Source: Candidatus Pacearchaeota archaeon (lineage in GTDB: Archaea; Nanobdellota; Nanobdellia; Pacearchaeales; JAPDKA01). From it: a DNA stretch of 64,000 nucleotides. Below the pieces are notes generated by a model. That model ran no database searches. It was not told the origin of the DNA and was given only the letters and a program-made list of their open reading frames with translations. Made by a program: the position numbers and the translations under genes. This document shows, one piece after another, positions 1 through 64,000 of the stretch. Positions within the stretch are counted from its first letter, which is position 1. Every line of letters starts with the position of its first letter. The stretch covers positions 5,074 through 69,073 of the forward strand of contig JAWAZI010000003.1 of the NCBI GenBank assembly GCA_038817835.1. Direction: 5' to 3'.

Positions 1-564
1 TATTTTATCTATACTTAATGCAATATCATTAAATTTTTCTCTATCAATTTCACAATAATCAAAAATACCAAATAAAATATTTATACTATTAATATAAGCA
101 AATACGCTAATATCAAGAGTTTTAAAAATATCAAATGCTAAAGCTATTATTTCTGCATCTGCAACAAAACTTTTTATTCCTATTATATCAATATCACATT
201 GTGTGAATTCTCTTAATCTTCCTTTTTTTACAGGACCATCTCTAAAAACTTTTCCTATTTCATAACGTTTAAATGGAAATCTTATATTTGGATTTAGTGC
301 TATTAATTTTGCTAGTTTAAATGTTAATTCATAACGTAAGCATAATTCTCTATTTCCTCTATCTTTTAGCTTATATATTTCTTTTATTATTTCGCTTCCT
401 GCATATTTACTTGCAGCAATTTCATAATAATCTAAAATACTTGTTTCTATTGGCTTAAATCCATAAATTTTAAATTTTTCTTTTAAAATATCTATAATTT
501 TTTCTCTTAAGATTTGTTCCTCAGGCAAATAATCTTTTATTCCTTTTAATTCTTTAATTTTCAT
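1..564 (-). CDS. hisS: histidyl-tRNA synthetase, N-terminal part (C-terminus runs off window start)
   Basis: Reverse translation from ATG at 562-564 gives MKIKELKGIKDYLPEEQ...RYEIGKVFRDGPVKKGRLREFTQCDIDIIG, matching class II HisRS N-terminal motifs (DYLP; RxE; KGRxREFxQxDxDIIG). Confidence 0.75.
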   Translation of the reverse strand, partial: MKIKELKGIKDYLPEEQILREKIIDILKEKFKIYGFKPIETSILDYYEIAASKYAGSEIIKEIYKLKDRGNRELCLRYELTFKLAKLIALNPNIRFPFKRYEIGKVFRDGPVKKGRLREFTQCDIDIIGIKSFVADAEIIALAFDIFKTLDISVFAYINSINILFGIFDYCEIDREKFNDIALSIDKI

Positions 565-632
565 TAAAATTTAATATAAATAGATTAAAAAAATTTTGGA
601 AAATTTTTTAATAAATTAATGATTTAATAAAA

Positions 633-1649
633 ATGGATAAAAAAATTGAAAAAATAAAGAAAATAGTTTTAAGGAAAAGTGAAAATATAAAAGCAGAAAG
701 AGTAAGATTTGATATTAATAATTTAAATTTTAATTATTTAAAAAAATTTGTTAAGAATTATAAATATATAGGTTTTCAGGCAACAGAAGTTTATAGAGCA
801 ATTGAAATTATTAGAGAAATGAGAAAAAATAAAGCAAAAATTTTTTTTGGTTATACAAGTAATATAATAAGTTCTGGAATAAGAGATATAATTACATGGC
901 TTGTAAAAAATAAAAAAGTTCATGTTTTAGTTACTACTGGTGGCGGCGTAGAAGAGGATATAATAAAAATATTTAAACCATTCTATTTAAAATATGGAAG
1001 TAATTTTGAGAATTATAATGATAAAGAATTAAGAGAGAAAGCTATTAATAGAATTTATAATATTCTCGTTCCAGATTCTCATTATATAGAGTTTGAGAAA
1101 TTTATAATGCCGTTCTTTGATTATATATATGAAAATTTTACAAAAAATAATAAAGATTTAAGTGCTAATGAATTTATTAGGGAAATTGGTTATTGGATAG
1201 ATAAAAAAAATTTTAGAAGAAAAAAAGATAGCATATGTTACTGGGCTTATAAAAATAATATTCCAATATTTTGTCCAACTTTGACTGATGGTGCTATAGG
1301 AGATATGATTTATTTTTATAATGCTTATAAAAAAAGAAATATAAAAATTGATATTGTAAAAGACACAAAAAAAATTAATGAAATAGCCATAAATGCTAAA
1401 AAAACAGGTATAATAAGTTTAGGCTCTGGAGTAGTTAGTCATTTTATGCTAAATGCAAATTTATTTAGAAATGGAGCTGATTATGCTGTATACATTACTA
1501 CAGCTTATGAGCATGATGGGAGTGCAGCTGGAGCAAGTCCCAGTGAAGCGGTAAGTTGGGGAAAAATAAAAGGTAAAGCAAATTATGTTAAAATTTATGG
1601 AGATGTTTCAATAATTTTTCCTTTAGTTTTTATTGGTGCTTTTATTTGA
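633..1649 (+). CDS. dys: deoxyhypusine synthase
   Basis: 338 aa; TGGGVEEDIIK, DSHYIEFEKF and C-terminal SAAGASPSEAVSWGKI motifs typical of DHS. Confidence 0.8.
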   Translation: MDKKIEKIKKIVLRKSENIKAERVRFDINNLNFNYLKKFVKNYKYIGFQATEVYRAIEIIREMRKNKAKIFFGYTSNIISSGIRDIITWLVKNKKVHVLVTTGGGVEEDIIKIFKPFYLKYGSNFENYNDKELREKAINRIYNILVPDSHYIEFEKFIMPFFDYIYENFTKNNKDLSANEFIREIGYWIDKKNFRRKKDSICYWAYKNNIPIFCPTLTDGAIGDMIYFYNAYKKRNIKIDIVKDTKKINEIAINAKKTGIISLGSGVVSHFMLNANLFRNGADYAVYITTAYEHDGSAAGASPSEAVSWGKIKGKANYVKIYGDVSIIFPLVFIGAFI

Positions 1650-1659
1650 AAAGTTATAG

Positions 1660-1667
1660 TTTATAAA
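1660..1667 (+). promoter_or_regulatory. candidate archaeal TATA box (TTTATAAA) about 27 nt upstream of tRNA-Leu 5' end
   Basis: TTTATAAA centred about -27 relative to the mature tRNA start; classic archaeal spacing. Confidence 0.35.
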
Positions 1668-1690
1668 CTTAAATTGTTAATTGATATTGA

Positions 1691-1774
1691 GCGGGGGTGC
1701 CGGAGTGGTCAAACGGGTCGGGCTTAGGACCCGATGGCTTAGTGCCTTCCGAGGTTCGAATCCTCGCCCCCGCA
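1691..1774 (+). tRNA. tRNA-Leu (anticodon UAG), type II with long variable arm
   Basis: GC-rich island; 7-bp acceptor stem gcggggg/cccccgc; anticodon stem tcggg/cccga with loop cttagga; T-loop ttcgaat; long variable arm. Confidence 0.85.
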
Positions 1775-1947
1775 TTTTGAATTTTTTGTAGCATAAAAAG
1801 AGAAAAAACTAAACCATAACGCAAAATAACAATGAAATACATTTAATTTTTTATTTTTTAATATTAATGCATAAACTTCTTTGCTTATATTTTATTTTCT
1901 TTTGCATTTTTTAAAAAAATTTTTAAATTAATTTTGAATTTTTTTAA

Positions 1948-2322
1948 ATGATAAAAAAAGCTAAAATAGATAAAAGATTAAAAAAGAAAACTGATTTGAG
2001 ATTAATAAAGTTAGTTAATGAAATAAAAAAATCCGACTCTGAATTTTGGTTAAAAGTAGCAAAATATTTGGTAAGACCAAAAAGACAACAGGTTGAGGTA
2101 AATTTAGGAAAAATAAATGCTATAGCTAATGATGGAGATGTTATTTTAATTCCAGGAAAAGTTTTAGCAAACGGGGTATTAGATAAAAAAATTATTATTT
2201 CTTGTTATAAAGCAAGTGGAAATGCTATAAAGAAAATTGAATTTTCTAAATCAAAATTAATTAGTATAGAAGAATTATTTAGAAAAAATAAAACAGGGGA
2301 AGGAATAAGATTGATTGTTTAA
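1948..2322 (+). CDS. rpl18e: 50S ribosomal protein L18e
   Basis: 124 aa basic protein; position before L13-S9 as in the conserved archaeal cluster; KRxxxVNLGKIN motif. Confidence 0.75.
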   Translation: MIKKAKIDKRLKKKTDLRLIKLVNEIKKSDSEFWLKVAKYLVRPKRQQVEVNLGKINAIANDGDVILIPGKVLANGVLDKKIIISCYKASGNAIKKIEFSKSKLISIEELFRKNKTGEGIRLIV

Positions 2323-2737
2323 AATGGACGAAATAGTTATTAATGCTGACGGATGTGTTGTTGGAAGACTTGCAAGTTATGTAGCAAAGCAAGCATTATT
2401 AGGAAAAAAAATTATTATTGTTAATTCAGAAAAAGCTATAATATCGGGCAAGAAACAAAATATTTTAGATAAATATATAAATAGATTACAAAAAGGAAGA
2501 GGTTGGCAAAAAGGTCCATATTGGCCAAGAGAAGCAGAAAAAATTTTAAGAAGAATAATAAGGGGCATGTTACCATGGAAAAAAGCTAGAGGCAGAGAAG
2601 CTTTTAAGAGAATTAAATGTTTTAAAGGGGTTCCAAAAGAATATGAAGGAAAAGCTATAGAGATAAAAAATTTAAAAAAAGAATTTTTAAATTTTATAAC
2701 ATTGGGAGAATTAGAAAAATTATTAAGACATAAATAA
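2315..2737 (+). CDS. rpl13: 50S ribosomal protein L13
   Basis: VINADGCVVGRLASYVAKQALLGKKIIIVNSEKAIISG is the L13 N-terminal signature. Confidence 0.85.
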   Translation: MFKMDEIVINADGCVVGRLASYVAKQALLGKKIIIVNSEKAIISGKKQNILDKYINRLQKGRGWQKGPYWPREAEKILRRIIRGMLPWKKARGREAFKRIKCFKGVPKEYEGKAIEIKNLKKEFLNFITLGELEKLLRHK

Positions 2738-2738
2738 A

Positions 2739-3146
2739 ATGGAAAAAAAATTTATTGTTAGTGCAAGAAGAAAAACTGCAATTGCAAGAGCTGTAATAAA
2801 GCAAGGAAGCGGAATAATTAAAATAAATAATAGACCAATAGAAGTTTTTGATATATATAGAAAACTACAACTTTATGAACCAATAAGAATTGCAGAATCT
2901 ATAATAGGGCCAATTAATAATATAGATATCTATGTTAATGTTAGAGGTGGAGGTGTTCAAGGTCAAACAGAAGCAGCAAGATTGGCTATTGCAAGAGCTT
3001 TAGTTAAATTTACAGGAAATTCAAAACTTAAAAAAGAATTTATTAATTATTCTCGTGATTTGGTAGATGCTGATGTTAGACAAAAAGAAATGAGAAAACC
3101 AAGAGATAGTAAAGCAAGAGCAAAAAGACAAAAAAGTTATAGATAA
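2739..3146 (+). CDS. rps9: 30S ribosomal protein S9
   Basis: ARRKTAIARAV...GGGVQGQTEAARLAIARAL...ARAKRQKSYR, canonical S9 C-terminus. Confidence 0.85.
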   Translation: MEKKFIVSARRKTAIARAVIKQGSGIIKINNRPIEVFDIYRKLQLYEPIRIAESIIGPINNIDIYVNVRGGGVQGQTEAARLAIARALVKFTGNSKLKKEFINYSRDLVDADVRQKEMRKPRDSKARAKRQKSYR

Positions 3147-3596
3147 TTATTTTTTTCTTAAAAAATCTTCTACAATTTTTATATAATTTTCAAAAATTTT
3201 TTCCCATTCTTCTAATTTTACTAAATCAATACTAATACTTTTTCCATCTTTAATCAAATTTACTATTATATTCTTTCTAAATTCATGTTCAGAAATTATT
3301 TCATATTCATGAATATTCTTAAAAATTTCATAAAGTTCAAACATTTTTTTTATAATATCATTTTTATTTTTTAATATTTTTTGTAATTGTATTATTTTTG
3401 CTTTTGGTGTTTCGGGAATTTGGTTTATAATTTTTTTCTTTTTTGCATGAATTAAACAAGCATCTATAGTTTCATCAATAGTTGCAGCCCATCTTTTCAT
3501 TAAATTAATTATTATATCTGAAGTTTTTGTGTATTTCAAACTTGTATAAAAAAGATGCTGTGCTCTCCTTTTTTCTTTTTCAATTTTTTTTAACAT
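3147..3596 (-). CDS. hypothetical protein (149 aa, helical)
   Basis: Long ORF with no recognizable motif; occupies the position where rpoN/rpoK normally follow S9 in archaea. Confidence 0.4.
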   Translation of the reverse strand: MLKKIEKEKRRAQHLFYTSLKYTKTSDIIINLMKRWAATIDETIDACLIHAKKKKIINQIPETPKAKIIQLQKILKNKNDIIKKMFELYEIFKNIHEYEIISEHEFRKNIIVNLIKDGKSISIDLVKLEEWEKIFENYIKIVEDFLRKK

Positions 3597-3623
3597 AAAA
3601 ATTTAATAAAATTTATTAAAAAT

Positions 3624-3776
3624 TTATGCAAATAAGTTTAAAATAATTTCTGCGATTATTATTAATGACAATATTATTAAAAATTTTATTGGAGAAATTT
3701 GTATTTTACTTTTATATTCATCAGTGTATCTTGTTATACCTCCATAACTTGGTGGCAAAATAAATTTTTCAGCCAT
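3624..3776 (-). CDS. preprotein translocase subunit Sec61-beta (archaeal SecG-like), 50 aa
   Basis: MAEKFILPPSYGGITRYTDEYKSKIQISPIKFLIILSLIIIAEIILNLFA has a GG-ITRY-DE motif plus a single C-terminal TM helix, like archaeal Sec61-beta. Too short for the supplied ORF track. Confidence 0.55.
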   Translation of the reverse strand: MAEKFILPPSYGGITRYTDEYKSKIQISPIKFLIILSLIIIAEIILNLFA

Positions 3777-3810
3777 ATAAAGAATATAAAATTCTTGTTT
3801 TAAAATTTTT

Positions 3811-4062
3811 GGTAGGGAAAGATAGGCCTCCTTCTGTGGCTCATTATAGAGCCTGTCAACATTCTACTTAGCGGCAAATTAGCCTTACACAGCCTTGGTT
3901 AGCCGTTTCAACTTGTTGTGGAAATGTCAAATTTTATCATCCTACTCCACAACAAGTTTCGTTTCTGTGCCATTGCCATACCTTTCGGTATGTGTCTTTC
4001 GACACAAGGCTTTTTTTGTGGGAGGACCTTCCTCCTTTTTGGATAGTTGACCTTTCCCTACA
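3811..4062 (-). ncRNA. rnpB: candidate RNase P RNA (structured GC-rich RNA, minus strand)
   Basis: About 250-nt GC-rich island in AT-rich DNA closed by a 10-bp terminal helix (GUAGGGAAAG/CUUUCCCUAC). On the minus strand GAGGAAGGUCCUCC (CR-I-like GAGGAAAGUCC with bulged U) can pair with ACAGAAGGAGGCCUAUC near the 3' end (CR-V-like ACAGAAnCCGGCUUAUC) to form P4. Two GAAA-tetraloop hairpins and a 12-bp perfect helix (ACUUGUUGUGGA/UCCACAACAAGU) are present. Confidence 0.5.
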
Positions 4063-4105
4063 ATAGTAAAAATATTAAAAAATTTAAAAATTTTATTATG
4101 CTTAT

Positions 4106-4177
4106 GCCCCAGTAGCTCAGTGGTAGAGCACTCGCTTCGTAAGCGAGAAGGCGTGGGTTCAAATCCCACCTGGGGCT
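4106..4177 (+). tRNA. tRNA-Thr (anticodon CGU)
   Basis: Cloverleaf with acceptor gccccag/ctggggc, anticodon stem ctcgc/gcgag, loop ttcgtaa, T-loop ttcaaat; followed by T-run. Confidence 0.85.
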
Positions 4178-4238
4178 TTTTATTTTTTATAAAAATAATT
4201 TAAAAAAATAAAAAATAATAAGGCAAGATAATATTATT

Positions 4239-4901
4239 TTAGCAACAATATTCATCACCCGCACATGGTGTTGTTTTTGCAGTGAATGTCCATACATCAC
4301 TTTTATATCCAGGAGGTGTATCATCACTTACTTTTAAATAACAATTTACATATACTTCATCACTTTCATCCTGTGGTCTCAATGATCCTGCTCCATAACA
4401 TATTCCTCTTTCCTGACTTGTTAAATTACCTACAGGTTTGGGCCAATCAAATGGTATACCACCTGTTGTACATGATCTTTCCTCTTTTTCTGTACTCCAA
4501 AATCCATAAAATTGTCTCCAACTAGTTCCACCTCCAAAAAAATCTTCTTTACTTTTATTACTTGTTACACATACATATAATTCTATATTACCATCATTCC
4601 TCACTAAAAATCCTGGAAGCTCTGGTGCAACACTTACAGTCCAGTTTTGTGCTATATAATTATTTGACCCATTTACACTTACTATACCATATGCATAAGG
4701 AGCAGTAACATAACCCTCTCCAAGATTACATGTAGCATCTGGTAAAGATATTGTTAATTGTTGAGTTATATTCACTGAAATATTTCCACCACTTTGCAAT
4801 CCTGTTATCTGATTCATCTTTGAAATATTCAAATAAACACCAACCACTGCTACTATTATAGCTATTATAAGCAAAATAACTAAAATTCTATCTCCATTCA
4901 T
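4239..4901 (-). CDS. Cys-rich secreted/membrane-anchored protein (220 aa), N-terminal signal anchor, many N-glycosylation sequons
   Basis: N-terminal hydrophobic helix ILVILLIIAIIVAVVGVYL; 9 Cys including C-terminal CAGDEYCC; multiple NxS/T. Local GC content visibly higher than neighbours. Confidence 0.6.
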   Translation of the reverse strand: MNGDRILVILLIIAIIVAVVGVYLNISKMNQITGLQSGGNISVNITQQLTISLPDATCNLGEGYVTAPYAYGIVSVNGSNNYIAQNWTVSVAPELPGFLVRNDGNIELYVCVTSNKSKEDFFGGGTSWRQFYGFWSTEKEERSCTTGGIPFDWPKPVGNLTSQERGICYGAGSLRPQDESDEVYVNCYLKVSDDTPPGYKSDVWTFTAKTTPCAGDEYCC

Positions 4902-4947
4902 TTTATTTTTTTAAATTTTATTTTTATAATGATAAATTTTATATTTT

Positions 4948-5397
4948 TTAAATCTTTCTAAATAGGATAATTGCTTTTCCTGTATAATTTCCAATTTTTG
5001 CATCCTTTGGAATAACAACAGAGAAAGTTATATTTTCTTTTGTATTTTTTTTAAGTATAAAATCATTTTTATCCACAATTATCCATTTAGCTATATCACC
5101 CTTTAAATAAATCTCTACTTTTACATCTTTATTGCTAGTTACTTCTATATATCTTTCTCCTCTACCTCCAGGCATTATTGTACCAAAATTTATACTTTCA
5201 TTTTCTATATTAAATCCTATATAATCACCAACTTTTAATTTAATATCATAAATTCTTATCGCAGTAGTATTATGTAAAAACTTAATATATATCCAAATCA
5301 ATTCTGTTAAAATAATAATTAACAAAAAAATAATAAACCAAATTAAAATTTTTTTCCAATTTATAATTTTATTTTCTTTTTTTACGCGATTTTTCAT
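4948..5397 (-). CDS. membrane-anchored beta-sandwich protein (149 aa)
   Basis: N-terminal TM helix ILIWFIIFLLIIILTELIWIYI followed by a beta-rich domain; overlaps upstream gene by 29 nt (operon). Confidence 0.5.
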   Translation of the reverse strand: MKNRVKKENKIINWKKILIWFIIFLLIIILTELIWIYIKFLHNTTAIRIYDIKLKVGDYIGFNIENESINFGTIMPGGRGERYIEVTSNKDVKVEIYLKGDIAKWIIVDKNDFILKKNTKENITFSVVIPKDAKIGNYTGKAIILFRKI

Positions 5398-6547
5398 GTT
5401 TTTCTTTTTTCATTTTAATTAATTTTATAATTAAATATATCAAAATTCCAATTATGATCAAAATTCCAATTATGATCAAAATAATTTTCAAATCAACAAA
5501 TTTTTTTATTTCTATTTCTCCATATTTAACTGTTTTTCTATTATCATAATTAAGTTCTATTAATATGAAATATTTTCCATAATAATCATTAGTATCTAAG
5601 TAAGCATTAATTTTCTTTTCTTCATATGCTTTTATATTTGTTACTTCACTTGTGAATTCTTTTAATGTGAAATTATTTTTATCTAATAATTTTATTTTTG
5701 CAAATATATTTTCTATATCTTTATTCCAGAGATTTTTTACTTTAATCTCAAATATATTTAGAGCTTTACTTCTTAATATTTTGGTATAATCAATTATTTC
5801 AATTGAAGGTTTACCAACTAACAATGAATTATTTAATTCTATTTTTTTATTATCATAATTTAATTCAACTATTATATCATATTTTCCACTTAATAATCCT
5901 TCTGTTGAAAGTTTTTCCTCAAATACTTTTTCTGTTTTTATAGGTATAAAGTAGTTTAATTTAATTTCTTTTATTTTTTTATCATCTTTTTTCAAATATA
6001 AATTACCATAAATATTTACGTCTTCACTACCAATGTTTAATATACTTATTTTTATACTTGTATTTTCTCCTATTTCTACACTTTTAACATCTATAATTCT
6101 AGCTTGTATCATTTTTCCTGGATATGGACTATAAATTTCAAAAGTTGCACAAGCAGCAGTTTTAGCCCCTATACCACTAGTATTTGTAGCAGTTTTTTCT
6201 TCTTCTACACAAATATTTACAGTATATTTTCCAGCATCTAATTTTAAGTCTGGTGGAAAGTTTATAGATAATATAGCCGGTTTTTGCTCACCAGGGTTTA
6301 AAAATAATATCTCTGGGGATATTTTGAAATATTTAGTAATTTTTTCTTCACCTTTAATTGTAAATATATGGTTCATAGGTATAGAAGTTGTAGATAAAAC
6401 ATCGAAAGTATAATTTTTTTTCATACCGGGCTCAAAAAAGAATTTTTCATATATGGCAGTTCCACTTAATCCAATACCATAACAATTATTTATAGAATAT
6501 AAATATAATAATGCTATTATGAAAAATATTAAAATTATTTTTTTCAT
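5369..6547 (-). CDS. surface protein with signal peptide, internal Ig-like repeats and C-terminal TM anchor plus basic tail (392 aa)
   Basis: Signal peptide MKKIILIFFIIALLYLYS; internal repeat GKY-I-ELNYDN-K twice; C-terminal IILIIIGILIIIGILIYLII followed by KKEKHEKSRKKRK. Confidence 0.6.
   Translation of the reverse strand: MKKIILIFFIIALLYLYSINNCYGIGLSGTAIYEKFFFEPGMKKNYTFDVLSTTSIPMNHIFTIKGEEKITKYFKISPEILFLNPGEQKPAILSINFPPDLKLDAGKYTVNICVEEEKTATNTSGIGAKTAACATFEIYSPYPGKMIQARIIDVKSVEIGENTSIKISILNIGSEDVNIYGNLYLKKDDKKIKEIKLNYFIPIKTEKVFEEKLSTEGLLSGKYDIIVELNYDNKKIELNNSLLVGKPSIEIIDYTKILRSKALNIFEIKVKNLWNKDIENIFAKIKLLDKNNFTLKEFTSEVTNIKAYEEKKINAYLDTNDYYGKYFILIELNYDNRKTVKYGEIEIKKFVDLKIILIIIGILIIIGILIYLIIKLIKMKKEKHEKSRKKRK
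5441..5476. repeat. perfect 18-bp tandem duplication (caaaattccaattatgat x2) inside the TM anchor coding region
   Basis: Direct adjacent repeat visible in sequence; encodes duplicated IIGILI hexapeptide in-frame. Confidence 0.8.
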
Positions 6548-6569
6548 TATAAATAAAAAAATAAAAAAT

Positions 6570-6800
6570 TTATTCTGGTCGTGGAAGGATGTTTACACGA
6601 ATTTTTCCCTCTTCTTTATTTTTTTGTTCCTCGACGCTAACAACTATCTTTCCATAAGCTACATTCCTTGTTTCAGCTTTTGGTTTTATCATAAATAGGT
6701 TTGTTGTATTTAATGTTATCCATGTACCAATCAAAATAGTGATTATTAGTATTATTATAAGTATTGCAAATATATTCTTTGAAGTATTTTGTTTTTCCAT
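6570..6800 (-). CDS. small single-pass membrane protein (76 aa)
   Basis: N-terminal TM helix IFAILIIILIITILIGTWITL; in operon between surface-protein genes. Confidence 0.4.
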   Translation of the reverse strand: MEKQNTSKNIFAILIIILIITILIGTWITLNTTNLFMIKPKAETRNVAYGKIVVSVEEQKNKEEGKIRVNILPRPE

Positions 6801-6836
6801 TTTAACTTTATTTTTAATTTAAAGTATTAAATATTT

Positions 6837-7325
6837 TTAAATTTTTTGTATTATTTCTAAATAAAAACCATAAATAATTAACTTAATAAAATTTTTTATT
6901 AAAGTTTTTTTGTCTATTAAAACTTTATAATTTTCTATATCTTTTTTTTCTATATTAATAGTTAATTTTACACCTCTTTTTACCATTATTCCTTCTTTAG
7001 GTTTTTCTTCTTCAATTATAAAAATATAGATTTTATCTTCCAAATTTTCTTTCATATATATACTAAAATTAATTTCTTTCTCTTTTTGATTTTTTTCTAT
7101 TTCAATATTTCTTATAATATTTATAGCATCACTTGATGGGTAAATTTTTAATTTAATTGATTCGTTTTCTATATTAATAATTTTAAAACTTAAATTTACT
7201 AATTTTCCTTGTTGATAATCTATATTAATTATTCCTGGAGAAACTCCAAAACTTTTTACTAAATTAATATTTAATAAAATTAAAATAAAAATTAAAAATA
7301 TTTTTTTCATTTTATTCAATAACAT
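6837..7325 (-). CDS. secreted beta-rich protein with signal peptide (162 aa)
   Basis: Signal peptide MKKIFLIFILILLNINLVKS then GVSPGIINIDYQQGKLVNLSFKIIN beta-strand pattern; start overlaps giant gene end by 14 nt. Confidence 0.5.
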   Translation of the reverse strand: MLLNKMKKIFLIFILILLNINLVKSFGVSPGIINIDYQQGKLVNLSFKIINIENESIKLKIYPSSDAINIIRNIEIEKNQKEKEINFSIYMKENLEDKIYIFIIEEEKPKEGIMVKRGVKLTINIEKKDIENYKVLIDKKTLIKNFIKLIIYGFYLEIIQKI

Positions 7326-10300
7326 CTACAAAACTTGCAAATAAATTTATTATTGAAGTTTTTAGTCCAGGTGGTTCATAAGGTGGAACTTTTATTTTTA
7401 TTTCCATTTCAGCTTCATTACTTTCATTACTATAATTTAATTGACCTATTAACCAGTTTAAATAATTTACATTTTCCCAATTAATGGTAGAATTACTTGA
7501 ATTAAAAGATCCTTGTTCATGAAAATCTGCTTTGAATTTATAATATTCTGATGGAATATCTTGTGTTTGCCAAAGAGGAGTAGAATTAAATTCTAAATTT
7601 ATAAAACAATTTCCTTTATTTTCTATTATTATAGGCATTGGATTATTATCTGTAGTATCATTTTCTTCATTTAAATTCATTAGACCAAAGTTTATTTGTT
7701 CATTTGATAGATTAATAAATACTAAAGCATCTATGTACAAGTTTCTATCAGAACTATAATTATAATCTTCTCCATCATATGATCCAACTCCCCAAATATA
7801 ATACTCATTAGTATCCCAAAAGTTTTTAAGATTAGTTGTTAAAGTATAATTTAAGTTTGTTATATTTTCTATTGTTCTATTATCAAATGGATTACAAAGA
7901 CATGGAGGATTAGTACAAGTTCCATTATATACACAATTTATTATTAATATATAACTAACTGGATCCCCGTCAGGATCTATACTTTCTCTCCACGAAAAAG
8001 TTGGTTTCCTATTATAAAGATGTTCATTATCATTTGGATAGCTTAGTTCTGGCATTGAAGGAGGTCTATTTAAAATTATAGTTAAATATTCACTATTTGT
8101 TATATTTTTTGTTATAACTTTTATTTTATATGGTTCACTAAAATTAACTATTATTGTATGATTATTCTTATCTTCTCTATATGAAGAATTTTGGAAAAAT
8201 TCTAATATTTTTTTTGTTTTTATTCTACCATTCATATCAGTTAATTCACTAAAAATAATTGTATTATTTTTATCATACATTGTCACATTGGCATTTCCTA
8301 TGGGAAAGTTATTTTTATTTTTTACTTGTATATCCAAATACCAATGAACATAGAAATTTGCATTATCATAAACAAAGATATTACTTCTATTAATTATAGT
8401 TGTATTTATGAAAGATATATTTGAATTATTATATAGATAAATGGAAGCTTTACAATATCCATCTATACAAACAATTTCATTATCTAAAAAAGAAAAATTC
8501 TCAAAAGGAGAATTTGTTGAACTTGAAATTCTTAATAAATTTAATTCTTGAGGTAAAAATATCTTATTTTTTATAAAGCTTATATTTTTAATATCCAAAA
8601 CATTACTACTAAAACCAATATTAAATCCATAGGCATCTGAAGAATTCAATGAGAGATTAATAATATTATTCTCAAAAGATACATTTTTTGCACCTTCCCA
8701 AAACTCTATAAAAAATCCTTTTGTATTAAAATAGTTATTATATATTTTTACATCTTCTTTTTTACAATTATCACTAAAAATATGTGTAGTCCAAAAAGTT
8801 GTGATATTATTATTTAATACTTCATAAATTCTTCCGATTGTAGTACAAGAGATTGCTATTCCTGTATGGACTTTACATGTGTTATTATATATTTTAAATG
8901 GATCAAAAGCATATGTTTGAAAACATATGGAACTATATGAATTTAGAACATCTTCTAAATAATTATTATAAAAGTTTACAATTCCAATTCTAACAATTGA
9001 ATTACTTCCACTACCAAAATTATAATAATAAAATCTATTATTAGATATATTTGAAAATTGATTTGAGTCTTTAGTATCAATTAAATTATAATCCCCCCTT
9101 ACATATATACTATGATAATACCACCATGGTTGTGAAGAAACCCAACTATGATAAAATATATTATCATAGATAGAAAAATTTGAATCTAAAATATAAATAG
9201 AATTGCTATTTCTACCATCATAGTTTTTTGTTTGGTTAAAAATATTATTATAAATTTGTAGTTTATTAATTTTTGTTATTCCATATATACCATAGTTAGT
9301 TAAATTTTCATTTCCATCAATAAAAATACAATTTTTTATAGTAATATTACTTAAGTAAGAATCTATAAATATACCTTTTCCACTTTCAATTATTCCATAA
9401 GTAATTGAATAATTGTTGCAATCTATTATGACATCATTTGAAAATATATTTATACAAGTTCCATTACTTGAAATGTTTCCAATTAATTTGTAATATCCTG
9501 GTATTGTTATATTATTACATCCAAAAATTTCTTCTTCACCTATAGAAACATTAAATGGAAGATATTTCATTAAATAGAAATAATCAACCATAATATATCC
9601 TTGTTGTGAACTTCCCATTTTTCCTTCTACTCCAAAAAGCTCAGTAAATTCAGTTCCAGGATCAAACTTAAGATCAACTGAATCAAATTGAGTTCCATTT
9701 AAATAATATAGTTCTATTCTTACATTAAAACCGGATTTTTTGACAATCAAATATAACCATGTATTTTTTGGCCAATTTGTTATTGATTTCCAATCAATCA
9801 TTTCTAAAGTAGTATCAACTTTATTTTTCCAAATACCCATTCTTGGATCATCCGTAGAACCATAATTTATGATACCAGCAAAATAAAAATAACCATAAGA
9901 ATCTTGACCTAATAAAATACCTACATCATGATGAAAATAATCATTAACTGTAGGATATGTATTAATATAAACTTTTGCGTACCATGTATCTAAAGAAGAA
10001 TATTTAATGGTGGTATATGCAGATACAGCTTTTGAAGAACTATCTATAACTCTAAATCCACAATTTCCTTCATATGGTCCATTAAAGTCATAACTTCCTT
10101 GTCCACTATTTCCTATATTTTCTATTCTATCCCATCTACTTCCATCACAACTTTCAAAATCATCATAAAATTCCGTAACTTCTTTTATATCACTTTCACT
10201 TAAAGCATTTTCATTTCCATAATAAACATAAAGTTGAGTTCCATTTAGATATGTAAAATTACCTTTAACCCAAACATATGCATAATTTTCATCAATTTTT

Positions 10301-11934
10301 TCTTCTATCCAATATTTTAAATGATTTCCATTTACATCAGCAAATCTTAAATCAGAAAAGTCTGTTTTCATATTATCATCATAACTTATATTTAAATTAA
10401 TTTGAAAATCTGTAACGTTTTGGGATATATTGACTTCTATTGCCCTTCTATAAGGCCATTCAGGATAAGCCCAAATACCTCCACTTATGCCACTAAAGTT
10501 TGTGATATTGAAAATTATATGAGTACCATTATCTATAAAATCTAATGTTTTTAAATTCCATTCACCATAACATTTGAATTCTTCTATACTCCAATTTTTA
10601 CAACCCATAATTGCATTTATATCTCCATATTTTTCTAATACTATATTAGCATATTCAACTTCTATATCAGGTTCTATTACAAAAATTTCTGTTTTAATTC
10701 CTTCTAATATTTGCTTCTCATTAGGTTTTCCAATTTGTATTTTTAAGGTAGGGGGTAATTTTTTTACCTTAATTTCAGATATTGGAGATAATATAGGATA
10801 ATCACTGAAACTTAAATCTTTTTCACTTATATTTATATTTTCTACAATTATATCATTTTTTAATATTTTTAGAATAACATTTTCAGAACTAATTGTAAAT
10901 TCTTTAACTAATTTACCTTTTTCATCATATATTTTAATAACAGTAATATTTGTTAAATTTTGTGTAATATTTATAGTTTCATTTATTTCTTGATATTCTT
11001 CATAGCTGATGACTTTTATTTTAGTAGTTACATCAGAGAAAACTATATCTTTATAATAAAATTTAACATGAAATTCATATACCCCTGTATTGTTCAATTT
11101 TATATTAAAATTTTCTAGAGGAAAATTAAAAATATGTATGTCACCCAAAAATTCTTCTCCAAAACCTTTTTTAATAAATTCTTTTACCTCTATCTTAATT
11201 TTCTTATTTTCTTTATCTTTATATAACTTAACTAAATCTTTACTAACTTCATTATTATTTTTATCAGTTACATTAATTATCTCTACTTCATAACCTTCAG
11301 CCTCGTAACTAATAACTTCTCCAACTTTTATTTCAGTTATTACTTCTATTTCTTCTTTATTTTCTATATCTATTTCATTAAATAAAACTTCATTTTCATT
11401 TTCCAATTTCTCTTCACTTATTTTTTCTTCGCCTTCTTCTTCCTTACCTTCACTTTCACTTTCGTTACTTTCAATATTTTCTCCTTCTTTGCTTTCTTCT
11501 CCACTTTCCTCTACTTCTATTTTTTTGAATTTTAGATGAACATAAAATTCATCAATTTTTTTCTTTCCAATAATTCCATAACCAAAACCAGATTCATTTA
11601 AATTATTTAATTTAGTATAAGCTTGGGCATAGTAAGTAGAGTAAAATTTATCTAAGTTTGCATTACTTAGTTTTATTATCTCTTCTAATGTTATATTTAT
11701 TTTATAACTATTCAAACTTAATTCAATAATAGATTCGCTTGGATAAAGTTCACCTTCTTTTATTGTAAATATTAAATTTCCACTTAAGGTTTGATTAACT
11801 AAGAAAACACTATTATCTAATTTTATTCCAATAGTTTCTGCTTCAATTTTCTTAATATTATAAAAAAATAAAAATATTAAAATGTAAAAAAGAATAAATA
11901 TACAAATTAATGTAACAATCTTTCTTATATCCAT
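7312..11934 (-). CDS. giant glycosylated cell-surface protein (1540 aa): N-terminal signal anchor, acidic linker, DUF2341-like + concanavalin/LamG-like region, right-handed parallel beta-helix repeats, DPDGD Ig-like module
   Basis: N-terminal TM; Glu/Ser-rich low complexity (aa 140-185). DUF2341-like block spans WAYPEWPYRRAIEVNIS...DLRFADVNGNHLKYWIEE...YVWVK...YVYYGN. Beta-helix entry motif GCNNITIPGYYKLIGNISSNGTCINIFSNDVIIDCNNYSI. PTFSWRESIDPDGDPVSY module. More than 60 NxS/T sequons. Paralogous to 51208-56568. Confidence 0.75.
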   Translation of the reverse strand: MDIRKIVTLICIFILFYILIFLFFYNIKKIEAETIGIKLDNSVFLVNQTLSGNLIFTIKEGELYPSESIIELSLNSYKINITLEEIIKLSNANLDKFYSTYYAQAYTKLNNLNESGFGYGIIGKKKIDEFYVHLKFKKIEVEESGEESKEGENIESNESESEGKEEEGEEKISEEKLENENEVLFNEIDIENKEEIEVITEIKVGEVISYEAEGYEVEIINVTDKNNNEVSKDLVKLYKDKENKKIKIEVKEFIKKGFGEEFLGDIHIFNFPLENFNIKLNNTGVYEFHVKFYYKDIVFSDVTTKIKVISYEEYQEINETINITQNLTNITVIKIYDEKGKLVKEFTISSENVILKILKNDIIVENINISEKDLSFSDYPILSPISEIKVKKLPPTLKIQIGKPNEKQILEGIKTEIFVIEPDIEVEYANIVLEKYGDINAIMGCKNWSIEEFKCYGEWNLKTLDFIDNGTHIIFNITNFSGISGGIWAYPEWPYRRAIEVNISQNVTDFQINLNISYDDNMKTDFSDLRFADVNGNHLKYWIEEKIDENYAYVWVKGNFTYLNGTQLYVYYGNENALSESDIKEVTEFYDDFESCDGSRWDRIENIGNSGQGSYDFNGPYEGNCGFRVIDSSSKAVSAYTTIKYSSLDTWYAKVYINTYPTVNDYFHHDVGILLGQDSYGYFYFAGIINYGSTDDPRMGIWKNKVDTTLEMIDWKSITNWPKNTWLYLIVKKSGFNVRIELYYLNGTQFDSVDLKFDPGTEFTELFGVEGKMGSSQQGYIMVDYFYLMKYLPFNVSIGEEEIFGCNNITIPGYYKLIGNISSNGTCINIFSNDVIIDCNNYSITYGIIESGKGIFIDSYLSNITIKNCIFIDGNENLTNYGIYGITKINKLQIYNNIFNQTKNYDGRNSNSIYILDSNFSIYDNIFYHSWVSSQPWWYYHSIYVRGDYNLIDTKDSNQFSNISNNRFYYYNFGSGSNSIVRIGIVNFYNNYLEDVLNSYSSICFQTYAFDPFKIYNNTCKVHTGIAISCTTIGRIYEVLNNNITTFWTTHIFSDNCKKEDVKIYNNYFNTKGFFIEFWEGAKNVSFENNIINLSLNSSDAYGFNIGFSSNVLDIKNISFIKNKIFLPQELNLLRISSSTNSPFENFSFLDNEIVCIDGYCKASIYLYNNSNISFINTTIINRSNIFVYDNANFYVHWYLDIQVKNKNNFPIGNANVTMYDKNNTIIFSELTDMNGRIKTKKILEFFQNSSYREDKNNHTIIVNFSEPYKIKVITKNITNSEYLTIILNRPPSMPELSYPNDNEHLYNRKPTFSWRESIDPDGDPVSYILIINCVYNGTCTNPPCLCNPFDNRTIENITNLNYTLTTNLKNFWDTNEYYIWGVGSYDGEDYNYSSDRNLYIDALVFINLSNEQINFGLMNLNEENDTTDNNPMPIIIENKGNCFINLEFNSTPLWQTQDIPSEYYKFKADFHEQGSFNSSNSTINWENVNYLNWLIGQLNYSNESNEAEMEIKIKVPPYEPPGLKTSIINLFASFVDVIE

Positions 11935-11984
11935 AAAATTTTATTACATAATAATATTTAAAATTTAATTTTTATTTTAATTTA

Positions 11985-13748
11985 ATGGAGAAAATAAAAA
12001 AATATAGTATAGTAGTTGATACAAGTATAATTATAGAAGGAATACTTTCTGATTTAATAAAGAATTCAAAACTTGAAGTTAATAAAATAATAATTCCAGA
12101 AGCAGTTATTTCAGAATTAGAAAATCAAGCAAATAAAGGTAAAGAAATAGGATTTGTTGGAATAGAAGAAATTGAGAATATTAAAAAATTAAGTGGGGAA
12201 AAAAATATAGAAGTAATTTTTTATGGTGAGAAACCAACAGAAGAAATAATAAAAAGTGCAAAAGTAGGGGCTATAGATGCTATAATAAGAAAAATTGCCG
12301 AAATAAATAATGCATGTTTATTTACAGCAGATAGAGTCCAAGCAGCAATTGCAAAAATTAAAGGTGTTGATATATTATTTTTTGAAGTTAAAGCAAGAAA
12401 ATTATCAATAGAGAAATTTTTTGGAGATGATGTAATGAGTTTACATTTAAGAGAAAATGTTGAGATAATGGCAAAAAAAGGAAAACCAGGAAATTGGCAA
12501 TTAGTTATAGTAGGAAGAAAAGTTACAAGAGAAGAATTAAAAAAAATAGAGAAGGAAATAATTGAAGTAGCAAGGCAGAGAGAAGACGGCTTTATAGAAA
12601 TTGATAGAAAATATTCTACAATTGTTCAAATAGGAACATATAGAATAGTTATAACTAGACCACCTTTTAGTAAATATTACGAAATAACAATCGCAAGTCC
12701 AATAAAACAATTAGATATAAATGATTATAAATTAGATGAAAATTTACTAAATAGATTTGAGAGGGCAGAAGGTATTCTTGTAGCTGGACCACCTGGAAAT
12801 GGGAAATCAACTTTTGTTCAAGCATTAGCAAAATTTTATTTAAATAAAAATAAAATTGTTAAAACTATCGAAGCTCCAAGAGATTTAGTTTTACCAAAAG
12901 AGATAACACAATATGCTTTAGCCCATTCAACTCATGACGAAATTAGAGATATTTTACTTTTATCTAGGCCAGATTATACAATGTTTGATGAAATGCGTAA
13001 TGATGCAGATTTTAGACTTTATACTGATTTAAGATTAGCTGGTATAGGTTTAGTTGGTGTTGTTCATGCTACTGAAGCTATAGATGCAATTCAAAGATTT
13101 TTTAATAGAGTTGAGCTTGGAACTTTACCAAGTATAATTGATACAGTTATATTTATCAAAGATGGAGAGATAAAGAAAGTTTTATCATTAGAGATGAAGG
13201 TAAAAGTTCCTTATGGTATGAGAAGTGAAGATTTAGCTAGGCCAATTATATTAGTTAGAGATTATAAAACTAAAATAGTAGAATATGAAATATATAATTT
13301 TGCTGATCAGATTGTAGTTAATAAAGTTAAAACAATTAATGAAGAAGAGATAATAAATGAAATAGAAAAAATAGTTAAGCTGAGACCTGAAATAGAAATT
13401 AATGATAATAATTGTATAGTATATTTACCAAGCTCAAGAATTTCTTTATTAATAGGTAAAAAAGGAAGAACTATTAATAATTTAGAGAAAAAATTTGGAA
13501 TTTTTATTGAGGTTAGAGAAAAAATAGAAAAAAAGGAAAAAGCAAATTATAAATTAAATATATCCAAGAAAAATTTGAAGTTTATTTTTGATAGAGATAG
13601 TGGATATGTTATATTTTATAAAAATGGAGAAGAAATTGGAATTTTTTATTTTAAAGATGGAATATTAAAAATAAAGAGAAAATCAATGTTAGGAAAAAAA
13701 ATTTTTGAATGTATAAGGAATAAAAATTTAGAGATTTACTATGGATAA
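11985..13748 (+). CDS. PIN-domain ATPase with C-terminal KH domain (COG1855-like, PilT-family annotation)
   Basis: N-terminal PIN (IVVDTSIIIEG); Walker A GILVAGPPGNGKSTFVQALA; C-terminal KH motif LLIGKKGRTINNLEKKFGIFIEV. Confidence 0.7.
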   Translation: MEKIKKYSIVVDTSIIIEGILSDLIKNSKLEVNKIIIPEAVISELENQANKGKEIGFVGIEEIENIKKLSGEKNIEVIFYGEKPTEEIIKSAKVGAIDAIIRKIAEINNACLFTADRVQAAIAKIKGVDILFFEVKARKLSIEKFFGDDVMSLHLRENVEIMAKKGKPGNWQLVIVGRKVTREELKKIEKEIIEVARQREDGFIEIDRKYSTIVQIGTYRIVITRPPFSKYYEITIASPIKQLDINDYKLDENLLNRFERAEGILVAGPPGNGKSTFVQALAKFYLNKNKIVKTIEAPRDLVLPKEITQYALAHSTHDEIRDILLLSRPDYTMFDEMRNDADFRLYTDLRLAGIGLVGVVHATEAIDAIQRFFNRVELGTLPSIIDTVIFIKDGEIKKVLSLEMKVKVPYGMRSEDLARPIILVRDYKTKIVEYEIYNFADQIVVNKVKTINEEEIINEIEKIVKLRPEIEINDNNCIVYLPSSRISLLIGKKGRTINNLEKKFGIFIEVREKIEKKEKANYKLNISKKNLKFIFDRDSGYVIFYKNGEEIGIFYFKDGILKIKRKSMLGKKIFECIRNKNLEIYYG

Positions 13749-14058
13749 GAAAGGATTAGAAGCTATTTATGAAACTTTAGCACAAATATTAATTATAATT
13801 TTATTTTTTTCAGCTTGTATTTTTTTTATTATTTCATCAAAAAATATAGAGATTGAGAAAGTAGCTTTATTAGAAATTGTTTATGCATGTACTATTTTTG
13901 ACGATGCTATTATAGAGATAAATAGTAGTTATTTTAATGTTTCACAAATAAAATATGATAATGAAAACTTTTTTTTTGAAGGAAAAAACTATAAGGAAAA
14001 ATATTATGGAAAAAATAAAATAAAAATAGAAAATGGTATTATTGAAATAAAAAAATGA
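13741..14058 (+). CDS. prepilin-like protein with class III signal peptide (105 aa)
   Basis: MDKKG|LEAIYETLAQILIIILFFSACIFFII has a K-K-G cleavage-site-like motif followed by a hydrophobic helix; 8-nt overlap with upstream gene. Confidence 0.5.
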   Translation: MDKKGLEAIYETLAQILIIILFFSACIFFIISSKNIEIEKVALLEIVYACTIFDDAIIEINSSYFNVSQIKYDNENFFFEGKNYKEKYYGKNKIKIENGIIEIKK

Positions 14059-14420
14059 AATTTAAGGCACAGATAGATATAGTTTGGCTTTATAGATTTT
14101 TTTTAATAATACTTGTTACTCTAGGTTTATTACTTTTAGTAGGAAGATATAAAAGTATAGAGCTAAACAGAAAACCATTGAAAGCTGCAAGCATATTAAA
14201 TTTAATTTATTATTGTAAAGAAGAAAATTTAAGTAATTGTATAAATATTGATTCCAGTTTTTTTATAAGTTATAAACAAGAAAATTATGGAAATATTGCA
14301 TTAAAGACTTTATGTGAATCAAAAGAAAAAAATGTAGAATTAAAAGAGGATATTTTTTGTTTGAAAACACAAATTTATAAAGATAAAAAATTTGAAGAAA
14401 TTTTTATTGGAATAAAATGA
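14055..14420 (+). CDS. prepilin-like protein with class III signal peptide (121 aa)
   Basis: MKFKA|QIDIVWLYRFFLIILVTLGLLLLV; ATGA overlap with previous gene. Confidence 0.5.
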   Translation: MKFKAQIDIVWLYRFFLIILVTLGLLLLVGRYKSIELNRKPLKAASILNLIYYCKEENLSNCINIDSSFFISYKQENYGNIALKTLCESKEKNVELKEDIFCLKTQIYKDKKFEEIFIGIK

Positions 14421-14959
14421 AAAATAAAAAAGCACAAGAATCTTTATTAACTTTAATTGTAACTACTTTAATAATTTTGATTATTTTATTTTTATTTTTA
14501 GCCATATCTTTTGTCACACATCCTTTTTCCAAAAAGACAGAAATAATAACTAATGATATCTCAGAAACAAAAAATGCTTATTTAATTTTAAATTCCCTTA
14601 TTTTTTCTCAACTTAATGAAAATGAAAAGAAAGATTTCAATGTTGATTATTTTTATGAATTAATTTATTTATATTTAATAGAAAATCAAGAAAAAAAACA
14701 AAAAATAGAAGGAATAATAAGAAATAAATTAGATTTTTTGAAAGATTATATTTTTGTAATTTATTTTTATGACGGAGAAAAATATGAAGAATTATTAAAT
14801 TTAGAGAAATTAAGTATTTCTAGAAAAATAGAAAGAGGACTTCTTTTAATTCCTTCAGCTGTAATAGAATATGGATTAGAGAAAAAATATATAGCAAAAA
14901 TTATTCTTCCATATAATGAAGAAAAATTAATATTAATACTATTAATAATTATAAAATGA
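14417..14959 (+). CDS. prepilin-like protein with class III signal peptide (180 aa)
   Basis: MKNKKA|QESLLTLIVTTLIILIILFLFL, a close match to the archaeal type IV pilin signal (KA-Q-x-S-L); ATGA overlap. Confidence 0.55.
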   Translation: MKNKKAQESLLTLIVTTLIILIILFLFLAISFVTHPFSKKTEIITNDISETKNAYLILNSLIFSQLNENEKKDFNVDYFYELIYLYLIENQEKKQKIEGIIRNKLDFLKDYIFVIYFYDGEKYEELLNLEKLSISRKIERGLLLIPSAVIEYGLEKKYIAKIILPYNEEKLILILLIIIK

Positions 14960-15675
14960 TAAAGAAAAAAGCAATAGGTTTTTTTTCTTATTTATTAGTT
15001 TTTGCAACATTAATTTTATATTCATTTGCTTTAATAAAAATAGGAACTATTGAAAAATCTAAAATAGTGAAAAGTTTTGAAAAAATTGAAGATTTAGATA
15101 ACTTTAATTATTATATCGATAACTTTGATAATTACTTAAACTTATCATATCAAATTTCATATTATAATTCAATTTACAATTTTTCAAATTATTTTGATAA
15201 AAGTGAAAAATGTAAAATAATATATTTGAATGATATTCCATATTTTTCTATGGATTGTAATTTTGATAAAAATATTTTTTTAGATTTTTTGAATAAATCA
15301 TTTAATGAATATATAAAAAATTATTTAGATTATGGAAAAAAAATATATAATTTCAGTTATGAGTTTTCATGTAAAATTGATAATATAGTAAAATGCAATA
15401 TATTTATTTATAAAAATTTCAATATGGATATAATGAATATTAGCTTAAAAAAAGAGAAAAAATTTGAGCAACAAATAGATTTTAAATTTTTGGAGGAATT
15501 TCAAGAAATTAAAGAAAAATTAAAAAATGGTCAAATAGATCATGATGAATTTGAAATTGAGAAAAATGAAGATAAAAATTATATTTATACAAAAATAAAG
15601 TTAAAGAAAAAATTTTTAGTTGTTGGAGATATATTATCTAAACAAATTGAATTAAAATTTTATCATGAGAAGTAA
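14956..15675 (+). CDS. prepilin-like protein with class III signal peptide (239 aa)
   Basis: MIKKKA|IGFFSYLLVFATLILYSF; ATGA overlap with previous gene. Confidence 0.45.
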   Translation: MIKKKAIGFFSYLLVFATLILYSFALIKIGTIEKSKIVKSFEKIEDLDNFNYYIDNFDNYLNLSYQISYYNSIYNFSNYFDKSEKCKIIYLNDIPYFSMDCNFDKNIFLDFLNKSFNEYIKNYLDYGKKIYNFSYEFSCKIDNIVKCNIFIYKNFNMDIMNISLKKEKKFEQQIDFKFLEEFQEIKEKLKNGQIDHDEFEIEKNEDKNYIYTKIKLKKKFLVVGDILSKQIELKFYHEK

Positions 15676-15677
15676 AA

Positions 15678-16598
15678 ATGATAGTAGATATTGATGAATT
15701 AATAGAAAAAATATCAAAATTTTCAAATTTTAGCAAAGAAGAAATAAGAAAGAGGATAGAGGCAAAAAGAGAAAAACTTGGTAAGTTAATAAGCTTAGAA
15801 GGTGCAGCACAAATAGTTGCTGCAGAGCTTGGAGTAAAATTTGAAAATATTACATTAAATATTTCTGATTTACTTCCAGGAATGAAAAGAATAAATGTTA
15901 TTGGAAAAATTATAGACAATTATGGAGTTAGATTTTATAAAAGAGGAGATAAACAATTAAAAGTTGCAACTTTTTTGTTAGCAGATTCGACAGATGCTAT
16001 AAGAGTTGTTTTATGGGATACTAATCATATAGATTTAATTGAAAAAAATGAAATAAAATTAGGCGATATAGTAGAGATAAATAATGCTTATGTTAGAGGG
16101 GATATCGATAATAAAGAACTTCACTTAACAAATAATTCAATTATAAAATTATCTGAAAATAAAATTGAAAATATTGTTGATGAATATAAATATAAATATA
16201 AGCTTATTGATAAACTTACAACAAATGTTAGAGCTAAAATAAGAGCATTTGTTGTTCAAATATTTACTCCTAAAATTTTTGATATGTGTCCAATATGTAA
16301 TTCAAGATCATGTATTGAACATGAAGAAAGAGAAAAAAGAATTTTATTTCCTTTTATTGTTGATGATGGTTCTGGCAATATAAGATGTGTAGCATTTAAA
16401 GAAACAACATTAAAAATGTTAAATGTTAATAATATTGATGAAATAAATGAGGAAAAATTGAAAAATTTGATTGGTGAAGAGTTTTGGTTTGATGGAAGAG
16501 TAAGAAAAAATAAAAAAAGAGACGAAATAGAGTTTGTAGTTAATGATGTTGAAAAAGTTGATATTAAACAGCTTATTGAAAAACTTCAAAATTTATGA
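15678..16598 (+). CDS. rpa: replication protein A-like ssDNA-binding protein (OB fold + zinc finger)
   Basis: N-terminal [33 protein letters not shown] typical of euryarchaeal RPA N-domain; [14 protein letters not shown] zinc ribbon. Confidence 0.6.
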
Positions 16599-17546
16599 TT
16601 CTTCCTTATCACTTATTCCATAACTTGTAATGAAAAATATTGTTTCATTATCTGGTAGATTTGGACTATCAATTAATTTTGCAACTCTACTATTTTTTTT
16701 ACCTTTTCTCAAATAAATTCTATAAGTTGATGCATGTCCAACTATATGTCCACCTATAGCTTGTGTTGGATCTCCGAATAAAACATCTGGTCTTGCCATA
16801 ACTTGATTTGTTACATATACAGCTAAATTATATTGTTCTGCTAATCTGATTAGCATATGCATATATCTATTAAGTTTTTGTTGTCTATCTGCAAGAGTTC
16901 CACGGCCTATATATTCTGCCCTAAAATGACTTGTTAAACTATCAACAACAATTAATTTTATTTTTTCTTTAGTTAGTAATTCTTTAATTTTTTCTACAAG
17001 CAATATTTGATGATCACTATTAAATACTCTTGCAACAAATATATTATTTAAAACTTGATCAGGATTTAATCCTTTTGCTAATGCAATTTGTCTTATTCTT
17101 TCAGGTCTAAAGGTTCCTTCTGTATCGATAAATATTACTTTTCCATCAGCTCCATTTTCTTCTAATGGTAATTGTGCATTTACTGATAATTGTAAACCCA
17201 ATTGAGTTTTTCCACTTCCATATGCACCAAAAGCTTCTGTAACAGCTTTTGTTTCTATGCCACCTCCAAGCAAATTATCCAAATTTTTACTTCCAGTTGT
17301 TATTTTTATTATTTCTTTTCTTTTGTTTTCATAATTTAGTGCTGTATCAAAATCAAGTTTTAATAACTTTCTTGCAGAAGTTATAATTTTTCTCGCAACA
17401 TTTTCACTTACTCCAATTGCTTCAGCCAATTCGACAGGAGGAGTTACAACTATTGCCATTAAATCTGTAAATCCAGCATCTTCAAGTTTTTTTGCTAGAG
17501 TACTTCCAACTCCAGGCAAATCTCTTAATTTATATTCTTTTTCCAT
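16593..17546 (-). CDS. radA: DNA repair and recombination protein RadA
   Basis: N-terminal HhH ([17 protein letters not shown]); Walker [11 protein letters not shown]; Walker B LIVVDSL; 317 aa. Confidence 0.9.
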
Positions 17547-17611
17547 ATTAAGTAAAAAATTAATGATTTAAAAAATTTGTTAATAAAAATTACTATTATT
17601 TGAAAATGAAA

Positions 17612-17683
17612 TGCCCCCACTCGGATTCGAACCGAGATCTCAGGCTCCGCAAGCCTGTGTTTTAGCCATTAAACTATGGGGGC
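17612..17683 (-). tRNA. tRNA-Arg (anticodon GCG)
   Basis: Reverse complement gcccccatagtttaatggctaaaacacaggcttgcggagcctgagatctcggttcgaatccgagtgggggca folds as cloverleaf; anticodon loop ttgcgga. Confidence 0.8.
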
Positions 17684-17796
17684 TCATTAAATTTAAAAGC
17701 TTAAAATTTTAAAAATATAAGTACCCACTTTTATTTTTCTATTTTATAGTAGCAACATCCAAAAACTTTATAAAAGAAAAAATTTTAATTTATTAT

Positions 17797-17964
17797 GAAA
17801 GCAATAAAAAACATAACCAAAATTTTGACAGGAATTACATTGGGATTCCTTTTATTAAGCAATAACCATTTTGTTAATGAAACTAAAAAAATAAAATTAA
17901 GTGAATTAATAAATTATGATAAAAAATTAGAAGATATCGTTGAAAACCATTTTTTTAACTAAGC
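17797..17964 (+). CDS. small hypothetical membrane protein (55 aa)
   Basis: ORF MKAIKNITKILTGITLGFLLLSNNHF... in otherwise empty intergenic region; weak. Confidence 0.25.
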
Positions 17965-18383
17965 TTATTAGCAACAATATCAGCAATGAATGCGATAAGC
18001 ATGCTTATACTTAATAAATCAACAACCAAACAATATTTGCATATTGCCTTTATTACAAAAAACTGTAAAAATAAAAGATAAAGAGAAAATATCGATATAA
18101 TAATCAATAATAAAAATATAACTTTATTTTTTAAATTGCTCGGATTTTTTATTTGTGTAGCACTTAATAAGGCTAAAATTAAAAATGCAAATATTCCTAT
18201 AATACTTAAATGAATTCCAGCTATATCAGAAAAAGAACTTACATCAACAATAGCACAACCCCCACTAATAAAGCAAGAATCTTTTGGCTTAATTTTGTTA
18301 ATCTCTATATAGCTAGAAATAAATAAATTTATTATTGAGATAATAAATATATATGTAAGCATGATTTTTTTTCTTTTTTCCAT
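17955..18383 (-). CDS. vitamin K epoxide reductase (VKOR) family membrane protein
   Basis: Loop cysteines CFISGGCAIV and TM CxxC (ICKYCLVV), 4 TM helices; VKOR-type disulfide oxidoreductase pattern. Confidence 0.6.
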   Translation of the reverse strand: MEKRKKIMLTYIFIISIINLFISSYIEINKIKPKDSCFISGGCAIVDVSSFSDIAGIHLSIIGIFAFLILALLSATQIKNPSNLKNKVIFLLLIIISIFSLYLLFLQFFVIKAICKYCLVVDLLSISMLIAFIADIVANKLS

Positions 18384-18533
18384 AAAATATTTTTATACTT
18401 TAACTTTTTAAATTTTTTTAAAATTTGAAAATTATGCCACTATGAAGTAATATAAAAATAATTAATAAAAATAATAAGATAAACTATCCAACAATTTACA
18501 AAAGTTTTTTAATTTCTTTTTTTTCTTTAATTT

Positions 18534-20012
18534 ATGGAAAAGCTCGAGCTTATAAATGGTATAGCATTAAAAAGAGGATTTTTTATGCAATCTGCAGAAA
18601 TTTATAAGGGAAAAGCAGAATTTAGTGGGCTTTTTAGTTATGGCCATCTAGGAAAATTAATGAAATTAAAATTTGAGAATCTTTGGAGAAATTTTTTTTT
18701 GAAACTTCATGATAATTTTCATGAAATTGAAGGCAGCTGTATATTACCAAAAAAAGTTTTTGAGGCTTCTGGTCATTTAGAAAATTTTAATGATCCTTTG
18801 GTAGAATGTAAAAATTGTGGTTTTAGGTTCAGGGCAGATCATTTTATAGAAGATGAACTTGGAATTAATGTTACATCTTTATCTCTAGAAGAAATGACAA
18901 GAATAATAAAACAAAATAAATTAAAATGTCCAAAATGTAATAGCCAAAATTTAAGTGATGTTGAATTTTTTAATATGATGTTTCCTTTAAGTTTGGGTGT
19001 GTTAAGTAAAGAAATAAATGCATATTTAACTCCTGAAACTGCTCAACAAGCATATTTAGCTTTTAAGAGACAATTTGAAGCTTTAAGAAGAAAATTACCT
19101 TTAGGATTGGCAGTAATAGGAAAAGTTTTTAGAAATGAAATAAGCCCTAGACAAAGTTTTTTTAGGCTTAGAGAATTTACACAAGCAGAGCTTCAAATTT
19201 TTATTGCTCCTGAGATGCTTGATGAAGATATTTTAGGAATTTGGAATGAAATAAAAGATAAAGATATAATTGTTAAAAGAGTTAATGATAAAGAAGCAAA
19301 AAAATATAAATTAAAAGAATTGGCAAATGATTATAAAAAACTTTATTTGAGTTTTATGTATAAAATTCAAGAATTTTATTTAGATAAATTGAAAATACCT
19401 ATCGAGAAATTTAGATTTAGGGAACTTAGTGAGGAAGAAAGAGCATTTTATAATAAAGCACATTTTGATATAGAATTATTTATAGAAACTTTGAATGGTT
19501 TTAAAGAAGTTGCAGGTCTACATTATAGAAGCGATTATGATTTAAGTAGACATCAAAAATTTAGTAAAGAAAAATTAGAGGTTCTTTGGAATAATAAAAA
19601 AATAATACCACATGTAATTGAACTTAGTTTTGGAGTTGATAGAAATATTTATGCTTTTTTAGATATATTTTTTAAAAAAGAAAAAGAGAGAAATTTATTT
19701 TCTTTTCCTTTAGCAATAGCACCAATTGATATTGCTGTATTTCCTTTAGTTAATAGAGATGGTTTAAATGAAAAAGCAAAAGAAGTTTATAATATGCTAA
19801 AATATTGGTTTAAATGTTATTATGATGAAGCTGATAGCATTGGTAGACGCTATAGAAGACAAGATGAGATAGGAACTCCATTTTGCATAACAATAGATTA
19901 TGAAACTTTAGAGGATAATACTGTCACTATAAGAGATCGTGATAGCATGAAACAAGAAAGAATAAAAATTGAAAATTTAATAAACTTTTTTTGTGAAAAA
20001 TTTTCATTTTGA
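18534..20012 (+). CDS. glyS: glycyl-tRNA synthetase (archaeal/eukaryotic type)
   Basis: FNDPLVECKNCGFRFRADHFIEDEL and class II motifs; 492 aa. Confidence 0.8.
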   Translation: MEKLELINGIALKRGFFMQSAEIYKGKAEFSGLFSYGHLGKLMKLKFENLWRNFFLKLHDNFHEIEGSCILPKKVFEASGHLENFNDPLVECKNCGFRFRADHFIEDELGINVTSLSLEEMTRIIKQNKLKCPKCNSQNLSDVEFFNMMFPLSLGVLSKEINAYLTPETAQQAYLAFKRQFEALRRKLPLGLAVIGKVFRNEISPRQSFFRLREFTQAELQIFIAPEMLDEDILGIWNEIKDKDIIVKRVNDKEAKKYKLKELANDYKKLYLSFMYKIQEFYLDKLKIPIEKFRFRELSEEERAFYNKAHFDIELFIETLNGFKEVAGLHYRSDYDLSRHQKFSKEKLEVLWNNKKIIPHVIELSFGVDRNIYAFLDIFFKKEKERNLFSFPLAIAPIDIAVFPLVNRDGLNEKAKEVYNMLKYWFKCYYDEADSIGRRYRRQDEIGTPFCITIDYETLEDNTVTIRDRDSMKQERIKIENLINFFCEKFSF

Positions 20013-20015
20013 TAC

Positions 20016-20087
20016 GGGCCTGTAGTTCAACGGTAGAACGCTCGCTTGGCTAGCGAGAGGTTCCGGGTTCGAATCCCGGCAGGTCCA
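20016..20087 (+). tRNA. tRNA-Ala (anticodon GGC), G3:U70 present
   Basis: gggcctg...caggtcc acceptor with G3:U70 identity pair; anticodon loop ttggcta; starts 4 nt after glyS stop. Confidence 0.85.
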
Positions 20088-20146
20088 TATTTTTAAGCAA
20101 AAAAAATTTAAAAGCAGAAAATTTTTGATAAAAATTATTATTTTAT

Positions 20147-20482
20147 TCAACTAATATTTTGAATTTGTGAATGTTTAGTTTTAATTTTTGCAAGAATTAC
20201 TAGTATAAGTGTAGCAATTATTGTAACTACTAATGCTGATAAAAATTTAAAAGTTATTTGAGTAGTTTGTGGCAAATTTTTTAATATATTATTTATTAAT
20301 TCTGATATTGGTTCTCTCCAAAATAATGCAACTAAAAAACCAAAAGCAGAAGTTACAGCAATTATAATTTGATTTTCAAATTCTTCTCTAAATTCATGTG
20401 CAGAATGTAATGTTTTTTTAAAAATATTTTTTAATGCTTTTTCAATTTGTTTTTCAATTTCTTTATTATTTTTTTTGATCAT
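20147..20482 (-). CDS. hypothetical membrane protein (111 aa)
   Basis: Two predicted TM helices; no recognizable motif. Confidence 0.4.
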   Translation of the reverse strand: MIKKNNKEIEKQIEKALKNIFKKTLHSAHEFREEFENQIIIAVTSAFGFLVALFWREPISELINNILKNLPQTTQITFKFLSALVVTIIATLILVILAKIKTKHSQIQNIS

Positions 20483-20561
20483 ATTTTTTTATTTTAGATT
20501 TATTTAAAAATTTTTTTGTAGAAAATAATATTTTTAAATATTATAAAAATTAAAATAATTA

Positions 20562-21050
20562 ATGATACAAAGAACACTTGTTTTATTGAAGCCAGATGCT
20601 ATAAGAAGAGGATTAGTCGGAAAAATAATACAACGCTTTGAAGATGCAGGTTTAAAAATAGTAGCTATGAAAATGCAATGGATAGATAAAGAACATGCAG
20701 ATAAACATTATGAAGATTTGGGAAAAAGGAAAGGAGAAAAAATAAAACAAAGAATGATAGACTTTTTAACTTCTGGCCCTGTAATTGCCATGGTTTTGGA
20801 AGGAATTGAGGCTGTTGAAGTAGTAAGAAAAATAGTAGGCGGTACTGAACCGAAAACAGCATTACCAGGAACTATAAGGGGAGATTTTGCACATTTAAGT
20901 ATAGAATATGCCAATAAAAAAGGAAAAGCTGTTCCAAATTTAATTCATGCTTCAGATAGTTTAGAGAATGCAGAGAAAGAAATAAAATTATGGTTTAATA
21001 GGAAAGAGATTCATAGCTATAAAACAGTTTATGAAGAATTCGTTTTTTAA
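20562..21050 (+). CDS. ndk: nucleoside diphosphate kinase
   Basis: ERTLVLLKPDAIRRGLVGKII...VRKIVGGTEPK...GTIRGDFA...IHASDS, canonical NDK including active-site His region. Confidence 0.9.
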   Translation: MIQRTLVLLKPDAIRRGLVGKIIQRFEDAGLKIVAMKMQWIDKEHADKHYEDLGKRKGEKIKQRMIDFLTSGPVIAMVLEGIEAVEVVRKIVGGTEPKTALPGTIRGDFAHLSIEYANKKGKAVPNLIHASDSLENAEKEIKLWFNRKEIHSYKTVYEEFVF

Positions 21051-21347
21051 TTAATCAATAGAAAAATATTTTTTATTCTTTCCTTCAATTTTCCAAAATT
21101 CAAGACGTGCTCCTGCATCGAGCCAGGCATGAGCATAATAAATTGCTGCAATAGCTCTTATGTAATCTTTATTTTTTAAAAAATATAAAGAATCATCTAA
21201 ATAAGTTTGAGCCATTTCTAGAAATTCTTTAGCTTTATTAATTTTTATTTTATTTTTTGTTAAATTTTTCTTTGCTATTTCTAATGCTTTATTACTAAAA
21301 TTGTATTCTTTCTTTATATAAGAAATTAAATTTTTAATTTTAATCAT
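21051..21347 (-). CDS. HEPN-domain protein (UPF0332-like)
   Basis: KAKEFLEMAQTYLDDSLYFLKNKDYIRAIAAIYYAHAWLDAGARL matches the HEPN helical hairpin pattern (AxxYYAxxHAxxA); no cognate nucleotidyltransferase adjacent. Confidence 0.5.
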   Translation of the reverse strand: MIKIKNLISYIKKEYNFSNKALEIAKKNLTKNKIKINKAKEFLEMAQTYLDDSLYFLKNKDYIRAIAAIYYAHAWLDAGARLEFWKIEGKNKKYFSID

Positions 21348-21402
21348 TAAACATTAATCTTTTGAATTTAAAAATTTTAATATAAATAATATTAATTTAA
21401 TA

Positions 21403-21885
21403 ATGGAAAAGATAGCAGTAGCTATATTATTAAGTTTATTACCAATAAGCGAGTTAAGAGGTGGTTTAATTTATGCAATTGTAAATGGCATTAATCCAAT
21501 TTTTGCTTTTTTTATTTGTGTTATAGCTAATATGCTAGTGGCTCCAGCTTTATTTTTATTTTTATCAACTTTACATAATTTTCTTTATAAAATAAAAATT
21601 TATAGAAAATTTTTTGATGCATATATAAAAACACTAAACAAAAAAGTTGAAATTTATGAAAGAAAACATAGGTTGTTAGGTTATTTTGCGTTAACTTTAT
21701 TTACAGCAATACCTTTACCATTTACTGGAGCATGGACGAGTAGCTTTATAGCATGGATTTTAGGATTAAATAAAAAGAAAAGTATTATTGCTATAAATTT
21801 AGGAGTTATAATTGCTGGTATTATTGTTTTACTTTTTATTTTAGGTATTTTTAATTTCTTAAATTTTTTAATTAAAGCTAAATAA
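21403..21885 (+). CDS. small membrane protein (putative small multidrug export-like, COG2426-type)
   Basis: LPISELRGGLIYA motif and 4 TM helices. Confidence 0.45.
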   Translation: MEKIAVAILLSLLPISELRGGLIYAIVNGINPIFAFFICVIANMLVAPALFLFLSTLHNFLYKIKIYRKFFDAYIKTLNKKVEIYERKHRLLGYFALTLFTAIPLPFTGAWTSSFIAWILGLNKKKSIIAINLGVIIAGIIVLLFILGIFNFLNFLIKAK

Positions 21886-21935
21886 AAAATCCTTATTAAT
21901 AAAAAATTTTTAAAATATTTTTATTGTAAAATTTT

Positions 21936-22502
21936 ATGAAAAAGAAAGATCCTGTTGCCGTATCTGATCCAAAACCAGTTAAAAAAGGATCAAAAACTTA
22001 TGAAAACTTATTGAAAGCTTTTGCTGGGGAGTCAATGGCAAGAAACAAATATACTTATTTTGCCAAAATTGCTAGAGAACAAGGATTACATCATATTGCT
22101 GCAATTTTTGAAGAAACTGCAAATCACGAAGCAGAGCATGCAAAAATGATTTGGAAACTTTTAGGAGAATGGTCTGATACAAAAGAAAATCTAAAAAAAG
22201 CAATAGAAGGAGAGAATTACGAGCATACTAAGATGTATCCTGAATTTAAGAAAGTAGCAGAAGAAGAAGGATTTAAAGATGCAGCAAAATTTTTTACTGA
22301 AGTTGCTGAGGTTGAGGAACAGCATGAGAAAAGATTTGAAAAATTATTGGAAGAATTAGAAAAGAATTTTTTTAAAAGAGATGTTGAAGTTATGTGGGTT
22401 TGTAGAAATTGTGGTTATGTACATATTGGCAAAGAAGCTCCAAAAGAGTGCCCTAATTGCAGACATCCACAAAGTTATTTTGAGGTTAGATGTGAATACT
22501 AA
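21936..22502 (+). CDS. rbr: rubrerythrin
   Basis: Two ExxH diiron motifs ([15 protein letters not shown]) and C-terminal rubredoxin-like CRNCG...CPNC. Confidence 0.9.
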
Positions 22503-22503
22503 A

Positions 22504-22884
22504 ATGACTCAAAAAAAACAAATTTACAAATGTAATATTTGTGGGAATATTGTTGAAGTTTTACATGAAGGAGTAGGAAAGTTAGTTTGTTGTGGACAAC
22601 CTATGGAATTAATCGTTGAAAAAACAGACGAGATAGGGAAAGAGAAACACCTTCCTTTAATTGAAAAGACAGAAAAAGGAGTAAAGGTGAAAGTTGGTTC
22701 TGTTGCCCATCCGATGGAAGAAAATCATTATATAGAGTGGATTGAAGTAGTAATTGATGGAAAAAGTTACCGTCAGTTTTTGAAACCAGGTCAAAAGCCA
22801 GAAGCAGAATTTTGTGTAGAAGGAAAGGTGGAATATGTTGGAGAATATTGTAACCTTCACGGTCTTTGGAAAGTAGCTAAATAA
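22504..22884 (+). CDS. dfx: desulfoferrodoxin / superoxide reductase (2Fe-SOR)
   Basis: Start moved to ATG 22504 (track ORF 22381 overlaps rbr). [20 protein letters not shown]...LVCCGQPM desulforedoxin-like N-domain and [17 protein letters not shown] centre. Confidence 0.8.
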
Positions 22885-22968
22885 AAAATTATTAAGAAAT
22901 TGAAAAAGATATTAATTTAAAAACTTATTGAAAATATTTACTATTACGAATAAATGTAAATACTAGGA

Positions 22969-23613
22969 ATGCAAGAAGAAATATCAAAAAAAAGAAAACT
23001 TGCAATTTTTCAATTAAGAAAAATAGAAAATATTCTCAAGAGAGAAGGAAAAGATAATATTAAACTTGCTGCAGAATGGAAAAAACCATGGCAAGTACTT
23101 ATTGCAACTATTTTATCTGCTCAGAGTAGAGATGAAAAAACTATAGAAATTGCTAAAAAACTTTTTTCTAGATATAAATCATTAAGAGCTTTAGCAAATG
23201 CTAAAATAAAAGATGTAGAGAAAATAATAAGAGAAATTAATTTTTATAAAACAAAAACTAGAAATATTGTTAAAACTGCTAGAATAATTGTTAAAAAATA
23301 TAGAGGAAAAATTCCATCAGAAAGAGAAAAACTTATGGAATTGCCAGGAGTTGGAAGAAAAGTTGCAAATGTTTATCTTGTTCAAGTACATAAAGCTAAT
23401 GCTATAGGTGTTGATACCCATGTTGCTTTTTTGTCTAGAGTTTTAGGATGGACAAAAAATAAGAGGCCAGAAAAAATAGAGAAAGATTTAGAAGCTTTAT
23501 TCCCGAAAAAATATTGGAATTCTATTAATTATATTCTTGTTAGATTCGGTAGAACTTATAAAACTAGAAAAATGCAAATAGAAAAATTAAAAAATGAAGG
23601 AATAATAAATTAA
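22969..23613 (+). CDS. nth: endonuclease III-like HhH-GPD DNA glycosylase
   Basis: LIATILSAQSRDEKT, HhH LPGVGRKVANVYL, catalytic GVDTHV region. Confidence 0.8.
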   Translation: MQEEISKKRKLAIFQLRKIENILKREGKDNIKLAAEWKKPWQVLIATILSAQSRDEKTIEIAKKLFSRYKSLRALANAKIKDVEKIIREINFYKTKTRNIVKTARIIVKKYRGKIPSEREKLMELPGVGRKVANVYLVQVHKANAIGVDTHVAFLSRVLGWTKNKRPEKIEKDLEALFPKKYWNSINYILVRFGRTYKTRKMQIEKLKNEGIIN

Positions 23614-23614
23614 A

Positions 23615-24031
23615 ATGGAATGCATATTTTGTAAAATTATTAATAAACAAATTCCTTCAGATATAATTTATGAGGATAAAGATGTTATATGTTTTCTTGA
23701 TATAAATCCAATTGCAAGAGGTCATGCTTTATTATTACCAAAAAAACATTTTAATCATTTGCTAGAAGTTGATAAAAAAACTTTAGGAATTCTTCTAAAA
23801 AAAATTAAATTTGTTGCAGAAAATTTAATAAAAGCAACAGAAAGTGAAGGTTTTAATTTATTATTAAATAATAGAAAAGCTGCAGGACAAGTTATAGATC
23901 ATATACATTTTCATATTATTCCAAGGAAAGAAAATGATGGAGTAAAGCTAGACTGGAGTAGTAAATATATTTATAAAGATAATGAAAAAAAACAAATAAT
24001 TAAAAAATTTAAAGAATTAATAAAAATTTAG
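23615..24031 (+). CDS. HIT-family hydrolase
   Basis: CIFCKII...ARGHALLLPKKH...HIHFHIIPR histidine triad. Confidence 0.85.
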   Translation: MECIFCKIINKQIPSDIIYEDKDVICFLDINPIARGHALLLPKKHFNHLLEVDKKTLGILLKKIKFVAENLIKATESEGFNLLLNNRKAAGQVIDHIHFHIIPRKENDGVKLDWSSKYIYKDNEKKQIIKKFKELIKI

Positions 24032-24651
24032 GATTTTTTAAAATATAAAGCAATTATAGTCAAAATTATTGCTATTAAAAAGCATGGAAAAATAAAAAAT
24101 AATTTATAAGAAAATAATGTTTTTATTATTGGAGTTATATTATTCCTATTTGGGATAAAGATAAATAATAATAAACCAATAAGGCTCAATAAATTTATAA
24201 TGATTAAAATATTAGCAACTTTTTTATTAATTTTTTTGAAAATTATATAAATATTTGTTAATAGACAAGGAATTCCAAATAAAATCCATGCTAATGTTAT
24301 AAAATTTTTATATTTTATTATTAAAATAATGAGATAATATAAAATAAAAATTAAAGAAAAAAAATTTATTATACTAAAAAAATTAATCCTTTTTCTTTCA
24401 TATTTTTCTTTTTTTTCTTTTTCAGTCAATTTTTTTTCAATTATTTCTTTTTTTTCTCTTTTATATTTTGGAACTTCTATTTCTTTAATTTTAATTTCTT
24501 TATAGCTAGTTTGTTTTAAAATTTCATTAGCAATCTCAAAAACTTTTTCTTTATCATAACCAGCATTAATTAAACTTATAACAGCTTGTTCAATACTCTC
24601 TCCCCTTTCAATAGCATGCAGTATTGCTAACTTTATTTGTTCTTTTTCCAT
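24028..24651 (-). CDS. hypothetical membrane protein with N-terminal soluble helical domain (207 aa)
   Basis: N-terminal about 90 aa soluble, then 4 TM helices; no motif recognised. Confidence 0.4.
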   Translation of the reverse strand: MEKEQIKLAILHAIERGESIEQAVISLINAGYDKEKVFEIANEILKQTSYKEIKIKEIEVPKYKREKKEIIEKKLTEKEKKEKYERKRINFFSIINFFSLIFILYYLIILIIKYKNFITLAWILFGIPCLLTNIYIIFKKINKKVANILIIINLLSLIGLLLFIFIPNRNNITPIIKTLFSYKLFFIFPCFLIAIILTIIALYFKKS

Positions 24652-24740
24652 TAATTTTTTAATTTTTTCTTTATATTTAATTTTTTTCTTAATAGTTAAG
24701 TAATTTTTGCCAGTTTTTTAATTAAAATTTTATTCTATTT

Positions 24741-25877
24741 TTATACTAAGCCAAGTACAACTATAATGCCAAGTATTAGCATTATTATTCCAGTAATTAA
24801 ATGTAAAAGTCTTATGTTTCGTTCTTTCCATTCACTAATGCTTTCAATGCTTGCAAAGCCGAAATACATGAGCATAGTTATAATTAATAAAGGTAAAACA
24901 AAGAAAATATTATAAAGGAGCAAAATTGGAATTGCTGTGAGCATAGTTGTTTTTTCTGCAAGTAAGCCAAGAATAAATATATATGGCCCACCTGTGCAAG
25001 GCAACTCAAAAAAGCAAACAATAAAGCCCATAACAAATGCTCCTAGCGGTGAAGTTACTGCATTTAACATTGCTTTTAACTTTGGCCTCCAACGTCTTGG
25101 TATTTCCATTACAAAACCGCCTCCACCATACCAAAAATAATCTTTGATATTTGCAAGGCCTATAATAATTGCAAGAAAGCCAATAATTTTATAAAACCAA
25201 TAAGATAATCCTGAAAACTTTAAAGCAGAGAACAGACCTAAACCAAAAAGAAAATAAACTATATAAATTGAAACAGTGAATGCAAGTCCTGCCTTTAAAG
25301 CTTTTCTCTTATCTCCTGAAGCTAGTAATGCAGCTAAAAGTATTAACAATACAGCAATTGCACAAGGATTGATTGAATCAGCAAGAGCTGCACCAATCAC
25401 TGTAACAATAGAAAGAACTCCTAGTTTTTCTGAAGGAGAAGCTATATCCTCTAAACCACTTGTTGCTTGTATTTTTTCTAGGCTTGGGCATTCTGCTTGA
25501 GCATTAGCTATAATTGCTGCTTCTAAATTTTCTAAAATTGGTTTATCGCCGATAAAATAGCTGTTTGCAATAAAAACTGCAGGAACGCCTCGAGCATTAT
25601 TAGAAACATTAAAAGCATCAAAATAAGCATTAAGCAATAATAGATTTGATCTATTATTATAAATTTCAAATTTATGGACAGATAAATTATATTTTTCTTT
25701 TAAATTTTCAATAAATGGTTCAACTCTTGCACAATGGGGACATCCTTCTCCATAAAAGAAATATATGCATGTAGCATTGGCATTGGCTTGCCCATATGCT
25801 AGCTGAACTAAAAAAACAGAAAGCAATAAAGCAAGAAAGCCAAAAGCCAAAGATAATTTTAAAGCAAATTTTTTCAT
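24741..25877 (-). CDS. thioredoxin-domain fused to CcdA/DsbD-like transmembrane thiol-disulfide transporter
   Basis: Signal peptide; Trx CxxC (FFYGEGCPHCARV); membrane domain with conserved Cys (CAIAVLL, FELPCTGGPY) as in CcdA/DsbD. Confidence 0.7.
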   Translation of the reverse strand: MKKFALKLSLAFGFLALLLSVFLVQLAYGQANANATCIYFFYGEGCPHCARVEPFIENLKEKYNLSVHKFEIYNNRSNLLLLNAYFDAFNVSNNARGVPAVFIANSYFIGDKPILENLEAAIIANAQAECPSLEKIQATSGLEDIASPSEKLGVLSIVTVIGAALADSINPCAIAVLLILLAALLASGDKRKALKAGLAFTVSIYIVYFLFGLGLFSALKFSGLSYWFYKIIGFLAIIIGLANIKDYFWYGGGGFVMEIPRRWRPKLKAMLNAVTSPLGAFVMGFIVCFFELPCTGGPYIFILGLLAEKTTMLTAIPILLLYNIFFVLPLLIITMLMYFGFASIESISEWKERNIRLLHLITGIIMLILGIIVVLGLV

Positions 25878-25978
25878 TTTATTTTTTATTTCAGTTTAAG
25901 ATTTTAAAATTTTAAAATTTTTTGTTATTTTAATTTTTTGTTAAAAAAACTTTTAAATTTCTTTCCTTTATTTTTTTC

Positions 25979-28627
25979 ATGCCTTACAATTTTAAAGAAG
26001 TTGAGCAGGAATATAGCAAAATATTTGCAAAAATTTTTAAAGCAAAAATTAAATCAAAAAAACCAAAATTTTATTGTTTAGAAATGTTTCCTTATCCTAC
26101 AGGCAGACTTCATATGGGGCATGTGAGGAATTATACTATAGGAGATGCTGTTGCTAGAATGAAAAGAATGCAGGGATATAATGTTTTATATCCTATGGGT
26201 TATGATAGTTTTGGTTTACCAGCAGAGAATGCTGCAATAAAACATAAAATAAAACCAAATGAATGGACAGAGAAATGTATAAAAGATATGAAAGAGCAGC
26301 AAATTGCTATGGGTAATAGTTATGAATGGGATAGAGAAATTGCAACTCATAAACCAGAATATTATAAATGGAATCAATTTTTCTTTATCAAATTTTTTGA
26401 GAAAGGATTAATTTATAAAAAATTAGCTCCAGTTAATTGGTGTCCTAAATGTAATACAGTTTTAGCTAATGAACAAGTTCATAATGGAAGATGTTGGAGA
26501 CATGAAGATACAAAAGTAGAAATTAAATTACTTAATCAATGGTTTTTGAAAATTACAGACTATGCCGATGAATTACTTAAAGATTTAGAAAAATTAGATT
26601 GGCCAGAAAGAATTAAAGAGATGCAAAGAAATTGGATAGGAAAAAATGAAGGAACTTTAGTTAAATTTAAACTTGAAAAAAATGTTAATAATATAAATGA
26701 AATAGAAGTATTTACAACAAGAGTAGATACAATTTTTGGAGTAAGTTTTATTGCTATTGCTCCAGAACATCCTTTAACTTTAGAATTTGTAAAAGGCAAA
26801 GGAGAAAAAGAAAAAGAAGTAAAAGAATTCATTAGTAAAGTATTAATTCAAGAAAGATTTGAAAGATCGAGCAAGGAAAAAGAAGGAATATTTTTAGATA
26901 ATTATGCAATTCATCCTTTTACTAATGAAAAAATACCAATCTTTACTGCAAATTTTGTTTTACCAGATTATGGAACTGGAATAGTTATGGGAGTTCCTGC
27001 TCATGACGTTAGAGATTATGAATTTGCTAAAAAATATAAATTGCCAATAAAAGTTGTGATTAAAGCTGATAAAACAAATAATAGTGAAGTTTATGAAGGC
27101 TATGGAATTTTGATAAATTCAGGAGAATTTAATGGTTTAACTTCTCAACAAGCTATAGAAGAAATAACAAAAAAATTAAAAGAAAAAGGATTAGGAGATA
27201 AAAGTATTCAATTTAAAATTAGAGATTGGCTTATATCTAGACAACGTTATTGGGGTACACCAATACCAATAATTTATTGTGAAAATTGTGGAATTGTTAC
27301 AGAAAAAATAGAGAATTTACCAGTATTATTGCCAGATCCAAATAAAGTTAAATTTGGAGAAGGAAATCCTTTAGAAACTGTAAAAACCTGGCTGGAAACA
27401 AAATGTCCAAAATGTAATAAAAAAGCAAGAAGAGATAGTGATACTCTAGATACATTTTTTGATTCTAGTTGGTATTTCCTAAGATTTATTGATCCGAAAA
27501 ATGATAAGGAACCATTTAATAAAAATAAAATTAAATTATTTATGCCTGTTGATTTTTATATAGGTGGAGCAGAGCATGCTACTATGCATTTGATTTATGC
27601 TAGATTTTTTACAAAAGTTTTGAGAGATTTAAATTTTTTAGATTTTGATGAACCATTTTTAAAACTTGTTAATCAAGGAATTGTTACTTTGGGTGGAGAA
27701 GCTATGAGTAAAAGTAAGGGAAATATTGTTGATCCATTTGAGATAATTCCTAAATATGGTGCAGATGCCTTGAGATTTTTTATTTTGTTTAAGGCAATGC
27801 CTGATAAAGATCTAGAATGGAGTGATGAAGGAATAGAAAATATAAAAAAATTTCTTGATAAAATTATAGATATCTTTGAATATTGGAAAGAAAATAAAGA
27901 GAAATTAATTGAAAAATCTAAAAATAAACTTATAATAACAAGATTAAATTTATTAATAAAAGAATATACACAGCATCTTAATAATTTAGAATTTCCTTAT
28001 GCTTTAATTAAGCTTATGGATTTTGTAAAACTATTAAATAAAAATAAAGAAAAAATAAGTAATAATATTTTTAGATTAGTTTTTAAAAATTTAGCTTTGA
28101 TTATGAATCCTATAACTCCTTATTTAAGTGAATATTTATGGAAAGAGCTTGGATTTAGAGGCTATGCAAGTTTAGCTAAATGGCCAAATTTTAATGAGAA
28201 TAAAATTAAGGCACAATATGTTATAGAAGAAGATTACATTAAAAATTTGATATCAGATATCAATGAAATAAAAAAGATAATAAAAATAGAAAAAATAAAA
28301 AAGATAAATATAATTATTGCAGATAGATGGAAATATGAAATTTTTAAATTAATAAAAGAATGCAAAAATATTAATGAAGCGATTGAGAAAATAAAAAATA
28401 GTGAATATTCAGATAAACTTGATTATATTGTTAAATTTTTACCGAAATTTATTGGGAAGATAGACATTTTAATTGATCAAAAAGAAGAAATAAATATAAT
28501 TAAAGGAAATCTTGATGAGATTAAAAAAATATTTAAAGCAAAAATTAATTTGTTAAAGGAAAATAGAACAAAGGATGAAAAAGCTAAAAAAGCAATGCCA
28601 TTAAAGCCATCTATAATTTTGGAATAA
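25979..28627 (+). CDS. leuS: leucyl-tRNA synthetase
   Basis: HMGH (PTGRLHMGHVRNY) and KMSKS (MSKSKGN) class I motifs; 882 aa. Confidence 0.9.
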   Translation: MPYNFKEVEQEYSKIFAKIFKAKIKSKKPKFYCLEMFPYPTGRLHMGHVRNYTIGDAVARMKRMQGYNVLYPMGYDSFGLPAENAAIKHKIKPNEWTEKCIKDMKEQQIAMGNSYEWDREIATHKPEYYKWNQFFFIKFFEKGLIYKKLAPVNWCPKCNTVLANEQVHNGRCWRHEDTKVEIKLLNQWFLKITDYADELLKDLEKLDWPERIKEMQRNWIGKNEGTLVKFKLEKNVNNINEIEVFTTRVDTIFGVSFIAIAPEHPLTLEFVKGKGEKEKEVKEFISKVLIQERFERSSKEKEGIFLDNYAIHPFTNEKIPIFTANFVLPDYGTGIVMGVPAHDVRDYEFAKKYKLPIKVVIKADKTNNSEVYEGYGILINSGEFNGLTSQQAIEEITKKLKEKGLGDKSIQFKIRDWLISRQRYWGTPIPIIYCENCGIVTEKIENLPVLLPDPNKVKFGEGNPLETVKTWLETKCPKCNKKARRDSDTLDTFFDSSWYFLRFIDPKNDKEPFNKNKIKLFMPVDFYIGGAEHATMHLIYARFFTKVLRDLNFLDFDEPFLKLVNQGIVTLGGEAMSKSKGNIVDPFEIIPKYGADALRFFILFKAMPDKDLEWSDEGIENIKKFLDKIIDIFEYWKENKEKLIEKSKNKLIITRLNLLIKEYTQHLNNLEFPYALIKLMDFVKLLNKNKEKISNNIFRLVFKNLALIMNPITPYLSEYLWKELGFRGYASLAKWPNFNENKIKAQYVIEEDYIKNLISDINEIKKIIKIEKIKKINIIIADRWKYEIFKLIKECKNINEAIEKIKNSEYSDKLDYIVKFLPKFIGKIDILIDQKEEINIIKGNLDEIKKIFKAKINLLKENRTKDEKAKKAMPLKPSIILE

Positions 28628-28658
28628 ATTTTTTAATTTATTTTTATTTTTATTTTAT

Positions 28659-28732
28659 GGCCCCGTAGCTCAACAGGATAGAGCACTGGCCTTCTAAGCC
28701 AGGGGTTGCGGGTTCGAGTCCCGTCGGGGCCA
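28659..28732 (+). tRNA. tRNA-Arg (anticodon UCU)
   Basis: ggccccg...cggggcc acceptor; anticodon stem ctggc/gccag with loop cttctaa; T-loop ttcgagt. Confidence 0.8.
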
Positions 28733-28770
28733 GTAATAAAAAATTTAAATAAAAAAAATAATAACTATAT

Positions 28771-29178
28771 ATGATTTTCAATTATCATTTTATTATAAAA
28801 GTTATTATAGCAGCTTTTTTAGGAGCATTAATAGGACTTGAAAGAAAAACAAAATTTTATGGAATAGGTATTAGAACAGCATCACTTATATCAATTTCTT
28901 CTTGTATTTTTACATTAGCTGGTATGGCATTTTTTGATGAGTCAAATATATCAAGAATTGTTCAAGGTTTAGCAGCTGGTATAGGATTTATTGGAGCAGC
29001 TGTTATTTGGCGTCAACATCAAGATCATGCATGGATTTATGGATTAACTACAGCAGTAATTGTATGGTTTTTAACTGCTATTGGAATTCTAGTAGCTTTA
29101 AGTTTTTATTTAGAAGCACTTTTAATAACAATTTTAGTATTAATAATTTTATTATTAAAAAAATTAGGAGTTGAATAA
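28771..29178 (+). CDS. MgtC/SapB-family membrane protein
   Basis: GALIGLERK motif near N-terminus, 4-5 TM helices. Confidence 0.55.
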   Translation: MIFNYHFIIKVIIAAFLGALIGLERKTKFYGIGIRTASLISISSCIFTLAGMAFFDESNISRIVQGLAAGIGFIGAAVIWRQHQDHAWIYGLTTAVIVWFLTAIGILVALSFYLEALLITILVLIILLLKKLGVE

Positions 29179-29219
29179 TCACTAAAATCTTTAAATAATA
29201 AAAATCTTTATTTATTTAA

Positions 29220-29290
29220 GCGGGGGTGGCAGAGTGGCTATGCAGTCGGCTGCAGACCGACGGACGTGGGTTCGAATCCCACCCCCCGCT
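29220..29290 (+). tRNA. tRNA-Cys (anticodon GCA)
   Basis: gcggggg...cccccgc acceptor; anticodon stem gtcgg/ccgac with loop ctgcaga. Confidence 0.8.
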
Positions 29291-29330
29291 AATAAAAAAA
29301 TTTAAATTTTTTATTTTGATATATATTTTT

Positions 29331-29570
29331 ATGATAAGTAAAAAAACAAAAACAGAATTTTATTTTAATCAACTTAAAAGAATTGCAAAAAAAATGAATG
29401 TAAAAATTAGCAAAGATGCTTTAATAGCTTTAGCAAATCATTTAGAAACTCATACAAAATTTATTTTGAGGAGAGCATCTTTTTTTGCTAATAAAGAGAG
29501 AAGGAAAATTATAAAAGCAAAAGATATAGAACATGCAAAACAGGAAGGAATATTGCTAGAAAAAATTTAA
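29331..29570 (+). CDS. histone-fold protein (archaeal histone-like, 79 aa)
   Basis: Start moved to ATG 29331 (track ORF N-terminus is the tRNA-Cys sequence). ISKDALIALANHLETHTKFILRRASFFANKERRKIIKAKDIEHA matches histone-fold helix2-loop-helix3 (RKTIKAEDIELA pattern). Confidence 0.6.
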   Translation: MISKKTKTEFYFNQLKRIAKKMNVKISKDALIALANHLETHTKFILRRASFFANKERRKIIKAKDIEHAKQEGILLEKI

Positions 29571-30850
29571 GGAACCAATCTATCTCTATCTCTAGGAAAT
29601 AAACAAGCTTCCCTTATGTTATTTAAGTTTAATATAGCCATTGTTAATCTTTCTAATCCTATACTCCATCCAGAATGTGGTGGAGCCCCATACTTGAATG
29701 AGTTTATATAAAATTCAAAATTTTTTTCATTTAATCCATTTATCTTTATTCTTTCTTTTAATAGATTTGCTATATGTATTCTTTGTCCTCCACTCGAAAT
29801 TTCTAAACCATTTAGTATAGCATCAAAACCACAACTTAATTTTTCATTTTTTGGCATGATATAGAATGGTTTTAATGATATAGGCCAAGAATGTACGAAT
29901 ATAATACTATCTTTATATATTTCAGATAATTTTTTTTCAGCTTCATTAGTTAAATCTTCACCATAATTAATTTTTATTCCATTTTCATTTAAAATTTTTA
30001 TAGTTTCATCATAGCTTATATAAATCGCTTTTGGTACTTTTATTTTTTTATTCAATATTTCTAATTCTTCCTTACAATTTTTTTTAATTTCTTTTATTAT
30101 ATATTTTATACAATCTTCGAGTAATTTCATAACATCAAAATCATTTGCAAAAGCAACTTCGATATCCATTTGTCTTACTTCATTTAGATGTCTTATAGTA
30201 TTATGTTTTTCAGCTCTCCATACTGGTGTAGTACAAAAAACTTTTTCTAAGCTTATTGCCATTAATTGCTTGTATAGTTGGGGACTTTGAGCTAAAAAAG
30301 CTTTATTTTCGAAATATGAAACAGGAAATAACTCTGTTCCGCCTTCACTTGCAGCAGCAATAATGCTTGGTGGTTGAATTTCTATAAAATTTCTCTTAAA
30401 AAAGAAATTTCTAAAATAATTAATTATACAAGATTGAATTTTGAATATAGCCATTACATCTCTTTTTCTTACATCTAAATATCTATAATCAATTCTTTTT
30501 TGTAAATTTGTTTCAATTTTATCCTTTATTGGTATAGGTAAAATTTCAGCTTTATTTAAAATGTTTATTTCTTTTATTTCTATTTCTTTATCTTTTATAC
30601 TTACTAATTCACTTTTTACATCTGCTTTTTTTATTTTTCCTTTTACAGCTAATACACTTTCTAAACTTAACTCTTTAAATTTATCAAATAATTTTTCATC
30701 TTTTATTATACCTTGAATACTTCCTGTCGAGTCTCTTAATATAATAAATTTATTTTTCTTTAAATCTCTAAAATCTAAAATCCAGCCAAAAATCTCTATA
30801 TTGGAATTTTCTTTTAATTTTTTAATATCTTTTATGAAAATATTTTTCAT
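29567..30850 (-). CDS. aspS: aspartyl-tRNA synthetase (archaeal type)
   Basis: N-terminal OB anticodon-binding domain; QSPQLYKQ; class II motifs FCTTPVWRAE, GAPPHSGWSIGLERL, CLFPRDRDRLVP. Confidence 0.85.
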   Translation of the reverse strand: MKNIFIKDIKKLKENSNIEIFGWILDFRDLKKNKFIILRDSTGSIQGIIKDEKLFDKFKELSLESVLAVKGKIKKADVKSELVSIKDKEIEIKEINILNKAEILPIPIKDKIETNLQKRIDYRYLDVRKRDVMAIFKIQSCIINYFRNFFFKRNFIEIQPPSIIAAASEGGTELFPVSYFENKAFLAQSPQLYKQLMAISLEKVFCTTPVWRAEKHNTIRHLNEVRQMDIEVAFANDFDVMKLLEDCIKYIIKEIKKNCKEELEILNKKIKVPKAIYISYDETIKILNENGIKINYGEDLTNEAEKKLSEIYKDSIIFVHSWPISLKPFYIMPKNEKLSCGFDAILNGLEISSGGQRIHIANLLKERIKINGLNEKNFEFYINSFKYGAPPHSGWSIGLERLTMAILNLNNIREACLFPRDRDRLVP

Positions 30851-30882
30851 GAAATTAAAAATAAAGAATATTTTTAAATTTT

Positions 30883-31272
30883 TTATTCTAAACTTCTAAG
30901 TTTTTTTCTTATTTCTTCAAGTTCTTTCATCAAACTAATTTTTTTACTTATTTTTACTTTTTCAATTTTTTCTTTTTTCTTTTTTTCTTTCTTTATTACT
31001 ATTTCTTTTTCTTTTTTTACTTTTTCAATTTTTTTCTCTTCAGATTTTGGTAATGCATAATTAATTTCATCAAACCTTTTTTTTAAAATTAAAAATTTTT
31101 CATCGATTTTTTTTATTGCTATATCATCAATACGATTTGCTTCTTTTATTTCTTCAATAGAAGTTTGACATTTAATTAAACATTCCAAAATTCTATATAA
31201 TAATCTCTTTAATTCTTTTTCTTCTATATTATCTATTGATATAAATAAATTCTTTTCAATAGTTTCCCTCAT
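30883..31272 (-). CDS. coiled-coil Lys/Glu-rich hypothetical protein (129 aa)
   Basis: Heptad-rich sequence, no motif. Confidence 0.4.
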   Translation of the reverse strand: MRETIEKNLFISIDNIEEKELKRLLYRILECLIKCQTSIEEIKEANRIDDIAIKKIDEKFLILKKRFDEINYALPKSEEKKIEKVKKEKEIVIKKEKKKKEKIEKVKISKKISLMKELEEIRKKLRSLE

Positions 31273-31274
31273 TG

Positions 31275-31721
31275 TTATTTTATTTTAGAGAATAAAGTAT
31301 TTTCAATTTCACTTATTTTTCTTTTCATTTCTCCAAGTTCCTCATCTATTTTCTTAATTTCTTCTTCAAATTTAGTTCTATTTTCTTTTATTTTTGTTAA
31401 CTCCATTTCCATTTCCTCAATACTTTTTCCAAGTTTTTCTACAGCTTCAAGAACTTTCTTATATTTTGTAATTTTTACAAATATTGGTCCTTTTACTTCT
31501 TCTTTTTCTATTTCACTTTCTATCTCAGATTTTAATGGTGTTATTGGTGGTAATGGTTTTATTTCTGTTATTTCTTTTTCTGTTTCTAAAGGCGTTAATT
31601 CAGATTTGCTTATGTCTTTTATTTTTATTTCTGGAATTTCAGGGATTTCCGGAATTTTTAATTCTTCTAATCCAACTTTTGGTATTTCTTCTTTTTTCTT
31701 CTTTTTTCCGAAGATAACCAT
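31275..31721 (-). CDS. coiled-coil protein with PEI repeats (148 aa)
   Basis: N-terminal IPEIPEIPEI repeat, C-terminal coiled coil; 3-nt spacing to downstream gene. Confidence 0.4.
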   Translation of the reverse strand: MVIFGKKKKKEEIPKVGLEELKIPEIPEIPEIKIKDISKSELTPLETEKEITEIKPLPPITPLKSEIESEIEKEEVKGPIFVKITKYKKVLEAVEKLGKSIEEMEMELTKIKENRTKFEEEIKKIDEELGEMKRKISEIENTLFSKIK

Positions 31722-31844
31722 TTTAATTAATAAATTTTATATTTTTAAATAGTTTTTGTATAAACTCTGTAGTTATTATAAATTTTTATATTTTGAAATA
31801 AAATTTTAAAATAAATAAAAATAAATAAATAAAAATAGAAAAAT

Positions 31845-32519
31845 ATGAAAAAGAAAGATCTTAAGAAAAAGGTTAAAGATTCTATAAGAGAAGTTATTGA
31901 GTATTATGTTGGAAATTATGGTAATAAACTTGTTGATATTCTTTATAATAAAAAAAATATTAATGAATTCCTTATAGCAGAAAAAATAAAATTGAATATT
32001 CATCAAGTGAGAAATATGCTTTATAAACTTGCAGGTAAAAATTTAATTACTTTTTCTCGAAAGCATGATAAGAAGAGTGGATGGTATATTTATTATTGGA
32101 CATTGAGAGAAGAAAGAATCTTAGAAGAATTAAAGAATTTAAAATTAAAAAAAATGTATGAAATAGAAAATCAAATAAAAAGTAAACAATATTTTAATTT
32201 TTATATATGTCCAAATAAATGTGTAACAATGAAAGAAGAAACAGCATTATTACATAATTTTTTTTGTCCAGAGTGTGGTGAATTACTTTTATCAAAAGAT
32301 ACAAAAGAAGAAATAAAAAAATTAGAAGAAGAAAAGGAAAAAATAAAGAAATCATTAGAAAAGATTGACGAATTAATTTTAATTTATAAAAGAGAGAAAT
32401 CTAAAAAATTGGAAAAAAAGAAAAAACCAAAAATAAAAAAAATAAAAAAGAAAAGAAAGAAATTAAAAGTAAAGAAAAAGAATAAAGTAAAACCAAAAAA
32501 AAGAAAAATAAAAAAATGA
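31845..32519 (+). CDS. tfe: transcription factor E (TFE alpha, TFIIE-alpha homolog) with Lys-rich tail
   Basis: Winged-helix N-domain (IAEKIKLNIHQVRNMLYKLAGKNLI) followed by zinc ribbon CPNKC...CPECG. Confidence 0.7.
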   Translation: MKKKDLKKKVKDSIREVIEYYVGNYGNKLVDILYNKKNINEFLIAEKIKLNIHQVRNMLYKLAGKNLITFSRKHDKKSGWYIYYWTLREERILEELKNLKLKKMYEIENQIKSKQYFNFYICPNKCVTMKEETALLHNFFCPECGELLLSKDTKEEIKKLEEEKEKIKKSLEKIDELILIYKREKSKKLEKKKKPKIKKIKKKRKKLKVKKKNKVKPKKRKIKK

Positions 32520-33163
32520 AAAAAAATAAAAAATTTTCTTTTACTCTTTCAATTTTAATTATAAATTTAATTTTTTATCTTATCTTTCTTGTTGCTTTTT
32601 ATTTAAATAGAAATTTTATAGATTATATTGCACTAAAACCAGCAAATATAGTTAAAGGAAAATATTTATGGACTATAGTTACTAGTATGTTTGCTCATAG
32701 TCCGGCAAGTGTTTTTCATATTTTTGCTAATATGATCAGTTTAATTTTTATTGGTAGTTTTCTCGAGAGAATAATTGGTAGAAAAAGATTTATTTTTATT
32801 TATTTAATTTCAGGTATTATAGCCAATTTATTTTTTATTTTGTTTTCTTTAATTTTTAAAAATGAATTTAATGCTTATGCATTAGGTGCAAGTGGTGCTA
32901 TATTTGGTTTGATAGGAGTTGTTATACTTTTGACACCAAAACTAAAAGTTTTTGTTTTTCCTATACCTTTTCCTTTACCAATATGGATTGCTAGTTTAAT
33001 AGCTTTATTTGGTTTATGGATAATAAGCATAATTGCAGGTTTACCTATAGGAAATACTGCACATTTAGGGGGCTTTATAACAGGAATTTTTTATGGTTTA
33101 TATTTGAGAATGAAATATAAAAGAAAAGTTGCTTTATTAAATAAATATCTTGGAGTAAAATAA
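32516..33163 (+). CDS. rhomboid-family intramembrane serine protease
   Basis: GASGAIFGL (GxSG) and AHLGGFITG catalytic His helix; 6 TM. Confidence 0.8.
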   Translation: MKKNKKFSFTLSILIINLIFYLIFLVAFYLNRNFIDYIALKPANIVKGKYLWTIVTSMFAHSPASVFHIFANMISLIFIGSFLERIIGRKRFIFIYLISGIIANLFFILFSLIFKNEFNAYALGASGAIFGLIGVVILLTPKLKVFVFPIPFPLPIWIASLIALFGLWIISIIAGLPIGNTAHLGGFITGIFYGLYLRMKYKRKVALLNKYLGVK

Positions 33164-34525
33164 TTAAATCTTTATTGTCATAAATTCTTCAACTAAAACT
33201 TTTTTTAATACATTTAAAAATTCTTCTTCTTGTGAAAATTTTATTAAAGCTCCTGCAGCATTTTCATGTCCACCATATTCAAAATCAAGATTGCTTTTTT
33301 TCTTTATTTTTTCTAATATCTTTGTTACATTTCTTGTTTTACTTCTTAAAGAAACTTTTATGCAGTCCTCTCTATAAGCTAAAGCTATTATAATAAAATC
33401 ATTAAAATCTAAAGAATTTATAAACATACTTGCTATAGTACCTATCAATTCAGGATTTACTTTATCTTTTAAATTAACTATTAAAAAATTTTCATCTTTT
33501 ATTTTTTTTATTTCTTTTTCAAAATATTTAATACCTTTAATTATTTCGTATCTATATTTTATGTATATTTCATCTGCAATCTCTTTTGATTTTCTTTTTC
33601 CTAGTAAAAAACTTAAAGCTATATATCCTTTATTTAAACTTCCACAGGCATTAATTAAAGTAGCAATCTCTCTAGCATCTTCTATTTTTTCAAAAATATT
33701 TATCAAATATACATTTCCTAAAATATCAATATCCCTATTGTCCATTATTCTTAAAGTAGCAATTGCTGTAATAAGCTTAGAAATTTCATCATTACTTAAA
33801 TCATTTAAACTTCTAATTTTTCCATTTATTTTTGTTTCTATTTTTAATTGTTCTAGAAAATTGAAAACATTTTTTATTTTTCCAGTTATTCCTGGAATAT
33901 ATATATTGCTATATTCTAATGCTTTATATAATGGTCTAGTATAAGAAAAAACTTTTAAACCTTTTTTGATTATGAAACTATTTTCACTTTCTTTCAAAAA
34001 TAAATTACTTAATTTGCTTAGATTTTTGTCTAAATTATCTCCTATCAATCCAAGTAAAGCGATTTTTTGAAATTGTTGTTTTTTTTCTTTATCAAATTCT
34101 CTTAAATTTGAAACAAAAAAATATGTTAATATACTCGCACTTGTTTGATAATCATCATTAAATAATCTATAATTTATTAAATTTATATTATCTTTTTTTA
34201 CTTCTCCTTCAATATAGTGATGATCTATAATAAAAATTGGAGTTTCAAATTCATCGAATAAATTTAAAAAATTTGATCCAAAATCTAAAAAGAAAATTGC
34301 TGAAAAATTTTTACTTTCTTTTTTTATATTTTCAATTTCTTCAGCTTTTAAATTTTTTAAAATTCTTACAAAAAATTTTTTATCTAAACTTAAAAAAACT
34401 TTTGCTATAATTGCAGCAGAACAAATTCCATCAGTATCATTATGGCAATAGATTGCTATTAATTTTTTATTTTCAATTTGATTAAACTTTTTTGCTATAT
34501 CTTTTATATATTCTAAAATTTCCAT
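33164..34525 (-). CDS. DHH/DHHA1 phosphoesterase (RecJ-like / GAN nuclease family)
   Basis: DHH motifs HNDTDG, IIDHH, and DHHA1 GGHENAAG. Confidence 0.7.
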   Translation of the reverse strand: MEILEYIKDIAKKFNQIENKKLIAIYCHNDTDGICSAAIIAKVFLSLDKKFFVRILKNLKAEEIENIKKESKNFSAIFFLDFGSNFLNLFDEFETPIFIIDHHYIEGEVKKDNINLINYRLFNDDYQTSASILTYFFVSNLREFDKEKKQQFQKIALLGLIGDNLDKNLSKLSNLFLKESENSFIIKKGLKVFSYTRPLYKALEYSNIYIPGITGKIKNVFNFLEQLKIETKINGKIRSLNDLSNDEISKLITAIATLRIMDNRDIDILGNVYLINIFEKIEDAREIATLINACGSLNKGYIALSFLLGKRKSKEIADEIYIKYRYEIIKGIKYFEKEIKKIKDENFLIVNLKDKVNPELIGTIASMFINSLDFNDFIIIALAYREDCIKVSLRSKTRNVTKILEKIKKKSNLDFEYGGHENAAGALIKFSQEEEFLNVLKKVLVEEFMTIKI

Positions 34526-34581
34526 AAAATTTATTTCTGAAAATATTTTTAAAAATTATTGTAGAAAATTATAATTAATCA

Positions 34582-34959
34582 TTAATAATTTGGAACAAAA
34601 TTTTTATCTAATATACCTTTTCTTTTATAATAATTTGTTAATATTCTTATTCTTGCTTCTAATATTTGCATAGCTCTTTTTGCTACATAATCATGTTTAT
34701 TTTTTTCAAAATGTTTTTTTAAATTTTTCATTTTTTTAATTAAATTTTCTAAATCAGATGGAAAATATTGAATATTATTCTCTCTTAAAATTTTTACCAC
34801 TTTCTTATTTATTATTTCCTTCAATTTTTTATTATATTTTTCTTTTATTATTTTCCCTATTTCATCAGATTTGTATCCTTGTTTATAAAGTTCAATAACT
34901 TCTTTTTCTATATTTTCTTTCTTTATCTTTTCTTTATTTTTACTTTTTTTATTTTTCAT
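34582..34959 (-). CDS. rps15: 30S ribosomal protein S15 (S13e)
   Basis: C-terminal KHDYVAKRAMQILEARIRILTNYYKRKG matches S15 HDxxxKRxL...R..L..Y signature. Confidence 0.7.
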   Translation of the reverse strand: MKNKKSKNKEKIKKENIEKEVIELYKQGYKSDEIGKIIKEKYNKKLKEIINKKVVKILRENNIQYFPSDLENLIKKMKNLKKHFEKNKHDYVAKRAMQILEARIRILTNYYKRKGILDKNFVPNY

Positions 34960-34994
34960 TATTGTTTATCAAATAAAATTTTATAAATTTTTAG

Positions 34995-35067
34995 TAGCCC
35001 CGCCCGGATTCGAACCGGGGTCACAGGCTCCAAAGGCCTGTATGCTTGACCGCTACACCACGGGGCT
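34995..35067 (-). tRNA. tRNA-Gln (anticodon UUG)
   Basis: Reverse complement agccccgtggtgtagcggtcaagcatacaggcctttggagcctgtgaccccggttcgaatccgggcggggcta; anticodon loop ctttgga. Confidence 0.8.
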
Positions 35068-35134
35068 ATATTGTTGGGCTATATTATTATATAAAAAATT
35101 AAACTTAAAAAAATATCGGAGATAATTTAATTTG

Positions 35135-35749
35135 CTATAGATTTTTTCCTTTATACCTTCTTCTTAATTCAACTTTTTTTAATTGTTCTTTTATTTTTTC
35201 ATTTTGTTCAACAAAATTAAAATAAGAATTTAATATTAATTTGCTTATTTCTTCATAAATTGAAAAATGTTTACTTTTTAATGCTTGTAAAAGTAAATAT
35301 ATATCTACAGCTTTATCTTCTATTCTATTACTATGGAATGCTAAACCAAAATCTATAAAGAATACTTTATCATTATTGAGAATCATATTACTTGTTGTTA
35401 AATCCCCATGAATTATATTTGCATTATGTAATTTTGCAATAGCTTTTCCTATTTTTTCAGCAACATTTTTTATTTCATCTTTTTTTAATTTTTCAAACCA
35501 ATCACTAAGTTTTTTACCTTCAATAAAATCCATAACTATTATAGCTTTTTTTTCATCAACTTTATGAACTTTTGGAACATCGATTAAATAAGATGCTTTC
35601 TCTAATATTCTTGCTTCTCTCCTTGTTCTATATTTTCTTAAATTAAAATCTAAAATTCTATTTCTATAATCTTTTTTAATTCTTTTTTTTATTAATTTAT
35701 TATTTTTTTTGTATAATACTGCTTCAGCACCAATTGCTATAATTTTCAT
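35135..35749 (-). CDS. bud32: KEOPS kinase Bud32 (PRPK/RIO-like atypical kinase)
   Basis: 204 aa; IHGDLTTSNMIL catalytic loop, FIDFGLAF DFG-like; typical Bud32 size. Confidence 0.75.
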   Translation of the reverse strand: MKIIAIGAEAVLYKKNNKLIKKRIKKDYRNRILDFNLRKYRTRREARILEKASYLIDVPKVHKVDEKKAIIVMDFIEGKKLSDWFEKLKKDEIKNVAEKIGKAIAKLHNANIIHGDLTTSNMILNNDKVFFIDFGLAFHSNRIEDKAVDIYLLLQALKSKHFSIYEEISKLILNSYFNFVEQNEKIKEQLKKVELRRRYKGKNL

Positions 35750-36345
35750 CTTATTATTACAATTTTATTTTTTCCCAATTTTTTTGCTTTATATAATGCT
35801 TTATCAGCTTTTTCTAAAGCTTCATTTATATTCCCTTTAAATTCAGATATACCAATACTTACTGAAACTTTTTCATAACCTTGAGGCAAATTTTTTCTTA
35901 CAGGTTTTATTTCTATATTGTTTATTATTTCTCTTATTCTTTTTGCTACATTTAATGCTTTAGCTGCATTTGTTTCTGGTAAAACAATTAAAAATTCTTC
36001 ACCTCCAAATCTAACTGCAAAATCTTCTTTCCTTATATTTTTTATTATTACTCCTGTAACAGTTTTTAGTGCTTCATCTCCTTGAAGATGGCCAAATTTA
36101 TCATTATATTTTTTAAAATCATCAATATCAATTAACATAATAGAAAAAGTTTTTTTATGTCTAATTGCTCTTGAAACTTCTTTTCCTAATATATCATTTA
36201 ACAAAGATTTATTCCATAAACCAGTTAAAACATCATGAGTAGCATAAAAATATAATTGTTCAAATAATTTTGATAAAAATTTTTCTTTATGTTTTTGTTC
36301 TAATTTTTTAATTTCTTTTTTAATTTTTTTTATATCAATTGGCAT
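35746..36345 (-). CDS. GGDEF-domain diguanylate cyclase (stand-alone, 199 aa)
   Basis: DVLTGLWNKSLL...SIMLIDIDDFKKYNDKFGHLQGDEAL...RFGGEEFLIVL with intact GGEEF active site and RxxD (RKED) I-site 5 residues upstream; 4-nt overlap with bud32. Confidence 0.8.
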   Translation of the reverse strand: MPIDIKKIKKEIKKLEQKHKEKFLSKLFEQLYFYATHDVLTGLWNKSLLNDILGKEVSRAIRHKKTFSIMLIDIDDFKKYNDKFGHLQGDEALKTVTGVIIKNIRKEDFAVRFGGEEFLIVLPETNAAKALNVAKRIREIINNIEIKPVRKNLPQGYEKVSVSIGISEFKGNINEALEKADKALYKAKKLGKNKIVIIR

Positions 36346-36381
36346 AATAAAATTTATATTCTAAAATTAAAAAATTTTTAT

Positions 36382-38952
36382 ATGGATAAAAAAATTTTAT
36401 TAGAGAATTTGCAAAAAAATTGGGAAAAGTATTGGAAAGTAGATCTTTTTAATGATGGATGGATAAGACAAAGATGTAAGAAATGTGGGAAATATTTTTG
36501 GGCAAAAGAAAGACAAGATTATTGTAATGATTCTAGTTGTGTTGGTTATAGATTCATTGATGAAAATTATAGTAATCTTAAAGCTATAGATTATATTGAA
36601 ACTTGGGAAAAAATAAAAAATTTTTTTATTAAGAAAGGACATAAAGCATTAAAGAGTTATCCAATAGTCTGTAGATGGTTTCCAGGTTTATATTTTACTA
36701 TAGCCTCTATAGTTGCTTTTCAAAGAAAAACAAATGGAAAAACAGTATTCAATTTTCCTGCAAATCCTTTAATAATCCCACAATTTTGTTTAAGATTTAA
36801 TGATATTGAGAAAGTTGGTTTTTCTGGAAGACATGCAACAGCTTTTGTTATGGTTGGTCAACATAGTTTATATAATGGAAAAAAGGGATACTGGAAAGAT
36901 GAAGCAATAAATTTAGATTATGAATTATTAACTAAAGTTTTTAAAATTAGGCCAGATGCTATAACATTTATTGAAGATGTCTGGATTGGAGAAGGAGCTT
37001 TTGGCTATAGCCTAGAATATTTTGTTTATGGTTTAGAGCTAGGGAATTGTGTATTTACAGAATTTTTGGGAAATATTGATAATTACCAATTAATGAAGGA
37101 AAAAGTAATAGATATGGGTGCAGGATTAGAAAGATTTAGTTGGATAATAAATAAAACTTTAACCCAATATGATTCTGTTTACAAGAAACAACTTAAATTT
37201 TTGAGCAATTATTATGATTATGATGAAGATCTTGTTAAAAAATTTATAAAAAATATTTCTCTTGTAGATTTTGATAAATTTTTAATACATGAAACCATTG
37301 ATAAAATTTTAGATAAAATAAAAATAAATAGAGAAATTTATAATAAAAAAATTCTTCCAAGAATATCTGCTTATATTATTTGTGATCATTTGAGGACTTT
37401 AGTTTTAGCTTTAAGTGATTATGCAATTCCAAGTAATGTTGGTGGTGGATATAATTTAAGAACAATTTTGAGAAGAATTTTAAATTATAAATCAAACCTA
37501 GATGATTTTGATATATTTAAATTAGTTAAATATGAAATTTCTACAATAAAAAAATTTAAAAAAATTCCAAAAGATATTATCACTTTTTTTGCTGAAATAT
37601 TTGAAAGAGAAAAAAATAAATTTGAAGAAAACAAAGAAAAAGCAGAAGCAATTACAAAAAAAATTATTCTTGAAATTAAAGAAAAAAATCAAAAAATTAT
37701 AGATGCAGAAAAATTACTTCTGTTGTATCAGAGTTATGGTATATATCCAGAAAGTATAGAAAAAATAGCAGATAAAGAAGGATTAATTTTAGAAATAGAG
37801 AAATTTAGGGAGATATTAGAAAAATTAAAAAAAAGAAGTAAAGAAATAAAAGAGAAATGGCAAGAAGAAATTGATAATTTAATTGAAAAAAATGAAATTA
37901 CCTCTACAAATCTTTTATATTATGATAATCCCCTATTACTTGAAACAAATTCAAGAGTTATTAAACAATTTAGTTATGACGGAAAATTTTGTCTGATTAC
38001 AGAGTCAACTATATTCTATCCTGAAGGTGGAGGTCAAGTTGCTGATAGTGGATTTATTAATGATGCAAAAGTTTTAGATGTTAAAAAATATAAAGGAATT
38101 GTAGTTCATTTTTTAGATAGGCCTATAAAAACTAATGATGTCTATCTTAAAGTTGATGGAGAAAGAAGAATGCAAATTAGACAACATCATACATCATTAC
38201 ATATTTTAAATTATGCTGCAAGAAAAATTTTAGGAAACCATATATGGCAAGCTGGAAGTTACGTTGATGATAACTATGCAACTTTAGATGTTTCTCATTA
38301 CAAAAAACCAAATTTAGAAGAAATTGAAGAGATTGAAAAATTAGTTAATGATATTATAAAGAAAAATATTGATATAAAATTTGAATGGTTAAAGAGAGAA
38401 AAAGCAGAAAAAAAATATGGTTTTAGAATTTATCAAGGTGGGGCAATTCCTAGTGAAAATTTAAGAATTGTTAATATAGGGGATTTTGAAATTGAAGCTT
38501 GTGGAGGATTACATTTAACAAATACTTCTCAAGCAGAAATTTTTAAGATTATTAATGTAGAAAAAATATCTGATGGTGTTATAAGATTTAAAATTGTTGC
38601 TGGTAAAAAAGCAAAATCGATAGAAGATGAAAAAGAAATAGTTGATGAATTAGTAAAAATTTTAAATGTTACTAGAGAGGAAGTTATTGACGCAGTTGAA
38701 ACTGTTTTTAATAGATGGAAAAAATTGAGAAAAGCATTAAGAAAATCAAAAAAACCTTTTGAGCTAGAATTTTGGCAAGAATTTATAAAAAAATATAAAT
38801 TTAAAAAAATTCCTTTAGAAGATAGAAAAATTGTTGAGAAACTATTAAATTTTTTAAATATACAAAAAAATTATCTCATTGTAAATGTTAAAAAATTTGT
38901 TGAGCAGCATGACGAAATTATAAAAGAATTAAAAAAATTGAACGAAAATTAA
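36382..38952 (+). CDS. alaS: alanyl-tRNA synthetase (archaeal type)
   Basis: N-terminal zinc-ribbon-like RQRCKKCGKYFWAKE; editing domain HxxxH (HHTSLHILNYAARK) and CGGLH. Confidence 0.85.
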   Translation: MDKKILLENLQKNWEKYWKVDLFNDGWIRQRCKKCGKYFWAKERQDYCNDSSCVGYRFIDENYSNLKAIDYIETWEKIKNFFIKKGHKALKSYPIVCRWFPGLYFTIASIVAFQRKTNGKTVFNFPANPLIIPQFCLRFNDIEKVGFSGRHATAFVMVGQHSLYNGKKGYWKDEAINLDYELLTKVFKIRPDAITFIEDVWIGEGAFGYSLEYFVYGLELGNCVFTEFLGNIDNYQLMKEKVIDMGAGLERFSWIINKTLTQYDSVYKKQLKFLSNYYDYDEDLVKKFIKNISLVDFDKFLIHETIDKILDKIKINREIYNKKILPRISAYIICDHLRTLVLALSDYAIPSNVGGGYNLRTILRRILNYKSNLDDFDIFKLVKYEISTIKKFKKIPKDIITFFAEIFEREKNKFEENKEKAEAITKKIILEIKEKNQKIIDAEKLLLLYQSYGIYPESIEKIADKEGLILEIEKFREILEKLKKRSKEIKEKWQEEIDNLIEKNEITSTNLLYYDNPLLLETNSRVIKQFSYDGKFCLITESTIFYPEGGGQVADSGFINDAKVLDVKKYKGIVVHFLDRPIKTNDVYLKVDGERRMQIRQHHTSLHILNYAARKILGNHIWQAGSYVDDNYATLDVSHYKKPNLEEIEEIEKLVNDIIKKNIDIKFEWLKREKAEKKYGFRIYQGGAIPSENLRIVNIGDFEIEACGGLHLTNTSQAEIFKIINVEKISDGVIRFKIVAGKKAKSIEDEKEIVDELVKILNVTREEVIDAVETVFNRWKKLRKALRKSKKPFELEFWQEFIKKYKFKKIPLEDRKIVEKLLNFLNIQKNYLIVNVKKFVEQHDEIIKELKKLNEN

Positions 38953-39001
38953 ATTTTTATTTTGTGTAAATTTTATAAAGAAAAAATTTTAAAATAATTT
39001 A

Positions 39002-39616
39002 ATGAAAAAAAATAAAGCACAATTTTTTATTATTGCAGCAATTTTTGGAGTTATAGTAATATTTAGTTTTTTTGGTTTAGTTGTTTATAAAAAAATATCC
39101 CAACCTGAAAAAATTTATGATCTTGGAAAAAATTTTAAGTTTGAAGTTATAGAAACAATTGCAAAAGGGAAAATAAAAGTTTTTGGTGGAAATGAAGATA
39201 TTTTGATTAATTATTTAGATAATATAACTCATGAGTATCTTAAATATTCATTGACAGAAGATCCAAATGTAGAAATAATTTATATTTATGGAAATAAATC
39301 AAATATAGTTGTATATAATTTTGGAAATGAAGAATTATATGTATTAAATGATTCTCAAGAAGTTAGAGTTGAAGGTGGAAGGAAAAATATAAGTAATACG
39401 CTAAGCTTAGTAGAAATAAAAAGAACTGTTATTCAAGAAGCAGAAAGTTACTATGGGTCATTAGATAATATAAGAAAATTTTTTTATGATATGGATAAAA
39501 TAATAATAAATATTTCAAATAAAATTTATACATTTGAAATAGGCAATGAGGATAATTTTTATATTATATTAAAAACAAAAAGACAAAACGAGACTTTTAT
39601 GGCTTTTGAAAAATGA
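39002..39616 (+). CDS. prepilin-like protein with class III-type signal peptide (204 aa)
   Basis: MKKNKA|QFFIIAAIFGVIVIFSFFGLVVY. Confidence 0.45.
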   Translation: MKKNKAQFFIIAAIFGVIVIFSFFGLVVYKKISQPEKIYDLGKNFKFEVIETIAKGKIKVFGGNEDILINYLDNITHEYLKYSLTEDPNVEIIYIYGNKSNIVVYNFGNEELYVLNDSQEVRVEGGRKNISNTLSLVEIKRTVIQEAESYYGSLDNIRKFFYDMDKIIINISNKIYTFEIGNEDNFYIILKTKRQNETFMAFEK

Positions 39617-40026
39617 AAGCTATAAGTGAACTATTAAGTTATGTTTTGCTTATTTTAATTTCTTTAAGTTTAGCTTTAACAGTTTATAGTTTTCTTCAAT
39701 ATAAAGCAAGAATCCCTGAAAAAGTAGAATGTCCTCAAGGAGTTAGCGTTTATGTTGTTAATTATACTTGTAATAATATAGTTGAATTTTATTTAAAAAA
39801 TAGTGGGTTTTGGAATATATCTGGAATAAATATTAAAGTTTATGGAGAGTTAAATAATCTTTGCAATTTTACAGAAACTTTTGAAAATTTGACCCCAGGT
39901 GAAGTAAAAAATTTTTCTATTGGTTGTAGTAATCCGAAGAAATTAGAAATTTTACCTTTTATAAACTCAACAAAAAATAAAAAAATTTATTGCAGTAATG
40001 CTATAATAAGATTGGATATTTGCTAA
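39613..40026 (+). CDS. archaeal type IV pilin-like protein (class III signal peptide, 137 aa)
   Basis: MKA|ISELLSYVLLILISLSLALTVY closely follows the archaeal pilin N-terminal pattern (K-G/A-I/L-S-P/E-x-I/L-A/S-x-x-L-L-I); ATGA overlap with upstream gene. Confidence 0.55.
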   Translation: MKAISELLSYVLLILISLSLALTVYSFLQYKARIPEKVECPQGVSVYVVNYTCNNIVEFYLKNSGFWNISGINIKVYGELNNLCNFTETFENLTPGEVKNFSIGCSNPKKLEILPFINSTKNKKIYCSNAIIRLDIC

Positions 40027-41240
40027 AATAATTTTTTTTGATTTTCTTCTATAATTGGTTTTCCATAAACACCATCATAACCAGGATCAACTTTTATTTT
40101 TCCTTCTCTATTTTTTATTATTAATTCTGCAATTTTATCTTTTACAATTTTTTTTAATTTACTATATTCTACTTTCATTAAAACATTAAATTCATTATCA
40201 AATTCTTTTATTAATTTATTATAAATTTCGCTAACTTTTTTATTATTTAGACTTTTTCCATAGAAATTTGCAATAAGTTCAGTTAGTGGCAATAATTTAA
40301 AAAAAGGTTTTGCATTATCTGGCTTAAAATTTTTTGGTTTATCTGATATTTCATTAACTCTATGCTCTACACCTATTGTTAATTTTTTTCCACATTTTGG
40401 GCATATATTATTTAGCTTAATTGCTTCTTCAGGAGAAAGTTTTATATTGCAATTTCTATGACCATCCCAATGATATTTTCCATATGCAGGATCAACCTCT
40501 ATTGTAGCTTTAATTTTATTTTTTCCATCTTTATTTTTTATTGCATCATAAATTGCGTTATAATCTAATTTATTTAGCTCAAATATTGTTGCTTCTCTAC
40601 CTAAACGCCAGGGCCAATAACTATGACTGTCAGAGAAACTTACTATATTTATTTTTCTTATTTCTTCTATTCTCCATAACATATCTGGAGAAGCACTTAA
40701 GCCTGATTCTACAGCATAAATAAATTTTGTTTTATCCTCAAAAGCTTCACTTAGTTTATTAAATCCTGATTTACTTCCAAATATTCCATACCAAGGAGTC
40801 ATACAATGTGCAGGAATAATAATAATCTTTTTATCTATTTCTAACATTAAATCTAAAAATTCTACACAACTTAATTGTAATGTTGGTCTCGCATCTTTAC
40901 TTAAATCTGTAAATTTACTTAATTTCTCATTTATTTGGTCTGCACATTCCAAATTTGGAGAAAATAATATTAAATGAACTTTTCTTTCTTTATCCTTTAA
41001 ATATGATAAATTTATCTCTGTTGTTAACAAAAAAGCTAAATTATTTCTATATAATATTCCATCTTCCTCAACTAATTTTTTCTTTATTTCTTTAAACCAT
41101 AAAGGATGAGTAAAATCACTTGTTGTTAATAAATTGAGTCCTTTTATTTTAGCATATTTTTCTATATTCTCCAAATTCATATCTTTACTTGTTGCTTTAC
41201 TATATTTACTATGAAAATGTAAATCAGCAATAATTTCCAT
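40023..41240 (-). CDS. PHP-domain nuclease with C-terminal zinc ribbon (endonuclease Q-like)
   Basis: N-terminal DLHFHSKYSKATS PHP metal-binding motif, further His/Asp motifs, CPKCGKK zinc ribbon; about 400 aa as in archaeal EndoQ. Confidence 0.5.
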   Translation of the reverse strand: MEIIADLHFHSKYSKATSKDMNLENIEKYAKIKGLNLLTTSDFTHPLWFKEIKKKLVEEDGILYRNNLAFLLTTEINLSYLKDKERKVHLILFSPNLECADQINEKLSKFTDLSKDARPTLQLSCVEFLDLMLEIDKKIIIIPAHCMTPWYGIFGSKSGFNKLSEAFEDKTKFIYAVESGLSASPDMLWRIEEIRKINIVSFSDSHSYWPWRLGREATIFELNKLDYNAIYDAIKNKDGKNKIKATIEVDPAYGKYHWDGHRNCNIKLSPEEAIKLNNICPKCGKKLTIGVEHRVNEISDKPKNFKPDNAKPFFKLLPLTELIANFYGKSLNNKKVSEIYNKLIKEFDNEFNVLMKVEYSKLKKIVKDKIAELIIKNREGKIKVDPGYDGVYGKPIIEENQKKLF

Positions 41241-41298
41241 TTAATTTTTTTATTTTATTTTTTAAAAATATTTTTAAACTATTAAATATAAAGATAGT

Positions 41299-41652
41299 AT
41301 GCTTGAGAAAAGCATAAGAGAATTTAAAAGTTATAATAATAAGCAAAATCTAGATGAAATAATTAATAATTGTAAGAGGGATGATATTAAAGAAAAATAT
41401 GCAGAAATAAAAAAACAATTTTTATTTTTTCCTGGAGAAAAAGAATTTTTGAAATTTTTAAAAATAACTCCAGAATTTTTTGCTGTAGAAGTTAATGGAA
41501 GTTCTGTAAAGAATTTTTATTATGTTACTAATGCTAAATTTTATAAAAAATCGTTTAAGATAATAAATGGATATGATATTATAAATGAAGCAAATATAAG
41601 TGGAAAATTTCCTATAGATAAGTTTTATTTCATAATAAATAAAAAAATTTAA
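41299..41652 (+). CDS. hypothetical protein (117 aa)
   Basis: No motif recognised. Confidence 0.35.
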   Translation: MLEKSIREFKSYNNKQNLDEIINNCKRDDIKEKYAEIKKQFLFFPGEKEFLKFLKITPEFFAVEVNGSSVKNFYYVTNAKFYKKSFKIINGYDIINEANISGKFPIDKFYFIINKKI

Positions 41653-41675
41653 AATAAATATTAATTTTTTTAATT

Positions 41676-41990
41676 ATGAAAGAAAAAAGCTTAAGGCTTA
41701 TAGGTTTTGATTCTATTGGTGAGGAAGAAATTGATATAGCTAAAAAACTAGTTTCTCATTATTTAAATAGAATAAACAATATTATAGATTATGACGAGTT
41801 AAAAGTTAATTTGAAATTACACGAAAGGAGAAATTTATTTATTCATGAAATTAGAGCAGAATTATTTACTGGGAGCAAAGTATTAGTAGCAACAAGCGAA
41901 AATAAAAATTTATTTTCAGCATTAGCTGATTGTTTTGAAGCTTTACTTGTTGAGATAGATAAAAATTTTAAAAAAAAGAAAAGAAGTTAA
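41676..41990 (+). CDS. ribosome hibernation promoting factor-like protein (HPF/YfiA/RaiA, Ribosomal_S30AE family)
   Basis: LIGFDSIGEEEIDIAKKLVSHYLNRINNII...LKVNLKLHERRNLFIHEIRAELFTGSKVLVATSENKNLFSALADCFEALLVEIDKNFKKKK aligns with E. coli HPF blocks ITGxxVEIT, FDRINQV, and GGEIHASAEGQDMYAAIDxLIDKLxRQLxKHK. Confidence 0.55.
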   Translation: MKEKSLRLIGFDSIGEEEIDIAKKLVSHYLNRINNIIDYDELKVNLKLHERRNLFIHEIRAELFTGSKVLVATSENKNLFSALADCFEALLVEIDKNFKKKKRS

Positions 41991-41991
41991 A

Positions 41992-42246
41992 ATGAAGAGA
42001 TTAAGAAAAAATATAAGGGAAAGAGGTAAAACAAGGCTTAGTGAATACTTTAAAGAATTGAAGGAGGGAGATAGAGTTGCAATTGTTCCTGCATTAGAGT
42101 TTCCGATGAATTTTCATAAACGTTATAGAGGTTTAGTCGGCAATATTATTGGCAAGAGAGGAAGATGCTATATTGTTGAAGTTAAAAAAAATAATAAGAA
42201 AAAATTAATAATAACATATCCGATACATCTTAAAAAAATAAAATGA
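41992..42246 (+). CDS. rpl21e: 50S ribosomal protein L21e
   Basis: 84 aa; L..YFKELKEGDRVAIV...YRGLVGNIIG pattern; conserved position before rpoF. Confidence 0.65.
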   Translation: MKRLRKNIRERGKTRLSEYFKELKEGDRVAIVPALEFPMNFHKRYRGLVGNIIGKRGRCYIVEVKKNNKKKLIITYPIHLKKIK

Positions 42247-42566
42247 AAATAATAAAAAAAACACCGTTAAGTATTCCAGAATTAGAAGAATTTATAAAAG
42301 ATGTAAAAGAGGAAAATAAAAAAATAGAGAGTATAAAAGAATATATTAAAAAATTTGCGAAATTAAATTTTGAGGATGCAAAAAAATTAAGACAAGAATT
42401 AAAAGAACTCAATATTCCAAAACTTGGTGAAGAGCAAATTGTAAAAATAATAGACATACTTCCAGAAGATTCAGATGATTTAAGAAAAATTTTTTTTGGA
42501 ACATCAACTTTAAATCAAGATGAAATACAAAAAATACTTGAAGTTGTTAAAAAATATAAAAAGTAA
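42243..42566 (+). CDS. rpoF: DNA-directed RNA polymerase subunit F (Rpb4 homolog)
   Basis: 107 aa helical acidic protein in the conserved archaeal rpl21e-rpoF-DUF655 arrangement. Confidence 0.55.
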   Translation: MKIIKKTPLSIPELEEFIKDVKEENKKIESIKEYIKKFAKLNFEDAKKLRQELKELNIPKLGEEQIVKIIDILPEDSDDLRKIFFGTSTLNQDEIQKILEVVKKYKK

Positions 42567-42568
42567 AA

Positions 42569-43108
42569 ATGAAAATAAAAGAAGAATATGCAATAGTATT
42601 AGATTATTTGCCTTATGGTTATCCTTTAGAGAAAGAAAGAATTCCTATTATACAAGCTATTGGAATAGATCATTTTACTCTTCTTGAGTTAGTTCCTAAA
42701 AAAGATGCTAAAATAGAATTAAAGGAAAAACTATATATTGGAGAAGGGAAAAGAGAAAAAGTTTATTATATAAGAGGTAGATTAAATCCAGAAAAACTTA
42801 CAGAAACAGCAAAAATAAATTTAAAAGAATTTGTTCATGAAATATTAAATCAAAAACCTGAAATAATAGTTAATTTTTTCAATAATGCTCCTGCAATAAA
42901 TAAAAGGTTGCATAGTATAGAATTATTACCTGGATTTGGAAAGAAGCATACTCAAGATATAATTAAAGCTAGAGAAGAAAAACTTTTTGAAAGTATAGAA
43001 GATATTAAAAAAAGAGTAAAAAATTTACCAGATCCATTTAAATCTGTTGAAAAAAGAATAATTCAAGAATGTACTCAAAAAGAAAAATATAAACTTTTTG
43101 TACATTAA
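42569..43108 (+). CDS. DUF655-family RNA-binding protein (HhH-containing)
   Basis: N-terminal EEYAIVLDYLPYG and HhH LLPGFGKKHTQDII; conserved neighbour of rpoF in archaea. Confidence 0.65.
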   Translation: MKIKEEYAIVLDYLPYGYPLEKERIPIIQAIGIDHFTLLELVPKKDAKIELKEKLYIGEGKREKVYYIRGRLNPEKLTETAKINLKEFVHEILNQKPEIIVNFFNNAPAINKRLHSIELLPGFGKKHTQDIIKAREEKLFESIEDIKKRVKNLPDPFKSVEKRIIQECTQKEKYKLFVH

Positions 43109-43179
43109 ATTTTTCTTTTTTGAATTAATTAGCTTAATAGATAGAGCAATATTTTTAAATTTATAGAATATTTAAAAAA

Positions 43180-43653
43180 ATGGCAAGAGGAAAGGAAAAG
43201 ACAAAAGAAATTGGCCAAGGATTTATTAGATTGCTAGATACAGATATACCTGTTGAAAAATCTGTATTAATTGGATTAACAAAAATTAAAGGAATAAGTT
43301 TTAGTTTAGCTCATGCTATATGTAATTATTTAGAAATTGATAAATTTAAAAAATTAAAAGATCTTAGTGAAGAAGAAATTAAAAAACTTCAGGATATAGA
43401 TAAAATAATAAATTATTTACCCCCTTGGCTTTATAATAGAAGAAGAGATAGAGAAACAAATAAGGATTTACATTTATTTGGTTCAAAACTAGATTTGACT
43501 AAAGAGTTCGATATTAGAAGGTTAAAGAAAATAAAATGTTATAGAGGAATAAGACATAGCTTGGGTTTACCTGTTAGAGGACAAAGGACAAAAAGCCACT
43601 TTAGAAAGGGAGCTACTGTTGGAGTACAAAAAGAAAAATCAAAGAAACGTTAA
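43180..43653 (+). CDS. rps13: 30S ribosomal protein S13
   Basis: IRLLDTDIPVEKSVLIGLTKIKGI...YRGIRHSLGLPVRGQRTKSHFRKG. Confidence 0.85.
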   Translation: MARGKEKTKEIGQGFIRLLDTDIPVEKSVLIGLTKIKGISFSLAHAICNYLEIDKFKKLKDLSEEEIKKLQDIDKIINYLPPWLYNRRRDRETNKDLHLFGSKLDLTKEFDIRRLKKIKCYRGIRHSLGLPVRGQRTKSHFRKGATVGVQKEKSKKR

Positions 43654-43654
43654 A

Positions 43655-44131
43655 ATGAGAAGATTCAAAAATACTTATCTTACACCAAAGAAAAGATGGG
43701 ATAAAGCAAGAATAGAAGAAGAAAAACAGTTGATGAAGGAATATGGTTTAAAAAATAAAAGAGAAATTTACAAAGTTTATGCAATTATTAAGAAAATAAG
43801 AAAAATTGCTAAAAAACTTGTTATAGCTAGTGAAGAAGAAAAAAGAGAATTTATAAAGAAATTATCAAGATATGGATTTGTTAATGAAAATGCAACTTTA
43901 GATGATGTTTTAGCATTAGATAAGAGGAAAATTTTAGATAGAAGATTACAAACAATTGTTTTTAAAAAAGGTTTGGCAAATACAATAAAACAAGCTAGAC
44001 AATTTATAGTTCATGGGCATATTAGTATTAATGGAAAAACTGTAAACGTGCCTAGCTATTTGGTTAAGCTTGATGAAGAAAATTTAATAAGCTTAAATGA
44101 TAAATTAAATAAAATCTTAAAACAAAAATGA
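43655..44131 (+). CDS. rps4: 30S ribosomal protein S4
   Basis: Start moved to ATG 43655; RRLQTIVFKKGLANTIKQARQFIVHGHISINGKTVNVPSYLV S4 domain. Confidence 0.85.
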   Translation: MRRFKNTYLTPKKRWDKARIEEEKQLMKEYGLKNKREIYKVYAIIKKIRKIAKKLVIASEEEKREFIKKLSRYGFVNENATLDDVLALDKRKILDRRLQTIVFKKGLANTIKQARQFIVHGHISINGKTVNVPSYLVKLDEENLISLNDKLNKILKQK

Positions 44132-44517
44132 GCGAGAAAGAAATACCGGGAATAGCATATATTTATAGCACAAACAATAATACAATAGTTCATATAACAG
44201 ATCTTAGCGGATATACTCTTGCTAGAGTTTCAGGAGGAATGGTAACAAAACATGATAGACTAAAAGCAAATCCTACAGTAGCTTTATTTGTTGCAAAATA
44301 TGCTGGAGAAAAAGCTAAAGAATTTGGTATAAATGCTTTATATGTTAGAGTTAGAGGTAGGGGAGGAAAAATAAATCCAATGCCTGGTCCTGGAGCAAGA
44401 AGTGCTATAAAATCTTTAGCAAAACTTGGATTTAAAATTTTGAGCGTGGTTGATGTAACCAGTTTTCCAAGAGGTGGACCTAAACCAAAAGGTGGAAGAA
44501 GGGGAAGAAGAGTTTAA
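44128..44517 (+). CDS. rps11: 30S ribosomal protein S11
   Basis: VHITDLSGYTL...NALYVRVRGRGGKINPMPGPGARSAIKSLAKLGFKI. Confidence 0.85.
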   Translation: MSEKEIPGIAYIYSTNNNTIVHITDLSGYTLARVSGGMVTKHDRLKANPTVALFVAKYAGEKAKEFGINALYVRVRGRGGKINPMPGPGARSAIKSLAKLGFKILSVVDVTSFPRGGPKPKGGRRGRRV

Positions 44518-44518
44518 A

Positions 44519-45283
44519 ATGGATTTAAAAATTATAGATAAAGGAGAAGATTGGATAAAAATAAAAGTTAGTGGTATAAATTATACATTAGCAAATGCAA
44601 TAAGAAGAAGTAGCTATGAAATTGATATTCCTGCTATAGATGAAATAGAAGTTCATAAAAATGATTCTGTTCTCTATGATGAAATATTAGCTAATAGGCT
44701 TGGTTTAATTCCTTTAATTCCTAGTAGAGATTTAAAAAGAAAAGAAGAATGTAGTTGTAAAGGAAAAGGTTGTAAAAGTTGTACTTTAAAATTAAAATTA
44801 GAAGCAAAAGGAAAAGGCATAGTTTATTCTGATAAACTTGTTGGAGAAGCAGAAGCTTTATTTAAAGATATACCTATTGTTTGGCTTGAGGAAGATCAAG
44901 AGATAAAAATAATTGCTAATGTAACTTTAGGAAAAGCAATAGATCATGCAAAGTATCAAGCAGGATTGGTAATTTTTAATCCTTGTTATTATCTTTCAAA
45001 TTTTGATGAAAAATTTATTGAAAATAATGAAAAAATAAAAAATATTATAGAAAAATTTAATATACCATTAAAAAAAGGAGTAGAAATTGATGAAAAACAA
45101 TTTGAAATTTTGGATTGGATAAGAGAAAATTATAAAGAATCAAAAATAAAGCTAGAAATTAGTGATAAAGATTTTATTTTTTATATAGAAACTTATAGCT
45201 ATTTAAAACCACTAGAAATTTTTATTAAATCTTTGGAAGCATTAGAAGAAAATTTAAATAAATTAAACAAAATTTTGAAATAA
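44519..45283 (+). CDS. rpoD: DNA-directed RNA polymerase subunit D (Rpb3 homolog)
   Basis: Start moved to ATG 44519; dimerisation domain plus 4-Cys cluster CSCKGKGCKSC; follows S11 as in archaea. Confidence 0.75.
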   Translation: MDLKIIDKGEDWIKIKVSGINYTLANAIRRSSYEIDIPAIDEIEVHKNDSVLYDEILANRLGLIPLIPSRDLKRKEECSCKGKGCKSCTLKLKLEAKGKGIVYSDKLVGEAEALFKDIPIVWLEEDQEIKIIANVTLGKAIDHAKYQAGLVIFNPCYYLSNFDEKFIENNEKIKNIIEKFNIPLKKGVEIDEKQFEILDWIRENYKESKIKLEISDKDFIFYIETYSYLKPLEIFIKSLEALEENLNKLNKILK

Positions 45284-45366
45284 TATTTTTTTATTCTAAC
45301 TTTTTCTTTTTAGCATTTTAGAATAGTAACATAAAATTTATAAAATAAATACATAAAAATCTCAAG

Positions 45367-45840
45367 ATGGGAGAGCTAGTTACAACAGTGATAAAGGCTA
45401 GTTCTTTTCAAGAAAGAGATAAAGCATTGGAAATATTAAAAAAAATTAAAGAATTTAATGATAGAGATATATTAACTTGTCTTTATGTTTTTGATAATAT
45501 TGGGAATGGGGAATATGAAGGATTTTCTGCTTATGCTAATGATAAACTAGCAGGATTTATACTTTTTACTAAAAATTCTCTAGCTTTAGATGTTTTTGAG
45601 CTTCTTTGGATTGTTGTTGATCCAGATTGGCAAGGAAATGGGATTGGTAGTTTATTAATGGAAAAATTTTTAGAAGAAATGAAAATAAGAAATGCAAGAA
45701 TTATTATTTTACATACTTCAGAACATTATTTAAAAGCTAAATCCTTATATAAAAAATATAATTTTAATTGTGAAGCTGTAATAAAAGATTTTTATGATAT
45801 TGGAGATTCAAAAGAAATTTGGGTTTTGAGATTAAAGTAA
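45367..45840 (+). CDS. GNAT-family N-acetyltransferase
   Basis: VVDPDWQGNGIGSLLMEKFLEE acetyl-CoA binding motif (Q/RxxGxG/A). Confidence 0.8.
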   Translation: MGELVTTVIKASSFQERDKALEILKKIKEFNDRDILTCLYVFDNIGNGEYEGFSAYANDKLAGFILFTKNSLALDVFELLWIVVDPDWQGNGIGSLLMEKFLEEMKIRNARIIILHTSEHYLKAKSLYKKYNFNCEAVIKDFYDIGDSKEIWVLRLK

Positions 45841-46278
45841 ATATATATTACCAATTTTTTTAGATTTATTTTTTTCATAAGCTAAAGCAACTAAAGCTGC
45901 TTTAAAAGCATCATTTATATGCTTATTTTTAAATTTTTTTATTTTTATTGCAGAAGGAAAAGTTTCTATTACAATTATTTTATTTTTGTTAAAATAATTT
46001 TTTAATTTTAAAGCCCTTTTTGCTAATGCTTGCATAGATTTCAATTTTAAACTTAATGGTTTTAAGCCTTTTTTCCTTAATAATTTTTCTGTTTTTCTAT
46101 CTTTTTTTGATTTTGTTAATGGAGCGTCTATAGCTATTATTTTTACAAACTTTAGAAATTTTTTTATTTCTTTATCTTTTTTTACAAGACCAATAAAAAT
46201 TATTTTTCCATTTTTATTTAAAATACATATACCACTATAATTTTTTTCTTTTGCAGCAAGATCCAAGCCAGCATACAT
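45832..46278 (-). CDS. RNase H-fold nuclease-like protein (DUF429/COG2410-like)
   Basis: Start trimmed to internal Met (MYAGLDLAAKEKNYSGICIL...IDAPL) to avoid overlap with proS. YAGxDLA and IDAPL are typical of RuvC/YqgF-like RNase H fold. Confidence 0.45.
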   Translation of the reverse strand: MYAGLDLAAKEKNYSGICILNKNGKIIFIGLVKKDKEIKKFLKFVKIIAIDAPLTKSKKDRKTEKLLRKKGLKPLSLKLKSMQALAKRALKLKNYFNKNKIIVIETFPSAIKIKKFKNKHINDAFKAALVALAYEKNKSKKIGNIYLL

Positions 46279-46310
46279 AAACTTTAAAAGTTTTTTATTT
46301 TTAAAAATTA

Positions 46311-47744
46311 ATGAATATAGAATCACCAAAATTATTACCAAAAAAACAAGATTTTAGTAAATGGTATAATAGGGTTTTATTTTTAGCAGATATTATTGAT
46401 AAACGATATGATGTTAAAGGTTGTTTTGTTTGGAAAAGTTATGGTTATGAAATAATGTTAAAAATAAAAGAAATTTGGGACAATTTATTTAAAAAAAATG
46501 GAATAAAAGAAATGTATTTTCCTTTACTTGTTCCTTTGAAGTATGCTAAAAAAAATAAAAGTTGGTGGGAAGGATTTAAAGATCAGGCTTATTATGTTAT
46601 TGCTGGAGAAAAAGAAAAATATATTTTAAGGCCTACTGGAGAGCCAGCAATGTATCCTATGTTTTCTTTATGGATAAGAAGTTATAAAGATTTACCATTA
46701 AAAATTTACGAAACAGTATCAAGTTTTAGATATGAAACAAAGCATACAAGGCCTCTTATAAGAGATAGAGAAATTACTGTTTGGCATGAAATTCATTGTG
46801 CTTTTGCAACTAAAGAAGAAGCCGATAAAGAAGTAGAATTACATAGAAAAATTTATGATGATTTATGGAGTGAATTATGCATGGAACCTTTAAGTGTAAT
46901 AAAACCTAGTTGGGAATTATTTCCAGGAGCTGTAGGGGCTATTGAGTATTATAGCTATTTTCCTGAATTAGGAAAAGTTATGGAAAATGGAAGCATAAAT
47001 AATTTAGGACAAGCTTATTCAAAAAAATTTGGGATAAAATTTAAGGATAAAGATGGAAAAGAAAAATATGTTTGGCAAGTTTGTACAGGGAATGGAGCAA
47101 GACTTCTTGTTGCAGTTATAGCTATACATGGAGATGATTTTGGTTTAGTTTTACCACCATCAATTGCTCCAATACAAGTAGTTATAGTGCCAATATCAAA
47201 GAAGGAAAATTGGAATATTGTTTTAGAAAAAGCTAAAGAAATTGATAAGAATTTGAAAAAATATGGCATAAAAAGTTTTGTTGATGATAGACAAGACATT
47301 ACCCCTGGAGAAAAATTTTATGAGCATGAGCTTAAAGGAATACCTATTAGAATAGAAATAGGAGAAAAAGAAATATCTGGAAAATATTTAACAATTTTTA
47401 AGAGAAATACAAGGGAAAAAAAGATAATAAATAATGAAAAAGAAATAAAGAATATCTTATTAGAAATAAAAAAAGAAATGCAAGAAAAAGCGAGAAATAT
47501 AATCAATAATGCAATTATTTTTGAAAAAAATAAAGAAAATATTATGAAGCATATAATTAATAAAAAAATTGTGAAAGTTTATTATTGTGGTGATGGAAAT
47601 TGTTTTGATGCTATAAAGGATTTAGGAAAACAAGAAATTGGAATTGAAGTTTTTGGAACTGATTTAAAAAAATATAAAGAAGGAAATTGTATAATCTGTG
47701 ATAAAAAAACAAATCAAATAGGATACATAGCAAGTACAATTTAA
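46311..47744 (+). CDS. proS: prolyl-tRNA synthetase (archaeal/eukaryotic type)
   Basis: Class II motifs, RPTGEPAMYPMF, C-terminal Zn-binding Cys pairs (CGDGNC...CIICDKK). Confidence 0.85.
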   Translation: MNIESPKLLPKKQDFSKWYNRVLFLADIIDKRYDVKGCFVWKSYGYEIMLKIKEIWDNLFKKNGIKEMYFPLLVPLKYAKKNKSWWEGFKDQAYYVIAGEKEKYILRPTGEPAMYPMFSLWIRSYKDLPLKIYETVSSFRYETKHTRPLIRDREITVWHEIHCAFATKEEADKEVELHRKIYDDLWSELCMEPLSVIKPSWELFPGAVGAIEYYSYFPELGKVMENGSINNLGQAYSKKFGIKFKDKDGKEKYVWQVCTGNGARLLVAVIAIHGDDFGLVLPPSIAPIQVVIVPISKKENWNIVLEKAKEIDKNLKKYGIKSFVDDRQDITPGEKFYEHELKGIPIRIEIGEKEISGKYLTIFKRNTREKKIINNEKEIKNILLEIKKEMQEKARNIINNAIIFEKNKENIMKHIINKKIVKVYYCGDGNCFDAIKDLGKQEIGIEVFGTDLKKYKEGNCIICDKKTNQIGYIASTI

Positions 47745-48077
47745 TTATTCTACATTACTTCCTTGAGCTATTTCTTTTTCAGGGGTAATCAAAACAACTT
47801 TATCATTTTTTTTATCAACAGCAGCAAGAAGCATACCTTCACTTTTTACTCCCCTAATTATTGCAGGTTCAAGATTGGTAATAACTATACAAAGTTTATT
47901 TTTTAATTCTTCAATTTTATAATATTTTTTTAATCCTGCTACTAAATTAATTTGCTTTTCTCCAATATCAACTTTTAATATATATAATTTATCTGCATTT
48001 GGATGGTTTTCAACAGTAATTATTTTTCCTACTTTTATTTTCAATTTTTTCCATTCATCAAAGCTTATGTTACTCAT
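47745..48077 (-). CDS. tRNA-binding domain protein (Trbp111/CsaA/EMAP-like OB fold)
   Basis: VGKIITVENHPNADKLYILKVDIGEK...VAGLKKYY...IIRGVKSEGMLLA. Confidence 0.75.
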   Translation of the reverse strand: MSNISFDEWKKLKIKVGKIITVENHPNADKLYILKVDIGEKQINLVAGLKKYYKIEELKNKLCIVITNLEPAIIRGVKSEGMLLAAVDKKNDKVVLITPEKEIAQGSNVE

Positions 48078-48153
48078 TTTATTCTAAAATTAGAATTATT
48101 TATAAATTTTTTAATAAAATTTATAAAATGCTAAATATAAATTTTTAAAAGAG

Positions 48154-48984
48154 GTGAAAAAAATGAAAAATAAAAAAAATTTTTTTAATTTTTTATTAAT
48201 CCCCTTTAAATTTTTTTTTAAAAATATTTATGTAGCTTTACCATCTTTATTTTTTTTGATATCATCTAGCATTATTTCACTTATATTCTCTTTTTTATTT
48301 TTAGCTTTAGGTTTTTCATTAATTAATCAAGATCTAAATCTTGAAAATTTTAAATTCAGTTCTTTTTTTAGTTTATTACTTTTAATTTTCCTTTATTTTT
48401 TATTTTTGATTATTTTATCATCTTTGTTTTTCTCTAGTACTTTAGTTTTTTCTAGAAATATTGTTAATGGATTAAGAGAAAAAAATTATTTAAAAAACTT
48501 ATTTGCTTATACTAAATATTGGTGGAAAATTTTAGTTTTATCATTAATTTTTATTTTTTTGATTTTTATAATTTCTATTCCTTTTAGTTTAATTATTATA
48601 TTTCTTGCAATAAAATTTTTCTCTACTTTTAATACTATAAATTTAATTTTTTTAATTTTAATTTTAATTTTTAGTTTTATTGTTTTAGTAATTTTTTCAT
48701 TATTTTTTTATCCATCTATTTATTGCTTAGTTTATTATGATTCAGGCTTATTGGATAGCATTAAAATATCTTTTATTAATGTATATAAAAATTTTTTAGA
48801 ATTCTTTAACCTAAATTTAATTTTATTTTTAATTTATTCATTGCTATCAATAGTTTCAGTTTTTTCAAATATTATATTGAGTAGTATTGTTAGTGTTGTT
48901 TTAATCTTATTTTTTATCCCATTTTCTTCATTGACAATAATGTATTTTATAAAAAATAAATTTAAAAGAAAAATAAAAAAATGA
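48154..48984 (+). CDS. polytopic membrane protein (276 aa)
   Basis: About 7 hydrophobic helices; 4-nt overlap with downstream secreted-protein gene. Confidence 0.5.
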   Translation: MKKMKNKKNFFNFLLIPFKFFFKNIYVALPSLFFLISSSIISLIFSFLFLALGFSLINQDLNLENFKFSSFFSLLLLIFLYFLFLIILSSLFFSSTLVFSRNIVNGLREKNYLKNLFAYTKYWWKILVLSLIFIFLIFIISIPFSLIIIFLAIKFFSTFNTINLIFLILILIFSFIVLVIFSLFFYPSIYCLVYYDSGLLDSIKISFINVYKNFLEFFNLNLILFLIYSLLSIVSVFSNIILSSIVSVVLILFFIPFSSLTIMYFIKNKFKRKIKK

Positions 48985-50642
48985 AAAATATTGTTATATT
49001 TATTTTGATATTATTATTTGTTTTAGTTTCTATTCCATTATCTTATTCAGGAACATCTCATGGAGTAGTTGGGAAAGTACTCGATTCTTGTGATGGAACT
49101 AGAGCAAATGGAGCAAAAGTAACTTTTTATATTTTAACTAGACCAGATGATAAATTATATGATGTTGTTGGTCCAAGAGGCAATAGTGGAAAAGATAATT
49201 ATTATTTTGTTGATATTGGAAATTTTATTTATCCATGGCAGTCGGGAGAAACATTAATTATTGAGATTTTTAAAGATGAAGATCATGCTGTAAATATAAG
49301 TATTAATTTAACAGATGCTGGTTTTGATGTAGCTCCGACAGTCAAATTGCCAGGCTATTGCCCAAATCATCCACCAATAATAGTTTCATATTATCCACAA
49401 AATCTTTCTTTGATAACTAATAAACCTATAAATTTTTGGGTTTATGCTATAGATGAAGATGGTGATAATCTAGTTTTGAAATGGTATGTAAATGGTGAGG
49501 AAGTTAAAAGTGAGGAAAATAATGGTAATATAAATTCTAGTTTTTATTTTTCTTATAATATTGGAGAATATACAGTTAAGGCAGTAGTTAGTGATTATGA
49601 ATATAATGCATCTGTTGAATGGCAAGTCAAAATAATTAATAATCCACCAGAAATAATTTATTATTTACCAAATAAAACTTATATAACAACAAATACAACA
49701 ATAGAATTTTTTGTTATAGCTAGAGATATAGATGAAGATGATCTAGTTTTGAAATGGTATGTAAATAATGAAGAAAAAAAACAAAAATTTGGAAAAGGAA
49801 ATATTAATGATACTTTTATATTTACATCTTCTCCAGGATATTATATTATAAAAGCAGAGGTTAGTGATGGAATAGGAAGCGATAGAGTTATATGGAGTGT
49901 TAATTTTAGTGGGGAATGTATAGATTATTGGGAATGTGGAAATTGGAGTGAGTGTGATGAAATGGGATTTAGATATAGAGAATGTTGGAAAATAAATCCA
50001 GAATGTCAAAGTAATATAAATCAACCTCCAATGAAAGTTTTTGATCCAGAATGTTTAAATTTAACATGTACTCCAAATTTTGTTTGTGGAGATTGGAGTG
50101 AATGTATAGCAAAATATAATCTTGAAGAAGTTATAGCTCAAGAGCCACCATATTATGTTAAAGGTAAAATGTATCAGGAATGTAAAGATATAACTAATTG
50201 TACAAATTTATTAAGGATTTTTGAAAAAAATTGTAGTTTATATTTGCCTATAGAAATTAGTAGAACAATACAATGTGAAGTAGCATTTATATTTATTAAA
50301 GATCTAAGAACAAATCAAACTTTAGTAAAAATAAAAAAACCAATAGAATTTACAGGAGTTGATATTTATATTGCTCCAAGGGAAGGAAAGCAATATTGTT
50401 GGTATTGCTTTAACGGAAAAAAAGATTATGATGAAGTTGATGTTGATTGTGGTGGACCAAATTGTCCTCCATGTACTTTAAAACAAATTCCACCAAAGAA
50501 GCATAATTTATTTAAATACTTTATCTTATTATTATTTTTCTTAGTTTTAATATTATATATTATCTCAAAGATTAAAGAAATAAGAGAAAATGTTAATCCA
50601 ATTGAGATATTTAGAAAGATAATAAAAATGGAAGAAAAATAA
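48981..50642 (+). CDS. secreted Cys-rich surface protein with N-terminal prealbumin-like domain, two DxDGD Ig-like repeats, CG[ND]WSEC motifs and C-terminal TM anchor (553 aa)
   Basis: Signal peptide; repeats PPIIVSYYPQN...YAIDEDGDNLVLKWYVNGEE and PPEIIYYLPNK...IARDIDEDDLVLKWYVNNEE; CIDYWECGNWSEC and CTPNFVCGDWSEC; terminal hydrophobic helix. Confidence 0.6.
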   Translation: MKNIVIFILILLFVLVSIPLSYSGTSHGVVGKVLDSCDGTRANGAKVTFYILTRPDDKLYDVVGPRGNSGKDNYYFVDIGNFIYPWQSGETLIIEIFKDEDHAVNISINLTDAGFDVAPTVKLPGYCPNHPPIIVSYYPQNLSLITNKPINFWVYAIDEDGDNLVLKWYVNGEEVKSEENNGNINSSFYFSYNIGEYTVKAVVSDYEYNASVEWQVKIINNPPEIIYYLPNKTYITTNTTIEFFVIARDIDEDDLVLKWYVNNEEKKQKFGKGNINDTFIFTSSPGYYIIKAEVSDGIGSDRVIWSVNFSGECIDYWECGNWSECDEMGFRYRECWKINPECQSNINQPPMKVFDPECLNLTCTPNFVCGDWSECIAKYNLEEVIAQEPPYYVKGKMYQECKDITNCTNLLRIFEKNCSLYLPIEISRTIQCEVAFIFIKDLRTNQTLVKIKKPIEFTGVDIYIAPREGKQYCWYCFNGKKDYDEVDVDCGGPNCPPCTLKQIPPKKHNLFKYFILLLFFLVLILYIISKIKEIRENVNPIEIFRKIIKMEEK

Positions 50643-50675
50643 AAATTTATAAAAATTAAAATTTAAAAATAATAA

Positions 50676-51173
50676 ATGGGGGAGATAGATAAAATATACG
50701 AAACAAAGGTAAAATATGGCGGAATTTTTGATTTTAAAAATATTTATACATTAATTTTTGAGTGGCTTTCGGATATGGGTTATTTTGTTGTAGAAAAAGA
50801 ATATAGTGAAAAGATTAAAGCAGAAGGAAAAGAAATAGAGATTAAGTGGATATGCACTAAAAAAGTTACAGATTATTTTAGATTTATTATTAATGTTAAT
50901 TGGCGTATTGATAATTTACAAGAAATTGAGATAACTAAAGAGAAAAAAATAAGAACAAATAAAGGAAATATAGAGATTAAATTTTCAGCAATTCTAGAAA
51001 GAGATTGGCAAAATAAATATGAGGTTTCTCCATTTCATAAATTTTTGAGAGCTGTTTACGAAAAATATATTATACCAAATAGAATAGAACAAATGGAAGG
51101 AAAAGTTACTGAAGAAGTTTTAGATATTGTGAATAATATTAAAGCATATTTAATTTTAGAAGGAAAAAAATGA
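50676..51173 (+). CDS. hypothetical cytoplasmic protein (165 aa)
   Basis: No TM, no motif. Confidence 0.4.
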   Translation: MGEIDKIYETKVKYGGIFDFKNIYTLIFEWLSDMGYFVVEKEYSEKIKAEGKEIEIKWICTKKVTDYFRFIINVNWRIDNLQEIEITKEKKIRTNKGNIEIKFSAILERDWQNKYEVSPFHKFLRAVYEKYIIPNRIEQMEGKVTEEVLDIVNNIKAYLILEGKK

Positions 51174-51207
51174 ATAAAATTTAAAAATATTCACTTTAAT
51201 AATAAGT

Positions 51208-54200
51208 ATGAAAAAAGGGGTGAAATTTTTAATATTTTTCATTTTGATAGCATTAATTTGGATAATTTTTTTATTATTATTTAAGTCTAGAATTACAGGA
51301 TATAGTATAAATGCTAAAAATTTTTATTTAGTTGGAGAAAATTTAGAAGGATTTTATAATTTAAAATTAAGGCAAGGAGAATTATGGCCATTAGATGCTA
51401 AAGTTATAGTAAGAGCTAATAATATAACTAAAGAATTAAGCTTAAGAGATTGGTTAGAACAAAGCGGAATTGATTATGAAATAATCTATGGAAATTTTTA
51501 TGTTTATGATAAAAATATTTATGGTTATGGTGAAGGTTTTGGAAAAATTGGGAAATATATTGAAAAACCAAATATAAAATTTGAGATAAAAATATATTCT
51601 AAAGAAAAAGAAGAAAAGCCAGTAGAAGAAGAACATCCGGTGGAAATAAAACCAGAGATACCTGTTGAACAGCCAGCTCCAATCGAGCAACCTCAAGAAA
51701 CAATTGAACAACCACAAGAAGAAATACCATCTCAAACAGAGCAACCAACCGAGGTTGAACAACCAGTAGAACAACCACAACTACCTCCAGAAGAAGCAGA
51801 AACTCCAACAGTTCCTGAACAACCAAGTGAACAACCTGAAAAACCAGAAGCAGAAAAAGTTCAGGAGGGAATTTTTAGTAGATTAATAAAATATGGTCCA
51901 TTAAATTTTTTCTATTTCTTTAGAAATTTAGTTGGTTTTGCTATAACTAATGAAATTGAAGGGGAAAAAATAATTCAAGCATATGTTAATATTGATAATC
52001 CATATATTTTAGAGATAAATGAAAATCAATATGCTGAGTTTGTTAGTGGAAGTGTAAAAATAAATGATATTCCTGCTGATGATAACTTCATTAAATTTGA
52101 GAAAAAAGATAATAAAATAATTGTAACTACAGATTATAAAATTGAGAGGGAAGGATTTGGGAAAGAATTTTTAGGAGAAGAATTTTACATTAACCTAAGT
52201 TTAAATATTTTTAATTTAACTTTTGATAAGGAAGGTGTTTATGATTTAGATGTTGAGATAATTTATAATAATATTATTCTTGATAAAGCATCAGCTAAAA
52301 TATTTGTTGAAAAATCAAATCAAACTTATTATATTATTAAATTAATTGATGAAAAGGGAAGAGTAATAAAAGAAATTAATATAAGCAAGAACGAAACTAG
52401 AGAAGGGATTAAATTAAAAATAAAAGAAGAAAAAATTATTTTAGAAAAACCCGAAGAAATTAAGGTTTTAAGCTTAATTCCATTTGTAAAGGCTCAGGTA
52501 ACTCAATTACCTAAAGCTCAATTACCTATATGTGGAAATAATGAATGTGAAAGTGGTGAAGATACTAGCAATTGCCCTAGTGATTGTCCTTTTACTATTT
52601 ATAATTATAGAGGTGGAGATATTTCAGTTCAATTTATTTCTCCATCACAAGAATTAATAAATAAAGGAATATTAACAGAGATAGTTTATTCTACCCCTGC
52701 AGACTTTGATTATGCTTTGATAAAGCTTAACAAAATAGATCCATCTTTAGAAATATCTAAAATTTTAAAATGTGAGAATTGGAATGCTATAACTGCTTCT
52801 TGTGTTGGCAATTTTATCCCTGTTGATATTCCTTTTATTGATTATGGAGATTATATTGTTATAAACATAACAAATTTTTCTGCTTATGCTGGTGGTGCTG
52901 GCTATAATGCATCATTAGTTATTTGGGATAGTAGTGATGCTAGAGCTATAGGCATAAACGAAACAATTTTCTTTTATGCAAATTATTCAACTTATCCTGA
53001 AGGAATACCAATAAATGATAGTAATGGCATTTGTTTAGCATTTTTTAGTTTTGAGAATAGACCAGGATTTTCTGCTGAGATGCAATTTAATTATTCATCT
53101 ATGCTATGGGAAACAAGTTTTTTAACTACAGAAGATATGGTTGGTATTAATAATTTTACAGTTAATTGTTCCTCTAGCAATTATGATAATTTAACAGCAA
53201 GTGATGAATTTATAATTCAAAATATTAGTGTTAATATTATAACTAATTGTACAGAAATAAATCAATCTGGAATTTATAGATTAAATGGTAATTTAACTGC
53301 TACATCATCTTCAAGTTTTGATGGAGCATGTATAAAAATTGCTTCTGATAATGTAATATTTGATTGCAATAATTATGCTATTATTAATGATCTAACAGAT
53401 CCTGTTTCTTATATTATAAAAATATCAAAAAGAACATTAGAAGGAGTAGGAACTGGCTATAATGTTAGTATAAAAAATTGTGAAATTTATAATGCATATT
53501 ATAAAGGAATAGAAATTGATACTTTTAATAATCTAAATTTAGAAAATATAAAAATTCTTAATCAAGAAGAAGGTTGTTGTGGTATAGATATATATGATTC
53601 AAATAATATAAGTATAAATAATTATTATTATGAAGGTAGTGGAGCTTTTGGCTTAACAATTAGTAATTCTTCATATTTAATAGCAAGAAATATTAATATT
53701 ATTAATTATCTTTATGGTTATGAAATAATTGGAGAATGTATTAGTGCTAATATATTAAATAATTCTATTTTTGATGAAGGATTTTTGAATTGTAGTATTA
53801 ATTTAAGGTTGAATGGAGGATCTAATATTAATATTTCTAACTTTTATATTACTCATGGTGATATTAGGGCTGGGGGAGAAAATATTATTATAGAAAATAA
53901 TACATTTGAAGATATATACTCTTTTGAAGCAATTGATTTTTGGGGTAGCGAGAATATTTTCATAAGAAACAATATTTTCAAAAATGTTAAAGGGGAATAT
54001 ATTAAAGTAGATTCCTCCAATAATTTTGAAATTTATAATAATACATTTTATTATAATTCTTCTGAGGGTTTGTTTAATATAATATATTTATCTGCTTCAA
54101 ATAATGGAATCATTAAAGATAATAAATTTATTTATGATGACTTTACAGATTCTTCACAGCCTTTAAATAATTCATCATTTATAGAGATAGGTAATGATAA

Positions 54201-56568
54201 TAGTGAAATAATTAAATTTGAAAATAATTATTTTAAATGGGAAGAAAATGAATTTTATTTTGATGCATTGATTATAAATACTACATCTATTTATGCATAT
54301 AAAGGTTCACCACCATCTTCACCAAATAATTTAATACCATTAAATAAATCATTGATTATATATCAATATTCCCATAATAATAGAATAGATTTAAATATTT
54401 CTTTTGATCCTATTTATAACAATATTAGTTATTATAAAATTGATTTATTAAATGATTCTGGCTGGCTTCAACAATACACAGAAATAATAAATAATAAAGC
54501 ATATACTTATTTTGAAACTCCAGAATTGAATGAAACATATGTTTTTCTTAGTTTATTTGGAGAAGCTCCAGCAGAATGCACTTGTAATTCTTGTGAAGAT
54601 TGCATGAATAAACTTAATAATCCTTCTTGTACAGAAGTAAAACTAGTTAACGATATAATAAATATAGATAGAAATCCATGTATAAATATAAGTTTTTCTA
54701 ATAAAATTTTTGATTGTCAAAATTATAGTATAATAGGAAATGAAACTACTTTAATAGATTATGTTGCAATTTTAATAAATCCAGCAAGCAATGTAACAAT
54801 AAAAAATTGTAATATAGAAAGATTTTATAATGCTATTTTACTAGGAATAGGGTCTCGCTCACCAAAGAATTACAATTTTATTAATATAATTAATAATACT
54901 TTATTGAATAATTCAAGAGCTATAACTTACTCTGAAGAAATTGAAATTTATAATAGCCAAATAGAAAATAATACTTTAATTGATAATATTTTTGGTATTA
55001 AATTCAAAGGTTCTAATAATATAATAAGAAATAATAAAATTAGAGGTAGATATAGGAGTAATGCTACTCACATGGAAACCATTGGAATTATGATTTATCA
55101 ACCAAGTAGAAGTACTTTAATTGATAATAATATAGTATGTAAACATGTATATGATATAAAAGCTGATACCTATGCTAGTGGTATACAAAACTATTGTGAT
55201 GTAGCTATTAACTTTAGTGATTCAAATGCTAGTGGTTGTAAGAAAAAAACAGATATTAATTTTGATATAAAATCTTATTTATTAAAATCTGATAAAATAC
55301 CAATTATAAAATTTGATGTTATTCTTTATTCTAATATTAGTGCAAAAGCAAGATTATATAGTAAATATAATTGGAAAGAAGAATGGAAACCAAATTTTGG
55401 AGCATCATCTTGTATTCGTTTATTGGGAGGATCTATACAAGAATCTAGTGAAGAATTAACCTTACAAGAATCAACTTCTAAAGAATCAATTATTACATCT
55501 AAACTTATACAAGAATCTGTTGGAGAAGAATCAATTTCACTACCACCTCCACAGGAAAAGCCTTCACTTCCACCACCAGAGCCAATTCCACCATCTAAGC
55601 CACCATCTAAACCTCCAATAATATTTACTCTTTGTTCAAGTAGCGGAGAATTAGTATCAGTATCTAGCGGGGATGAGATATTTGCTGAAGGTTATGGAAT
55701 TGTTTCTCCAACAGAGCCATGCATGGAAGGAAGAGAAAGCTATAATATAACTTTCCAAGACGCATTTCCATATAAGGATTGTAGTAATAACACAATAATG
55801 GAATTTGAATATTATAAAATTGAGTTTGAGAACTTTTGTAATAAGAAAGAAAGTGATGTTTATTTAAGAAAAACAAATGAATTAATAAAATCTCCATCAA
55901 AACAAACAGGAATTAACTTTGTTTCATTCACAACAGATATAAGATATGGTGGCATAGCTGTTGCATCTGATGGAAAAATGGCAATTGTTACACCTGAGGA
56001 TATAGATTGTACAATTCAATTACCTATTGAATTAAAAGCCGTATCGCCATGGATAACTCTTTCAAGTTCATCAGAGTTACTAACTTCTTGTATAAGTAGA
56101 AAACTTCAAGAAGAAAACTCATCAGCAAGATTGATATATGCTAGTTATTGGGATGAAGAAAGACAAATGTATGTTGGCCATCCTGCTAGCTTATTTGCAA
56201 ATGCATATATTAAAGATTTCCCAATAAAATTAGGAAAATCTTATTTTGTAGATGTTAATAAAAATTTAACATTCACACAATTTGGAAAACTTCCACCAGA
56301 ATCAATTTGGCATGAAATTAAAGCTGTTGGAGAAAAAATTAATATTATAACTTTAACTCCTCATCAACAAAATATAACAACAGTTAGACAACTTTGTAAT
56401 TTATCGTTTGTAAATCCATATGGATATGTTGAATATTGGGATCCAATAAATCAAAATTTTTTACAAGTTGAATCTCAGCGATGTATGTTTTCAACAAATA
56501 CAGCTTTAGATTTATCTATCCCATATAGAGTTAGTGTAATTAAAAACTATTCTGGGCTTATACCATAA
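51208..56568 (+). CDS. giant glycosylated cell-surface protein (1786 aa), paralog of 7312-11934: signal anchor, Pro/Gln/Glu-rich linker, parallel beta-helix repeats, C-terminal Pro-rich segment
   Basis: N-terminal TM; shared blocks with the 1540-aa protein (FGKEFLGEEFYINLSLNIFNLTFDKEGVYDLDVEIIYNNIIL vs FGEEFLGDIHIFNFPLENFNIKLNNTGVYEFHVKFYYKDIVF; CENWNAITASCVGNF...INITNFSAYAGG vs CKNWSIEEFKCYGEW...FNITNFSGISGG; beta-helix entry NCTEINQSGIYRLNGNLT...CIKIASDNVIFDCNNYAI). Confidence 0.75.
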   Translation: MKKGVKFLIFFILIALIWIIFLLLFKSRITGYSINAKNFYLVGENLEGFYNLKLRQGELWPLDAKVIVRANNITKELSLRDWLEQSGIDYEIIYGNFYVYDKNIYGYGEGFGKIGKYIEKPNIKFEIKIYSKEKEEKPVEEEHPVEIKPEIPVEQPAPIEQPQETIEQPQEEIPSQTEQPTEVEQPVEQPQLPPEEAETPTVPEQPSEQPEKPEAEKVQEGIFSRLIKYGPLNFFYFFRNLVGFAITNEIEGEKIIQAYVNIDNPYILEINENQYAEFVSGSVKINDIPADDNFIKFEKKDNKIIVTTDYKIEREGFGKEFLGEEFYINLSLNIFNLTFDKEGVYDLDVEIIYNNIILDKASAKIFVEKSNQTYYIIKLIDEKGRVIKEINISKNETREGIKLKIKEEKIILEKPEEIKVLSLIPFVKAQVTQLPKAQLPICGNNECESGEDTSNCPSDCPFTIYNYRGGDISVQFISPSQELINKGILTEIVYSTPADFDYALIKLNKIDPSLEISKILKCENWNAITASCVGNFIPVDIPFIDYGDYIVINITNFSAYAGGAGYNASLVIWDSSDARAIGINETIFFYANYSTYPEGIPINDSNGICLAFFSFENRPGFSAEMQFNYSSMLWETSFLTTEDMVGINNFTVNCSSSNYDNLTASDEFIIQNISVNIITNCTEINQSGIYRLNGNLTATSSSSFDGACIKIASDNVIFDCNNYAIINDLTDPVSYIIKISKRTLEGVGTGYNVSIKNCEIYNAYYKGIEIDTFNNLNLENIKILNQEEGCCGIDIYDSNNISINNYYYEGSGAFGLTISNSSYLIARNINIINYLYGYEIIGECISANILNNSIFDEGFLNCSINLRLNGGSNINISNFYITHGDIRAGGENIIIENNTFEDIYSFEAIDFWGSENIFIRNNIFKNVKGEYIKVDSSNNFEIYNNTFYYNSSEGLFNIIYLSASNNGIIKDNKFIYDDFTDSSQPLNNSSFIEIGNDNSEIIKFENNYFKWEENEFYFDALIINTTSIYAYKGSPPSSPNNLIPLNKSLIIYQYSHNNRIDLNISFDPIYNNISYYKIDLLNDSGWLQQYTEIINNKAYTYFETPELNETYVFLSLFGEAPAECTCNSCEDCMNKLNNPSCTEVKLVNDIINIDRNPCINISFSNKIFDCQNYSIIGNETTLIDYVAILINPASNVTIKNCNIERFYNAILLGIGSRSPKNYNFINIINNTLLNNSRAITYSEEIEIYNSQIENNTLIDNIFGIKFKGSNNIIRNNKIRGRYRSNATHMETIGIMIYQPSRSTLIDNNIVCKHVYDIKADTYASGIQNYCDVAINFSDSNASGCKKKTDINFDIKSYLLKSDKIPIIKFDVILYSNISAKARLYSKYNWKEEWKPNFGASSCIRLLGGSIQESSEELTLQESTSKESIITSKLIQESVGEESISLPPPQEKPSLPPPEPIPPSKPPSKPPIIFTLCSSSGELVSVSSGDEIFAEGYGIVSPTEPCMEGRESYNITFQDAFPYKDCSNNTIMEFEYYKIEFENFCNKKESDVYLRKTNELIKSPSKQTGINFVSFTTDIRYGGIAVASDGKMAIVTPEDIDCTIQLPIELKAVSPWITLSSSSELLTSCISRKLQEENSSARLIYASYWDEERQMYVGHPASLFANAYIKDFPIKLGKSYFVDVNKNLTFTQFGKLPPESIWHEIKAVGEKINIITLTPHQQNITTVRQLCNLSFVNPYGYVEYWDPINQNFLQVESQRCMFSTNTALDLSIPYRVSVIKNYSGLIP
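51613..51853 (+). repeat. low-complexity Pro/Gln/Glu-rich (EQP-type) linker-coding region with locally elevated GC
   Basis: Imperfect repeats of gaacaacc(a/t)ca encoding EQPQ/VEQP units. Confidence 0.6.
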
Positions 56569-56598
56569 AATTTAAAAATTAAAAAAGATATATTAAAT

Positions 56599-58095
56599 AT
56601 GGGATTAGAAGATATTACTATAAAGTTAGAAAAAAATAATGAAGAAAAAATTAAAAATAAAAATATAAAAATAAGAGATCCTATACAAAGACAAGAAAGA
56701 GAGGGAATATCAAAAAAAATAAAAAAAATAATAAATTCTCATATATTTTCATCTTTAGGGGAAAAACTTTTTATGTTATTCTCGTTATTTATATTTACAT
56801 ATAAAGGTGTATTAGGTGATACTTGGATTCATCCAAGTCAAGCTCTTAGAAGAGCAATACCATCAACTCCTATACCACAAAAAGTTTTTTTACTTAGAAA
56901 GCCACACGATGCAAATTTATATGGGGATACTATTACACTACCAATATGGGTTTCCCAATACCCTGGTGGAGATACTGATATAACTTGGATAGGAGATTTT
57001 GATTATTTCCAACCATGGCTCAAACGTTCAGATACATTATATGCATGGTTAAAATATAATAATGATACAATCGCATGGTTTAAGTGGTGTGCTGATGCTT
57101 ATTATCGCATAGATTCTATTATTCCATGGGGAGAGTTTTTTCCAGATTTTTGCTTTAATTTGAATAATAATATTAGGCCTCACACAGTAGCAGTGGGTCC
57201 TTATTTTGATACTACTGTTGTAGGAAAGCCAGATTCAATATATTTATATCTTAAAGACAATCCAAATAAAAAACTGGATGCAATAGTAGATTGGACATCA
57301 GAAGTTTTATATGGAGGAATATATCAAAACTATATATTCGATTTTCCAATTCAAGAATTATATGAGCCATATTCCCCTGGAGATAGTTTTATTATTAAAA
57401 TTAAAAAAATAAAAACAAAAGATACAATAATAAATAATGATACAATTCCCTTATATAATATAATTTATTCTACAACTTTAAGAGATGCCATAGATACAAC
57501 ATTAGGTAATGCTCAAGTTTTACTTGCAGATTCATTAAATAATTATGTAATAACTTTTCCACAAGAAACAACCATAACAGATATTTATCCACCATATATT
57601 TATAATTTATATGGCCCAGTTGGTGATACAACATATGCTGAAAAATATAATGTTAATTATAATGCCATAGATTATTCTAACTTAGAAAGCAAGCTAGTAT
57701 ATAAAATTTGGAATGGTTACCCATCAACAGACACAATTAATCCTGATTCTGTAGTTGGAAATAAATATTATTTTACTATTTATGTTCCAAACATTCCAGA
57801 TACAATATATGGAGAATACTATGGCTATTGTAAAGATGTTTTTGGAAATATAGGCTATAGTGATACAAACTCTTTTTATATTCCTCAACTTAGGATTAAA
57901 GAATATAAACATAAATATAATAAAAATAATAAAATAAAACCAAAGAAGATAGTATATTTTGGAAAATTACCAAAAAATTTAAATAAAAATATTAAAAATT
58001 ATGATATTTTTGATTTATCAGGAAGGAAAACTTTCTTTAGAAGAAAGGGAGTTTATATCATTAAACCTAAAGATTATAAAAATTTAAAGAAATAA
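56599..58095 (+). CDS. aromatic-rich (W/Y/P/D) hypothetical protein with one N-proximal hydrophobic segment and Lys-rich C-terminus (498 aa)
   Basis: Unusual composition; directly downstream of the giant surface protein gene (30-nt spacer). Confidence 0.45.
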   Translation: MGLEDITIKLEKNNEEKIKNKNIKIRDPIQRQEREGISKKIKKIINSHIFSSLGEKLFMLFSLFIFTYKGVLGDTWIHPSQALRRAIPSTPIPQKVFLLRKPHDANLYGDTITLPIWVSQYPGGDTDITWIGDFDYFQPWLKRSDTLYAWLKYNNDTIAWFKWCADAYYRIDSIIPWGEFFPDFCFNLNNNIRPHTVAVGPYFDTTVVGKPDSIYLYLKDNPNKKLDAIVDWTSEVLYGGIYQNYIFDFPIQELYEPYSPGDSFIIKIKKIKTKDTIINNDTIPLYNIIYSTTLRDAIDTTLGNAQVLLADSLNNYVITFPQETTITDIYPPYIYNLYGPVGDTTYAEKYNVNYNAIDYSNLESKLVYKIWNGYPSTDTINPDSVVGNKYYFTIYVPNIPDTIYGEYYGYCKDVFGNIGYSDTNSFYIPQLRIKEYKHKYNKNNKIKPKKIVYFGKLPKNLNKNIKNYDIFDLSGRKTFFRRKGVYIIKPKDYKNLKK

Positions 58096-58217
58096 AGCTT
58101 AATAAAGCAAAATTTTTTTTATTTTTTAAAGTATCTTTATAAATTTAAATTTTCTATAATTTTTATAGGATAGAAAAATATTTAAAGTTTAAAAATATAA
58201 AATATTATAACTAAAAA

Positions 58218-59231
58218 GTGGTTAAAATGGAAAAAGAATACAAATTTTATTTGAAAAAAGATTGTAGAGACTATTTTATGAATGGGTTAGAATATATTAT
58301 AAATAAATGTTATGATTTAAAATCTATTTCAAAGGAAAATACATCTAAGCTTTTTTCATTAGATGAAATTGAGGATTTTGAATTTTATATCAAATATAAA
58401 CCATATGATGGTAATGATGAAATAGAAAGAGAAGTTTATAATCATGCAAATTATTCAAATTTTACTTTAATATTTGAATCATGCAATCTTAATAAATATG
58501 AATTAGAAAAAATACTTAAAAATTTGGAAACTAAAGGATATATTTATAAAACTACTTTTCCAGAAGGAAATATTATTTTAGATTATTTAAGCTTGATGGC
58601 TATAACAAAAGATGATAAAAAAATCCAATTTGAGCTAATACCAGGAAAAATAAAATATAAAATAGAAAAAAATAGTCCAATATTTATTGATTCTATTTTA
58701 TTATATTTAGAAAAATTTAATGAATTAATAGAAGATATAAAAATTAAATTAGAGGTTGATGAAATTTTTGGTTATTGTGAAAATAATGGAAGATTTGAGG
58801 AATATTTTTTAGATAATTTGGAAAAAATTTATAAAGAAATAGAGAAAAAATATAAACCAAAAATAGAATTTTATGGAATTGATATTCAGAGATTAGCATT
58901 ATTACAAGAAACCTCTCCAGATTCTAAAGAATTTGAGAGAGAATTTGAAAAATTATTATCTCTTGTTGAAAGTGGTGCATTTTCAGGAAAAATTGTTTTA
59001 GATAGCTCTAAATGGAGCAGCTTAAAAGATAAATATCTTTCTGCAAGAAAAATTTCTGAATCAAATATAGAGTTATATAATAGATTATGTGAAATATATG
59101 ATAAATACAAAAATGACAAAGATAAACTTATTAATTCATACATAAAATTAAAAGAAATTATAAAAAATGAGAAAGAATTAAAATTAATTAAGGAATTTTT
59201 TTCAGAAGTGTTAAATAAAAATTTTAAATGA
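58218..59231 (+). CDS. hypothetical cytoplasmic protein (337 aa)
   Basis: No motif recognised. Confidence 0.4.
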   Translation: MVKMEKEYKFYLKKDCRDYFMNGLEYIINKCYDLKSISKENTSKLFSLDEIEDFEFYIKYKPYDGNDEIEREVYNHANYSNFTLIFESCNLNKYELEKILKNLETKGYIYKTTFPEGNIILDYLSLMAITKDDKKIQFELIPGKIKYKIEKNSPIFIDSILLYLEKFNELIEDIKIKLEVDEIFGYCENNGRFEEYFLDNLEKIYKEIEKKYKPKIEFYGIDIQRLALLQETSPDSKEFEREFEKLLSLVESGAFSGKIVLDSSKWSSLKDKYLSARKISESNIELYNRLCEIYDKYKNDKDKLINSYIKLKEIIKNEKELKLIKEFFSEVLNKNFK

Positions 59232-59248
59232 AAACTTATTAACTTTTA

Positions 59249-59686
59249 ATGTTGAAAAAACATATTTTTTTTGCTATATTATTTTTATTTCTTTTTTTGC
59301 TTGACAGAATAACAAAAATTTTATTTTTAAATAAAAATTTTGAAAAAAATAAAGGAAGTTTTTTTGGGATATTACAGAATTTTCAACTATTAATAATAAT
59401 TTTATCTATATTTATGATATTTTTCCTTATTTATTATTATTTCAAAGAAAAAAATTTTTATTTTAGATTAGGTTTAATATTTATTATTTCAGGAATATTT
59501 TCAAATTTATTTGATAGAATTTTTTATGGCTATGTAATTGATTGGATAAGTTTTTTTAATTTTTCAATTTTTAATATTGCTGATTGTTATTTATGCATTG
59601 GTATAATTTTATGTTTAGTAAGTTTTTTAAATTTAAAAAACATTAATAAAAAAATAAAAATTAAAATATCAAAGCTAAAAAGCTAA
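59249..59686 (+). CDS. lspA: lipoprotein signal peptidase (signal peptidase II) homolog
   Basis: LLDRITK (D-x-x-T/SK), NKGSFFG, GIFSNLFDRIFYGYVIDWISF (GGALGNxxDR...GxVVD) and FNIADCYLCIG (FNxAD) blocks, both catalytic Asp contexts present; 4 TM helices. Confidence 0.65.
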   Translation: MLKKHIFFAILFLFLFLLDRITKILFLNKNFEKNKGSFFGILQNFQLLIIILSIFMIFFLIYYYFKEKNFYFRLGLIFIISGIFSNLFDRIFYGYVIDWISFFNFSIFNIADCYLCIGIILCLVSFLNLKNINKKIKIKISKLKS

Positions 59687-59742
59687 ATATTTCATCATTC
59701 AACTAAAAATAAAATTTTTGGCCTTTTCTTGGCCTTATTAAA

Positions 59743-60861
59743 ATGGGAAAATTAAGTCCAATATCAATAAAATATGTTATAAAAATAAAATTTGAGGCTG
59801 ATGGAACAGTAGAGAAACCAGATGTCATAGGAGCAATATTTGGCCAAACAGAAGGTCTTCTTGGAGAAGATCTTGAGTTAAGGGAATTACAAAAAAAAGG
59901 AAAAATTGGTAGAATAGAAGTTGAAATTCAGCAAGTTAATGATAAAGTAACAGGCATTATAGAAATTCCATCAGCATTAGATAAAACAGAAACAACATTA
60001 ATTGCAGCAGCTATTGAGACTATAGATAGAATAGGACCAACATTAGCAAAATTTAATGTTATAGAAGTTAAAGATGTAAGAGAAGAAAAAAGAAAATACA
60101 TAATAGAAAGAGCAAAAGAATTGCTTAAAAAAATATCAGAGCAAATACCAGAAACAAAAGAAATAGAAGAAGCTGTTAAATTAAAGCTAAAAGTTTCAGA
60201 TATTAAAGAAATAGGTAAAGAAAAATTACCAGCAGGAAATATAGAAGGAAATGAGATTATCGTTGTTGAGGGAAGGGCAGATGTTGTAAATTTGATAAAA
60301 TATGGAGTTGATAATGTTATAGCAATGAATGGAATGAAAGTAACTTCAGGACTTAAAAAAATAATAAAAGATAAAGAAGTAACTCTTTTCATTGATGGGG
60401 ATAGGGGAGGTTTACTTTTAGCAAAAAATTTTTTGAAAAGTAAAGCAAGAGTAGATTATATTGCCAGAGCACCAGATGGAAAAGAAGTAGAAGAATTAAC
60501 AGCAAAAGAAATTTATAATGCATTAAGAAAAAGAAAACCAGTTTTGGAATTTTTTGAAGAGATAAAAAAACCAGAAGAAAATAAAGAGATTTATAAAAAA
60601 ATAAAGCCATTCCTCGATGAAATAAAAAATACAAATAAAGCATATATTGTGGATAGTAACTTTAGATTAAGAAAAATATTTAGTATAACAAATTTAAAAA
60701 AAATTTTGAGGGATGAAGTTGAGAGAGGATATTGTTTAATAATTGATGGAAGTGTTGATGATTATATATTAGATCTCGCAGAGAGCAAGGGATATAAAAT
60801 AGTTGTAGCAAGAAATTTTTTAATAAAAAAATCTCATAAAATAAATTTACTAAGTTTCTAA
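59743..60861 (+). CDS. dnaG: archaeal DnaG-like primase (Toprim; exosome-associated)
   Basis: N-terminal FEADGTVEKPDVIGAIFGQTEGLLGEDLELRELQ (archaeal DnaG signature) and Toprim IVVEGRADVVNL...FIDGDRGG. Confidence 0.8.
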   Translation: MGKLSPISIKYVIKIKFEADGTVEKPDVIGAIFGQTEGLLGEDLELRELQKKGKIGRIEVEIQQVNDKVTGIIEIPSALDKTETTLIAAAIETIDRIGPTLAKFNVIEVKDVREEKRKYIIERAKELLKKISEQIPETKEIEEAVKLKLKVSDIKEIGKEKLPAGNIEGNEIIVVEGRADVVNLIKYGVDNVIAMNGMKVTSGLKKIIKDKEVTLFIDGDRGGLLLAKNFLKSKARVDYIARAPDGKEVEELTAKEIYNALRKRKPVLEFFEEIKKPEENKEIYKKIKPFLDEIKNTNKAYIVDSNFRLRKIFSITNLKKILRDEVERGYCLIIDGSVDDYILDLAESKGYKIVVARNFLIKKSHKINLLSF

Positions 60862-61902
60862 TTTTTCTTTTATTTTTATTATACCTTCTTTATGATTTAT
60901 ATCAAAACTCACAGGCAAAAATTTTTCTATAACCCATGCATTTGTTATTGCATGCTCTGTTATAAAACTTGTTTTTAAAATAGTTTCTTTTTTGAACTTT
61001 GTTGTAATATAAGCTAGGAATGGTAGAATCTGATCTGCAGCATGACTGTCGATTACTCCATTAAATTCATTTTTTAATTTCTCAATAACTTCTTTAGCTA
61101 TAATCTCACTCGATTTTCTTAATTCTCCTAGAGCGCTAACTCCTATTATACTTTTTTCTGCTTCTAGCCATAAACATAAAACAGCTCCATCGCTTTCTGT
61201 ATTTACATATTCTCCATTTAGATTTAATGGGATATTATTAAATATAGGTTCTTTTTTTATTTCTTCTTCTGAAAAATTTATCAATTTTTCAACAACTTTT
61301 TTTTGTTTTAATTTTTCACTTGCTACAGCATTTCCTTTTATACATTTAATTTTTCCTTTTTCATCAAAATTATTGTGTTTTAATTTTACATTTAGAAAAT
61401 TAAAATCAACAATACCTTTTCCTTTAGGGTAAAAGCCCCTTCTTATTATTTCTATTTTTGCCTCATAACCTATTTTTTTTAATAATTCTAGAAATACATA
61501 TTTTGTATAATCTATTGGTGGAGCAAAAGAGACATCAGTGCCTCCTATAATTCTTGCTTTAAATTTTTCTGCTTTAATTAAGCATGGCATTATTGTTTGC
61601 AATACTAGAGATATACTACCTGCTGTACCAATATCAATATTTATATCTTTAAATTCTAAATTTTTAGGTGCAAAATAAATTTCCTTACTTCCAATATAAT
61701 CATTTTTTACATCTGCATTTCCTAAAATTTTTGCAATTTTAATGCAAGCAAGATGTTGTGCTGCTAGTCCAGGATTTGGTCTATTTGCTCTTATATTTTT
61801 TAATATAAATGGCCTTTGTGTTAATAGGCTTAATGCAAGAGAAGTTCTTAATATTTGTCCACCCCCACTTCCATAAGATCCATCAATAATTATTTCATCC
61901 AT
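60850..61902 (-). CDS. rtcA: RNA 3'-terminal phosphate cyclase
   Basis: MDEIIIDGSYGSGGGQILRTSLALSLLTQRPF N-terminal signature; 350 aa. Confidence 0.8.
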   Translation of the reverse strand: MDEIIIDGSYGSGGGQILRTSLALSLLTQRPFILKNIRANRPNPGLAAQHLACIKIAKILGNADVKNDYIGSKEIYFAPKNLEFKDINIDIGTAGSISLVLQTIMPCLIKAEKFKARIIGGTDVSFAPPIDYTKYVFLELLKKIGYEAKIEIIRRGFYPKGKGIVDFNFLNVKLKHNNFDEKGKIKCIKGNAVASEKLKQKKVVEKLINFSEEEIKKEPIFNNIPLNLNGEYVNTESDGAVLCLWLEAEKSIIGVSALGELRKSSEIIAKEVIEKLKNEFNGVIDSHAADQILPFLAYITTKFKKETILKTSFITEHAITNAWVIEKFLPVSFDINHKEGIIKIKEKLET

Positions 61903-61932
61903 AAAAAATTATTTTTAATTTTATTTAAAAAA

Positions 61933-61940
61933 TTTATAAA
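61933..61940 (+). promoter_or_regulatory. candidate archaeal TATA box (TTTATAAA) about 27 nt upstream of initiator tRNA
   Basis: TTTATAAA centred about -27 from the tRNA 5' end. Confidence 0.35.
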
Positions 61941-61963
61941 GAAGAATTTTTTAAATTTTATAT

Positions 61964-62038
61964 AGCGGGGTAGAGCAGCCAGGAGTGCTCGCCGGGCTCA
62001 TAACCCGGAGGTCGGTGGTTCAAATCCACCCCCCGCTA
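61964..62038 (+). tRNA. initiator tRNA-Met (anticodon CAU), archaeal type with A1:U72
   Basis: agcgggg...ccccgct acceptor with A1:U72, three consecutive G:C pairs in anticodon stem (ccggg/cccgg), loop ctcataa. Confidence 0.85.
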
Positions 62039-62059
62039 TTTAAATTTAATTTTTAATTT

Positions 62060-62773
62060 ATGAAAATTTATTTTGGTTTAGATGATAGTGGAAGAGGCCC
62101 TGTTATTGGTCCAATGTTATTAGCAGGAGTTGCATTAAATGAAGAACAAAAATATTATTTAAAAAGTATAGGTGTTAAGGATAGTAAATTATTATCAAGT
62201 CAAAAAAGAAAACAATATGAGGAAGAAATTAAAAAAAATTGTTTAGCTTTTAAATTAATTAAAGTAACCCCTCAAGAAATTGATAAAAAATTAAATTATA
62301 AAATAAATCTAAATAAAATTGAAGCAATAAAATTTGCATCTATTGTTAATGAATTATATTTTGAATTGAAAAATAAATTTAATAAAATTAATCCAATAAT
62401 AATTGTTGATTGTCCATCTACAAATATAAAAAAATGGAAAGAATTTTTTGAGGAATATATAAATGATGAAATAAAGAAAAATTCTATGATTATTGTAAAA
62501 CATAAAGCAGAAAAACATGTATTTGTTGCTGCTGCAAGCATATTAGCTAAAGAAGAAAGAGAGAGAGAAATTGAGAAAATAAAAAAAGAAATTAATTTTG
62601 ATTTTGGTTCAGGATATCCTTCTGATCCAAAAACTATAGAATTTTTAAAATCAAAAAAATATAAAGAAATAGAGAAAAATAATTATTTTGTTAGACAATC
62701 ATGGAATACAATTAAAAAACTTAAAGAAGAGAAACAAAAAAAATTAAAAGATTTTTTTGTTATTTTTTTATGA
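62060..62773 (+). CDS. rnhB: ribonuclease HII
   Basis: GLDDSGRGPVIGPM N-terminal catalytic motif, DSK, and later catalytic Asp region. Confidence 0.85.
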   Translation: MKIYFGLDDSGRGPVIGPMLLAGVALNEEQKYYLKSIGVKDSKLLSSQKRKQYEEEIKKNCLAFKLIKVTPQEIDKKLNYKINLNKIEAIKFASIVNELYFELKNKFNKINPIIIVDCPSTNIKKWKEFFEEYINDEIKKNSMIIVKHKAEKHVFVAAASILAKEEREREIEKIKKEINFDFGSGYPSDPKTIEFLKSKKYKEIEKNNYFVRQSWNTIKKLKEEKQKKLKDFFVIFL

Positions 62774-64000
62774 TTAAAAAATTATATATTGAAGGATTCA
62801 AAAGTTTTGCTAAACCTACAGAGGTAATTTTTAATAATGGATTAAATGTGATAGTTGGCCCAAATGGAAGTGGAAAATCAAATATAATAGATGCAATATG
62901 TTTTGTTTTAGGTAGGCTTGCTATGAAAAGTTTAAGAACAGATAGAGCAAGTGGTTTAATATTTAAAGGAAAAAATATGTCTAATAGAGCGATAGTTAAG
63001 TTATGGTTTGATAATGCTAATGGAGATTTTACTATTGAGAATGAAAAACCTAAAGAGATTTTGATTGAAAGAATATTGAGAAGAGATGGAGTTAGTATAT
63101 ATAAGATAAATGGAAAAACAAAAACAAGAAATGAAATTCTTGAATTATTAAATCAGAAATCTTTAAGTCCATATGGCTTTAATATAATCCTTCAATCTGA
63201 AATTTTTAAGTTTGTTGAAATGAAACCAGAAGAAAGAAGAAAACTTATTGAAGATTTAGCTGGAATTTCTATTTATGAAACTAGAAAAGATAAAGCTATG
63301 AGAGAATTAGAAAAAACAGAAGAAAAGCTTAAAGAAGTAAAAACCATATTTAATGAAAAAAATAATTTTCTTAAAAATTTAGAAAAAGAAAGAAAACAAG
63401 CATTAATTTATAATAAATTAAAAAAACTTGAGAAAGATTTAAGATTTTCTATATTAAATAAAAAGAAAAATGAGAAAATAAAAGAAAAAGAAAAAATTAT
63501 TAAAGATATTGAGAAAGAAAAAAAAGAAATTGAGAAAAGAGACGAACAAATTATGAAACTTTTAGAGTTAATAGATAAAAATAAAAAAGAAATTGAAAAC
63601 ATTGATAAACATATACAAAATATTAGTGGAATCGAACTTGATAAACTTAATAAAGAGATTATCGAGTTAAGAACAAATTTTTCTAAATTAGAATTTAAAA
63701 AAAATTCTTTGATTAATGCTATAAAAAATAATGAAGAAAAAATTAAAAGCATAAGCGAAGAAATAGAAGAACTTAACAGAGAGATAGAAAATATAAGGGA
63801 AAGAGAGAAAGAAAAAATTGGAAAAGATAATGCAGAAATGCTTAAAGAATTAGATGCTAAAATAAACAAATTAAAAGAAAAATTGAATTATTTAGAAAAA
63901 AGAAAAGAATATTTGAATAATAATAAATTGCAATTATCATTACTTAATGAGAAATTAAATTTATTTAATAAAAATTTACTTGAAACTTCAAGTATTCTTG
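62770..64000 (+). CDS. smc: SMC chromosome segregation ATPase, N-terminal part (continues beyond window)
   Basis: MIKKLYIEGFKSFAKPTEVIF...GPNGSGKSNIIDAICFVLG Walker A followed by long coiled coil. Confidence 0.8.
   Translation, partial: MIKKLYIEGFKSFAKPTEVIFNNGLNVIVGPNGSGKSNIIDAICFVLGRLAMKSLRTDRASGLIFKGKNMSNRAIVKLWFDNANGDFTIENEKPKEILIERILRRDGVSIYKINGKTKTRNEILELLNQKSLSPYGFNIILQSEIFKFVEMKPEERRKLIEDLAGISIYETRKDKAMRELEKTEEKLKEVKTIFNEKNNFLKNLEKERKQALIYNKLKKLEKDLRFSILNKKKNEKIKEKEKIIKDIEKEKKEIEKRDEQIMKLLELIDKNKKEIENIDKHIQNISGIELDKLNKEIIELRTNFSKLEFKKNSLINAIKNNEEKIKSISEEIEELNREIENIREREKEKIGKDNAEMLKELDAKINKLKEKLNYLEKRKEYLNNNKLQLSLLNEKLNLFNKNLLETSSIL

What the first reader, a model, noticed from the sequence alone, without database searches (positions are those of the whole stretch)
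4239..11934. Six-gene minus-strand operon encoding a giant surface protein plus five secreted/anchored accessory proteins: candidate attachment apparatus
A 1540-aa N-glycosylation-rich protein (DUF2341/LamG-like block, parallel beta-helix, DPDGD Ig module) is followed, with overlapping or near-abutting junctions, by five smaller proteins. Every one carries a signal peptide or membrane anchor (162, 76, 392, 149, 220 aa). One has internal Ig-like repeats and a C-terminal TM anchor with a basic tail, and one is Cys-rich. None resembles a characterised pilus, S-layer or secretion component. In a small-genome DPANN-type archaeon, such a module is a prime candidate for the host-cell attachment/interaction machinery. 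The 162-aa secreted protein has a weak PapD-chaperone-like beta pattern (GVSPGIINIDY...LVNLSFKIIN) that deserves structural testing.
Basis: partly seen in the sequence, partly recalled or inferred. Interest (0 to 1): 0.75.

Follow-up and report, generated by a model that had tools for sequence, protein, structure and literature searches.

The report
Conserved DPANN archaeal surface-adhesin gene module
The six genes are one conserved cell-surface module of tiny DPANN archaea, with no curated family for its core parts, in which a giant sugar-binding-type protein and a small protein share one docking domain next to a membrane-anchored Ig-like partner, a layout that mirrors the WxL surface clusters of Gram-positive bacteria.

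Summary
The six minus-strand ORFs exist exactly as described in a Candidatus Pacearchaeota MAG. All six have an N-terminal hydrophobic segment and are rich in N-glycosylation sequons.

They are not a loose collection. The same protein families sit next to each other in at least five deep DPANN lineages at about 20-25% identity.

- The C-terminal ~140 aa of the giant protein ("Fct") is homologous to the whole small 220-aa protein (hhalign 99%).
- The 162- and 149-aa proteins are single-domain relatives of domain 1 of the 392-aa protein, which is PapD/ASH/MSP-like at fold level.
- The 76-aa protein shares its N-terminal helix and first strand with the 220-aa protein.
- The 392-aa family is very large (about 5,000 clusters at 50% identity) and no curated model covers it. 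Its best structural match in the PDB is Enterococcus WxLIP.

A small-domain protein, a large protein carrying that domain at its C-terminus, and an Ig-Ig-TM partner is the logic of bacterial WxL clusters. It also recalls TasA/TapA, AbpA/AbpB and FimH-type tip adhesins.

My best reading is a membrane-anchored surface complex, or short fibre, held together by beta-strand complementation, that displays a giant adhesin. Host attachment is plausible but untested.

The parts
7312..11934 (-). g1540, a giant sequon-rich surface protein. It has an N-terminal signal/anchor, an unassigned N-terminal ~480 aa with an acidic low-complexity stretch, DUF2341, a NosD-like beta-helix, a prealbumin-like sandwich, a 'DPDGD' module and the C-terminal Fct domain.
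10129..10362 (-). DUF2341 domain of g1540 (residues 525-602)
   Evidence: Pfam E 1.5e-18, 67.5 bits against a cut-off of 23.4 (again)
8065..9492 (-). Right-handed beta-helix (NosD-like) plus the following prealbumin/CarboxypepD_reg-like sandwich of g1540 (residues 815-1290)
   Evidence: Local hmmsearch with a profile of six locus-conserved NosD/Beta_helix proteins gives E 2e-28. Those proteins carry Pfam Beta_helix/NosD above cut-off. Pfam itself finds nothing here in g1540 except weak bMG3/CarboxypepD_reg hits.
7735..8064 (-). Unassigned beta-rich module with the SW..DPDGD motif (about residues 1291-1400)
   Evidence: Read from the sequence. It is conserved in the L004 ortholog, and a similar motif occurs in the L007 161-aa protein. 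No family match.
7324..7734 (-). Fct, the C-terminal docking domain of g1540 (residues 1401-1537), homologous to the whole mature domain of g220
   Evidence: The Fct alignment covers 8 large proteins. The Fct HMM scores iE 2e-59 on g1540 and 1e-58 to 1e-67 on the large proteins of L004, L006, L007, L015, L017, L018 and L021. hhalign of Fct against F220 gives probability 99%, E 2e-17. The stand-alone 190-aa proteins of L022 bridge the two families.
6837..7325 (-). g162, a secreted single-domain paralog of domain 1 of the g392 family (signal peptide plus one beta-sandwich, no anchor)
   Evidence: hhalign of F162 against F392 gives 97.8%, E 1e-12. HMM hits. Ortholog in L004.
6570..6800 (-). g76, a small N-terminally anchored protein with a TM helix followed by two short G-x-(V/I)-x-(V/L)-x-(I/V) strand motifs. 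Its N-terminus resembles that of g220.
   Evidence: The family occurs in 12 loci and lies directly upstream of F220 in 13 gene pairs. hhalign against the F220 N-terminus gives 95.9%, partly driven by the TM helix.
5369..6547 (-). g392, with a signal peptide, three beta-sandwich domains, a C-terminal TM helix and a basic tail. It is the signature protein of the module and is WxLIP-like.
4948..5397 (-). g149, with a basic N-terminus, a TM anchor and one PapD/ASH/MSP-like Ig domain
   Evidence: hhalign against F392 domain 1 gives 95.5%, E 1.5e-8. Family members give sub-threshold ASH/Cep192/Motile_Sperm/PapD-like hits. It is syntenic downstream of F392 in most loci.
4239..4901 (-). g220, a small Cys-containing subunit with an N-terminal helix, a ~30-aa flexible linker carrying a conserved beta-prone segment, and a beta-sandwich of the same family as Fct

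Best explanation
The operon encodes one membrane-anchored cell-surface assembly of a DPANN (Pacearchaeota) archaeon. Its layout is that of a Gram-positive WxL cluster.

The parts are these:
- One beta-sandwich 'docking' domain occurs twice, as a stand-alone small protein (g220) and as the C-terminal domain (Fct) of the giant glycoprotein g1540.
- The N-terminal part of g1540 (DUF2341, beta-helix and Ig-like modules) projects outward as the ligand-binding part, probably binding glycans.
- g392 has three Ig-like domains and a C-terminal TM anchor, and is WxLIP-like. It is the membrane platform that holds the docking domains.
- g162 (secreted) and g149 (N-terminally anchored) are single-domain copies of g392's PapD/ASH-like first domain. 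They act as accessory holders or chaperones.
- g76 is a membrane-anchored peptide that carries only copies of the first strand of the docking domain.

I infer that the contacts are made by beta-strand complementation, with a strand from g76 and/or a loop of g392 completing the g220/Fct sandwich. The same principle is predicted for WxLIP-WxL and is shown for TasA/TapA, AbpA and chaperone-usher pili.

What is shown: the gene order, the domain sharing, the predicted folds and the conservation. What is inferred: the physical interactions, the strand complementation, whether g220 polymerises into a stalk, and the role in attachment to a host cell.
For: Synteny:
- L004 has the same six-gene order at 48-53% identity.
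- The order F76-F220-F392-F149 followed by an ~830-aa Ig protein occurs in L007, L010, L011, L016 and L018. L015 has it without a detected F149. L012 and L020 have it from F220 onward at a contig start.
- A large Fct protein is followed by F392 in L006, L007, L015, L017 and L018.
- L009, L021 and L022 carry further variants, in genomes of 28-50% GC.
- F76 and F220 copy numbers match, 2:2 in L007, L011 and L017.

Domain sharing:
- Fct against F220: hhalign 99%, E 2e-17.
- F162 against F392 domain 1: 97.8%. F149 against F392 domain 1: 95.5%.

Structure:
- 27 of 52 family members give WxLIP_HBD hits on domain 2 at 22-26 bits, against a cut-off of 28.9.
- Its conserved beta-prone segment at residues 46-60 is left unstructured in the monomer model.

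Literature:
- WxL clusters consist of a small WxL protein, a large protein with a C-terminal WxL domain and N-terminal adhesin or beta-helix domains, and WxLIP (Ig-Ig-TM), often with a small anchored protein. AF2 predicts that a WxLIP strand fills a gap in WxL (PMC9772566, PMC10599100).
- AbpA (204 aa) is followed by AbpB (410 aa, three beta domains) (PMC9245690).

Surface location is supported by the signal and anchor segments and by a 4- to 13-fold sequon enrichment.

Adhesin character is supported by DUF2341, the NosD-like beta-helix, and Laminin_G_3/Beta_helix in the homologous L021 giant. DUF2341 proteins have been proposed as pilus-tip adhesins (PMC4858521).
Against: - No interaction was modelled or measured. 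Only two monomer models could be made.
- The WxLIP hit exceeds generic multi-Ig proteins only marginally (13.4 against 13.1). All WxLIP_HBD hits are below Pfam's cut-off and overlap CARDB/DUF11 hits.
- F220 and Fct have no WxL motifs and no Pfam WxL, TasA or DUF1102 signal.
- DPANN archaea have no peptidoglycan, so the anchoring chemistry must differ.
- The putative donor segment of g220 also exists in Fct, so a simple FimH-like 'tip lacks the donor strand' picture does not apply.
- The F76 to F220 similarity is partly a TM-helix match.
- Taxon labels come from MAG records.
Confidence: 0.6

Rival explanations
1. It is a true polymeric fibre, a chaperone-free donor-strand pilus of the TasA/AbpA/thread kind. 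g220 polymerises head-to-tail through its N-terminal strand. The giant g1540 is incorporated through Fct as a tip or lateral adhesin. g76 or g392 initiates or anchors the fibre, as proposed for TapA/AbpB.
Confidence: 0.3
2. It is a surface complex for polymer capture or degradation (nutrient acquisition) rather than for cell-cell attachment, as was first proposed for the Lactobacillus Csc (WxL) clusters. The beta-helix, LamG and DUF2341 domains would bind or cleave environmental polysaccharides.
For: NosD-like beta-helix and concanavalin-like domains are typical of carbohydrate-active proteins. The large proteins vary in their outward domains while Fct stays constant. The history of the Csc hypothesis is cited in PMC9772566.
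Against: No catalytic family was detected in any component. There are no sugar transporters or glycosidases next to the module in any locus. This reading concerns the ligand only and is compatible with the same assembly mechanism.
Confidence: 0.2
3. It is part of a type IV pilus-like system. g76, g220 and the ~830-aa proteins of related loci would be pilins that share an N-terminal helix, assembled by the divergently encoded PilT-like ATPase (11985-13748) together with the four pilin-like ORFs next to it.
For: Three families share a conserved N-terminal hydrophobic helix. A neighbouring T2SSE-domain ATPase and four small ORFs have K-G/K-A plus hydrophobic N-termini.
Against: The F76/F220 N-termini ('..ISNN|LLA..') lack the K/R-G/A class III cleavage motif. 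The AF2 model places a 30-residue disordered linker between the helix and the sandwich. No PilB/FlaI or PilC/FlaJ gene occurs in any of the loci. The PIN-ATPase-KH family has never been found in secretion contexts (PMC4858521). The ATPase is not linked to the module elsewhere.
Confidence: 0.05
4. It is a chance neighbourhood of unrelated secreted proteins.
For: None, beyond the lack of annotation.
Against: The neighbourhood is conserved at 20-25% identity across lineages, and domains are shared between the components.
Confidence: 0.03

Closest known systems
WxL / Csc cell-surface protein clusters of Firmicutes (small WxL, large WxL, WxLIP = DUF916-DUF3324-TM, small LPxTG protein)
   Same: The parts list and logic are the same:
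- a ~180-residue domain as a stand-alone small protein;
- the same domain at the C-terminus of a large protein whose N-terminal part carries adhesin, beta-helix or Ig domains;
- a protein of about 340-400 aa with tandem Ig-like domains and a C-terminal TM helix;
- one or more small anchored proteins, and sometimes a truncated single-domain copy of the Ig protein (EfmWxLIP2, 181 aa, compared with g162).

The g392 model's top PDB match is EfmWxLIP1, and its domain 2 is near threshold for WxLIP_HBD.
   Different: - There are no WxL motifs and no Pfam WxL hit in F220 or Fct.
- g392 has three Ig domains rather than two.
- Anchoring is by TM helices, not LPxTG or peptidoglycan, because DPANN archaea have no murein.
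- The extra components F76 and F149 are present.
- WxL domains are reported as exclusively bacterial (PMC9772566).
- Homology is not established. Only the architecture and fold correspond.
TasA-TapA (Bacillus) and AbpA-AbpB archaeal bundling pili (Pyrobaculum)
Chaperone-usher pili (FimH/PapG two-domain tip adhesins, PapD-like chaperones)
   Different: There is no outer membrane and no usher. The accessory Ig proteins are membrane-anchored and have one or three domains rather than two. The similarity is at fold level only.
DUF2341-containing large proteins of archaeal Epd-type type IV pilus loci / PilY1-like adhesins
   Same: The DUF2341 domain sits in a very large secreted protein that is predicted to be an adhesin (PMC4858521).
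   Different: The genomic context here has no type IV pilus genes. Attachment to the rest of the machinery is through the Fct domain.

Membership tests
WxL cluster (Firmicutes) | Small protein consisting only of the cluster's signature domain after a signal sequence | tested here: met
   g220 and the F220 family have an N-terminal helix plus one ~160-180-residue beta-sandwich. This holds for the archaeal domain, not for a WxL domain.
WxL cluster (Firmicutes) | Large protein with the same domain at its extreme C-terminus and adhesin-type domains N-terminal to it | tested here: met
   Fct occupies g1540 residues 1401-1537. It is the last domain in 8 large proteins and is homologous to F220 (hhalign 99%).
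WxL cluster (Firmicutes) | Dual Trp-x-Leu motifs / Pfam WxL domain (PF13731) | tested here: not met
   No conserved WxL motif appears in the F220 or Fct alignments. None of the 23 members gives a WxL hit at E<=1.
WxL cluster (Firmicutes) | WxLIP partner: DUF916 (PGBD) + DUF3324 (HBD) + C-terminal TM helix | tested here: inconclusive
WxL cluster (Firmicutes) | Non-covalent binding to peptidoglycan | not testable with these tools
   DPANN archaea are not known to make murein (general knowledge). Here every component has its own hydrophobic anchor or signal.
TasA / AbpA-type donor-strand fibres | Subunit with TasA-like jelly-roll recognisable by profile (Peptidase_M73, DUF1102) | tested here: not met
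   There are no Pfam hits and no PDB sequence hits with the family profile at E<=10.
TasA / AbpA-type donor-strand fibres | Structural similarity of the subunit to TasA/AbpA and an N-terminal donor strand | tested here: inconclusive
Chaperone-usher pili | Outer-membrane usher | tested here: not met
   No large beta-barrel or usher family occurs in the operon or in any related locus.
Chaperone-usher pili | Two-domain periplasmic PapD-family chaperone | tested here: inconclusive
Archaeal type IV pili | Class III signal peptide (K/R-G/A/S cleavage site before the hydrophobic helix) plus PilB/FlaI ATPase and PilC/FlaJ in the locus | tested here: not met
   The N-termini are '..(I/V)SNN(L/V)..' with no K/R-G/A motif. 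No such genes occur in any locus. The neighbouring ATPase is the PIN-ATPase-KH type (PMC4858521).

The most novel reading that the evidence does not exclude
DPANN archaea carry a previously undescribed, phylum-spanning surface organelle. It would be a chaperone-free, strand-complementation fibre or stalk built from the F220 subunit, rooted in the membrane by F76 and F392, and capped or decorated by interchangeable giant Fct-bearing adhesins. This would be the long-sought host-attachment machinery of these episymbionts. It would also be the archaeal evolutionary counterpart of both the Gram-positive WxL clusters and the TasA/ABP fibres.
Probability: 0.25. Interest if true: 0.9.

Novelty: new variant of a known kind. 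Interest (0 to 1): 0.72.

Why it matters
How DPANN archaea recognise and hold on to their hosts is largely unknown, and most of their surface proteins are unannotated.

This analysis turns six 'hypothetical proteins' into a defined module. The module has five recurring families (F76, F220/Fct, F392, F149, F162) and a clear organising principle, namely a shared docking domain on small and giant proteins plus a membrane-anchored Ig platform. It also has a very wide distribution: the signature family alone has about 5,000 clusters at 50% identity, and no Pfam or NCBIfam model covers it.

The module yields directly testable predictions about which parts bind which and where the adhesin is displayed. 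It supplies new domain definitions for annotating giant DPANN surface proteins. It also extends a design thought to be restricted to Gram-positive bacteria (WxL clusters) to wall-less archaea.

Tried and rejected
- Direct family annotation. Pfam and NCBIfam on all six proteins gave only DUF2341. PDB sequence searches with g1540 and with the F220 and F392 profiles gave nothing useful, apart from a CARDB-like domain 2.
- All-against-all BLASTP of the window proteins without composition correction was uninformative because of the AT-rich composition.
- Foldseek against AFDB was not available. Foldseek of g220 against the PDB was not significant.
- The genome-collection scan with the F392 alignments failed because no conserved stretch was found. 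The scan with the Aenigmarchaeota-type F220 alignment found only 9 loci.
- The third word-indexed search added few names.
- Type IV pilus reading. Rejected because there is no class III motif, the linker is disordered, no PilB/PilC is present, and the neighbouring ATPase is of the PIN-ATPase-KH type (PMC4858521).
- Chaperone-usher membership. Rejected because there is no usher.
- A functional link to MoxR-DUF58-VWA. This trio is adjacent in all 8 Aenigmarchaeota-type loci but absent from the window, L004, L009, L021 and L022. I therefore treat it as lineage-specific gene order.
- The second surface locus of the window (48981-56568) shares only generic Ig domains with the module.
- Literature searches found no description of this archaeal module.
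Full report
OBSERVATION

The window is archaeal and very AT-rich, at about 24% GC. It carries an archaeal RNase P RNA at 3811-4062 and eight tRNAs.
- g1540: 7312-11934
- g162: 6837-7325
- g76: 6570-6800
- g392: 5369-6547
- g149: 4948-5397
- g220: 4239-4901

The junction gaps are -14, +36, +22, -29 and +46 nt. Oligo-T runs follow the last stop codon, and a 50-nt AT-rich divergent region lies upstream. Gene calls on three independent assemblies reproduce the genes. g220 is identical to a protein of a Candidatus Pacearchaeota MAG, so the DPANN assignment holds.

Every product has an N-terminal hydrophobic segment, and g392 also has a C-terminal TM helix and a basic tail. Sequons are strongly enriched, at 1.3-3.9 per 100 aa against a window median of 0.29. 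g1540 has 60, against 23.6 expected.

Pfam confirms DUF2341 in g1540 (E 1.5e-18) and nothing else above threshold in any of the six. NCBIfam finds nothing.

ONE MODULE OR A COLLECTION?

Homologs of g392 are few in the word-indexed search, but their contigs were informative.
- A 48%-identical relative (L004) has the same six genes in the same order.
- In L006 a 4080-aa DUF2341 giant is followed directly by a g392 homolog.
- L007 and L009 carry 75-aa, ~213-aa, ~399-aa and ~146-aa genes in a row.

I built profiles for five families (F76, F220, F392, F149, F162) and scanned all the loci I had fetched.

The order F76-F220-F392-F149, followed by an ~830-aa Ig-rich protein, recurs in L007, L010, L011, L016 and L018. 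L015 has the same order but no F149 was detected there. L012 and L020 show it from F220 onward, because the contig begins at F220. These are Aenigmarchaeota-type genomes of 34-50% GC.

A second arrangement, a large protein followed by F392, recurs in L006, L007, L015, L017 and L018. Variants occur in:
- L009;
- L021 (Woesearchaeota), with 73-190-377 and then a 1720-aa giant;
- L022 (a 599-kb contig, 28% GC), with 190-190-376-137.

F76 lies directly upstream of F220 in 13 gene pairs, and their copy numbers match (2:2 in L007, L011 and L017). Protein identities to the window are about 20-25%. This is a conserved module.

HOW THE PARTS RELATE

1. The last ~140 residues of g1540 form a sharply conserved domain, Fct. 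It terminates large proteins in eight loci, with the motifs FG...D.TDN.P.P, EN.GN, LW, PS.Y..YK.D, FNW and VP.DEPPG.K. hhalign of Fct against the F220 family gives 99% probability, E 2e-17, over the whole mature g220 domain. The two 190-aa proteins of L022 score well with both profiles. The giant and the small protein therefore carry the same domain.
2. g162 matches the signal peptide plus domain 1 of F392 (hhalign 97.8%, E 1e-12). The ectodomain of g149 also matches F392 domain 1 (95.5%, E 1.5e-8). Members of the g149 family repeatedly give sub-threshold hits to ASH, Cep192, Motile_Sperm (MSP), PapD-like, HYDIN and TMEM131 Ig families.
3. g76 shares its N-terminal helix and following strand with F220 (95.9%, partly a TM-helix effect). 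It then carries two G-x-V-x-L-x-I strand motifs.
4. F76, F220 and the ~830-aa proteins share an unusual N-terminus, 'M..(I/V)SNN(V/L)(I/L)A.L'. This is not a class III signal. F220 then has a conserved 'ITGAAT' right after the helix.
5. g1540 residues 815-1290 align with the ~770-aa NosD/Beta_helix proteins that sit as separate genes inside the Aenigmarchaeota-type loci (E 2e-28, high composition bias). Those proteins are confirmed by Pfam. The L021 giant has Beta_helix, NosD and Laminin_G_3 above cut-off.

STRUCTURES

By sequence, domain 2 of the family is close to threshold for WxLIP_HBD. It hits 27 of 52 members at 22-26 bits, against a cut-off of 28.9. The same domain also gives CARDB and DUF11 hits.

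- a DUF1102 tube subunit: 6.3
- AbpA: 6.0
- CanX: 5.9
- the PapG pilin domain: 5.8
- CsuA/B: 5.7
- FimI and FimA: 5.6
- the Saci_0406 thread: 5.1
- Tafi: 5.0
- TasA: 4.9

DISTRIBUTION AND PRIOR KNOWLEDGE

An exhaustive profile search finds 4983 cluster representatives (50% identity) of the F392 family at E<=1e-3, and 1939 at E<=1e-30. The listed hits (the best 150) are nearly all full length at 360-430 aa.

The names attached to members are 'hypothetical protein' in all but one case (one JGI CopC label). They come from Aenigmarchaeota, Nanoarchaeota, Woesearchaeota, Pacearchaeota, Parvarchaeota and one Thermoplasmata-labelled MAG. No curated model covers any of the five families.

Literature searches found no description of the module.

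COMPARISON WITH KNOWN SYSTEMS

The closest design is the WxL (Csc) cluster of Firmicutes. It consists of:
- a small WxL protein that is only the domain;
- a large protein with the WxL domain at its C-terminus and adhesin or beta-helix domains before it;
- WxLIP, with two Ig-like domains and a C-terminal TM helix;
- usually a small anchored protein.

AF2 predicts that a WxLIP strand fills a gap in the WxL sandwich, and WxL domains are stated to be exclusively bacterial (PMC9772566, PMC10599100). The archaeal module reproduces this parts list point by point. It even has a truncated single-domain copy of the Ig protein, g162, which parallels the 181-aa EfmWxLIP2.

It also fails the defining sequence feature. 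There are no WxL motifs and no WxL profile hit. It cannot use peptidoglycan either. I therefore file it as working like a WxL cluster, not as a member of that family.

The AbpA (204 aa)-AbpB (410 aa, three beta domains) pair of archaeal bundling pili, and TasA-TapA, are a second close analogue (PMC9245690). FimH-type tip adhesins with PapD-like chaperones are a third, at the level of principle.

A type IV pilus reading is rejected. The neighbouring ATPase belongs to the PIN-ATPase-KH family, which is never found in secretion contexts (PMC4858521).

MECHANISM

My commitment, at about 0.6, is as follows. g392 is the membrane platform. The shared F220/Fct sandwich is the docking unit. It lets both the small protein and the giant adhesin join the platform by beta-strand complementation, with strands supplied by g76 and/or a g392 loop. 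g162 and g149 are accessory PapD/ASH-like holders. The DUF2341, beta-helix and Ig region of g1540 is the outward ligand-binding part.

The gene order, the domain sharing, the folds and the conservation are shown. The contacts, the strand exchange, possible polymerisation of g220 into a stalk (about 0.3) and host attachment are inferred.

VERDICT

The module is real, widespread and undescribed, and it is best seen as a new archaeal variant of strand-complementation surface assemblies.

Noticed in passing
window 11985-15675 (+): The divergent neighbour is a PIN + T2SSE-type ATPase + KH protein (587 aa, MJ1533-like). It is followed by four overlapping small ORFs (105, 121, 180 and 239 aa). Each has a short basic N-terminus, a K-G or K-A, and a hydrophobic helix, which looks pilin-like (class III). 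None has a Pfam match. This ATPase family is said never to occur in secretion contexts (PMC4858521), so the adjacency is odd.
   Followed up: partly
window 3942-4169 (-): This 75-aa ORF largely overlaps the archaeal RNase P RNA gene (3811-4062, 164 bits) and is almost certainly spurious. tRNA-Thr (4106-4177, +) separates the RNA from the operon's end.
   Followed up: yes
window 48981-56568 (+): The window holds a second surface-protein locus. It has a 553-aa PKD/Big_9 protein with a signal peptide and a C-terminal TM helix, a 165-aa ORF, and a 1786-aa giant with Pfam Beta_helix (6e-10) whose N-terminal helix is followed by 'RITGYS'. It contains no F220, Fct or F392 domain and shares only generic Ig similarity with the ~830-aa family.
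   Followed up: partly
L007, L010, L011, L012, L015, L016, L018, L020 (downstream of the module, opposite strand): In all eight Aenigmarchaeota-type loci the module is followed by BatA/VWA - DUF58 - MoxR AAA+ ATPase. The trio is absent from the 64-kb window, L004, L009, L021 and L022. It could be a lineage-specific maturation system or simply conserved gene order.
   Followed up: partly
N-termini of F76, F220 and ~830-aa proteins (e.g. L010:2029-7012, L016:279-5436; window 4239-4901 and 6570-6800): Three otherwise different families share the N-terminal motif 'M..(I/V)SNN(V/L)(I/L)A.L' followed by a hydrophobic helix. F220 members then have a nearly invariant 'ITGAAT(G)'. This is neither a typical Sec signal nor a class III signal. 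It may mark a dedicated targeting or processing step.
   Followed up: no
L007:7977-17819, L011:4040-13074, L015:1481-12581, L018:1505-12931: Aenigmarchaeota-type genomes combine both arrangements into a super-locus of about 12-13 kb. Its order is an Fct protein of ~530 aa, a type-B F392, a NosD beta-helix protein of ~770 aa, one or two F76-F220 pairs, a type-A F392, F149 and an ~830-aa Ig protein. In the Pacearchaeota window the beta-helix and Fct parts are fused into the single giant g1540.
   Followed up: partly

Follow-up and report, generated by a model that had tools for sequence, protein, structure and literature searches.

Four consecutive small genes of a Pacearchaeota genome (ORF1 to ORF4, referred to below as the cassette) probably encode, judging by their sequences, four distinct and lineage-specific type IV pilin-like proteins, i.e., class III signal substrates, whose assembly machinery would be encoded apart.

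Results

The window, meaning the whole stretch of DNA analyzed, comprises 64,000 nt (positions 5,074-69,073, forward strand) of contig JAWAZI010000003.1 from the Candidatus Pacearchaeota archaeon (Nanobdellota; Pacearchaeales; JAPDKA01) assembly GCA_038817835.1. The positions, lengths and N-termini that an earlier note on this DNA had listed for the four ORFs proved accurate (Table 1), and so did its description of the upstream gene as a PIN/ATPase/KH one, as Pfam PIN, T2SSE and KH_1 are all found there over their gathering scores. Its statement that every junction is an ATGA overlap is correct for the three internal junctions (ORF1/ORF2, ORF2/ORF3 and ORF3/ORF4; 4 nt each), but not for the junction of the PINA gene with ORF1, where the overlap spans 8 nt (ATGGATAA, 13741-13748).

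Table 1. Features of the window discussed in the text (window coordinates; the arrow marks the putative cleavage site).
Feature	Position	Strand	Basis
PINA orthologue (PIN + PilT-like ATPase + KH + C-terminal extension), probable	11985..13748	+	Pfam, NCBIfam, 5F4H match
ORF1, 105 aa, pilin-like, MDKKG↓LEAIYE	13741..14058	+	ORF and N-terminus; orthologues in 8 lineages
ORF2, 121 aa, pilin-like, MKFKA↓QIDIV	14055..14420	+	ORF and N-terminus; four invariant Cys
ORF3, 180 aa, pilin-like, MKNKKA↓QESLL	14417..14959	+	ORF and N-terminus; [KR][GA] boundary
ORF4, 239 aa, pilin-like, MIKKKA↓IGFF	14956..15675	+	ORF and N-terminus; two conserved Cys pairs
RPA (replication factor A) homologue	15678..16598	+	Pfam OB folds + DUF2240
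RadA recombinase, convergent with RPA	16593..17546	-	NCBIfam PRK04301
1540-aa surface protein, DUF2341 domain, divergent from PINA	7312..11934	-	Pfam DUF2341
Two class III-like genes, 204 aa (MKKNKA↓QFF) and 137 aa (MKA↓ISELL)	39002..40026	+	ATGA overlap joins them

That the cassette ORFs are real genes follows from the presence of the same four families, in identical order, in 8 independent lineages, with the ORF1 orthologue of lineage L094 being recognizable at an HMM E-value of 6.6e-17. The families always occur together, as single copies and in this fixed order, and no paralogy among the four was found. Identity between orthologues is only 22-42%, with RPA being 54-57% and RadA 74-76% identical in the same comparisons, and the distribution is narrow: only 10 cluster representatives of ORF4 turned up in a set of 1.84 billion proteins.

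Class III signals are characterized by a short basic leader, a charged residue (usually K/R) at -2, G/A(/S) at -1 and a hydrophobic domain thereafter (PMC4371748, PMC3387779), which was scored by reading the alignments and by a home-made regular expression. All four window proteins show a short basic leader followed by [KR]-[GA] and a hydrophobic helix, and the [KR]-[GA] boundary is seen in 31/32 cassette proteins from the 8 lineages, with leaders ranging from 3 to ~40 aa. Family by family, the ORF4 relatives have KK[GA] in 12 of 12 cases (leaders of 4 to ~40 aa), the ORF3 orthologues have [KR][GA] in 8/8 lineages and a +1 Gln in six of these, and the ORF2 orthologues have K[GA]↓Q in 7/8, with the one of L091 missing the basic residue at -2; a +1 Gln is thus present in most orthologues of both ORF2 and ORF3. 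Archaeal SPase III cleavage is determined by positions -2, -1 and +1, the Epd pilins of M. maripaludis have KGQ and RAQ sites (PMC4371748, PMC3387779 for both), and a +1 Gln is found in EppA-type archaeal pilins (PMC4371748). The remaining N-terminally anchored proteins of the window have ordinary Sec-type signals, and the motif is therefore no general trait of this genome.

The four N-termini are not equally convincing, however. A hydrophobic domain of ~20 residues would be expected at or right after +1, and the hydrophobic run indeed begins by +4 in ORF3 and ORF4, whereas in ORF1 and ORF2 it begins at +7 to +8 from the putative cleavage site, with charged residues ahead of it (E2/E6 in ORF1, D3/R9 in ORF2, where an R/K at ~+9 is conserved), which makes these two less canonical, ORF1 being the least canonical of the four. 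Matches to pilin-specific models are also lacking: Class_IIIsignal (PF04021), Pilin_N (PF07790) and arch_flag_Nterm (TIGR02537) matched 0/31 cassette-family sequences at E <= 1, and an NCBIfam search of the cassette proteins gave no pilin model match at E <= 10. Such short N-terminal models miss many archaeal pilins.

The AF2 model of ORF4 (11 sequences; pLDDT 83.9, pTM 0.72) shows an unbroken helix from residue 3 to 55 and then a helix/sheet domain, and that of ORF1 (single sequence; pLDDT 65) has helices at 3-32 and 38-52 followed by six strands, so that both predicted models match the pilin layout of a ~50-residue N-terminal helix preceding a beta-sheet domain. Foldseek found no match for the cassette models among the solved folds of the PDB, pilins and pseudopilins included, and a PDB sequence search with the cassette proteins gave no match. 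Cysteines are well retained (C54, C62, C87 and C102 of ORF2 and C86 and C101 of ORF4 are invariant; C139 and C147 of ORF4 are present in at least 90%), and the conserved pairs are in keeping with an extracytoplasmic position; the window also encodes a VKOR and a DsbD/thioredoxin protein. The prepilin-like interpretation of the earlier note thus stands as far as the boundary, the +1 Gln, the helix-sheet model and the Cys pairs go, but finds no backing in pilin HMM or fold matches.

It is this double lack of matches that lends some weight to the four proteins being ordinary single-pass (type II, N-in) anchored surface proteins, uncleaved and unassembled, with the K-G/A being nothing else than a positive-inside flank. 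The charges of ORF1 and ORF2, which lie no more than 6-10 residues into what would be the mature protein, point the same way, as do the absence of machinery within 64 kb and the permissiveness of the loose class III regular expression, which matches 78/225 N-terminal-TM ORFs of the fetched DPANN loci. Still, such an explanation seems unlikely, although it deserves to be kept in mind: the G/A stays fixed at the boundary in 31/32 proteins while leader length and most residues vary, for which a positive-inside flank alone is insufficient, the conserved +1 Gln suits pilins, and the 53-residue N-terminal helix of the confident ORF4 model is pilin-like.

As to the machinery, no T2SSE/FlaI, T2SSF/FlaJ or Peptidase_A24 match was obtained among the larger or membrane ORFs of the 64-kb window (searched by Pfam or NCBIfam, with the smaller ORFs inspected by eye), the PIN-ATPase and RadA are its only Walker-A (P-loop) proteins, and a 9-TM ORF at 48154-48984 has neither a family match nor a GxGD motif; the previously claimed absence of a secretion ATPase, platform protein and prepilin peptidase from these 64 kb is thereby borne out. 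The 20-kb flanks of the L094 and L097 loci likewise contain neither a secretion ATPase (arCOG01817-19/05609) nor a TadC/FlaJ platform. Pilin genes lying apart from their machinery are normal in archaea, e.g., H. volcanii pilA1-6 and M. maripaludis EpdE (PMC4371748), and orphan pilin loci are usual there (PMC4371748; bioRxiv 10.64898/2026.04.22.720090).

The upstream gene, by its sequence matches, encodes a probable PINA orthologue. NCBIfam PRK13764 scores 683 bits (cutoff 340), the similarity to SisPINA (5F4H) extends over residues 9-511 at E = 4.4e-119, for the N-terminal PIN domain there is also a match to MJ1533 (3I8O), at E = 1e-32, and the alignment shows no variation in the acidic residues of the PIN domain or in the Walker A/B motifs. 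The PINA equivalog NF053733 (HJMigATPsPINA) stays under its 800-bit cutoff with 485 bits; as this model is centered on crenarchaeal PINA, the protein is best called a homologue and probable orthologue, presumably equivalent biochemically. PINA is a characterized Holliday-junction branch-migration helicase, soluble and hexameric, that is found in essentially all archaea (PMC6061704), and its family has been set apart from the secretion ATPases (PMC4858521). The upstream gene was also considered as a FlaI/PilB/TadA-type assembly ATPase and rejected on account of the PIN/KH fusion, the weak T2SSE match (33.6 bits, E = 2e-8, residues 240-373) and the lack of an adjacent platform gene.

A variant of this idea, in which PINA's PilT-like ATPase domain drives pilin assembly or retraction in place of a FlaI/PilB-type ATPase, can hardly be entertained. 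It is true that the domain is a member of the secretion-ATPase/PilT superfamily (PilT and PilF structures are matched at E about 1e-5 to 1e-6), that no other such ATPase is present in the window and that the 8-nt overlap with ORF1 is kept in 6 lineages; however, the protein is a full-length PINA orthologue with conserved PIN/Walker/KH features, hence of a soluble DNA helicase family, and has neither a platform protein nor a membrane-interaction domain to work with. Moreover, PINA and the cassette adjoin each other only in a subclade whose PINA identity is at least 69%, two more distant lineages (L094 and L097/L098) have the cassette but no PINA next to it, and 0/66 other DPANN PINA loci (Woesearchaeota, Nanoarchaeota) have pilin-like genes immediately downstream. 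The conservation of the arrangement in relatives, which the earlier note had proposed to check, consequently holds for one narrow subclade and fails beyond it, and the functional tie between the PIN-ATPase and the pilins that had been suggested finds no support in these distributions or in the PINA orthology. PINA is probably context of the cassette, outside the pilin module, and a neighbor by genome compaction: 9/46 same-strand junctions in this genome are 4-nt overlaps and 13/46 overlap in all, unrelated gene pairs (e.g., TFE/rhomboid) among them.

The stable partner of the cassette is the downstream RPA-RadA pair, not PINA. RPA (NCBIfam replication factor A models at E = 1e-30, under their cutoffs) follows ORF4 in all 11 lineages seen, and RadA (480 bits with PRK04301, cutoff 259) adjoins RPA wherever a locus extends far enough, with at least three states of the flank upstream of the cassette and two beyond RadA. 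ORF4 and RPA are at most 26 nt apart in 6 lineages (L005 and L094 having an ATGA overlap) and 116-400 nt apart in L003, L090 and L092, and in L091 an opposite-strand gene lies in between.

Discussion

Provided that the pilin-like reading is right, the four proteins most likely form a stoichiometric set of minor pilins, such as a priming or tip complex, since the families are non-paralogous, single-copy, always together in one order and often translationally coupled. They would be inserted into the membrane by Sec/SRP, and a prepilin peptidase of the PibD/FlaK or EppA type, encoded elsewhere, would cut the short basic leader after [KR]-[GA]. The mature protein would retain its N-terminal hydrophobic helix, with a small globular domain folding outside the cell (in ORF2 and ORF4 presumably stabilized by disulfides; a VKOR and a DsbD-like protein are encoded nearby), and the set would join a filament built by a FlaI/FlaJ-type machine encoded elsewhere. 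The genes being real, the conserved motif, the predicted helix, the lack of machinery in the window, the identity of PINA and the distribution of the arrangement are shown by the data, whereas cleavage, filament incorporation and the minor-pilin role of the cassette proteins are what we infer. The PINA/ORF1 overlap would be the product of a rearrangement in one Pacearchaeota subclade with a very compact genome, implying no shared function.

Among the closest parallels in known systems are the minor pilins of Epd/'system 1' (clade 1) type IV pili (Methanococcales, Thermococcales and some DPANN), where several small class III proteins also lie side by side, with K/R-G/A cleavage motifs and a +1 Gln in some members, and the DUF2341 adhesin-like giant protein near the cassette adds to the likeness; DPANN are among the groups for which system 1 has been described (PMC4858521; bioRxiv 10.64898/2026.04.22.720090; PMC4371748). 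Unlike that system, however, the cassette has no ATPase, double platform protein or EppA beside it, shows no Pfam/NCBIfam similarity to DUF361/Class_IIIsignal or a known pilin arCOG surrogate, and is flanked by housekeeping DNA-metabolism genes. Bacterial minor (pseudo)pilin sets (GspH-I-J-K, FimU-PilV-W-X, ComGD-GG) similarly comprise ~4 non-identical pilin-like proteins of graded size from consecutive, often overlapping genes and are believed to make up an initiation or tip complex of 1:1:1:1 stoichiometry, but the archaeal cassette lacks their N-methylation motif, the Glu5 consensus, detectable homology and a Foldseek match, so the comparison is an analogy only. H. volcanii pilA1-6 and M. 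maripaludis EpdE/MMP1685, in turn, are standalone major pilins with highly conserved H-domains, whereas the cassette consists of four unrelated families. The upstream protein shares the PIN-ATPase-KH order of the PINA/MJ1533 family, and differs from it in the C-terminal extension of ~75 aa of this DPANN form, which scores under the PINA equivalog cutoff, and in its gene overlapping a pilin-like one.

The constancy of the downstream neighbors raises the question of whether the cassette might contribute the surface portion of a competence-type pilus for DNA uptake and be functionally coupled to RPA and RadA (and, in one subclade, PINA), a reading that we regard as improbable; equally improbable is its corollary that captured DNA feeds RadA-dependent recombination, uptake and recombination being co-expressed in a genome-reduced, host-dependent DPANN archaeon. 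What speaks for it is the adjacency itself (11/11 lineages for RPA, RadA next wherever the contig reaches, all while the other flanks vary), the tightness of the ORF4-RPA gap in 6 of them, and two precedents. The Ups pili of Sulfolobus, which have a role in DNA exchange for repair, are one of these. They mediate UV-induced cell aggregation (PMC4371748). The other is M. maripaludis, whose natural transformation requires type IV-like pili (Epd), the pilins of which have a +1 Gln, according to a statement in PMC10133366 that cites Fonseca 2020. Yet RPA, RadA, VKOR and GlyRS make up a larger syntenic block of housekeeping genes, so that the adjacency may be synteny that one family-level clade has inherited. 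Overlaps between unrelated genes are commonplace in this genome, both RPA and RadA are canonical proteins and perhaps present in a single copy each, the wider gaps and the L091 insertion loosen the coupling, and the cassette is accompanied by no DNA-binding feature, nuclease or transporter.

Taken as pilin-like subunits away from their machinery with PINA as a neighbor, the case is a fairly ordinary one, and it may serve as a cautionary example: where a genome is ultra-compact, a gene that overlaps translationally with a conserved one (PINA here) need not have a function in common with it. If the pilin-like reading is right, four previously unrecognized and very narrowly distributed families join the archaeal type IV filament repertoire. 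DPANN archaea depend on cell-cell contact with their hosts, and surface filaments are thus probably central to their lifestyle. Were DNA uptake to be involved after all, pilins and recombination proteins would for the first time be seen genomically coupled in Archaea, and a PINA gene would for the first time have a secretion-type context; the lasting RPA/RadA linkage is a lead on the machinery of archaeal DNA uptake beyond the pilus.

Other genes of the window

The 1540-aa protein encoded divergently from PINA matches Pfam DUF2341 at E = 1.5e-18, and as DUF2341 proteins have been proposed as PilY-like tip adhesins in clade-1 archaeal type IV pilus loci (PMC4858521), it may be a pilus-associated adhesin; its gene neighborhood is not conserved in L005, L091, L092 and L097. 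Farther downstream, the 137-aa member of the 39002..40026 pair gives weak NCBIfam matches to UpsA (E = 3.4e-5), BasC and arch_flag_Nterm.

The four-gene cassette and its distribution

The four prepilin-like ORFs proposed in the earlier note lie, with the N-termini quoted there, exactly at the positions it gave, and they are genuine genes. The ORF1-4 families recur in identical order in six lineages (the window's own and those of the homologous loci L005, L003/L004, L090, L091 and L092), as well as in two more distant ones (loci L094, 38% G+C, and L097/L098, 32% G+C), where the family HMMs detect them with E = 7e-17, 9e-19, 5e-10 and 2e-32. With ORF4 as query, a protein homology search yielded no more than two near-identical proteins. 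The concatenated ORF1-4 alignment gave zero matches at E <= 10, low-complexity words having probably swamped the candidates. ORF4 has just 10 relatives among 1.84 billion cluster representatives searched exhaustively with phmmer, and the distribution of the families is thus narrow and lineage-specific. Since identity between the window and the distant lineages is 22-42% for ORF1-4, as against 54-57% for RPA and 74-76% for RadA, the cassette proteins are fast-evolving, which is typical of surface proteins. Tandem duplication as the origin of the four genes was rejected, as hhalign detected no paralogy among the families.

Positions and strands of the window features discussed (a slash marks the putative cleavage site)
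Feature	Position	Strand
Run of secreted/anchored proteins (220, 149, 392, 76, 162 aa) ending in a 1540-aa DUF2341 protein	4239-11934	-
Putative PINA orthologue	11985-13748	+
ORF1 (105 aa)	13741-14058	+
ORF2 (121 aa)	14055-14420	+
ORF3 (180 aa)	14417-14959	+
ORF4 (239 aa)	14956-15675	+
RPA homologue	15678-16598	+
RadA	16593-17546	-
VKOR homologue	17955-18383	-
4-TM ORF	24028-24651	
Thioredoxin-DsbD fusion	24741-25877	-
GGDEF domain	35746-36345	-
Class III-like gene, 204 aa, MKKNKA/QFF...	39002-39616	+
Class III-like gene, 137 aa, MKA/ISELL...	39613-40026	+
9-TM ORF (276 aa)	48154-48984	+
9-TM ORF with 553-aa PKD-domain protein	48154-50642	+
1786-aa DUF2341 paralogue, beta-helix/NosD repeats, MKKG/VKF	51208-56568	+
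498-aa ORF	56599-58095	+
337-aa ORF	58218-59231	+
Signal peptidase II	59249-59686	+

All junctions had been described as ATGA overlaps, which holds for ORF1/2, ORF2/3 and ORF3/4, whereas the upstream gene overlaps ORF1 by 8 nt (ATGGATAA). The genome is very compact: overlaps occur at 13 of the 46 same-strand gene junctions in the window (G+C ~24%), nine of them of the 4-nt ATGA type, and some link unrelated genes (TFE-alpha/rhomboid; Bud32-like kinase/GGDEF, the kinase assigned by eye). The window encodes an archaeal RNase P RNA; the cassette region itself is free of overlapping RNA genes and tRNAs. The PIN-ATPase of the window shares 100% identity with a protein from a DPANN MAG assigned to Candidatus Pacearchaeota.

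Pilin-like features of the cassette proteins

In archaeal class III signals the decisive positions, all ahead of the hydrophobic domain, are -2 (charged), -1 (Gly or Ala) and +1 (PMC4371748, PMC3387779), and the claim of class III-like N-termini stands as far as this arrangement goes, the charged -2 and Gly/Ala -1 residues preceding a hydrophobic domain in all four proteins, but finds no echo in curated pilin models. The [KR]-[GA] boundary is kept in 31 of 32 cassette proteins from eight lineages, and KK[GA] in every one of the 12 sequences of the ORF4 alignment, with leaders of 4 to ~40 residues. Most ORF2 and ORF3 proteins have Gln at +1 (KA/Q, RA/Q), the signature of the EppA-processed Epd pilins of Methanococcus (KGQ, RAQ; PMC4371748). 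Other anchored or secreted proteins of the window (e.g., those of 392 and 162 aa) carry ordinary Sec signals, so the motif is no artefact of composition.

The AlphaFold2 model of ORF4 (11 sequences) is confident (pLDDT 83.9, pTM 0.72) and predicts an unbroken helix over residues 3-55 and, beyond it, a mixed helix/sheet domain, the helix matching type IV pilin alpha-1 in length; for ORF1, a single-sequence model with a pLDDT of only 65 predicts an N-terminal helix and six strands. Four cysteines are invariant in ORF2 and two in ORF4, where two further ones occur in at least 90% of sequences. The VKOR homologue and the thioredoxin-DsbD fusion imply extracytoplasmic disulfide-bond formation, and together with these cysteines they fit an extracytoplasmic, disulfide-bonded domain.

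Against the pilin-like reading, however, no meaningful family and no curated pilin model emerged when the four proteins and 31 family members were run through Pfam and NCBIfam, profile searches of PDB sequences with each of the four families gave noise only, and no cassette protein matches a solved structure; moreover, ORF1 and ORF2 have charged residues within the first 6-10 positions past the putative cleavage site, and one ORF2 orthologue lacks the basic -2 residue. The main rival is that the cassette encodes ordinary signal-anchored surface proteins, which we regard as unlikely given how consistently the boundary is retained. The cassette probably encodes four lineage-specific minor-pilin-like proteins, with processing expected from a prepilin peptidase and assembly from a FlaI/FlaJ-type machine whose genes would lie elsewhere. 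Because its four-gene composition is fixed and translational coupling frequent, comparison with bacterial minor-pilin tip complexes suggests that the products may form a stoichiometric complex.

Assembly machinery and other surface genes in the window

That the window holds no assembly machinery was borne out, with no T2SSE/FlaI, T2SSF/FlaJ or Peptidase_A24 match (Pfam/NCBIfam for the larger and membrane ORFs, smaller ones by eye); the only Walker A proteins are the PIN-ATPase and RadA. In archaea, pilin genes standing apart from their machinery are nothing out of the ordinary (PMC4371748; bioRxiv 10.64898/2026.04.22.720090). The 9-TM and 4-TM ORFs were rejected as hidden prepilin peptidases, neither having a family match or a GxGD motif. 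The 9-TM protein, without a Pfam/NCBIfam match, is encoded in ATGA overlap with the 553-aa PKD-domain protein, whose N-terminus carries a signal and whose C-terminus a TM segment; together they may represent a sortase-like processing pair that has gone unrecognised.

Between AlaRS and a 405-aa gene lie another two class III-like genes that share an ATGA overlap. The 137-aa product weakly matches the NCBIfam models UpsA (E = 3.4e-5), BasC and arch_flag_Nterm, and both proteins are candidate major pilins of the same filament as the cassette. The gene of the 1540-aa DUF2341 protein is divergent from PINA; in the clade-1 pilus loci of archaea, DUF2341 is a proposed PilY-like adhesin domain (PMC4858521). 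The 1786-aa paralogue may have its class III-like start only by chance, since the 1540-aa protein has no such start. The 498-aa and 337-aa ORFs matched no Pfam/NCBIfam family and have no P-loop motif; the former, rich in Tyr, Asp and Pro, appears extracellular.

The upstream PINA gene

The PIN, T2SSE-type ATPase and KH domains ascribed to the upstream protein were recovered by Pfam, and by sequence it is clearly assignable as a PINA orthologue: it aligns with the S. islandicus PINA crystal structure (E = 4.4e-119, residues 9-511), its PIN acidic residues, Walker A and Walker B are invariant in the alignment, and it scores above the cutoff of NCBIfam PRK13764, although its 485 bits for the PINA equivalog fall below the 800-bit cutoff. 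Branch migration of Holliday junctions is driven by PINA, a hexameric helicase that interacts with Hjc and Hjm and of which a homologue is reported for every sequenced archaeon (PMC6061704); S. acidocaldarius tolerates its loss (PMC8775617).

The adjacency of such a gene to the cassette is unusual on its face, and a functional link between the two had been entertained. The arrangement does recur in all six closer lineages (the PIN-ATPases of the other five share 69-81% identity with that of the window), but the two distant ones have the cassette without PINA. Upstream of it, on the other strand, L094 has genes judged by eye to be LemA-like and HtpX-like, and L097/L098 a 414-aa gene and HisRS; the downstream side of both keeps the usual RPA and RadA. 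Of 80 GTDB species-representative PINA loci, largely from Woesearchaeota and Nanoarchaeota and with ~50% identity, 66 could be scored, the gene being recovered as a single ORF, and in none did pilin-like genes follow immediately, SerRS being the usual neighbour, so a general association was rejected. HisRS and Sec61-beta flank the L097 cassette and are found upstream of PINA in L091/L092 and L005, so a local rearrangement seemingly put PINA before the cassette in one subclade; this, with the high background of overlaps, makes a functional link exceedingly improbable.

Many PINA loci of Woesearchaeota and Nanoarchaeota (L010-L089) have a ~650-715-aa secreted protein bearing a Sec signal upstream and a ~424-aa gene downstream (seryl-tRNA synthetase where annotated, in L006 and L008), a conserved neighbourhood unrelated to pilins. 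The conserved ~680-aa protein upstream of PINA in Woesearchaeota was rejected as a class III signal bearer, its signal peptide being an ordinary Sec one.

Linkage to RPA and RadA

A replication factor A homologue (RPA) follows ORF4 in 11 of 11 lineages, and a canonical RadA comes next wherever the contig extends. The distance from ORF4 to RPA ranges from -4 to +26 nt in six lineages, four others have gaps of 90-400 nt, and in L091 a small gene on the opposite strand lies in between. Natural transformation in Methanococcus needs type IV-like pili (PMC10133366), so DNA uptake could be the role of a pilin module whose expression is joined to that of ssDNA-binding and recombinase genes. We hold this to be quite improbable. 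Since RPA-RadA-VKOR-GlyRS forms a longer conserved block, the linkage could be mere synteny inside one clade; five lineages show VKOR in synteny with the block of cassette, RPA and RadA. The linkage to RPA and RadA is the sole lead worth following.

Further observations

The GGDEF diguanylate-cyclase match is strong (E = 1e-46), and a longer GGDEF gene adjoins RadA in three distant relatives (L095, 3146-4213; L097, 13223-14248; L099, 3527-3820); to our knowledge, there are few reports of c-di-GMP signalling from Archaea; in bacteria it often controls pili. The signal peptidase II is of the bacterial type (Peptidase_A8, E = 3e-23), and an Lgt-like membrane protein was recognised by eye in L094 (3056-3820, +); as far as we know, archaea seldom carry bacterial lipoprotein-processing enzymes, hence horizontal transfer is possible. 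Finally, on the 486-kb contig of L097, ~5-8 kb upstream of the cassette (644-4490, +), a 436-aa protein with a weak match to DUF87, a HerA/VirB4-like ATPase domain, precedes an SLT lytic transglycosylase bearing LysM and a 472-aa protein, and these genes may constitute a DNA-transfer or host-cell-wall attack module.

Follow-up and report, generated by a model that had tools for sequence, protein, structure and literature searches.

The messenger c-di-GMP has never been detected in any archaeon, and diguanylate cyclases are almost exclusively bacterial; reviews up to 2023-2025 treat c-di-GMP as absent from Archaea (PMC10249747). The only cyclic dinucleotide messenger established in Archaea is c-di-AMP, the product of the diadenylate cyclase DacZ, and in Bacteria c-di-AMP controls cation transport (PMC10249747). 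A census published in 2018 listed a single GGDEF domain from Archaea and treated others as suspected contamination (PMC5847659), the earlier cases being Methanocella arvoryzae CAJ37382 and a REC domain combined with an inactivated GGDEF domain in 'Ca. Micrarchaeum' (Galperin et al. 2018, PMC5847659). Four years later, an essay noted that archaeal GGDEF proteins 'need to be confirmed in archaeal contigs' (PMC10086821). Our literature search found no paper on an archaeal GGDEF clade of the kind described below.

Here, we analysed a 64-kb stretch of Pacearchaeota DNA (hereafter the window), in which a sequence-only reading had pointed out a gene for a GGDEF protein overlapping bud32. We consider it reasonably likely that this gene encodes a minimal archaeal diguanylate cyclase, anciently of bacterial origin and vertically inherited since, and that its link with bud32 is one of position and not a functional module. 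For one lineage, the locus provides the confirmation asked for, combining an intact enzyme, a conserved archaeal gene order, co-divergence with essential neighbours and purifying selection.

Results

The GGDEF protein and its predicted fold

The protein of 199 amino acids starts at an ATG, is identical to P0001 (MEM1577678.1) and is stand-alone, an N-terminal helix leading into a full-length GGDEF domain (Table 1). The PF00990 match covers the whole profile (positions 1-161 of 161) with 158.8 bits for a cut-off of 23.8, a strength that is far beyond chance, and TIGR00254 is matched with 171.5 bits for a cut-off of 37.4. Forty-seven diguanylate cyclases of the PDB match the protein at E<=1e-10, with 33-39% identity to solved structures, 3ign being the best sequence match of the domain.

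Table 1. Coordinates, strand and supporting evidence of the features at the GGDEF-bud32 locus (positions refer to the window).
Feature	Position	Strand	Evidence
GGDEF gene	35746..36345	-	ORF list; Pfam GGDEF E=1.3e-46; TIGR00254 1.2e-50; = GenBank MEM1577678.1
GGDEF catalytic domain, residues 35-194	35764..36243	-	Pfam; pLDDT >93 throughout; PDB 3ign 1.4e-31
GGEEF active-site motif, residues 114-118	35992..36006	-	read from sequence
I-site RxxD, R105-K-E-D108	36022..36033	-	read from sequence
N-terminal amphipathic helix, residues 5-36	36238..36333	-	AF2 model, pLDDT 75-93
bud32, KEOPS kinase/ATPase, 204 aa	35135..35749	-	TIGR03724 2e-58; PDB Kae1-Bud32, TP53RK
ATGA overlap, GGDEF stop / bud32 start	35746..35749	-	ORF coordinates and sequence
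tRNA-Gln(TTG)	34994..35067	-	ARAGORN, Rfam
Ribosomal protein S15 (archaeal S15/S13e type)	34582..34959	-	Pfam Ribosomal_S15 9.9e-11; NF006331 7.7e-27
Archaeal RecJ/GAN-like DHH-CID-DHHA1 protein	33164..34525	-	Pfam DHH, DHH_CID, DHHA1
Spacer between the divergent GGDEF and alaS starts	36346..36381	.	36 bp, almost pure A+T
alaS (AlaRS)	36382..38952	+	divergent; TIGR03683 5e-200; TIGR00344; synteny anchor

The sequence-only reading had listed all elements of an active cyclase, namely GGEEF, an upstream RxxD and the conserved Asp, Asn and Lys residues, and each of them is present. Careful alignment revealed no degeneration of the active site: D73, N81, D90, R105xxD108, R112, GGEEF 114-118 and K188 are invariant in 15/15 aligned clade members. 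When the alignment is widened to 76 sequences, bacterial enzymes included, D73, N81, D90, R105, D108, R112 and K188 are again invariant, as are G114, G115 and E117 (76/76), while E116 and F118 are found in at least 90% of the sequences. D73, N81, D90, R112 and K188 have identical counterparts when the protein is aligned to 3ign, WspR and DgcR; we take them to be the equivalents of the metal, phosphate and guanine residues D327, N335, D344, R366 and K442 of PleD, with N81 and D90 presumably acting as the guanine-binding and guanine-specifying Asn and Asp (PleD N335/D344). Five residues (FAVRF) lie between D108 of the I-site and GGEEF. An RxxD I-site occurs in many, although not all, active GGDEF enzymes.

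The AF2 model (mean pLDDT 94.4) consists of helix 5-36 and a palm-like GGDEF fold; it depicts a soluble helix plus domain, and no signal peptide or membrane segment was found in the protein. Foldseek searches against PDB diguanylate cyclases gave E-values down to 1e-19 and an rmsd of 1.6-2.2 Å over the domain, and the top matches are diguanylate cyclases including the stalk or coiled-coil enzymes SiaD (7e6g), GCN4-WspR (3i5c) and DgcB (6ttr). TM-scores against 6ttr_A reach 0.84 (query-normalised) and 0.87 (target-normalised), and the sequence alignment with 3i5c starts at residue 20, inside the helix. This helix forms a Lys/Glu-rich stalk of about 32 residues and is presumed, from a monomer model and by analogy only, to be the dimerisation element.

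Gene string and immediate neighbours

The 4-nt overlap with bud32 that the first reading described stands, the two genes sharing an ATGA, and the downstream gene encodes a true KEOPS Bud32 (arch_bud32 TIGR03724, 197 bits for a cut-off of 125; best PDB matches M. jannaschii Kae1-Bud32 and TP53RK). In archaea, kae1 is often fused or adjacent to bud32. Searching for kae1 (Peptidase_M22) in the window gave no hit, so the two genes lie apart in this case. The other neighbours then named, tRNA-Gln(TTG) and an archaeal-type AlaRS, are likewise in place; for AlaRS, the archaeal-type TIGR03683 is the best model but its 667 bits stay below the cut-off of 745, whereas the general alaS model TIGR00344 is passed (487 vs 457 bits). 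Since the short spacer between the divergent GGDEF and alaS genes must hold both promoters, both mRNAs are probably leaderless; L040 has a spacer of nearly equal length (37 bp), and in L005, L009 and L001 it spans 91-320 bp.

The RecJ-like DHH/DHHA1 protein, encoded three genes downstream of the GGDEF gene, was considered as a candidate phosphodiesterase for pGpG or cyclic dinucleotides. It matches RecJ_archaeal at 6.5e-77, under the model cut-off, and its matches to DHH_CID and to archaeal RecJ/GAN models make it best read as a replication-associated nuclease. A defence-system reading of the locus was also discarded, PADLOC returning only a weak Cas10-palm match for the GGDEF protein and a generic kinase for Bud32.

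Archaeal residence, synteny and selection

A total of 69 ORFs were called in the window and all were scanned against Pfam. Wherever a match was informative, it pointed to an archaeal or universal protein, such as histone, TFIIE-alpha, RadA, L21e, RpoF and deoxyhypusine synthase; an archaeal RNase P RNA is also encoded, and the GGDEF gene is located 35 kb inside this 64-kb stretch of archaeal genes. Its GC content (0.223, for a gene mean of 0.235+-0.043) and GC3 (0.05, for 0.109+-0.033) match the host genome, i.e. the gene is compositionally ameliorated.

The block formed by alaS and, divergently, GGDEF-bud32-tRNA-Gln-S15-recJ recurs in four further lineages (L040, L001, L005-7 and L008-9), in independent assemblies from four sources (JGI, ENA, NCBI and Logan) and with the same junctions on both sides. 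The gene order of GGDEF and bud32 is kept in 5/5 lineages of this subclade and the overlap in 4/5, the ATGA being found in L040, L001 and L008/L009 as in the window and replaced by a 74-nt gap in L005. The tRNA-Gln follows bud32 in L001, L005, L008 and L040, and S15 is syntenic in L001, L005 and L008. Across the syntenic loci, amino acid identity ranges over 57-82% for the GGDEF protein, 64-77% for AlaRS, 68-75% for Bud32 and 52-56% for RecJ; the GGDEF protein has thus diverged about as much as its neighbours and co-diverged with them. Between the window and L040, dN/dS amounts to 0.16 for the GGDEF gene, 0.18 for alaS and 0.30 for bud32: the GGDEF gene is under purifying selection and selectively maintained. 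An AlaRS-anchored scan of species-representative genomes returned only AlaRS sequences of 38-47% identity, from Aenigmatarchaeota, Thaumarchaeota and other archaea, and neither a GGDEF gene nor bud32 lay beside alaS in any of them.

The GGDEF gene is genuinely archaeal and chromosomal in Pacearchaeota (DPANN). Placement in a contaminating bacterial contig had been put forward as an observation that would overturn archaeal c-di-GMP synthesis; contig and neighbours proved archaeal, in the window as in the independent assemblies. The horizontal acquisition also proposed by that reading is plausible as an ancient event only, a recent one being at odds with the ameliorated composition, the co-divergence and the purifying selection.

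Clade, phylogeny and other gene contexts

The clade to which the protein belongs comprises about 24 small, stand-alone GGDEF proteins; some of them come from Pacearchaeota according to GenBank, where the window protein and several relatives are already labelled as GGDEF proteins of Pacearchaeota MAGs. The window protein is no singleton. NJ trees were computed on the 168-column domain with 117, then 220 sequences. The 15 closest proteins are monophyletic in 159/200 bootstraps and the bud32-linked subclade in 182/200; with the larger sampling, the clade comprises 24 cluster representatives (58/100 bootstraps). A single origin of all archaeal GGDEF proteins was envisaged and abandoned: a second archaeal group (P0029/P0071) appeared as sister to the window clade with 117 sequences but was not recovered as such with 220, so that the sister relationship is not robust. 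As a 168-column domain and NJ cannot resolve deep branching, we make no claim on the donor. In this second group, a conserved small ORF that follows the GGDEF gene was suspected by eye to be a degenerate half GGDEF; hmmsearch with the clade profile gave only E>=0.05 and negative or near-zero scores for it, and the idea was dropped.

The pairing with bud32, stressed as unprecedented in the sequence-only reading, loses weight when the whole clade is considered. It is confined to one subclade, made of the window and the four related lineages, while in other members of the clade the gene is found upstream of NrdR/ATP-cone ribonucleotide reductase (RNR) genes, with NrdR and ATP-cone NrdD as the candidates from L124, L002 and L010, and in L010 the GGDEF gene overlaps by 4 nt an upstream P-type ATPase gene instead of bud32. 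The overlap therefore looks like genome compaction. A P-type cation ATPase is found beside the GGDEF gene in L124 as well as in L010, and a Na+/H+ exchanger with a TrkA_N domain in L002 and L124. A metagenome scan with the clade alignment detected at least 80 loci; among the matches listed, identity does not exceed 51% when recomputed by BLAST and 48% in the table of the scan, and most of them have a GC content of 0.4-0.7 and nothing beyond the GGDEF gene in common with the window. The motifs FGHLQGD and DDFKKYND also occur among these listed matches and are not clade-specific.

Search for c-di-GMP partners

No EAL, HD-GYP, PilZ or MshEN domain was detected among the 69 ORFs of the window (E<=1e-3 or 1e-2), nor is any listed for the called genes of the related archaeal loci. 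Likewise, no c-di-GMP-I or c-di-GMP-II riboswitch reached Rfam gathering scores in the 64-kb window or in 107 kb of related loci. A cyclase without visible turnover or receptor partners is unusual, with only a fraction of each genome in view.

Discussion

Proposed function

Judging from sequence and model, the most likely function is that of a constitutively dimeric, product-inhibited diguanylate cyclase. The helix would pair two subunits, whose GTP-loaded GGDEF domains would condense two GTP into c-di-GMP, and binding of the product to the RxxD I-site would cap the output. The protein has no sensor domain, only the helix of about 32 residues and a canonical GGDEF domain. With its output limited by its own product, the level of the messenger would be set mainly by expression and GTP supply, without any external signal. 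On the evolutionary side, an ancestor of this archaeal group would have received the gene from Bacteria at an ancient date, with vertical inheritance under purifying selection ever since. Through the overlap with bud32, the gene would head a compact string of housekeeping genes (GGDEF-bud32-tRNA-Gln-S15-recJ), and the pairing itself would be a lineage-specific positional arrangement.

Because a GGDEF gene is inherited together with housekeeping neighbours in several lineages, the use of c-di-GMP by archaea becomes testable, and directly so with a soluble protein of 199 residues that should be easy to express. A second question concerns how the messenger is sensed and removed when the genome is smaller than about 1 Mb and the usual partner domains are not in view; here, a concrete candidate is suggested by the recurrent adjacency of the gene to NrdR/RNR in related lineages.

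Weighing the alternatives

Several other explanations deserve consideration. Misassembly or misbinning of a bacterial fragment, or a recent functionless transfer, would be a natural suspicion given that GGDEF proteins are overwhelmingly bacterial and that contamination was suspected for earlier archaeal reports (PMC5847659, PMC10086821), but it is effectively refuted by the deep position of the gene within archaeal DNA, by the recurrence of both junctions in assemblies from four sources and by a host-like composition, a low dN/dS and a divergence parallel to that of the neighbours. The GGDEF protein and Bud32 could alternatively form a functional module, either with the small kinase controlling the cyclase, in the way the kinase SiaB controls SiaD by means of SiaC, which binds the SiaD stalk helix, or with the cyclase product or GTP consumption modulating KEOPS and t6A synthesis. 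The conserved gene order and largely conserved overlap would fit such a module, as would the best Foldseek match, SiaD in complex with the activator SiaC (7e6g), whose stalk helix in SiaD resembles that of the window protein, and the rank of SiaD as second-best NCBIfam model. We nevertheless regard a module as distinctly unlikely: the SiaD equivalog NF038266 scores 164 bits for a required 290, SiaA, SiaB and SiaC-like genes are absent (neither PP2C nor SiaB or SiaC-like genes were found in the window), Bud32 is an ordinary KEOPS Bud32, clade members outside the subclade never adjoin bud32, 74 nt separate the two genes in L005, and the string runs on into the unrelated housekeeping genes for tRNA-Gln, S15 and recJ, as is usual in compact genomes.

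It is also conceivable, albeit unlikely, that the protein is no c-di-GMP synthase in vivo and either makes another nucleotide, such as cGAMP, linear pppGpG or, like the related Cas10 palm, a different cyclic oligonucleotide, or simply binds GTP or c-di-GMP. Such a role would agree with the lack of partner genes in the sequence available, with the existence of cGAMP-making GGDEF enzymes (Hypr GGDEF; cited in PMC10249747) and with a weak homology to the Cas10 palm (Pfam PF22335, 4.3e-06, 27.3 bits; PADLOC Cas10, 2.2e-10, 38 bits). The GGDEF score of 159 bits is much higher, however, no cas genes were found in the window and no CRISPR or CBASS genes nearby, the position at which Hypr enzymes carry Ser instead of Asp stays an Asp throughout the clade, with N81 equally conserved, and invariance of the full catalytic set would not be expected of a mere binder. 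Very unlikely, finally, is a product aimed at the host or partner cell of an episymbiotic archaeon and altering its behaviour. DPANN archaea are generally thought to be host-dependent, among the products of the window are very large surface proteins and a PIN-ATPase-KH protein, as is typical of organisms living in contact with other cells, and delivery to another organism would explain why receptors of its own, like phosphodiesterases, were not found in the sequence available. Against it, none of the contexts examined links the GGDEF gene to an export or injection system, and the protein has neither a signal peptide nor a membrane segment; to our knowledge, moreover, the known DPANN hosts are archaea, and we know of no archaeal response to c-di-GMP.

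The minimal, vertically inherited diguanylate cyclase thus remains our preferred reading. A bolder extension, in which Pacearchaeota would run an intracellular, long vertically inherited c-di-GMP pathway devoid of bacterial partner domains and acting on archaeal-specific targets, is put forward tentatively and seems to us rather unlikely. If true, the neighbourhoods conserved in related lineages would designate NrdR/ATP-cone RNR regulators and cation transporters as candidate targets, and c-di-GMP would couple the supply of GTP to dNTP synthesis or to ion balance in a minimal cell. NrdR binds c-di-AMP, a related messenger.

Comparison with known systems

With PleD of Caulobacter and WspR of Pseudomonas, the window protein shares a full-length PF00990 domain, GGEEF, the spacing of RxxD, the fold and the positions of the conserved Asp, Asn and Lys. 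It departs from them by the lack of a receiver or sensor domain, only a 32-residue helix preceding the GGDEF domain, and by an archaeal host in whose available sequence no EAL, HD-GYP or PilZ partner was seen. The same helix-then-GGDEF architecture is displayed by DgcB of C. crescentus (6ttr), the engineered GCN4 zipper-WspR (3i5c) and SiaD of P. aeruginosa (7e6g), although DgcB and SiaD carry extra N-terminal parts or a partner (SiaC), none of which is evident in the window protein. Hypr GGDEF enzymes differ by a Ser in place of the guanine-specifying Asp, which is the invariant D90 here; Hallberg et al. are said to have reported this Ser in 2016 at the position of PleD D344.

Compared with DacZ, the established archaeal enzyme, the GGDEF protein differs in both enzyme fold and nucleotide, and the window showed no DAC domain; the cation-transporter neighbours in L002, L124 and L010 recall the role of c-di-AMP, a parallel that is speculation. 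CAJ37382 and the 'Ca. Micrarchaeum' protein are likewise GGDEF proteins in archaeal genomes, but they are isolated cases, one of them inactivated, with contamination suspected. In contrast to both (CAJ37382 being contrasted by description), the locus described here combines an intact enzyme with a clade of about 24 members, archaeal synteny and purifying selection.

Archaeal residence of the GGDEF gene

The GGDEF gene of the window is really archaeal. All 69 ORFs called across the window were scanned against Pfam, and the informative matches are archaeal or universal, including deoxyhypusine synthase, RadA, an archaeal histone, TFIIE-alpha, L21e, RpoF, RpoD, a DnaG-type Toprim protein, RtcA, RNase HII and six aminoacyl-tRNA synthetases; Rfam also detects an RNase P RNA of the archaeal type. 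GC content is uniform (0.19-0.28) and the gene (GC 0.223 and GC3 0.05, against gene means of 0.235±0.043 and 0.109±0.033) is fully ameliorated to the composition of the genome. The archaeal context claimed from the sequence alone was right. The identical protein is found in GenBank on a 72-kb contig (MEM1577678.1, 'MAG: GGDEF domain-containing protein [Candidatus Pacearchaeota archaeon]'), the GGDEF label being thus already public.

The sequence-only reading had also proposed the ORF itself and a 4-nt overlap with the gene of the KEOPS kinase Bud32. The former is confirmed in all particulars by matches to PF00990 (whole model, 1-161/161, E=1.3e-46) and TIGR00254 (1.2e-50), and the latter by an ATGA common to both genes. 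The N-terminus is shared with an 82%-identical homologue. Among solved structures, Bud32 comes closest to Kae1-Bud32 of M. jannaschii and to human TP53RK. Downstream of bud32, the genes of tRNA-Gln(TTG), ribosomal protein S15 and a RecJ/GAN-like protein of archaeal type follow in the same orientation; alaS lies divergently upstream of the GGDEF gene, with which it shares a 36-bp A+T spacer suggestive of back-to-back promoters and leaderless mRNAs.

No kae1 is adjacent to bud32, and no Peptidase_M22/TsaD gene was found in the 64-kb window; immediately past alaS comes the t6A enzyme Sua5/YrdC in the related loci L001 and L005, as two ORFs (107 and 75 aa) in the latter. The LeuRS matches the full length of the tRNA-synt_1_2 editing-domain model of Pfam (E=1.2e-64), which is typical of bacterial-type LeuRS; this gene, too, may thus have a bacterial origin.

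Coordinates of the features in the window and in related loci
Feature	Locus	Coordinates	Strand	Details
GGDEF gene	window	35746-36345	-	199 aa, ATG start, longest ORF of its frame
GGEEF motif	window	residues 114-118	-	read straight from DNA
R-K-E-D	window	residues 105-108	-	five residues upstream of GGEEF, read straight from DNA
bud32	window	35135-35749	-	TIGR03724, 197 bits vs 125-bit cut-off
Shared ATGA	window	35746-35749		GGDEF gene and bud32
RNase P RNA	window	3811-4062	-	RF00373, 164 bits; compact, full model spanned in only 252 nt
LeuRS	window	25979-28627	+
Giant predicted surface protein	window	7312-11934	-	1540 aa; domains of the two: DUF2341, Cna_B, right-handed beta-helix/NosD
Giant predicted surface protein	window	51208-56568	+	1786 aa
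Small membrane-anchored ORFs	window	4239-7325		clustered beside the first giant protein; no family match
PIN, type II/IV secretion-type ATPase core and KH protein	window	11985-13748	+	587 aa
Four small predicted membrane proteins	window	13741-15675		after the PIN-ATPase-KH protein
RNR adjacency	L124 (P0137, Pacearchaeota MAG)	5029-9121		up: CCA enzyme, Na+/H+ exchanger, P-type ATPase; down: NrdR, ATP-cone NrdD, NrdG
RNR adjacency	L002 (P0017)	6001-10319		up: CCA enzyme, Na+/H+ exchanger; down: NrdR, class II RNR
RNR adjacency	L010 (P0009)	1893-4894		up: P-type ATPase; down: ATP-cone NrdD
RNR adjacency	L011 (P0010)	5001-7812		up: LGT (opposite strand); down: ATP-cone NrdD
Cation-transporter context of GGDEF gene	L010	1-2606		P-type cation ATPase
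Cation-transporter context of GGDEF gene	L124	2355-5667		P-type cation ATPase; Na+/H+ exchanger, TrkA_N domain
Cation-transporter context of GGDEF gene	L002	4098-6687		Na+/H+ exchanger, TrkA_N domain
GGDEF gene	L123 (P0128)	6001-6678		surroundings 1-12678
Small ORF after GGDEF	L121	6753-7118
Small ORF after GGDEF	L122	1092-1442
Small ORF after GGDEF	L042	2226-2579

Conserved gene order and selection

Among the homologues, a tight group of small stand-alone GGDEF proteins stands out (192-266 aa, 49-100% identity, 182-418 bits), below which scores fall to bacterial multi-domain enzymes (≤140 bits). The bud32-linked members, hereafter subclade A, comprise, besides the window protein, four other lineages, whose GGDEF proteins are 82% (P0005, L040), 59% (P0006, L005-7), 58% (P0007, L001) and 57% (P0008, L008-9) identical to it. 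On contigs from JGI, ENA, NCBI and Logan, all subclade A lineages display the order alaS<- ->GGDEF-bud32-tRNA-Gln-S15-recJ. The neighbors (AlaRS 64-77%, Bud32 68-75%, RecJ 52-56% and S15 53-59% identity) have diverged about as much as the GGDEF protein, as vertical co-inheritance predicts. Nei-Gojobori dN/dS between the window and L040 is 0.16 for the GGDEF gene, 0.18 for alaS and 0.30 for bud32; the GGDEF gene is vertically inherited and under purifying selection, with a constraint equal to that of an essential synthetase.

Neighbor-joining trees were built from 168 columns of the domain. In the tree of 117 sequences, the 15 closest proteins group together as a clade in 159/200 bootstraps and the bud32-linked subclade is recovered in 182/200. 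With 220 sequences, the window clade gathers 24 cluster representatives, including further GenBank 'Pacearchaeota' entries (58/100), and a second archaeal group of nine has a support of 81/100. A sister relationship between the two is not robust, and we therefore limit our claim to an old archaeal clade, claiming neither a single origin of all archaeal GGDEFs nor a donor. Members of the second group (P0029, P0071 and seven others) lie between archease and Hjc, and a conserved ORF of ~116-121 aa (35-45% identity) always comes after their GGDEF gene; it has neither a Pfam match nor detectable similarity to GGDEF and may encode a partner protein.

Genomic contexts of the clade

The stress laid by the sequence-only reading on the Bud32 pairing did not hold, since the clade members in L124, L002, L010 and L011 are nowhere near bud32: the pairing is lineage-specific. 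L040, L001 and L008/9 show the same 4-nt overlap, the two genes are 74 nt apart in L005, and the start of the GGDEF gene of L010 shares a 4-nt overlap with the P-type ATPase gene before it; we read these overlaps as genome compaction. The position upstream of ribonucleotide reductase (RNR) genes is more widespread than the bud32 context and found in more divergent members, and may thus be the older one.

On these four contigs, of Pacearchaeota type, ATP-cone RNR genes come next after the GGDEF gene, on the same strand and at a distance of 120-210 bp. The neighbors are NrdR plus NrdD/NrdG, NrdR plus class II RNR, or ATP-cone NrdD; the adjacency spans two RNR classes and GGDEF proteins that share only about 50% identity with that of the window. 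A P-type cation ATPase precedes the GGDEF gene in L010 and L124, and L124 and L002 encode, immediately upstream and on the other strand, a Na+/H+ exchanger that carries a TrkA_N domain; c-di-AMP controls cation transport in bacteria. Clade member P0128 lies on an 85-kb contig (GC 0.42) among many small ORFs without family match, a DUF87/TraG-like ATPase, a CARDB surface protein and a stand-alone receiver domain, which may reflect a mobile element or an organism with response-regulator input.

Active site, fold and proposed mechanism

The active site is intact, as had been read from the sequence: D73, N81, D90, R105, D108, R112, G114, G115, E116, E117, F118 and K188 are invariant in 15/15 clade members, and most of these 12 residues across 76 sequences including bacterial enzymes. 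They line up with their counterparts in the solved cyclases 3ign, WspR and DgcR, and correspond to the metal-binding Asp, guanine-specifying Asn335/Asp344, phosphate-binding Arg and Lys, and RxxD I-site of PleD. An Asp occupies the position where Hypr enzymes, which make cGAMP, have a Ser. AlphaFold2 on the 76-sequence alignment (mean pLDDT 94.4) predicts a single long helix (residues 5-36) that leads into the GGDEF fold. Foldseek against the PDB places diguanylate cyclases at the top, with stalk/coiled-coil GGDEF proteins among the matches: SiaD 7e6g, the GCN4-WspR fusion 3i5c and DgcB 6ttr (TM-scores 0.84 and 0.87). PADLOC yielded only weak Cas10-palm homology, as expected.

The activity, the receptors and the physiological role are all matters of inference. 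The N-terminal helix would dimerize two subunits, in the manner of the zipper or stalk helices of WspR fusions, DgcB and SiaD, the predicted cyclase would condense two GTP into c-di-GMP, and the I-site would cap output by product inhibition. As there is no sensor domain, the c-di-GMP level would follow expression and GTP supply. Translation of bud32 would proceed by termination-reinitiation at the ATGA.

Potential partners and comparison with known systems

Neither EAL, HD-GYP, PilZ nor MshEN was found among the 69 ORFs of the window by Pfam scan, and none is listed for the called genes of the related loci, the window and these loci covering only a fraction of each genome; c-di-GMP riboswitches at Rfam gathering scores were absent from the window and from 107 kb of related archaeal loci. 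NrdR, described as rare in archaea (PMC9110341), is a c-di-AMP binder: this was first reported for the Listeria protein, and that of S. coelicolor has a KD of about 3 uM (PMC12051234). In four related loci, the GGDEF gene has an NrdR or ATP-cone gene after it, from which, and not from the window's own gene order, a link to archaeal c-di-GMP could be hypothesized.

A 2018 census of archaeal signaling reported the Methanocella arvoryzae GGDEF as the only one detected in any archaeon, and raised the question of contamination for other bacterial-type regulators in draft archaeal genomes (PMC5847659). Archaeal GGDEF proteins were later said to need confirming in archaeal contigs (2022 essay, PMC10086821), and a 2023 review described c-di-GMP as not detected in archaea and diguanylate cyclases as almost exclusively bacterial (PMC10249747). 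A groundwater study pooled archaea and bacteria in its count of diguanylate cyclase genes from 'ultra-small' MAGs (PMC9938205). Our full-text literature search, combining GGDEF, diguanylate cyclase or c-di-GMP with archaeal or DPANN terms, returned no paper that describes a GGDEF clade in DPANN or Pacearchaeota. Specialists of archaeal signaling would be surprised by the finding, which turns an open question into a testable one. What is unusual is where the protein lives and how firmly it is rooted in an archaeal genome; taken as an enzyme, it belongs to a very well known family and is ordinary within it.

Follow-up and report, generated by a model that had tools for sequence, protein, structure and literature searches.

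The stretch of DNA analysed here, which is 64,000 nt long and is referred to below as the window, contains a gene for a 104-aa protein, hereafter the HPF-like protein, with an ATG start codon at position 41676 and a TAA stop codon at 41988-41990. It is followed on the same strand by genes for ribosomal proteins, RNA polymerase subunits and a DUF655 protein (Table 1), and the start of rpoF overlaps the stop of rpl21e by 4 nt. A preliminary description of the locus had given the position and the length of the open reading frame exactly, and the order that it proposed for the next three genes, rpl21e, rpoF (Rpb4) and the DUF655 gene, was confirmed by their Pfam matches. The spacing to rpl21e had been given as 2 nt and is in fact 1 nt, with rpl21e starting at 41992. 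The start of the S4 gene is probably situated about 12 codons 3' of the TTG codon listed in Table 1, since the corresponding gene at a near-identical locus, L007, was called at 158 aa.

Table 1. Features of the HPF-like gene and the co-directional genes that follow it in the window.
Feature	Position	Strand	Evidence and remarks
A+T-rich spacer, 23 nt, 5' of the HPF-like gene	41653..41675	+	Sequence; inferred only
Stand-alone HPF/RaiA-like gene, 104 aa	41676..41990	+	ORF; PF02482, 23.2 bits; AF2; Foldseek; family profile
rpl21e, ribosomal protein L21e, 84 aa	41992..42246	+	PF01157, E=4.5e-18; 1 nt past the stop of the HPF-like gene
rpoF, RNA polymerase subunit F / Rpb4-like, 107 aa	42243..42566	+	PF03874, E=3.7e-10
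DUF655 protein, 179 aa, helix-hairpin-helix region	42569..43108	+	PF04919, E=6.5e-55
Ribosomal protein S13 gene	43180..43653	+	99% identical to the L007 ORF; called gene in L007 matches PF00416
Ribosomal protein S4 gene	43619..44131	+	L007 equivalent, PF01479
Ribosomal protein S11 gene	44128..44517	+	L007 equivalent, PF00411
RNA polymerase subunit D gene, start uncertain; last of the co-directional block	44474..45283	+	L007: PF01193/PF01000

A TATA-like sequence, TTTAAAATA, is located approximately 21-29 nt upstream of the ATG codon of the HPF-like gene. It would fit a promoter that gives rise to a leaderless transcript, a resemblance that is not significant in DNA so rich in A+T. In 7 of 8 loci, the HPF-like gene has no Shine-Dalgarno motif 5' of its ATG codon, and such a motif precedes rpl21e in just 3 of 8 loci.

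Further upstream, a gene for a 405-aa PHP-like protein (40023..41240) is encoded divergently on the minus strand. The PHP match is weak; the near-identical copy in L007 matches PF27218 (MJ0043_C), and in L010 and L011, too, a copy with 56-57% identity adjoins the HPF-like gene. A 117-aa ORF on the plus strand (41299..41652) was considered as a partner of the HPF-like gene and rejected, as it has no Pfam or NCBIfam match and is kept only in the near-identical L007.

Relationship to the HPF/RaiA proteins

The HPF-like protein matched PF02482 (Ribosomal_S30AE) over profile positions 8-87 of 88 with a score of 23.2 bits (E=1.2e-4), so that the family search proposed in the preliminary description gave a borderline match, 0.5 bit under the Pfam gathering score of 23.7 bits. 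The score against the yfiA equivalog model TIGR00741 was 15.6 bits (E=0.017), far below the cut-off of 40.9 bits, and an annotation of the protein as a bacterial HPF/YfiA equivalog would be wrong. A pairwise BLASTP comparison with E. coli HPF was not significant (E=2.5), and searches of the PDB sequences with the single protein or with a profile of four sequences returned no HPF, only ClpA noise (E=0.04-0.2).

A 114-sequence family profile was required to reach HPF among the PDB sequences. When 1.84 billion cluster representatives were searched exhaustively with HMMER, 110 of them were matched at E<=1e-3, and these were aligned together with the window protein and three close relatives (n=114). 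PF02482 was matched by 62 of the 114 family members at E<=0.01 and by 19 at E<=8e-5, and no second Pfam family was matched by more than one of them. The profile found the E. coli HPF structure chains with E-values of 2e-5 to 3.4e-5 (hmmsearch), V. cholerae HPF with E=1.7e-4 and RaiA/YfiA with E of about 2e-3, and it also matched the N-terminal domains of long HPF proteins. Likewise, hhalign aligned the family profile to E. coli HPF with a probability of 89% (E=2.3e-6), in an alignment that spans beta2 through alpha2 alone (window residues 38-100) and contains one gap, which corresponds to a beta2-beta3 hairpin that exceeds its E. coli counterpart by 4 residues. In the profile alignments, the beta4/alpha2 region of the window protein pairs with GGEIHASAEGQDMYAAIDGLIDKL in E. 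coli HPF, and the HPF signature of this region, E75..N78-L-F-x-A82 (E..D-M-Y-A-A in E. coli), is kept across the family.

A similar picture emerged from the predicted structure. The AlphaFold2 (AF2) model, which was built on an alignment of four sequences (pLDDT 87.8, pTM 0.80), consists of beta1 (residues 5-9), alpha1 (16-36), beta2 (41-51), beta3 (54-64), beta4 (69-76) and alpha2 (79-98), followed after alpha2 by a basic C-terminal tail of 6 residues, KKKKRS. A Foldseek search of the PDB with this model placed HPF, YfiA, pY and RaiA chains at all ranks from 1 to 35 (TMq 0.48-0.76). The top-listed chain was spinach pY (6eri_BV), and the best structural match was V. cholerae HPF (4hei_A), to which the predicted model aligned with TM-scores of 0.76/0.85 and an rmsd of 1.9 A. 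Sequence identity in the structural alignments with the HPF-family chains was 11-22%. The predicted model thus carries the HPF fold. The preliminary description had named the combination of no PF02482 match and another fold as the outcome that would speak against its assignment; the search gave a match, although one formally 0.5 bit short of the Pfam threshold, and the AF2 and Foldseek results gave the HPF fold.

The same description had based the homology on an alignment by eye with E. coli HPF, the two blocks of which fared differently. The pairing in the second block (GSKVLVATSENKNLFSALAD... with NGGEIHASAEGQDMYAAID...) is essentially right, whereas the first block, in which LNRINNI was set against FDRINQV, is shifted by about 6 residues. 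The segment LNRINNI falls within helix alpha1, and it is D38-YDEL at the start of beta2 in the window protein that pairs with R33-INQV in E. coli HPF; the "RIN" common to both is a coincidence. This alignment by eye could not have shown the similarity to HPF; the pairwise BLASTP comparison was insignificant and in another register. The proposed homology to HPF/RaiA is nonetheless upheld by the profile evidence and the predicted fold, and we conclude with high confidence that the HPF-like protein belongs to the HPF/RaiA (PF02482) superfamily as a divergent member and is a homolog of the HPF-fold proteins.

We also considered the possibility that the protein is a generic RNA-binding protein of the dsRBD-like type that acts away from the ribosome, and that it resembles HPF through convergence or too distantly for the similarity to be informative about function. 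The sub-threshold scores of the single sequence in the PF02482, TIGR00741 and BLASTP comparisons would fit such a protein, as would the presence of the dsRBD proteins MLE, Loquacious and DRB7.2 in the Foldseek list. However, these begin at rank 36, below an unbroken series of HPF-family chains with higher TM-scores, and the sequence profile independently finds HPF/RaiA in both the hmmsearch and the hhalign comparisons. Furthermore, PF02482 alone recurs in the family, and the gene is located in a ribosomal context. We therefore regard a generic RNA-binding protein as very improbable.

The relatives that were recovered form a family of basic, single-domain proteins of about 100 aa that is essentially restricted to the DPANN archaea among the relatives found here. 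All 110 cluster representatives are 76-167 aa long, most of them were matched over almost their whole length, and several family members carry the JGI name "ribosome-associated translation inhibitor RaiA." The closest protein, with 98% identity, was found in a MAG labeled "Candidatus Pacearchaeota archaeon." With two exceptions, the named relatives are assigned to DPANN lineages, that is to Pacearchaeota, Woesearchaeota and "Nanoarchaeota." One of the two exceptions, "Euryarchaeota archaeon SM23-78," has the gene among archaeal ribosomal genes. The other, a "Bacteroidota bacterium," has it on a 4.4-kb contig together with the genes for L31e and S19e, which identify this as a misbinned archaeal contig. 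The median pI of the family is 9.0, as compared to 8.7 for the window protein and 6.5 for E. coli HPF. Residues are conserved at I6, L8, G10, F11, E18, K32, L46, K47, H49, E58, N78, A82, K89 and E93, of which G10-F11, K47, H49, E58 and N78 are specific to the family; K89 is replaced by A in the window protein.

The resemblance to bacterial proteins raises the question of whether a bacterial hpf gene has been misplaced by contamination or misassembly, or was very recently transferred into this one genome. The family profile does fit bacterial short HPF (E=2e-5) better than the sole CBS-length "RaiA" chain in the PDB, 9i5v_14, to which it matched weakly (E=0.49), and one of the relatives bears a bacterial name. 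Yet the window is archaeal throughout, with an archaeal RNase P RNA, 8 tRNAs and the genes for L21e, RpoF and the DUF655 protein, and the HPF-like gene is separated by a single nucleotide from rpl21e. Moreover, relatives with 24-98% identity are located in the same archaeal operon across many DPANN genomes, and the "Bacteroidota" contig is itself archaeal. Contamination as the source of a bacterial gene was accordingly rejected on the archaeal RNase P in the window and the archaeal genes beside the "Bacteroidota" relative, and we hold a misplaced or very recently acquired bacterial gene to be extremely improbable. An ancient transfer of HPF into the archaea is possible. For the archaeal HPF proteins in general, an early horizontal gene transfer was favored in one study (Madru et al., 2026, Nat Commun, PMC13324472) and descent from LUCA in the AHA preprint (PMC12934967).

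The preliminary description had also stated that HPF is not normally present in archaea, which were said to use unrelated factors. This view is outdated. Madru et al. (2026, PMC13324472) described an HPF/RaiA domain in HibA, which they found in 47% of archaeal genomes, and reported that 8% of archaea, "mostly DPANN and Nitrososphaerales," have stand-alone HPF/RaiA-like proteins. In the AHA preprint, 926 HPF-only archaeal proteins were listed from 814 species in 12 phyla (PMC12934967). The archaeal stand-alone class, referred to as "canonical HPF / HPF-only" in the preprint, consists like the protein studied here of a single HPF-fold domain without CBS domains; the DPANN archaea are named among its main hosts, and its function was proposed by analogy with bacteria (PMC13324472; PMC12934967 for the alternative name). 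Encoded on an archaeal contig and with a lone HPF-fold domain, the HPF-like protein belongs to this class, which was already catalogued in 2026, and nothing in our data contradicts its membership. Nothing is overturned by our results, since HPF-type domains in archaea, including DPANN, had already been published.

Comparisons with the better-known members of the superfamily help to delimit the family. Bacterial short HPF (YhbH) and RaiA/YfiA share the fold, with TM-scores up to 0.76/0.85, but the HPF-like protein has conserved residues specific to its own family, and as compared to E. coli HPF it is more basic and has a hairpin with 4 more residues. The genomic setting differs too. Bacterial hpf genes are found in the rpoN operon, for example, whereas the HPF-like gene is part of an archaeal ribosomal protein operon and the target of its product would be the archaeal ribosome. 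The fold also corresponds to that of the N-terminal HPF domain of the long HPF proteins in Firmicutes, Thermus and Mycobacterium, and of plastid PSRP1/pY. The dimerization domain of long HPF, PF16321, was not found in the HPF-like protein in a Pfam scan at E<=10, and a self-driven dimerization of the 100S type is not expected of a protein that has no such C-terminal domain.

HibA and AHA, by contrast, are proteins of about 390-400 aa with an N-terminal CBS tetrad and a C-terminal HPF domain, whereas the HPF-like protein has 104 aa and no CBS domain. None of the 110 proteins from the exhaustive search exceeds 167 aa, i.e., the set contains no fusions of HibA/AHA length, and no CBS domain was found in the 17 window ORFs that were scanned against Pfam (the window has 75 ORFs of at least 90 aa). 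Mutual exclusion with HibA and CBS-module (CM-1/2/4/5) factors within a genome is a further mark of the stand-alone class (Madru et al., 2026). The absence of the CBS module from the HPF-like protein precludes the contacts with the large subunit (PTC, uL5, L1 stalk) and the sensing of adenylates that are seen in HibA. We had considered the PDB chain 9i5v_14 (401 aa, matched at 316-400) as P. abyssi HibA, an identification that was dropped because the PDB codes given in the HibA study are 9SR9-9SRF and 9T7H. Two "archaeal-specific insertions" were described in HibA, one of which is located between beta14 and beta15 and contacts uS12 (PMC13324472). The additional residues between beta2 and beta3 of the HPF-like protein appear to coincide with this insertion, as judged by its published description.

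Gene order at related loci

In 10 loci, the HPF-like gene is located directly 5' of the genes rpl21e-rpoF-DUF655-S13-S4-S11 on the same strand, with the gene for RpoD coming after S11 wherever the contig extends that far. In nine loci, the distance from the HPF-like gene to rpl21e ranges from -4 to +11 nt, whereas in L020 it is 28 nt. Identity to the window protein is 98% in L007, 39% in L008, 38% in L009 and 24% in L020 for the HPF-like proteins linked to rpl21e. Because the genes situated 5' of the HPF-like gene vary among the loci, it is the HPF-like gene that heads the conserved block. We also used the DUF655 protein as bait, by which 8 close DPANN loci in reference genomes were obtained independently of the HPF-like protein, and linkage to an HPF-like gene was observed in 5 of the 7 that were informative (L010, L011, L012, L013 and L015). 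The co-expression with ribosomal components that had been suggested in the preliminary description is thus supported by a conserved and tightly packed synteny.

The operon is present without an HPF-like gene in L014 and L016, which are from related genomes, and the gene is thus not an obligatory member of the operon. At these two loci, the slot just 5' of rpl21e is occupied by an ORF for a zinc-ribbon protein of 50-56 aa (MTKKC.YCN...C.SCG; L014 648..800, L016 2193..2363), with a divergent ORF beyond it that, on inspection by eye, resembles RpoN/Rpb10.

More distant members of the family have other neighbors. The HPF-like gene is located between the gene for L15e and a convergent L31e-S19e pair in L001/L002, L021 and L022, after L44e-S27e-eIF2alpha-Nop10 in L003/L004, 5' of SRP54 in L005/L006 and L019, and near EF-1beta and aS21 in L018. 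An association of the family with translation genes is thus recurrent, in loci that are phylogenetically related and for which the counts are raw. A 57-aa unannotated gene between L31e and S19e, for which no Pfam match is recorded, also recurs in the Woesearchaeota-type loci (L001, L002, L021 and one more), and by its position it could be L39e. Furthermore, a GNAT acetyltransferase gene is situated 3' of RpoD where the operon of the window ends (45367..45840, plus strand), and another GNAT is encoded directly 3' of the HPF-like gene in L022 (3825..4154), the locus of a distant relative. This recurrence may reflect a link to ribosomal-protein acetyltransferases.

The main texts of the two studies of archaeal HPF proteins make no mention of operon linkage or gene context (PMC13324472; PMC12934967). 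The conserved position of the HPF-like gene as the first gene before the rpl21e block, which is apparently undiscussed in both main texts, appears to be new here. Our analysis also adds a delineated DPANN family of proteins of about 100 aa, with its conserved residues and basic pI.

Putative function at the ribosome

We consider it probable that the HPF-like protein acts as a silencer of the ribosome at the decoding site. We infer this function from the bacterial HPF and RaiA proteins and from HibA and AHA, whose HPF domains bind archaeal ribosomes. The HPF domain of AHA occupies the bacterial HPF site on the small subunit of Haloferax (PMC12934967), and that of HibA is located in the mRNA/tRNA channel, where it contacts h44, h28, h24, h23 and uS12 (PMC13324472). 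By analogy, the HPF-like protein would sit between the head and the body of the small subunit, bound in the mRNA/tRNA channel, and would there cover the decoding center with its A and P sites as well as part of the mRNA path. With tRNA and mRNA blocked in this manner, idle ribosomes would be kept silent and be shielded from degradation. Given the lack of both a CBS module and the additional domain of long HPF, the protein probably resembles RaiA and short HPF in its mode of action, that is, as a plug of the small subunit that neither forms a bridge to the large one nor dimerizes ribosomes by itself.

Bacterial hibernation factors are typically induced by stress, and the place of the HPF-like gene as the first gene in an operon for ribosomal proteins and RNA polymerase, which is unlike this pattern, counts against the proposed function. 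The operon position suggests that the HPF-like protein is made along with the ribosomal proteins and not under stress alone, and like PSRP1 it may be produced alongside them. Such a coupling of its synthesis to that of the ribosome leaves room for a constitutive role in the "parking" of ribosomes or as an assembly checkpoint. One alternative is therefore that the protein has the same fold and binding site but serves as a constitutive partner that is stoichiometric with the ribosomes, rather than as a hibernation factor induced by stress. It could then be a default "parking" subunit, similar to PSRP1/pY of plastids, initially described as a ribosomal protein, or a factor for late small-subunit assembly or quality control that withholds new subunits from translation.

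The first-gene position in the rpl21e block, with tight junctions that are retained down to 24% identity, agrees with such a constitutive role, and the neighbors in the other lineages (L15e/L31e/S19e, L44e-S27e-eIF2alpha-Nop10 and SRP54) are all translation genes linked to growth. However, gene order is silent on the level and the stability of the protein and on whether its binding is regulated; there may be internal promoters, or control may be post-transcriptional, as for bacterial hpf and raiA, and the operons in L014 and L016 do without the gene. On these grounds we find a constitutive partner somewhat unlikely and favor the hypothesis of a ribosome silencer at the decoding site.

An even more specific hypothesis is that, in DPANN of the Pacearchaeota/Woesearchaeota type, the HPF-like gene as the first cistron of a core operon provides each new ribosome with a plug, so that ribosomes are "off by default" or pass a maturation checkpoint. 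We regard this scheme as unlikely. If true, the ribosomes of these archaea, which depend on a host and have tiny genomes, would be freed only upon the arrival of resources from the host, or the small subunit would be subject to a checkpoint during its maturation, and the regulatory logic of the HPF family would then be unlike the stress-induced one in bacteria and in archaea with HibA-type factors.

Our results confirm that a lineage that ranks among the most reduced of the archaea makes use of a bacterial-type HPF fold. The DPANN family, with its conserved residues and a good predicted model, provides defined material for asking whether an HPF domain alone, without the CBS module, silences the archaeal ribosome. 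Furthermore, the place of the gene at the head of the operon hints that the supply of the hibernation factor may follow the production of ribosomes in episymbiotic archaea, the ribosomes of which are presumably idle for long periods.

Other genes in the window

Several genes elsewhere in the window are also worth a comment. The leucyl-tRNA synthetase (882 aa, 25979..28627, plus strand) matches PF13603 (tRNA-synt_1_2, the LeuRS editing domain) with 217.7 bits. The PF13603 domain arrangement is typical of bacterial-type LeuRS, and this DPANN enzyme may thus be of the bacterial type. Two very large ORFs encode a DUF2341 protein (1540 aa, 7312..11934, minus strand) and a right-handed beta-helix protein (1786 aa, 51208..56568, plus strand), and another gene encodes a protein with a PKD domain (553 aa, 48981..50642, plus strand). 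All three proteins probably function at the cell surface or in adhesion, which would be of relevance to an episymbiotic lifestyle. Finally, a 587-aa protein (11985..13748, plus strand) contains PIN, type II/IV secretion-system ATPase (T2SSE) and KH domains, an unusual fusion of nuclease, ATPase and RNA-binding modules.
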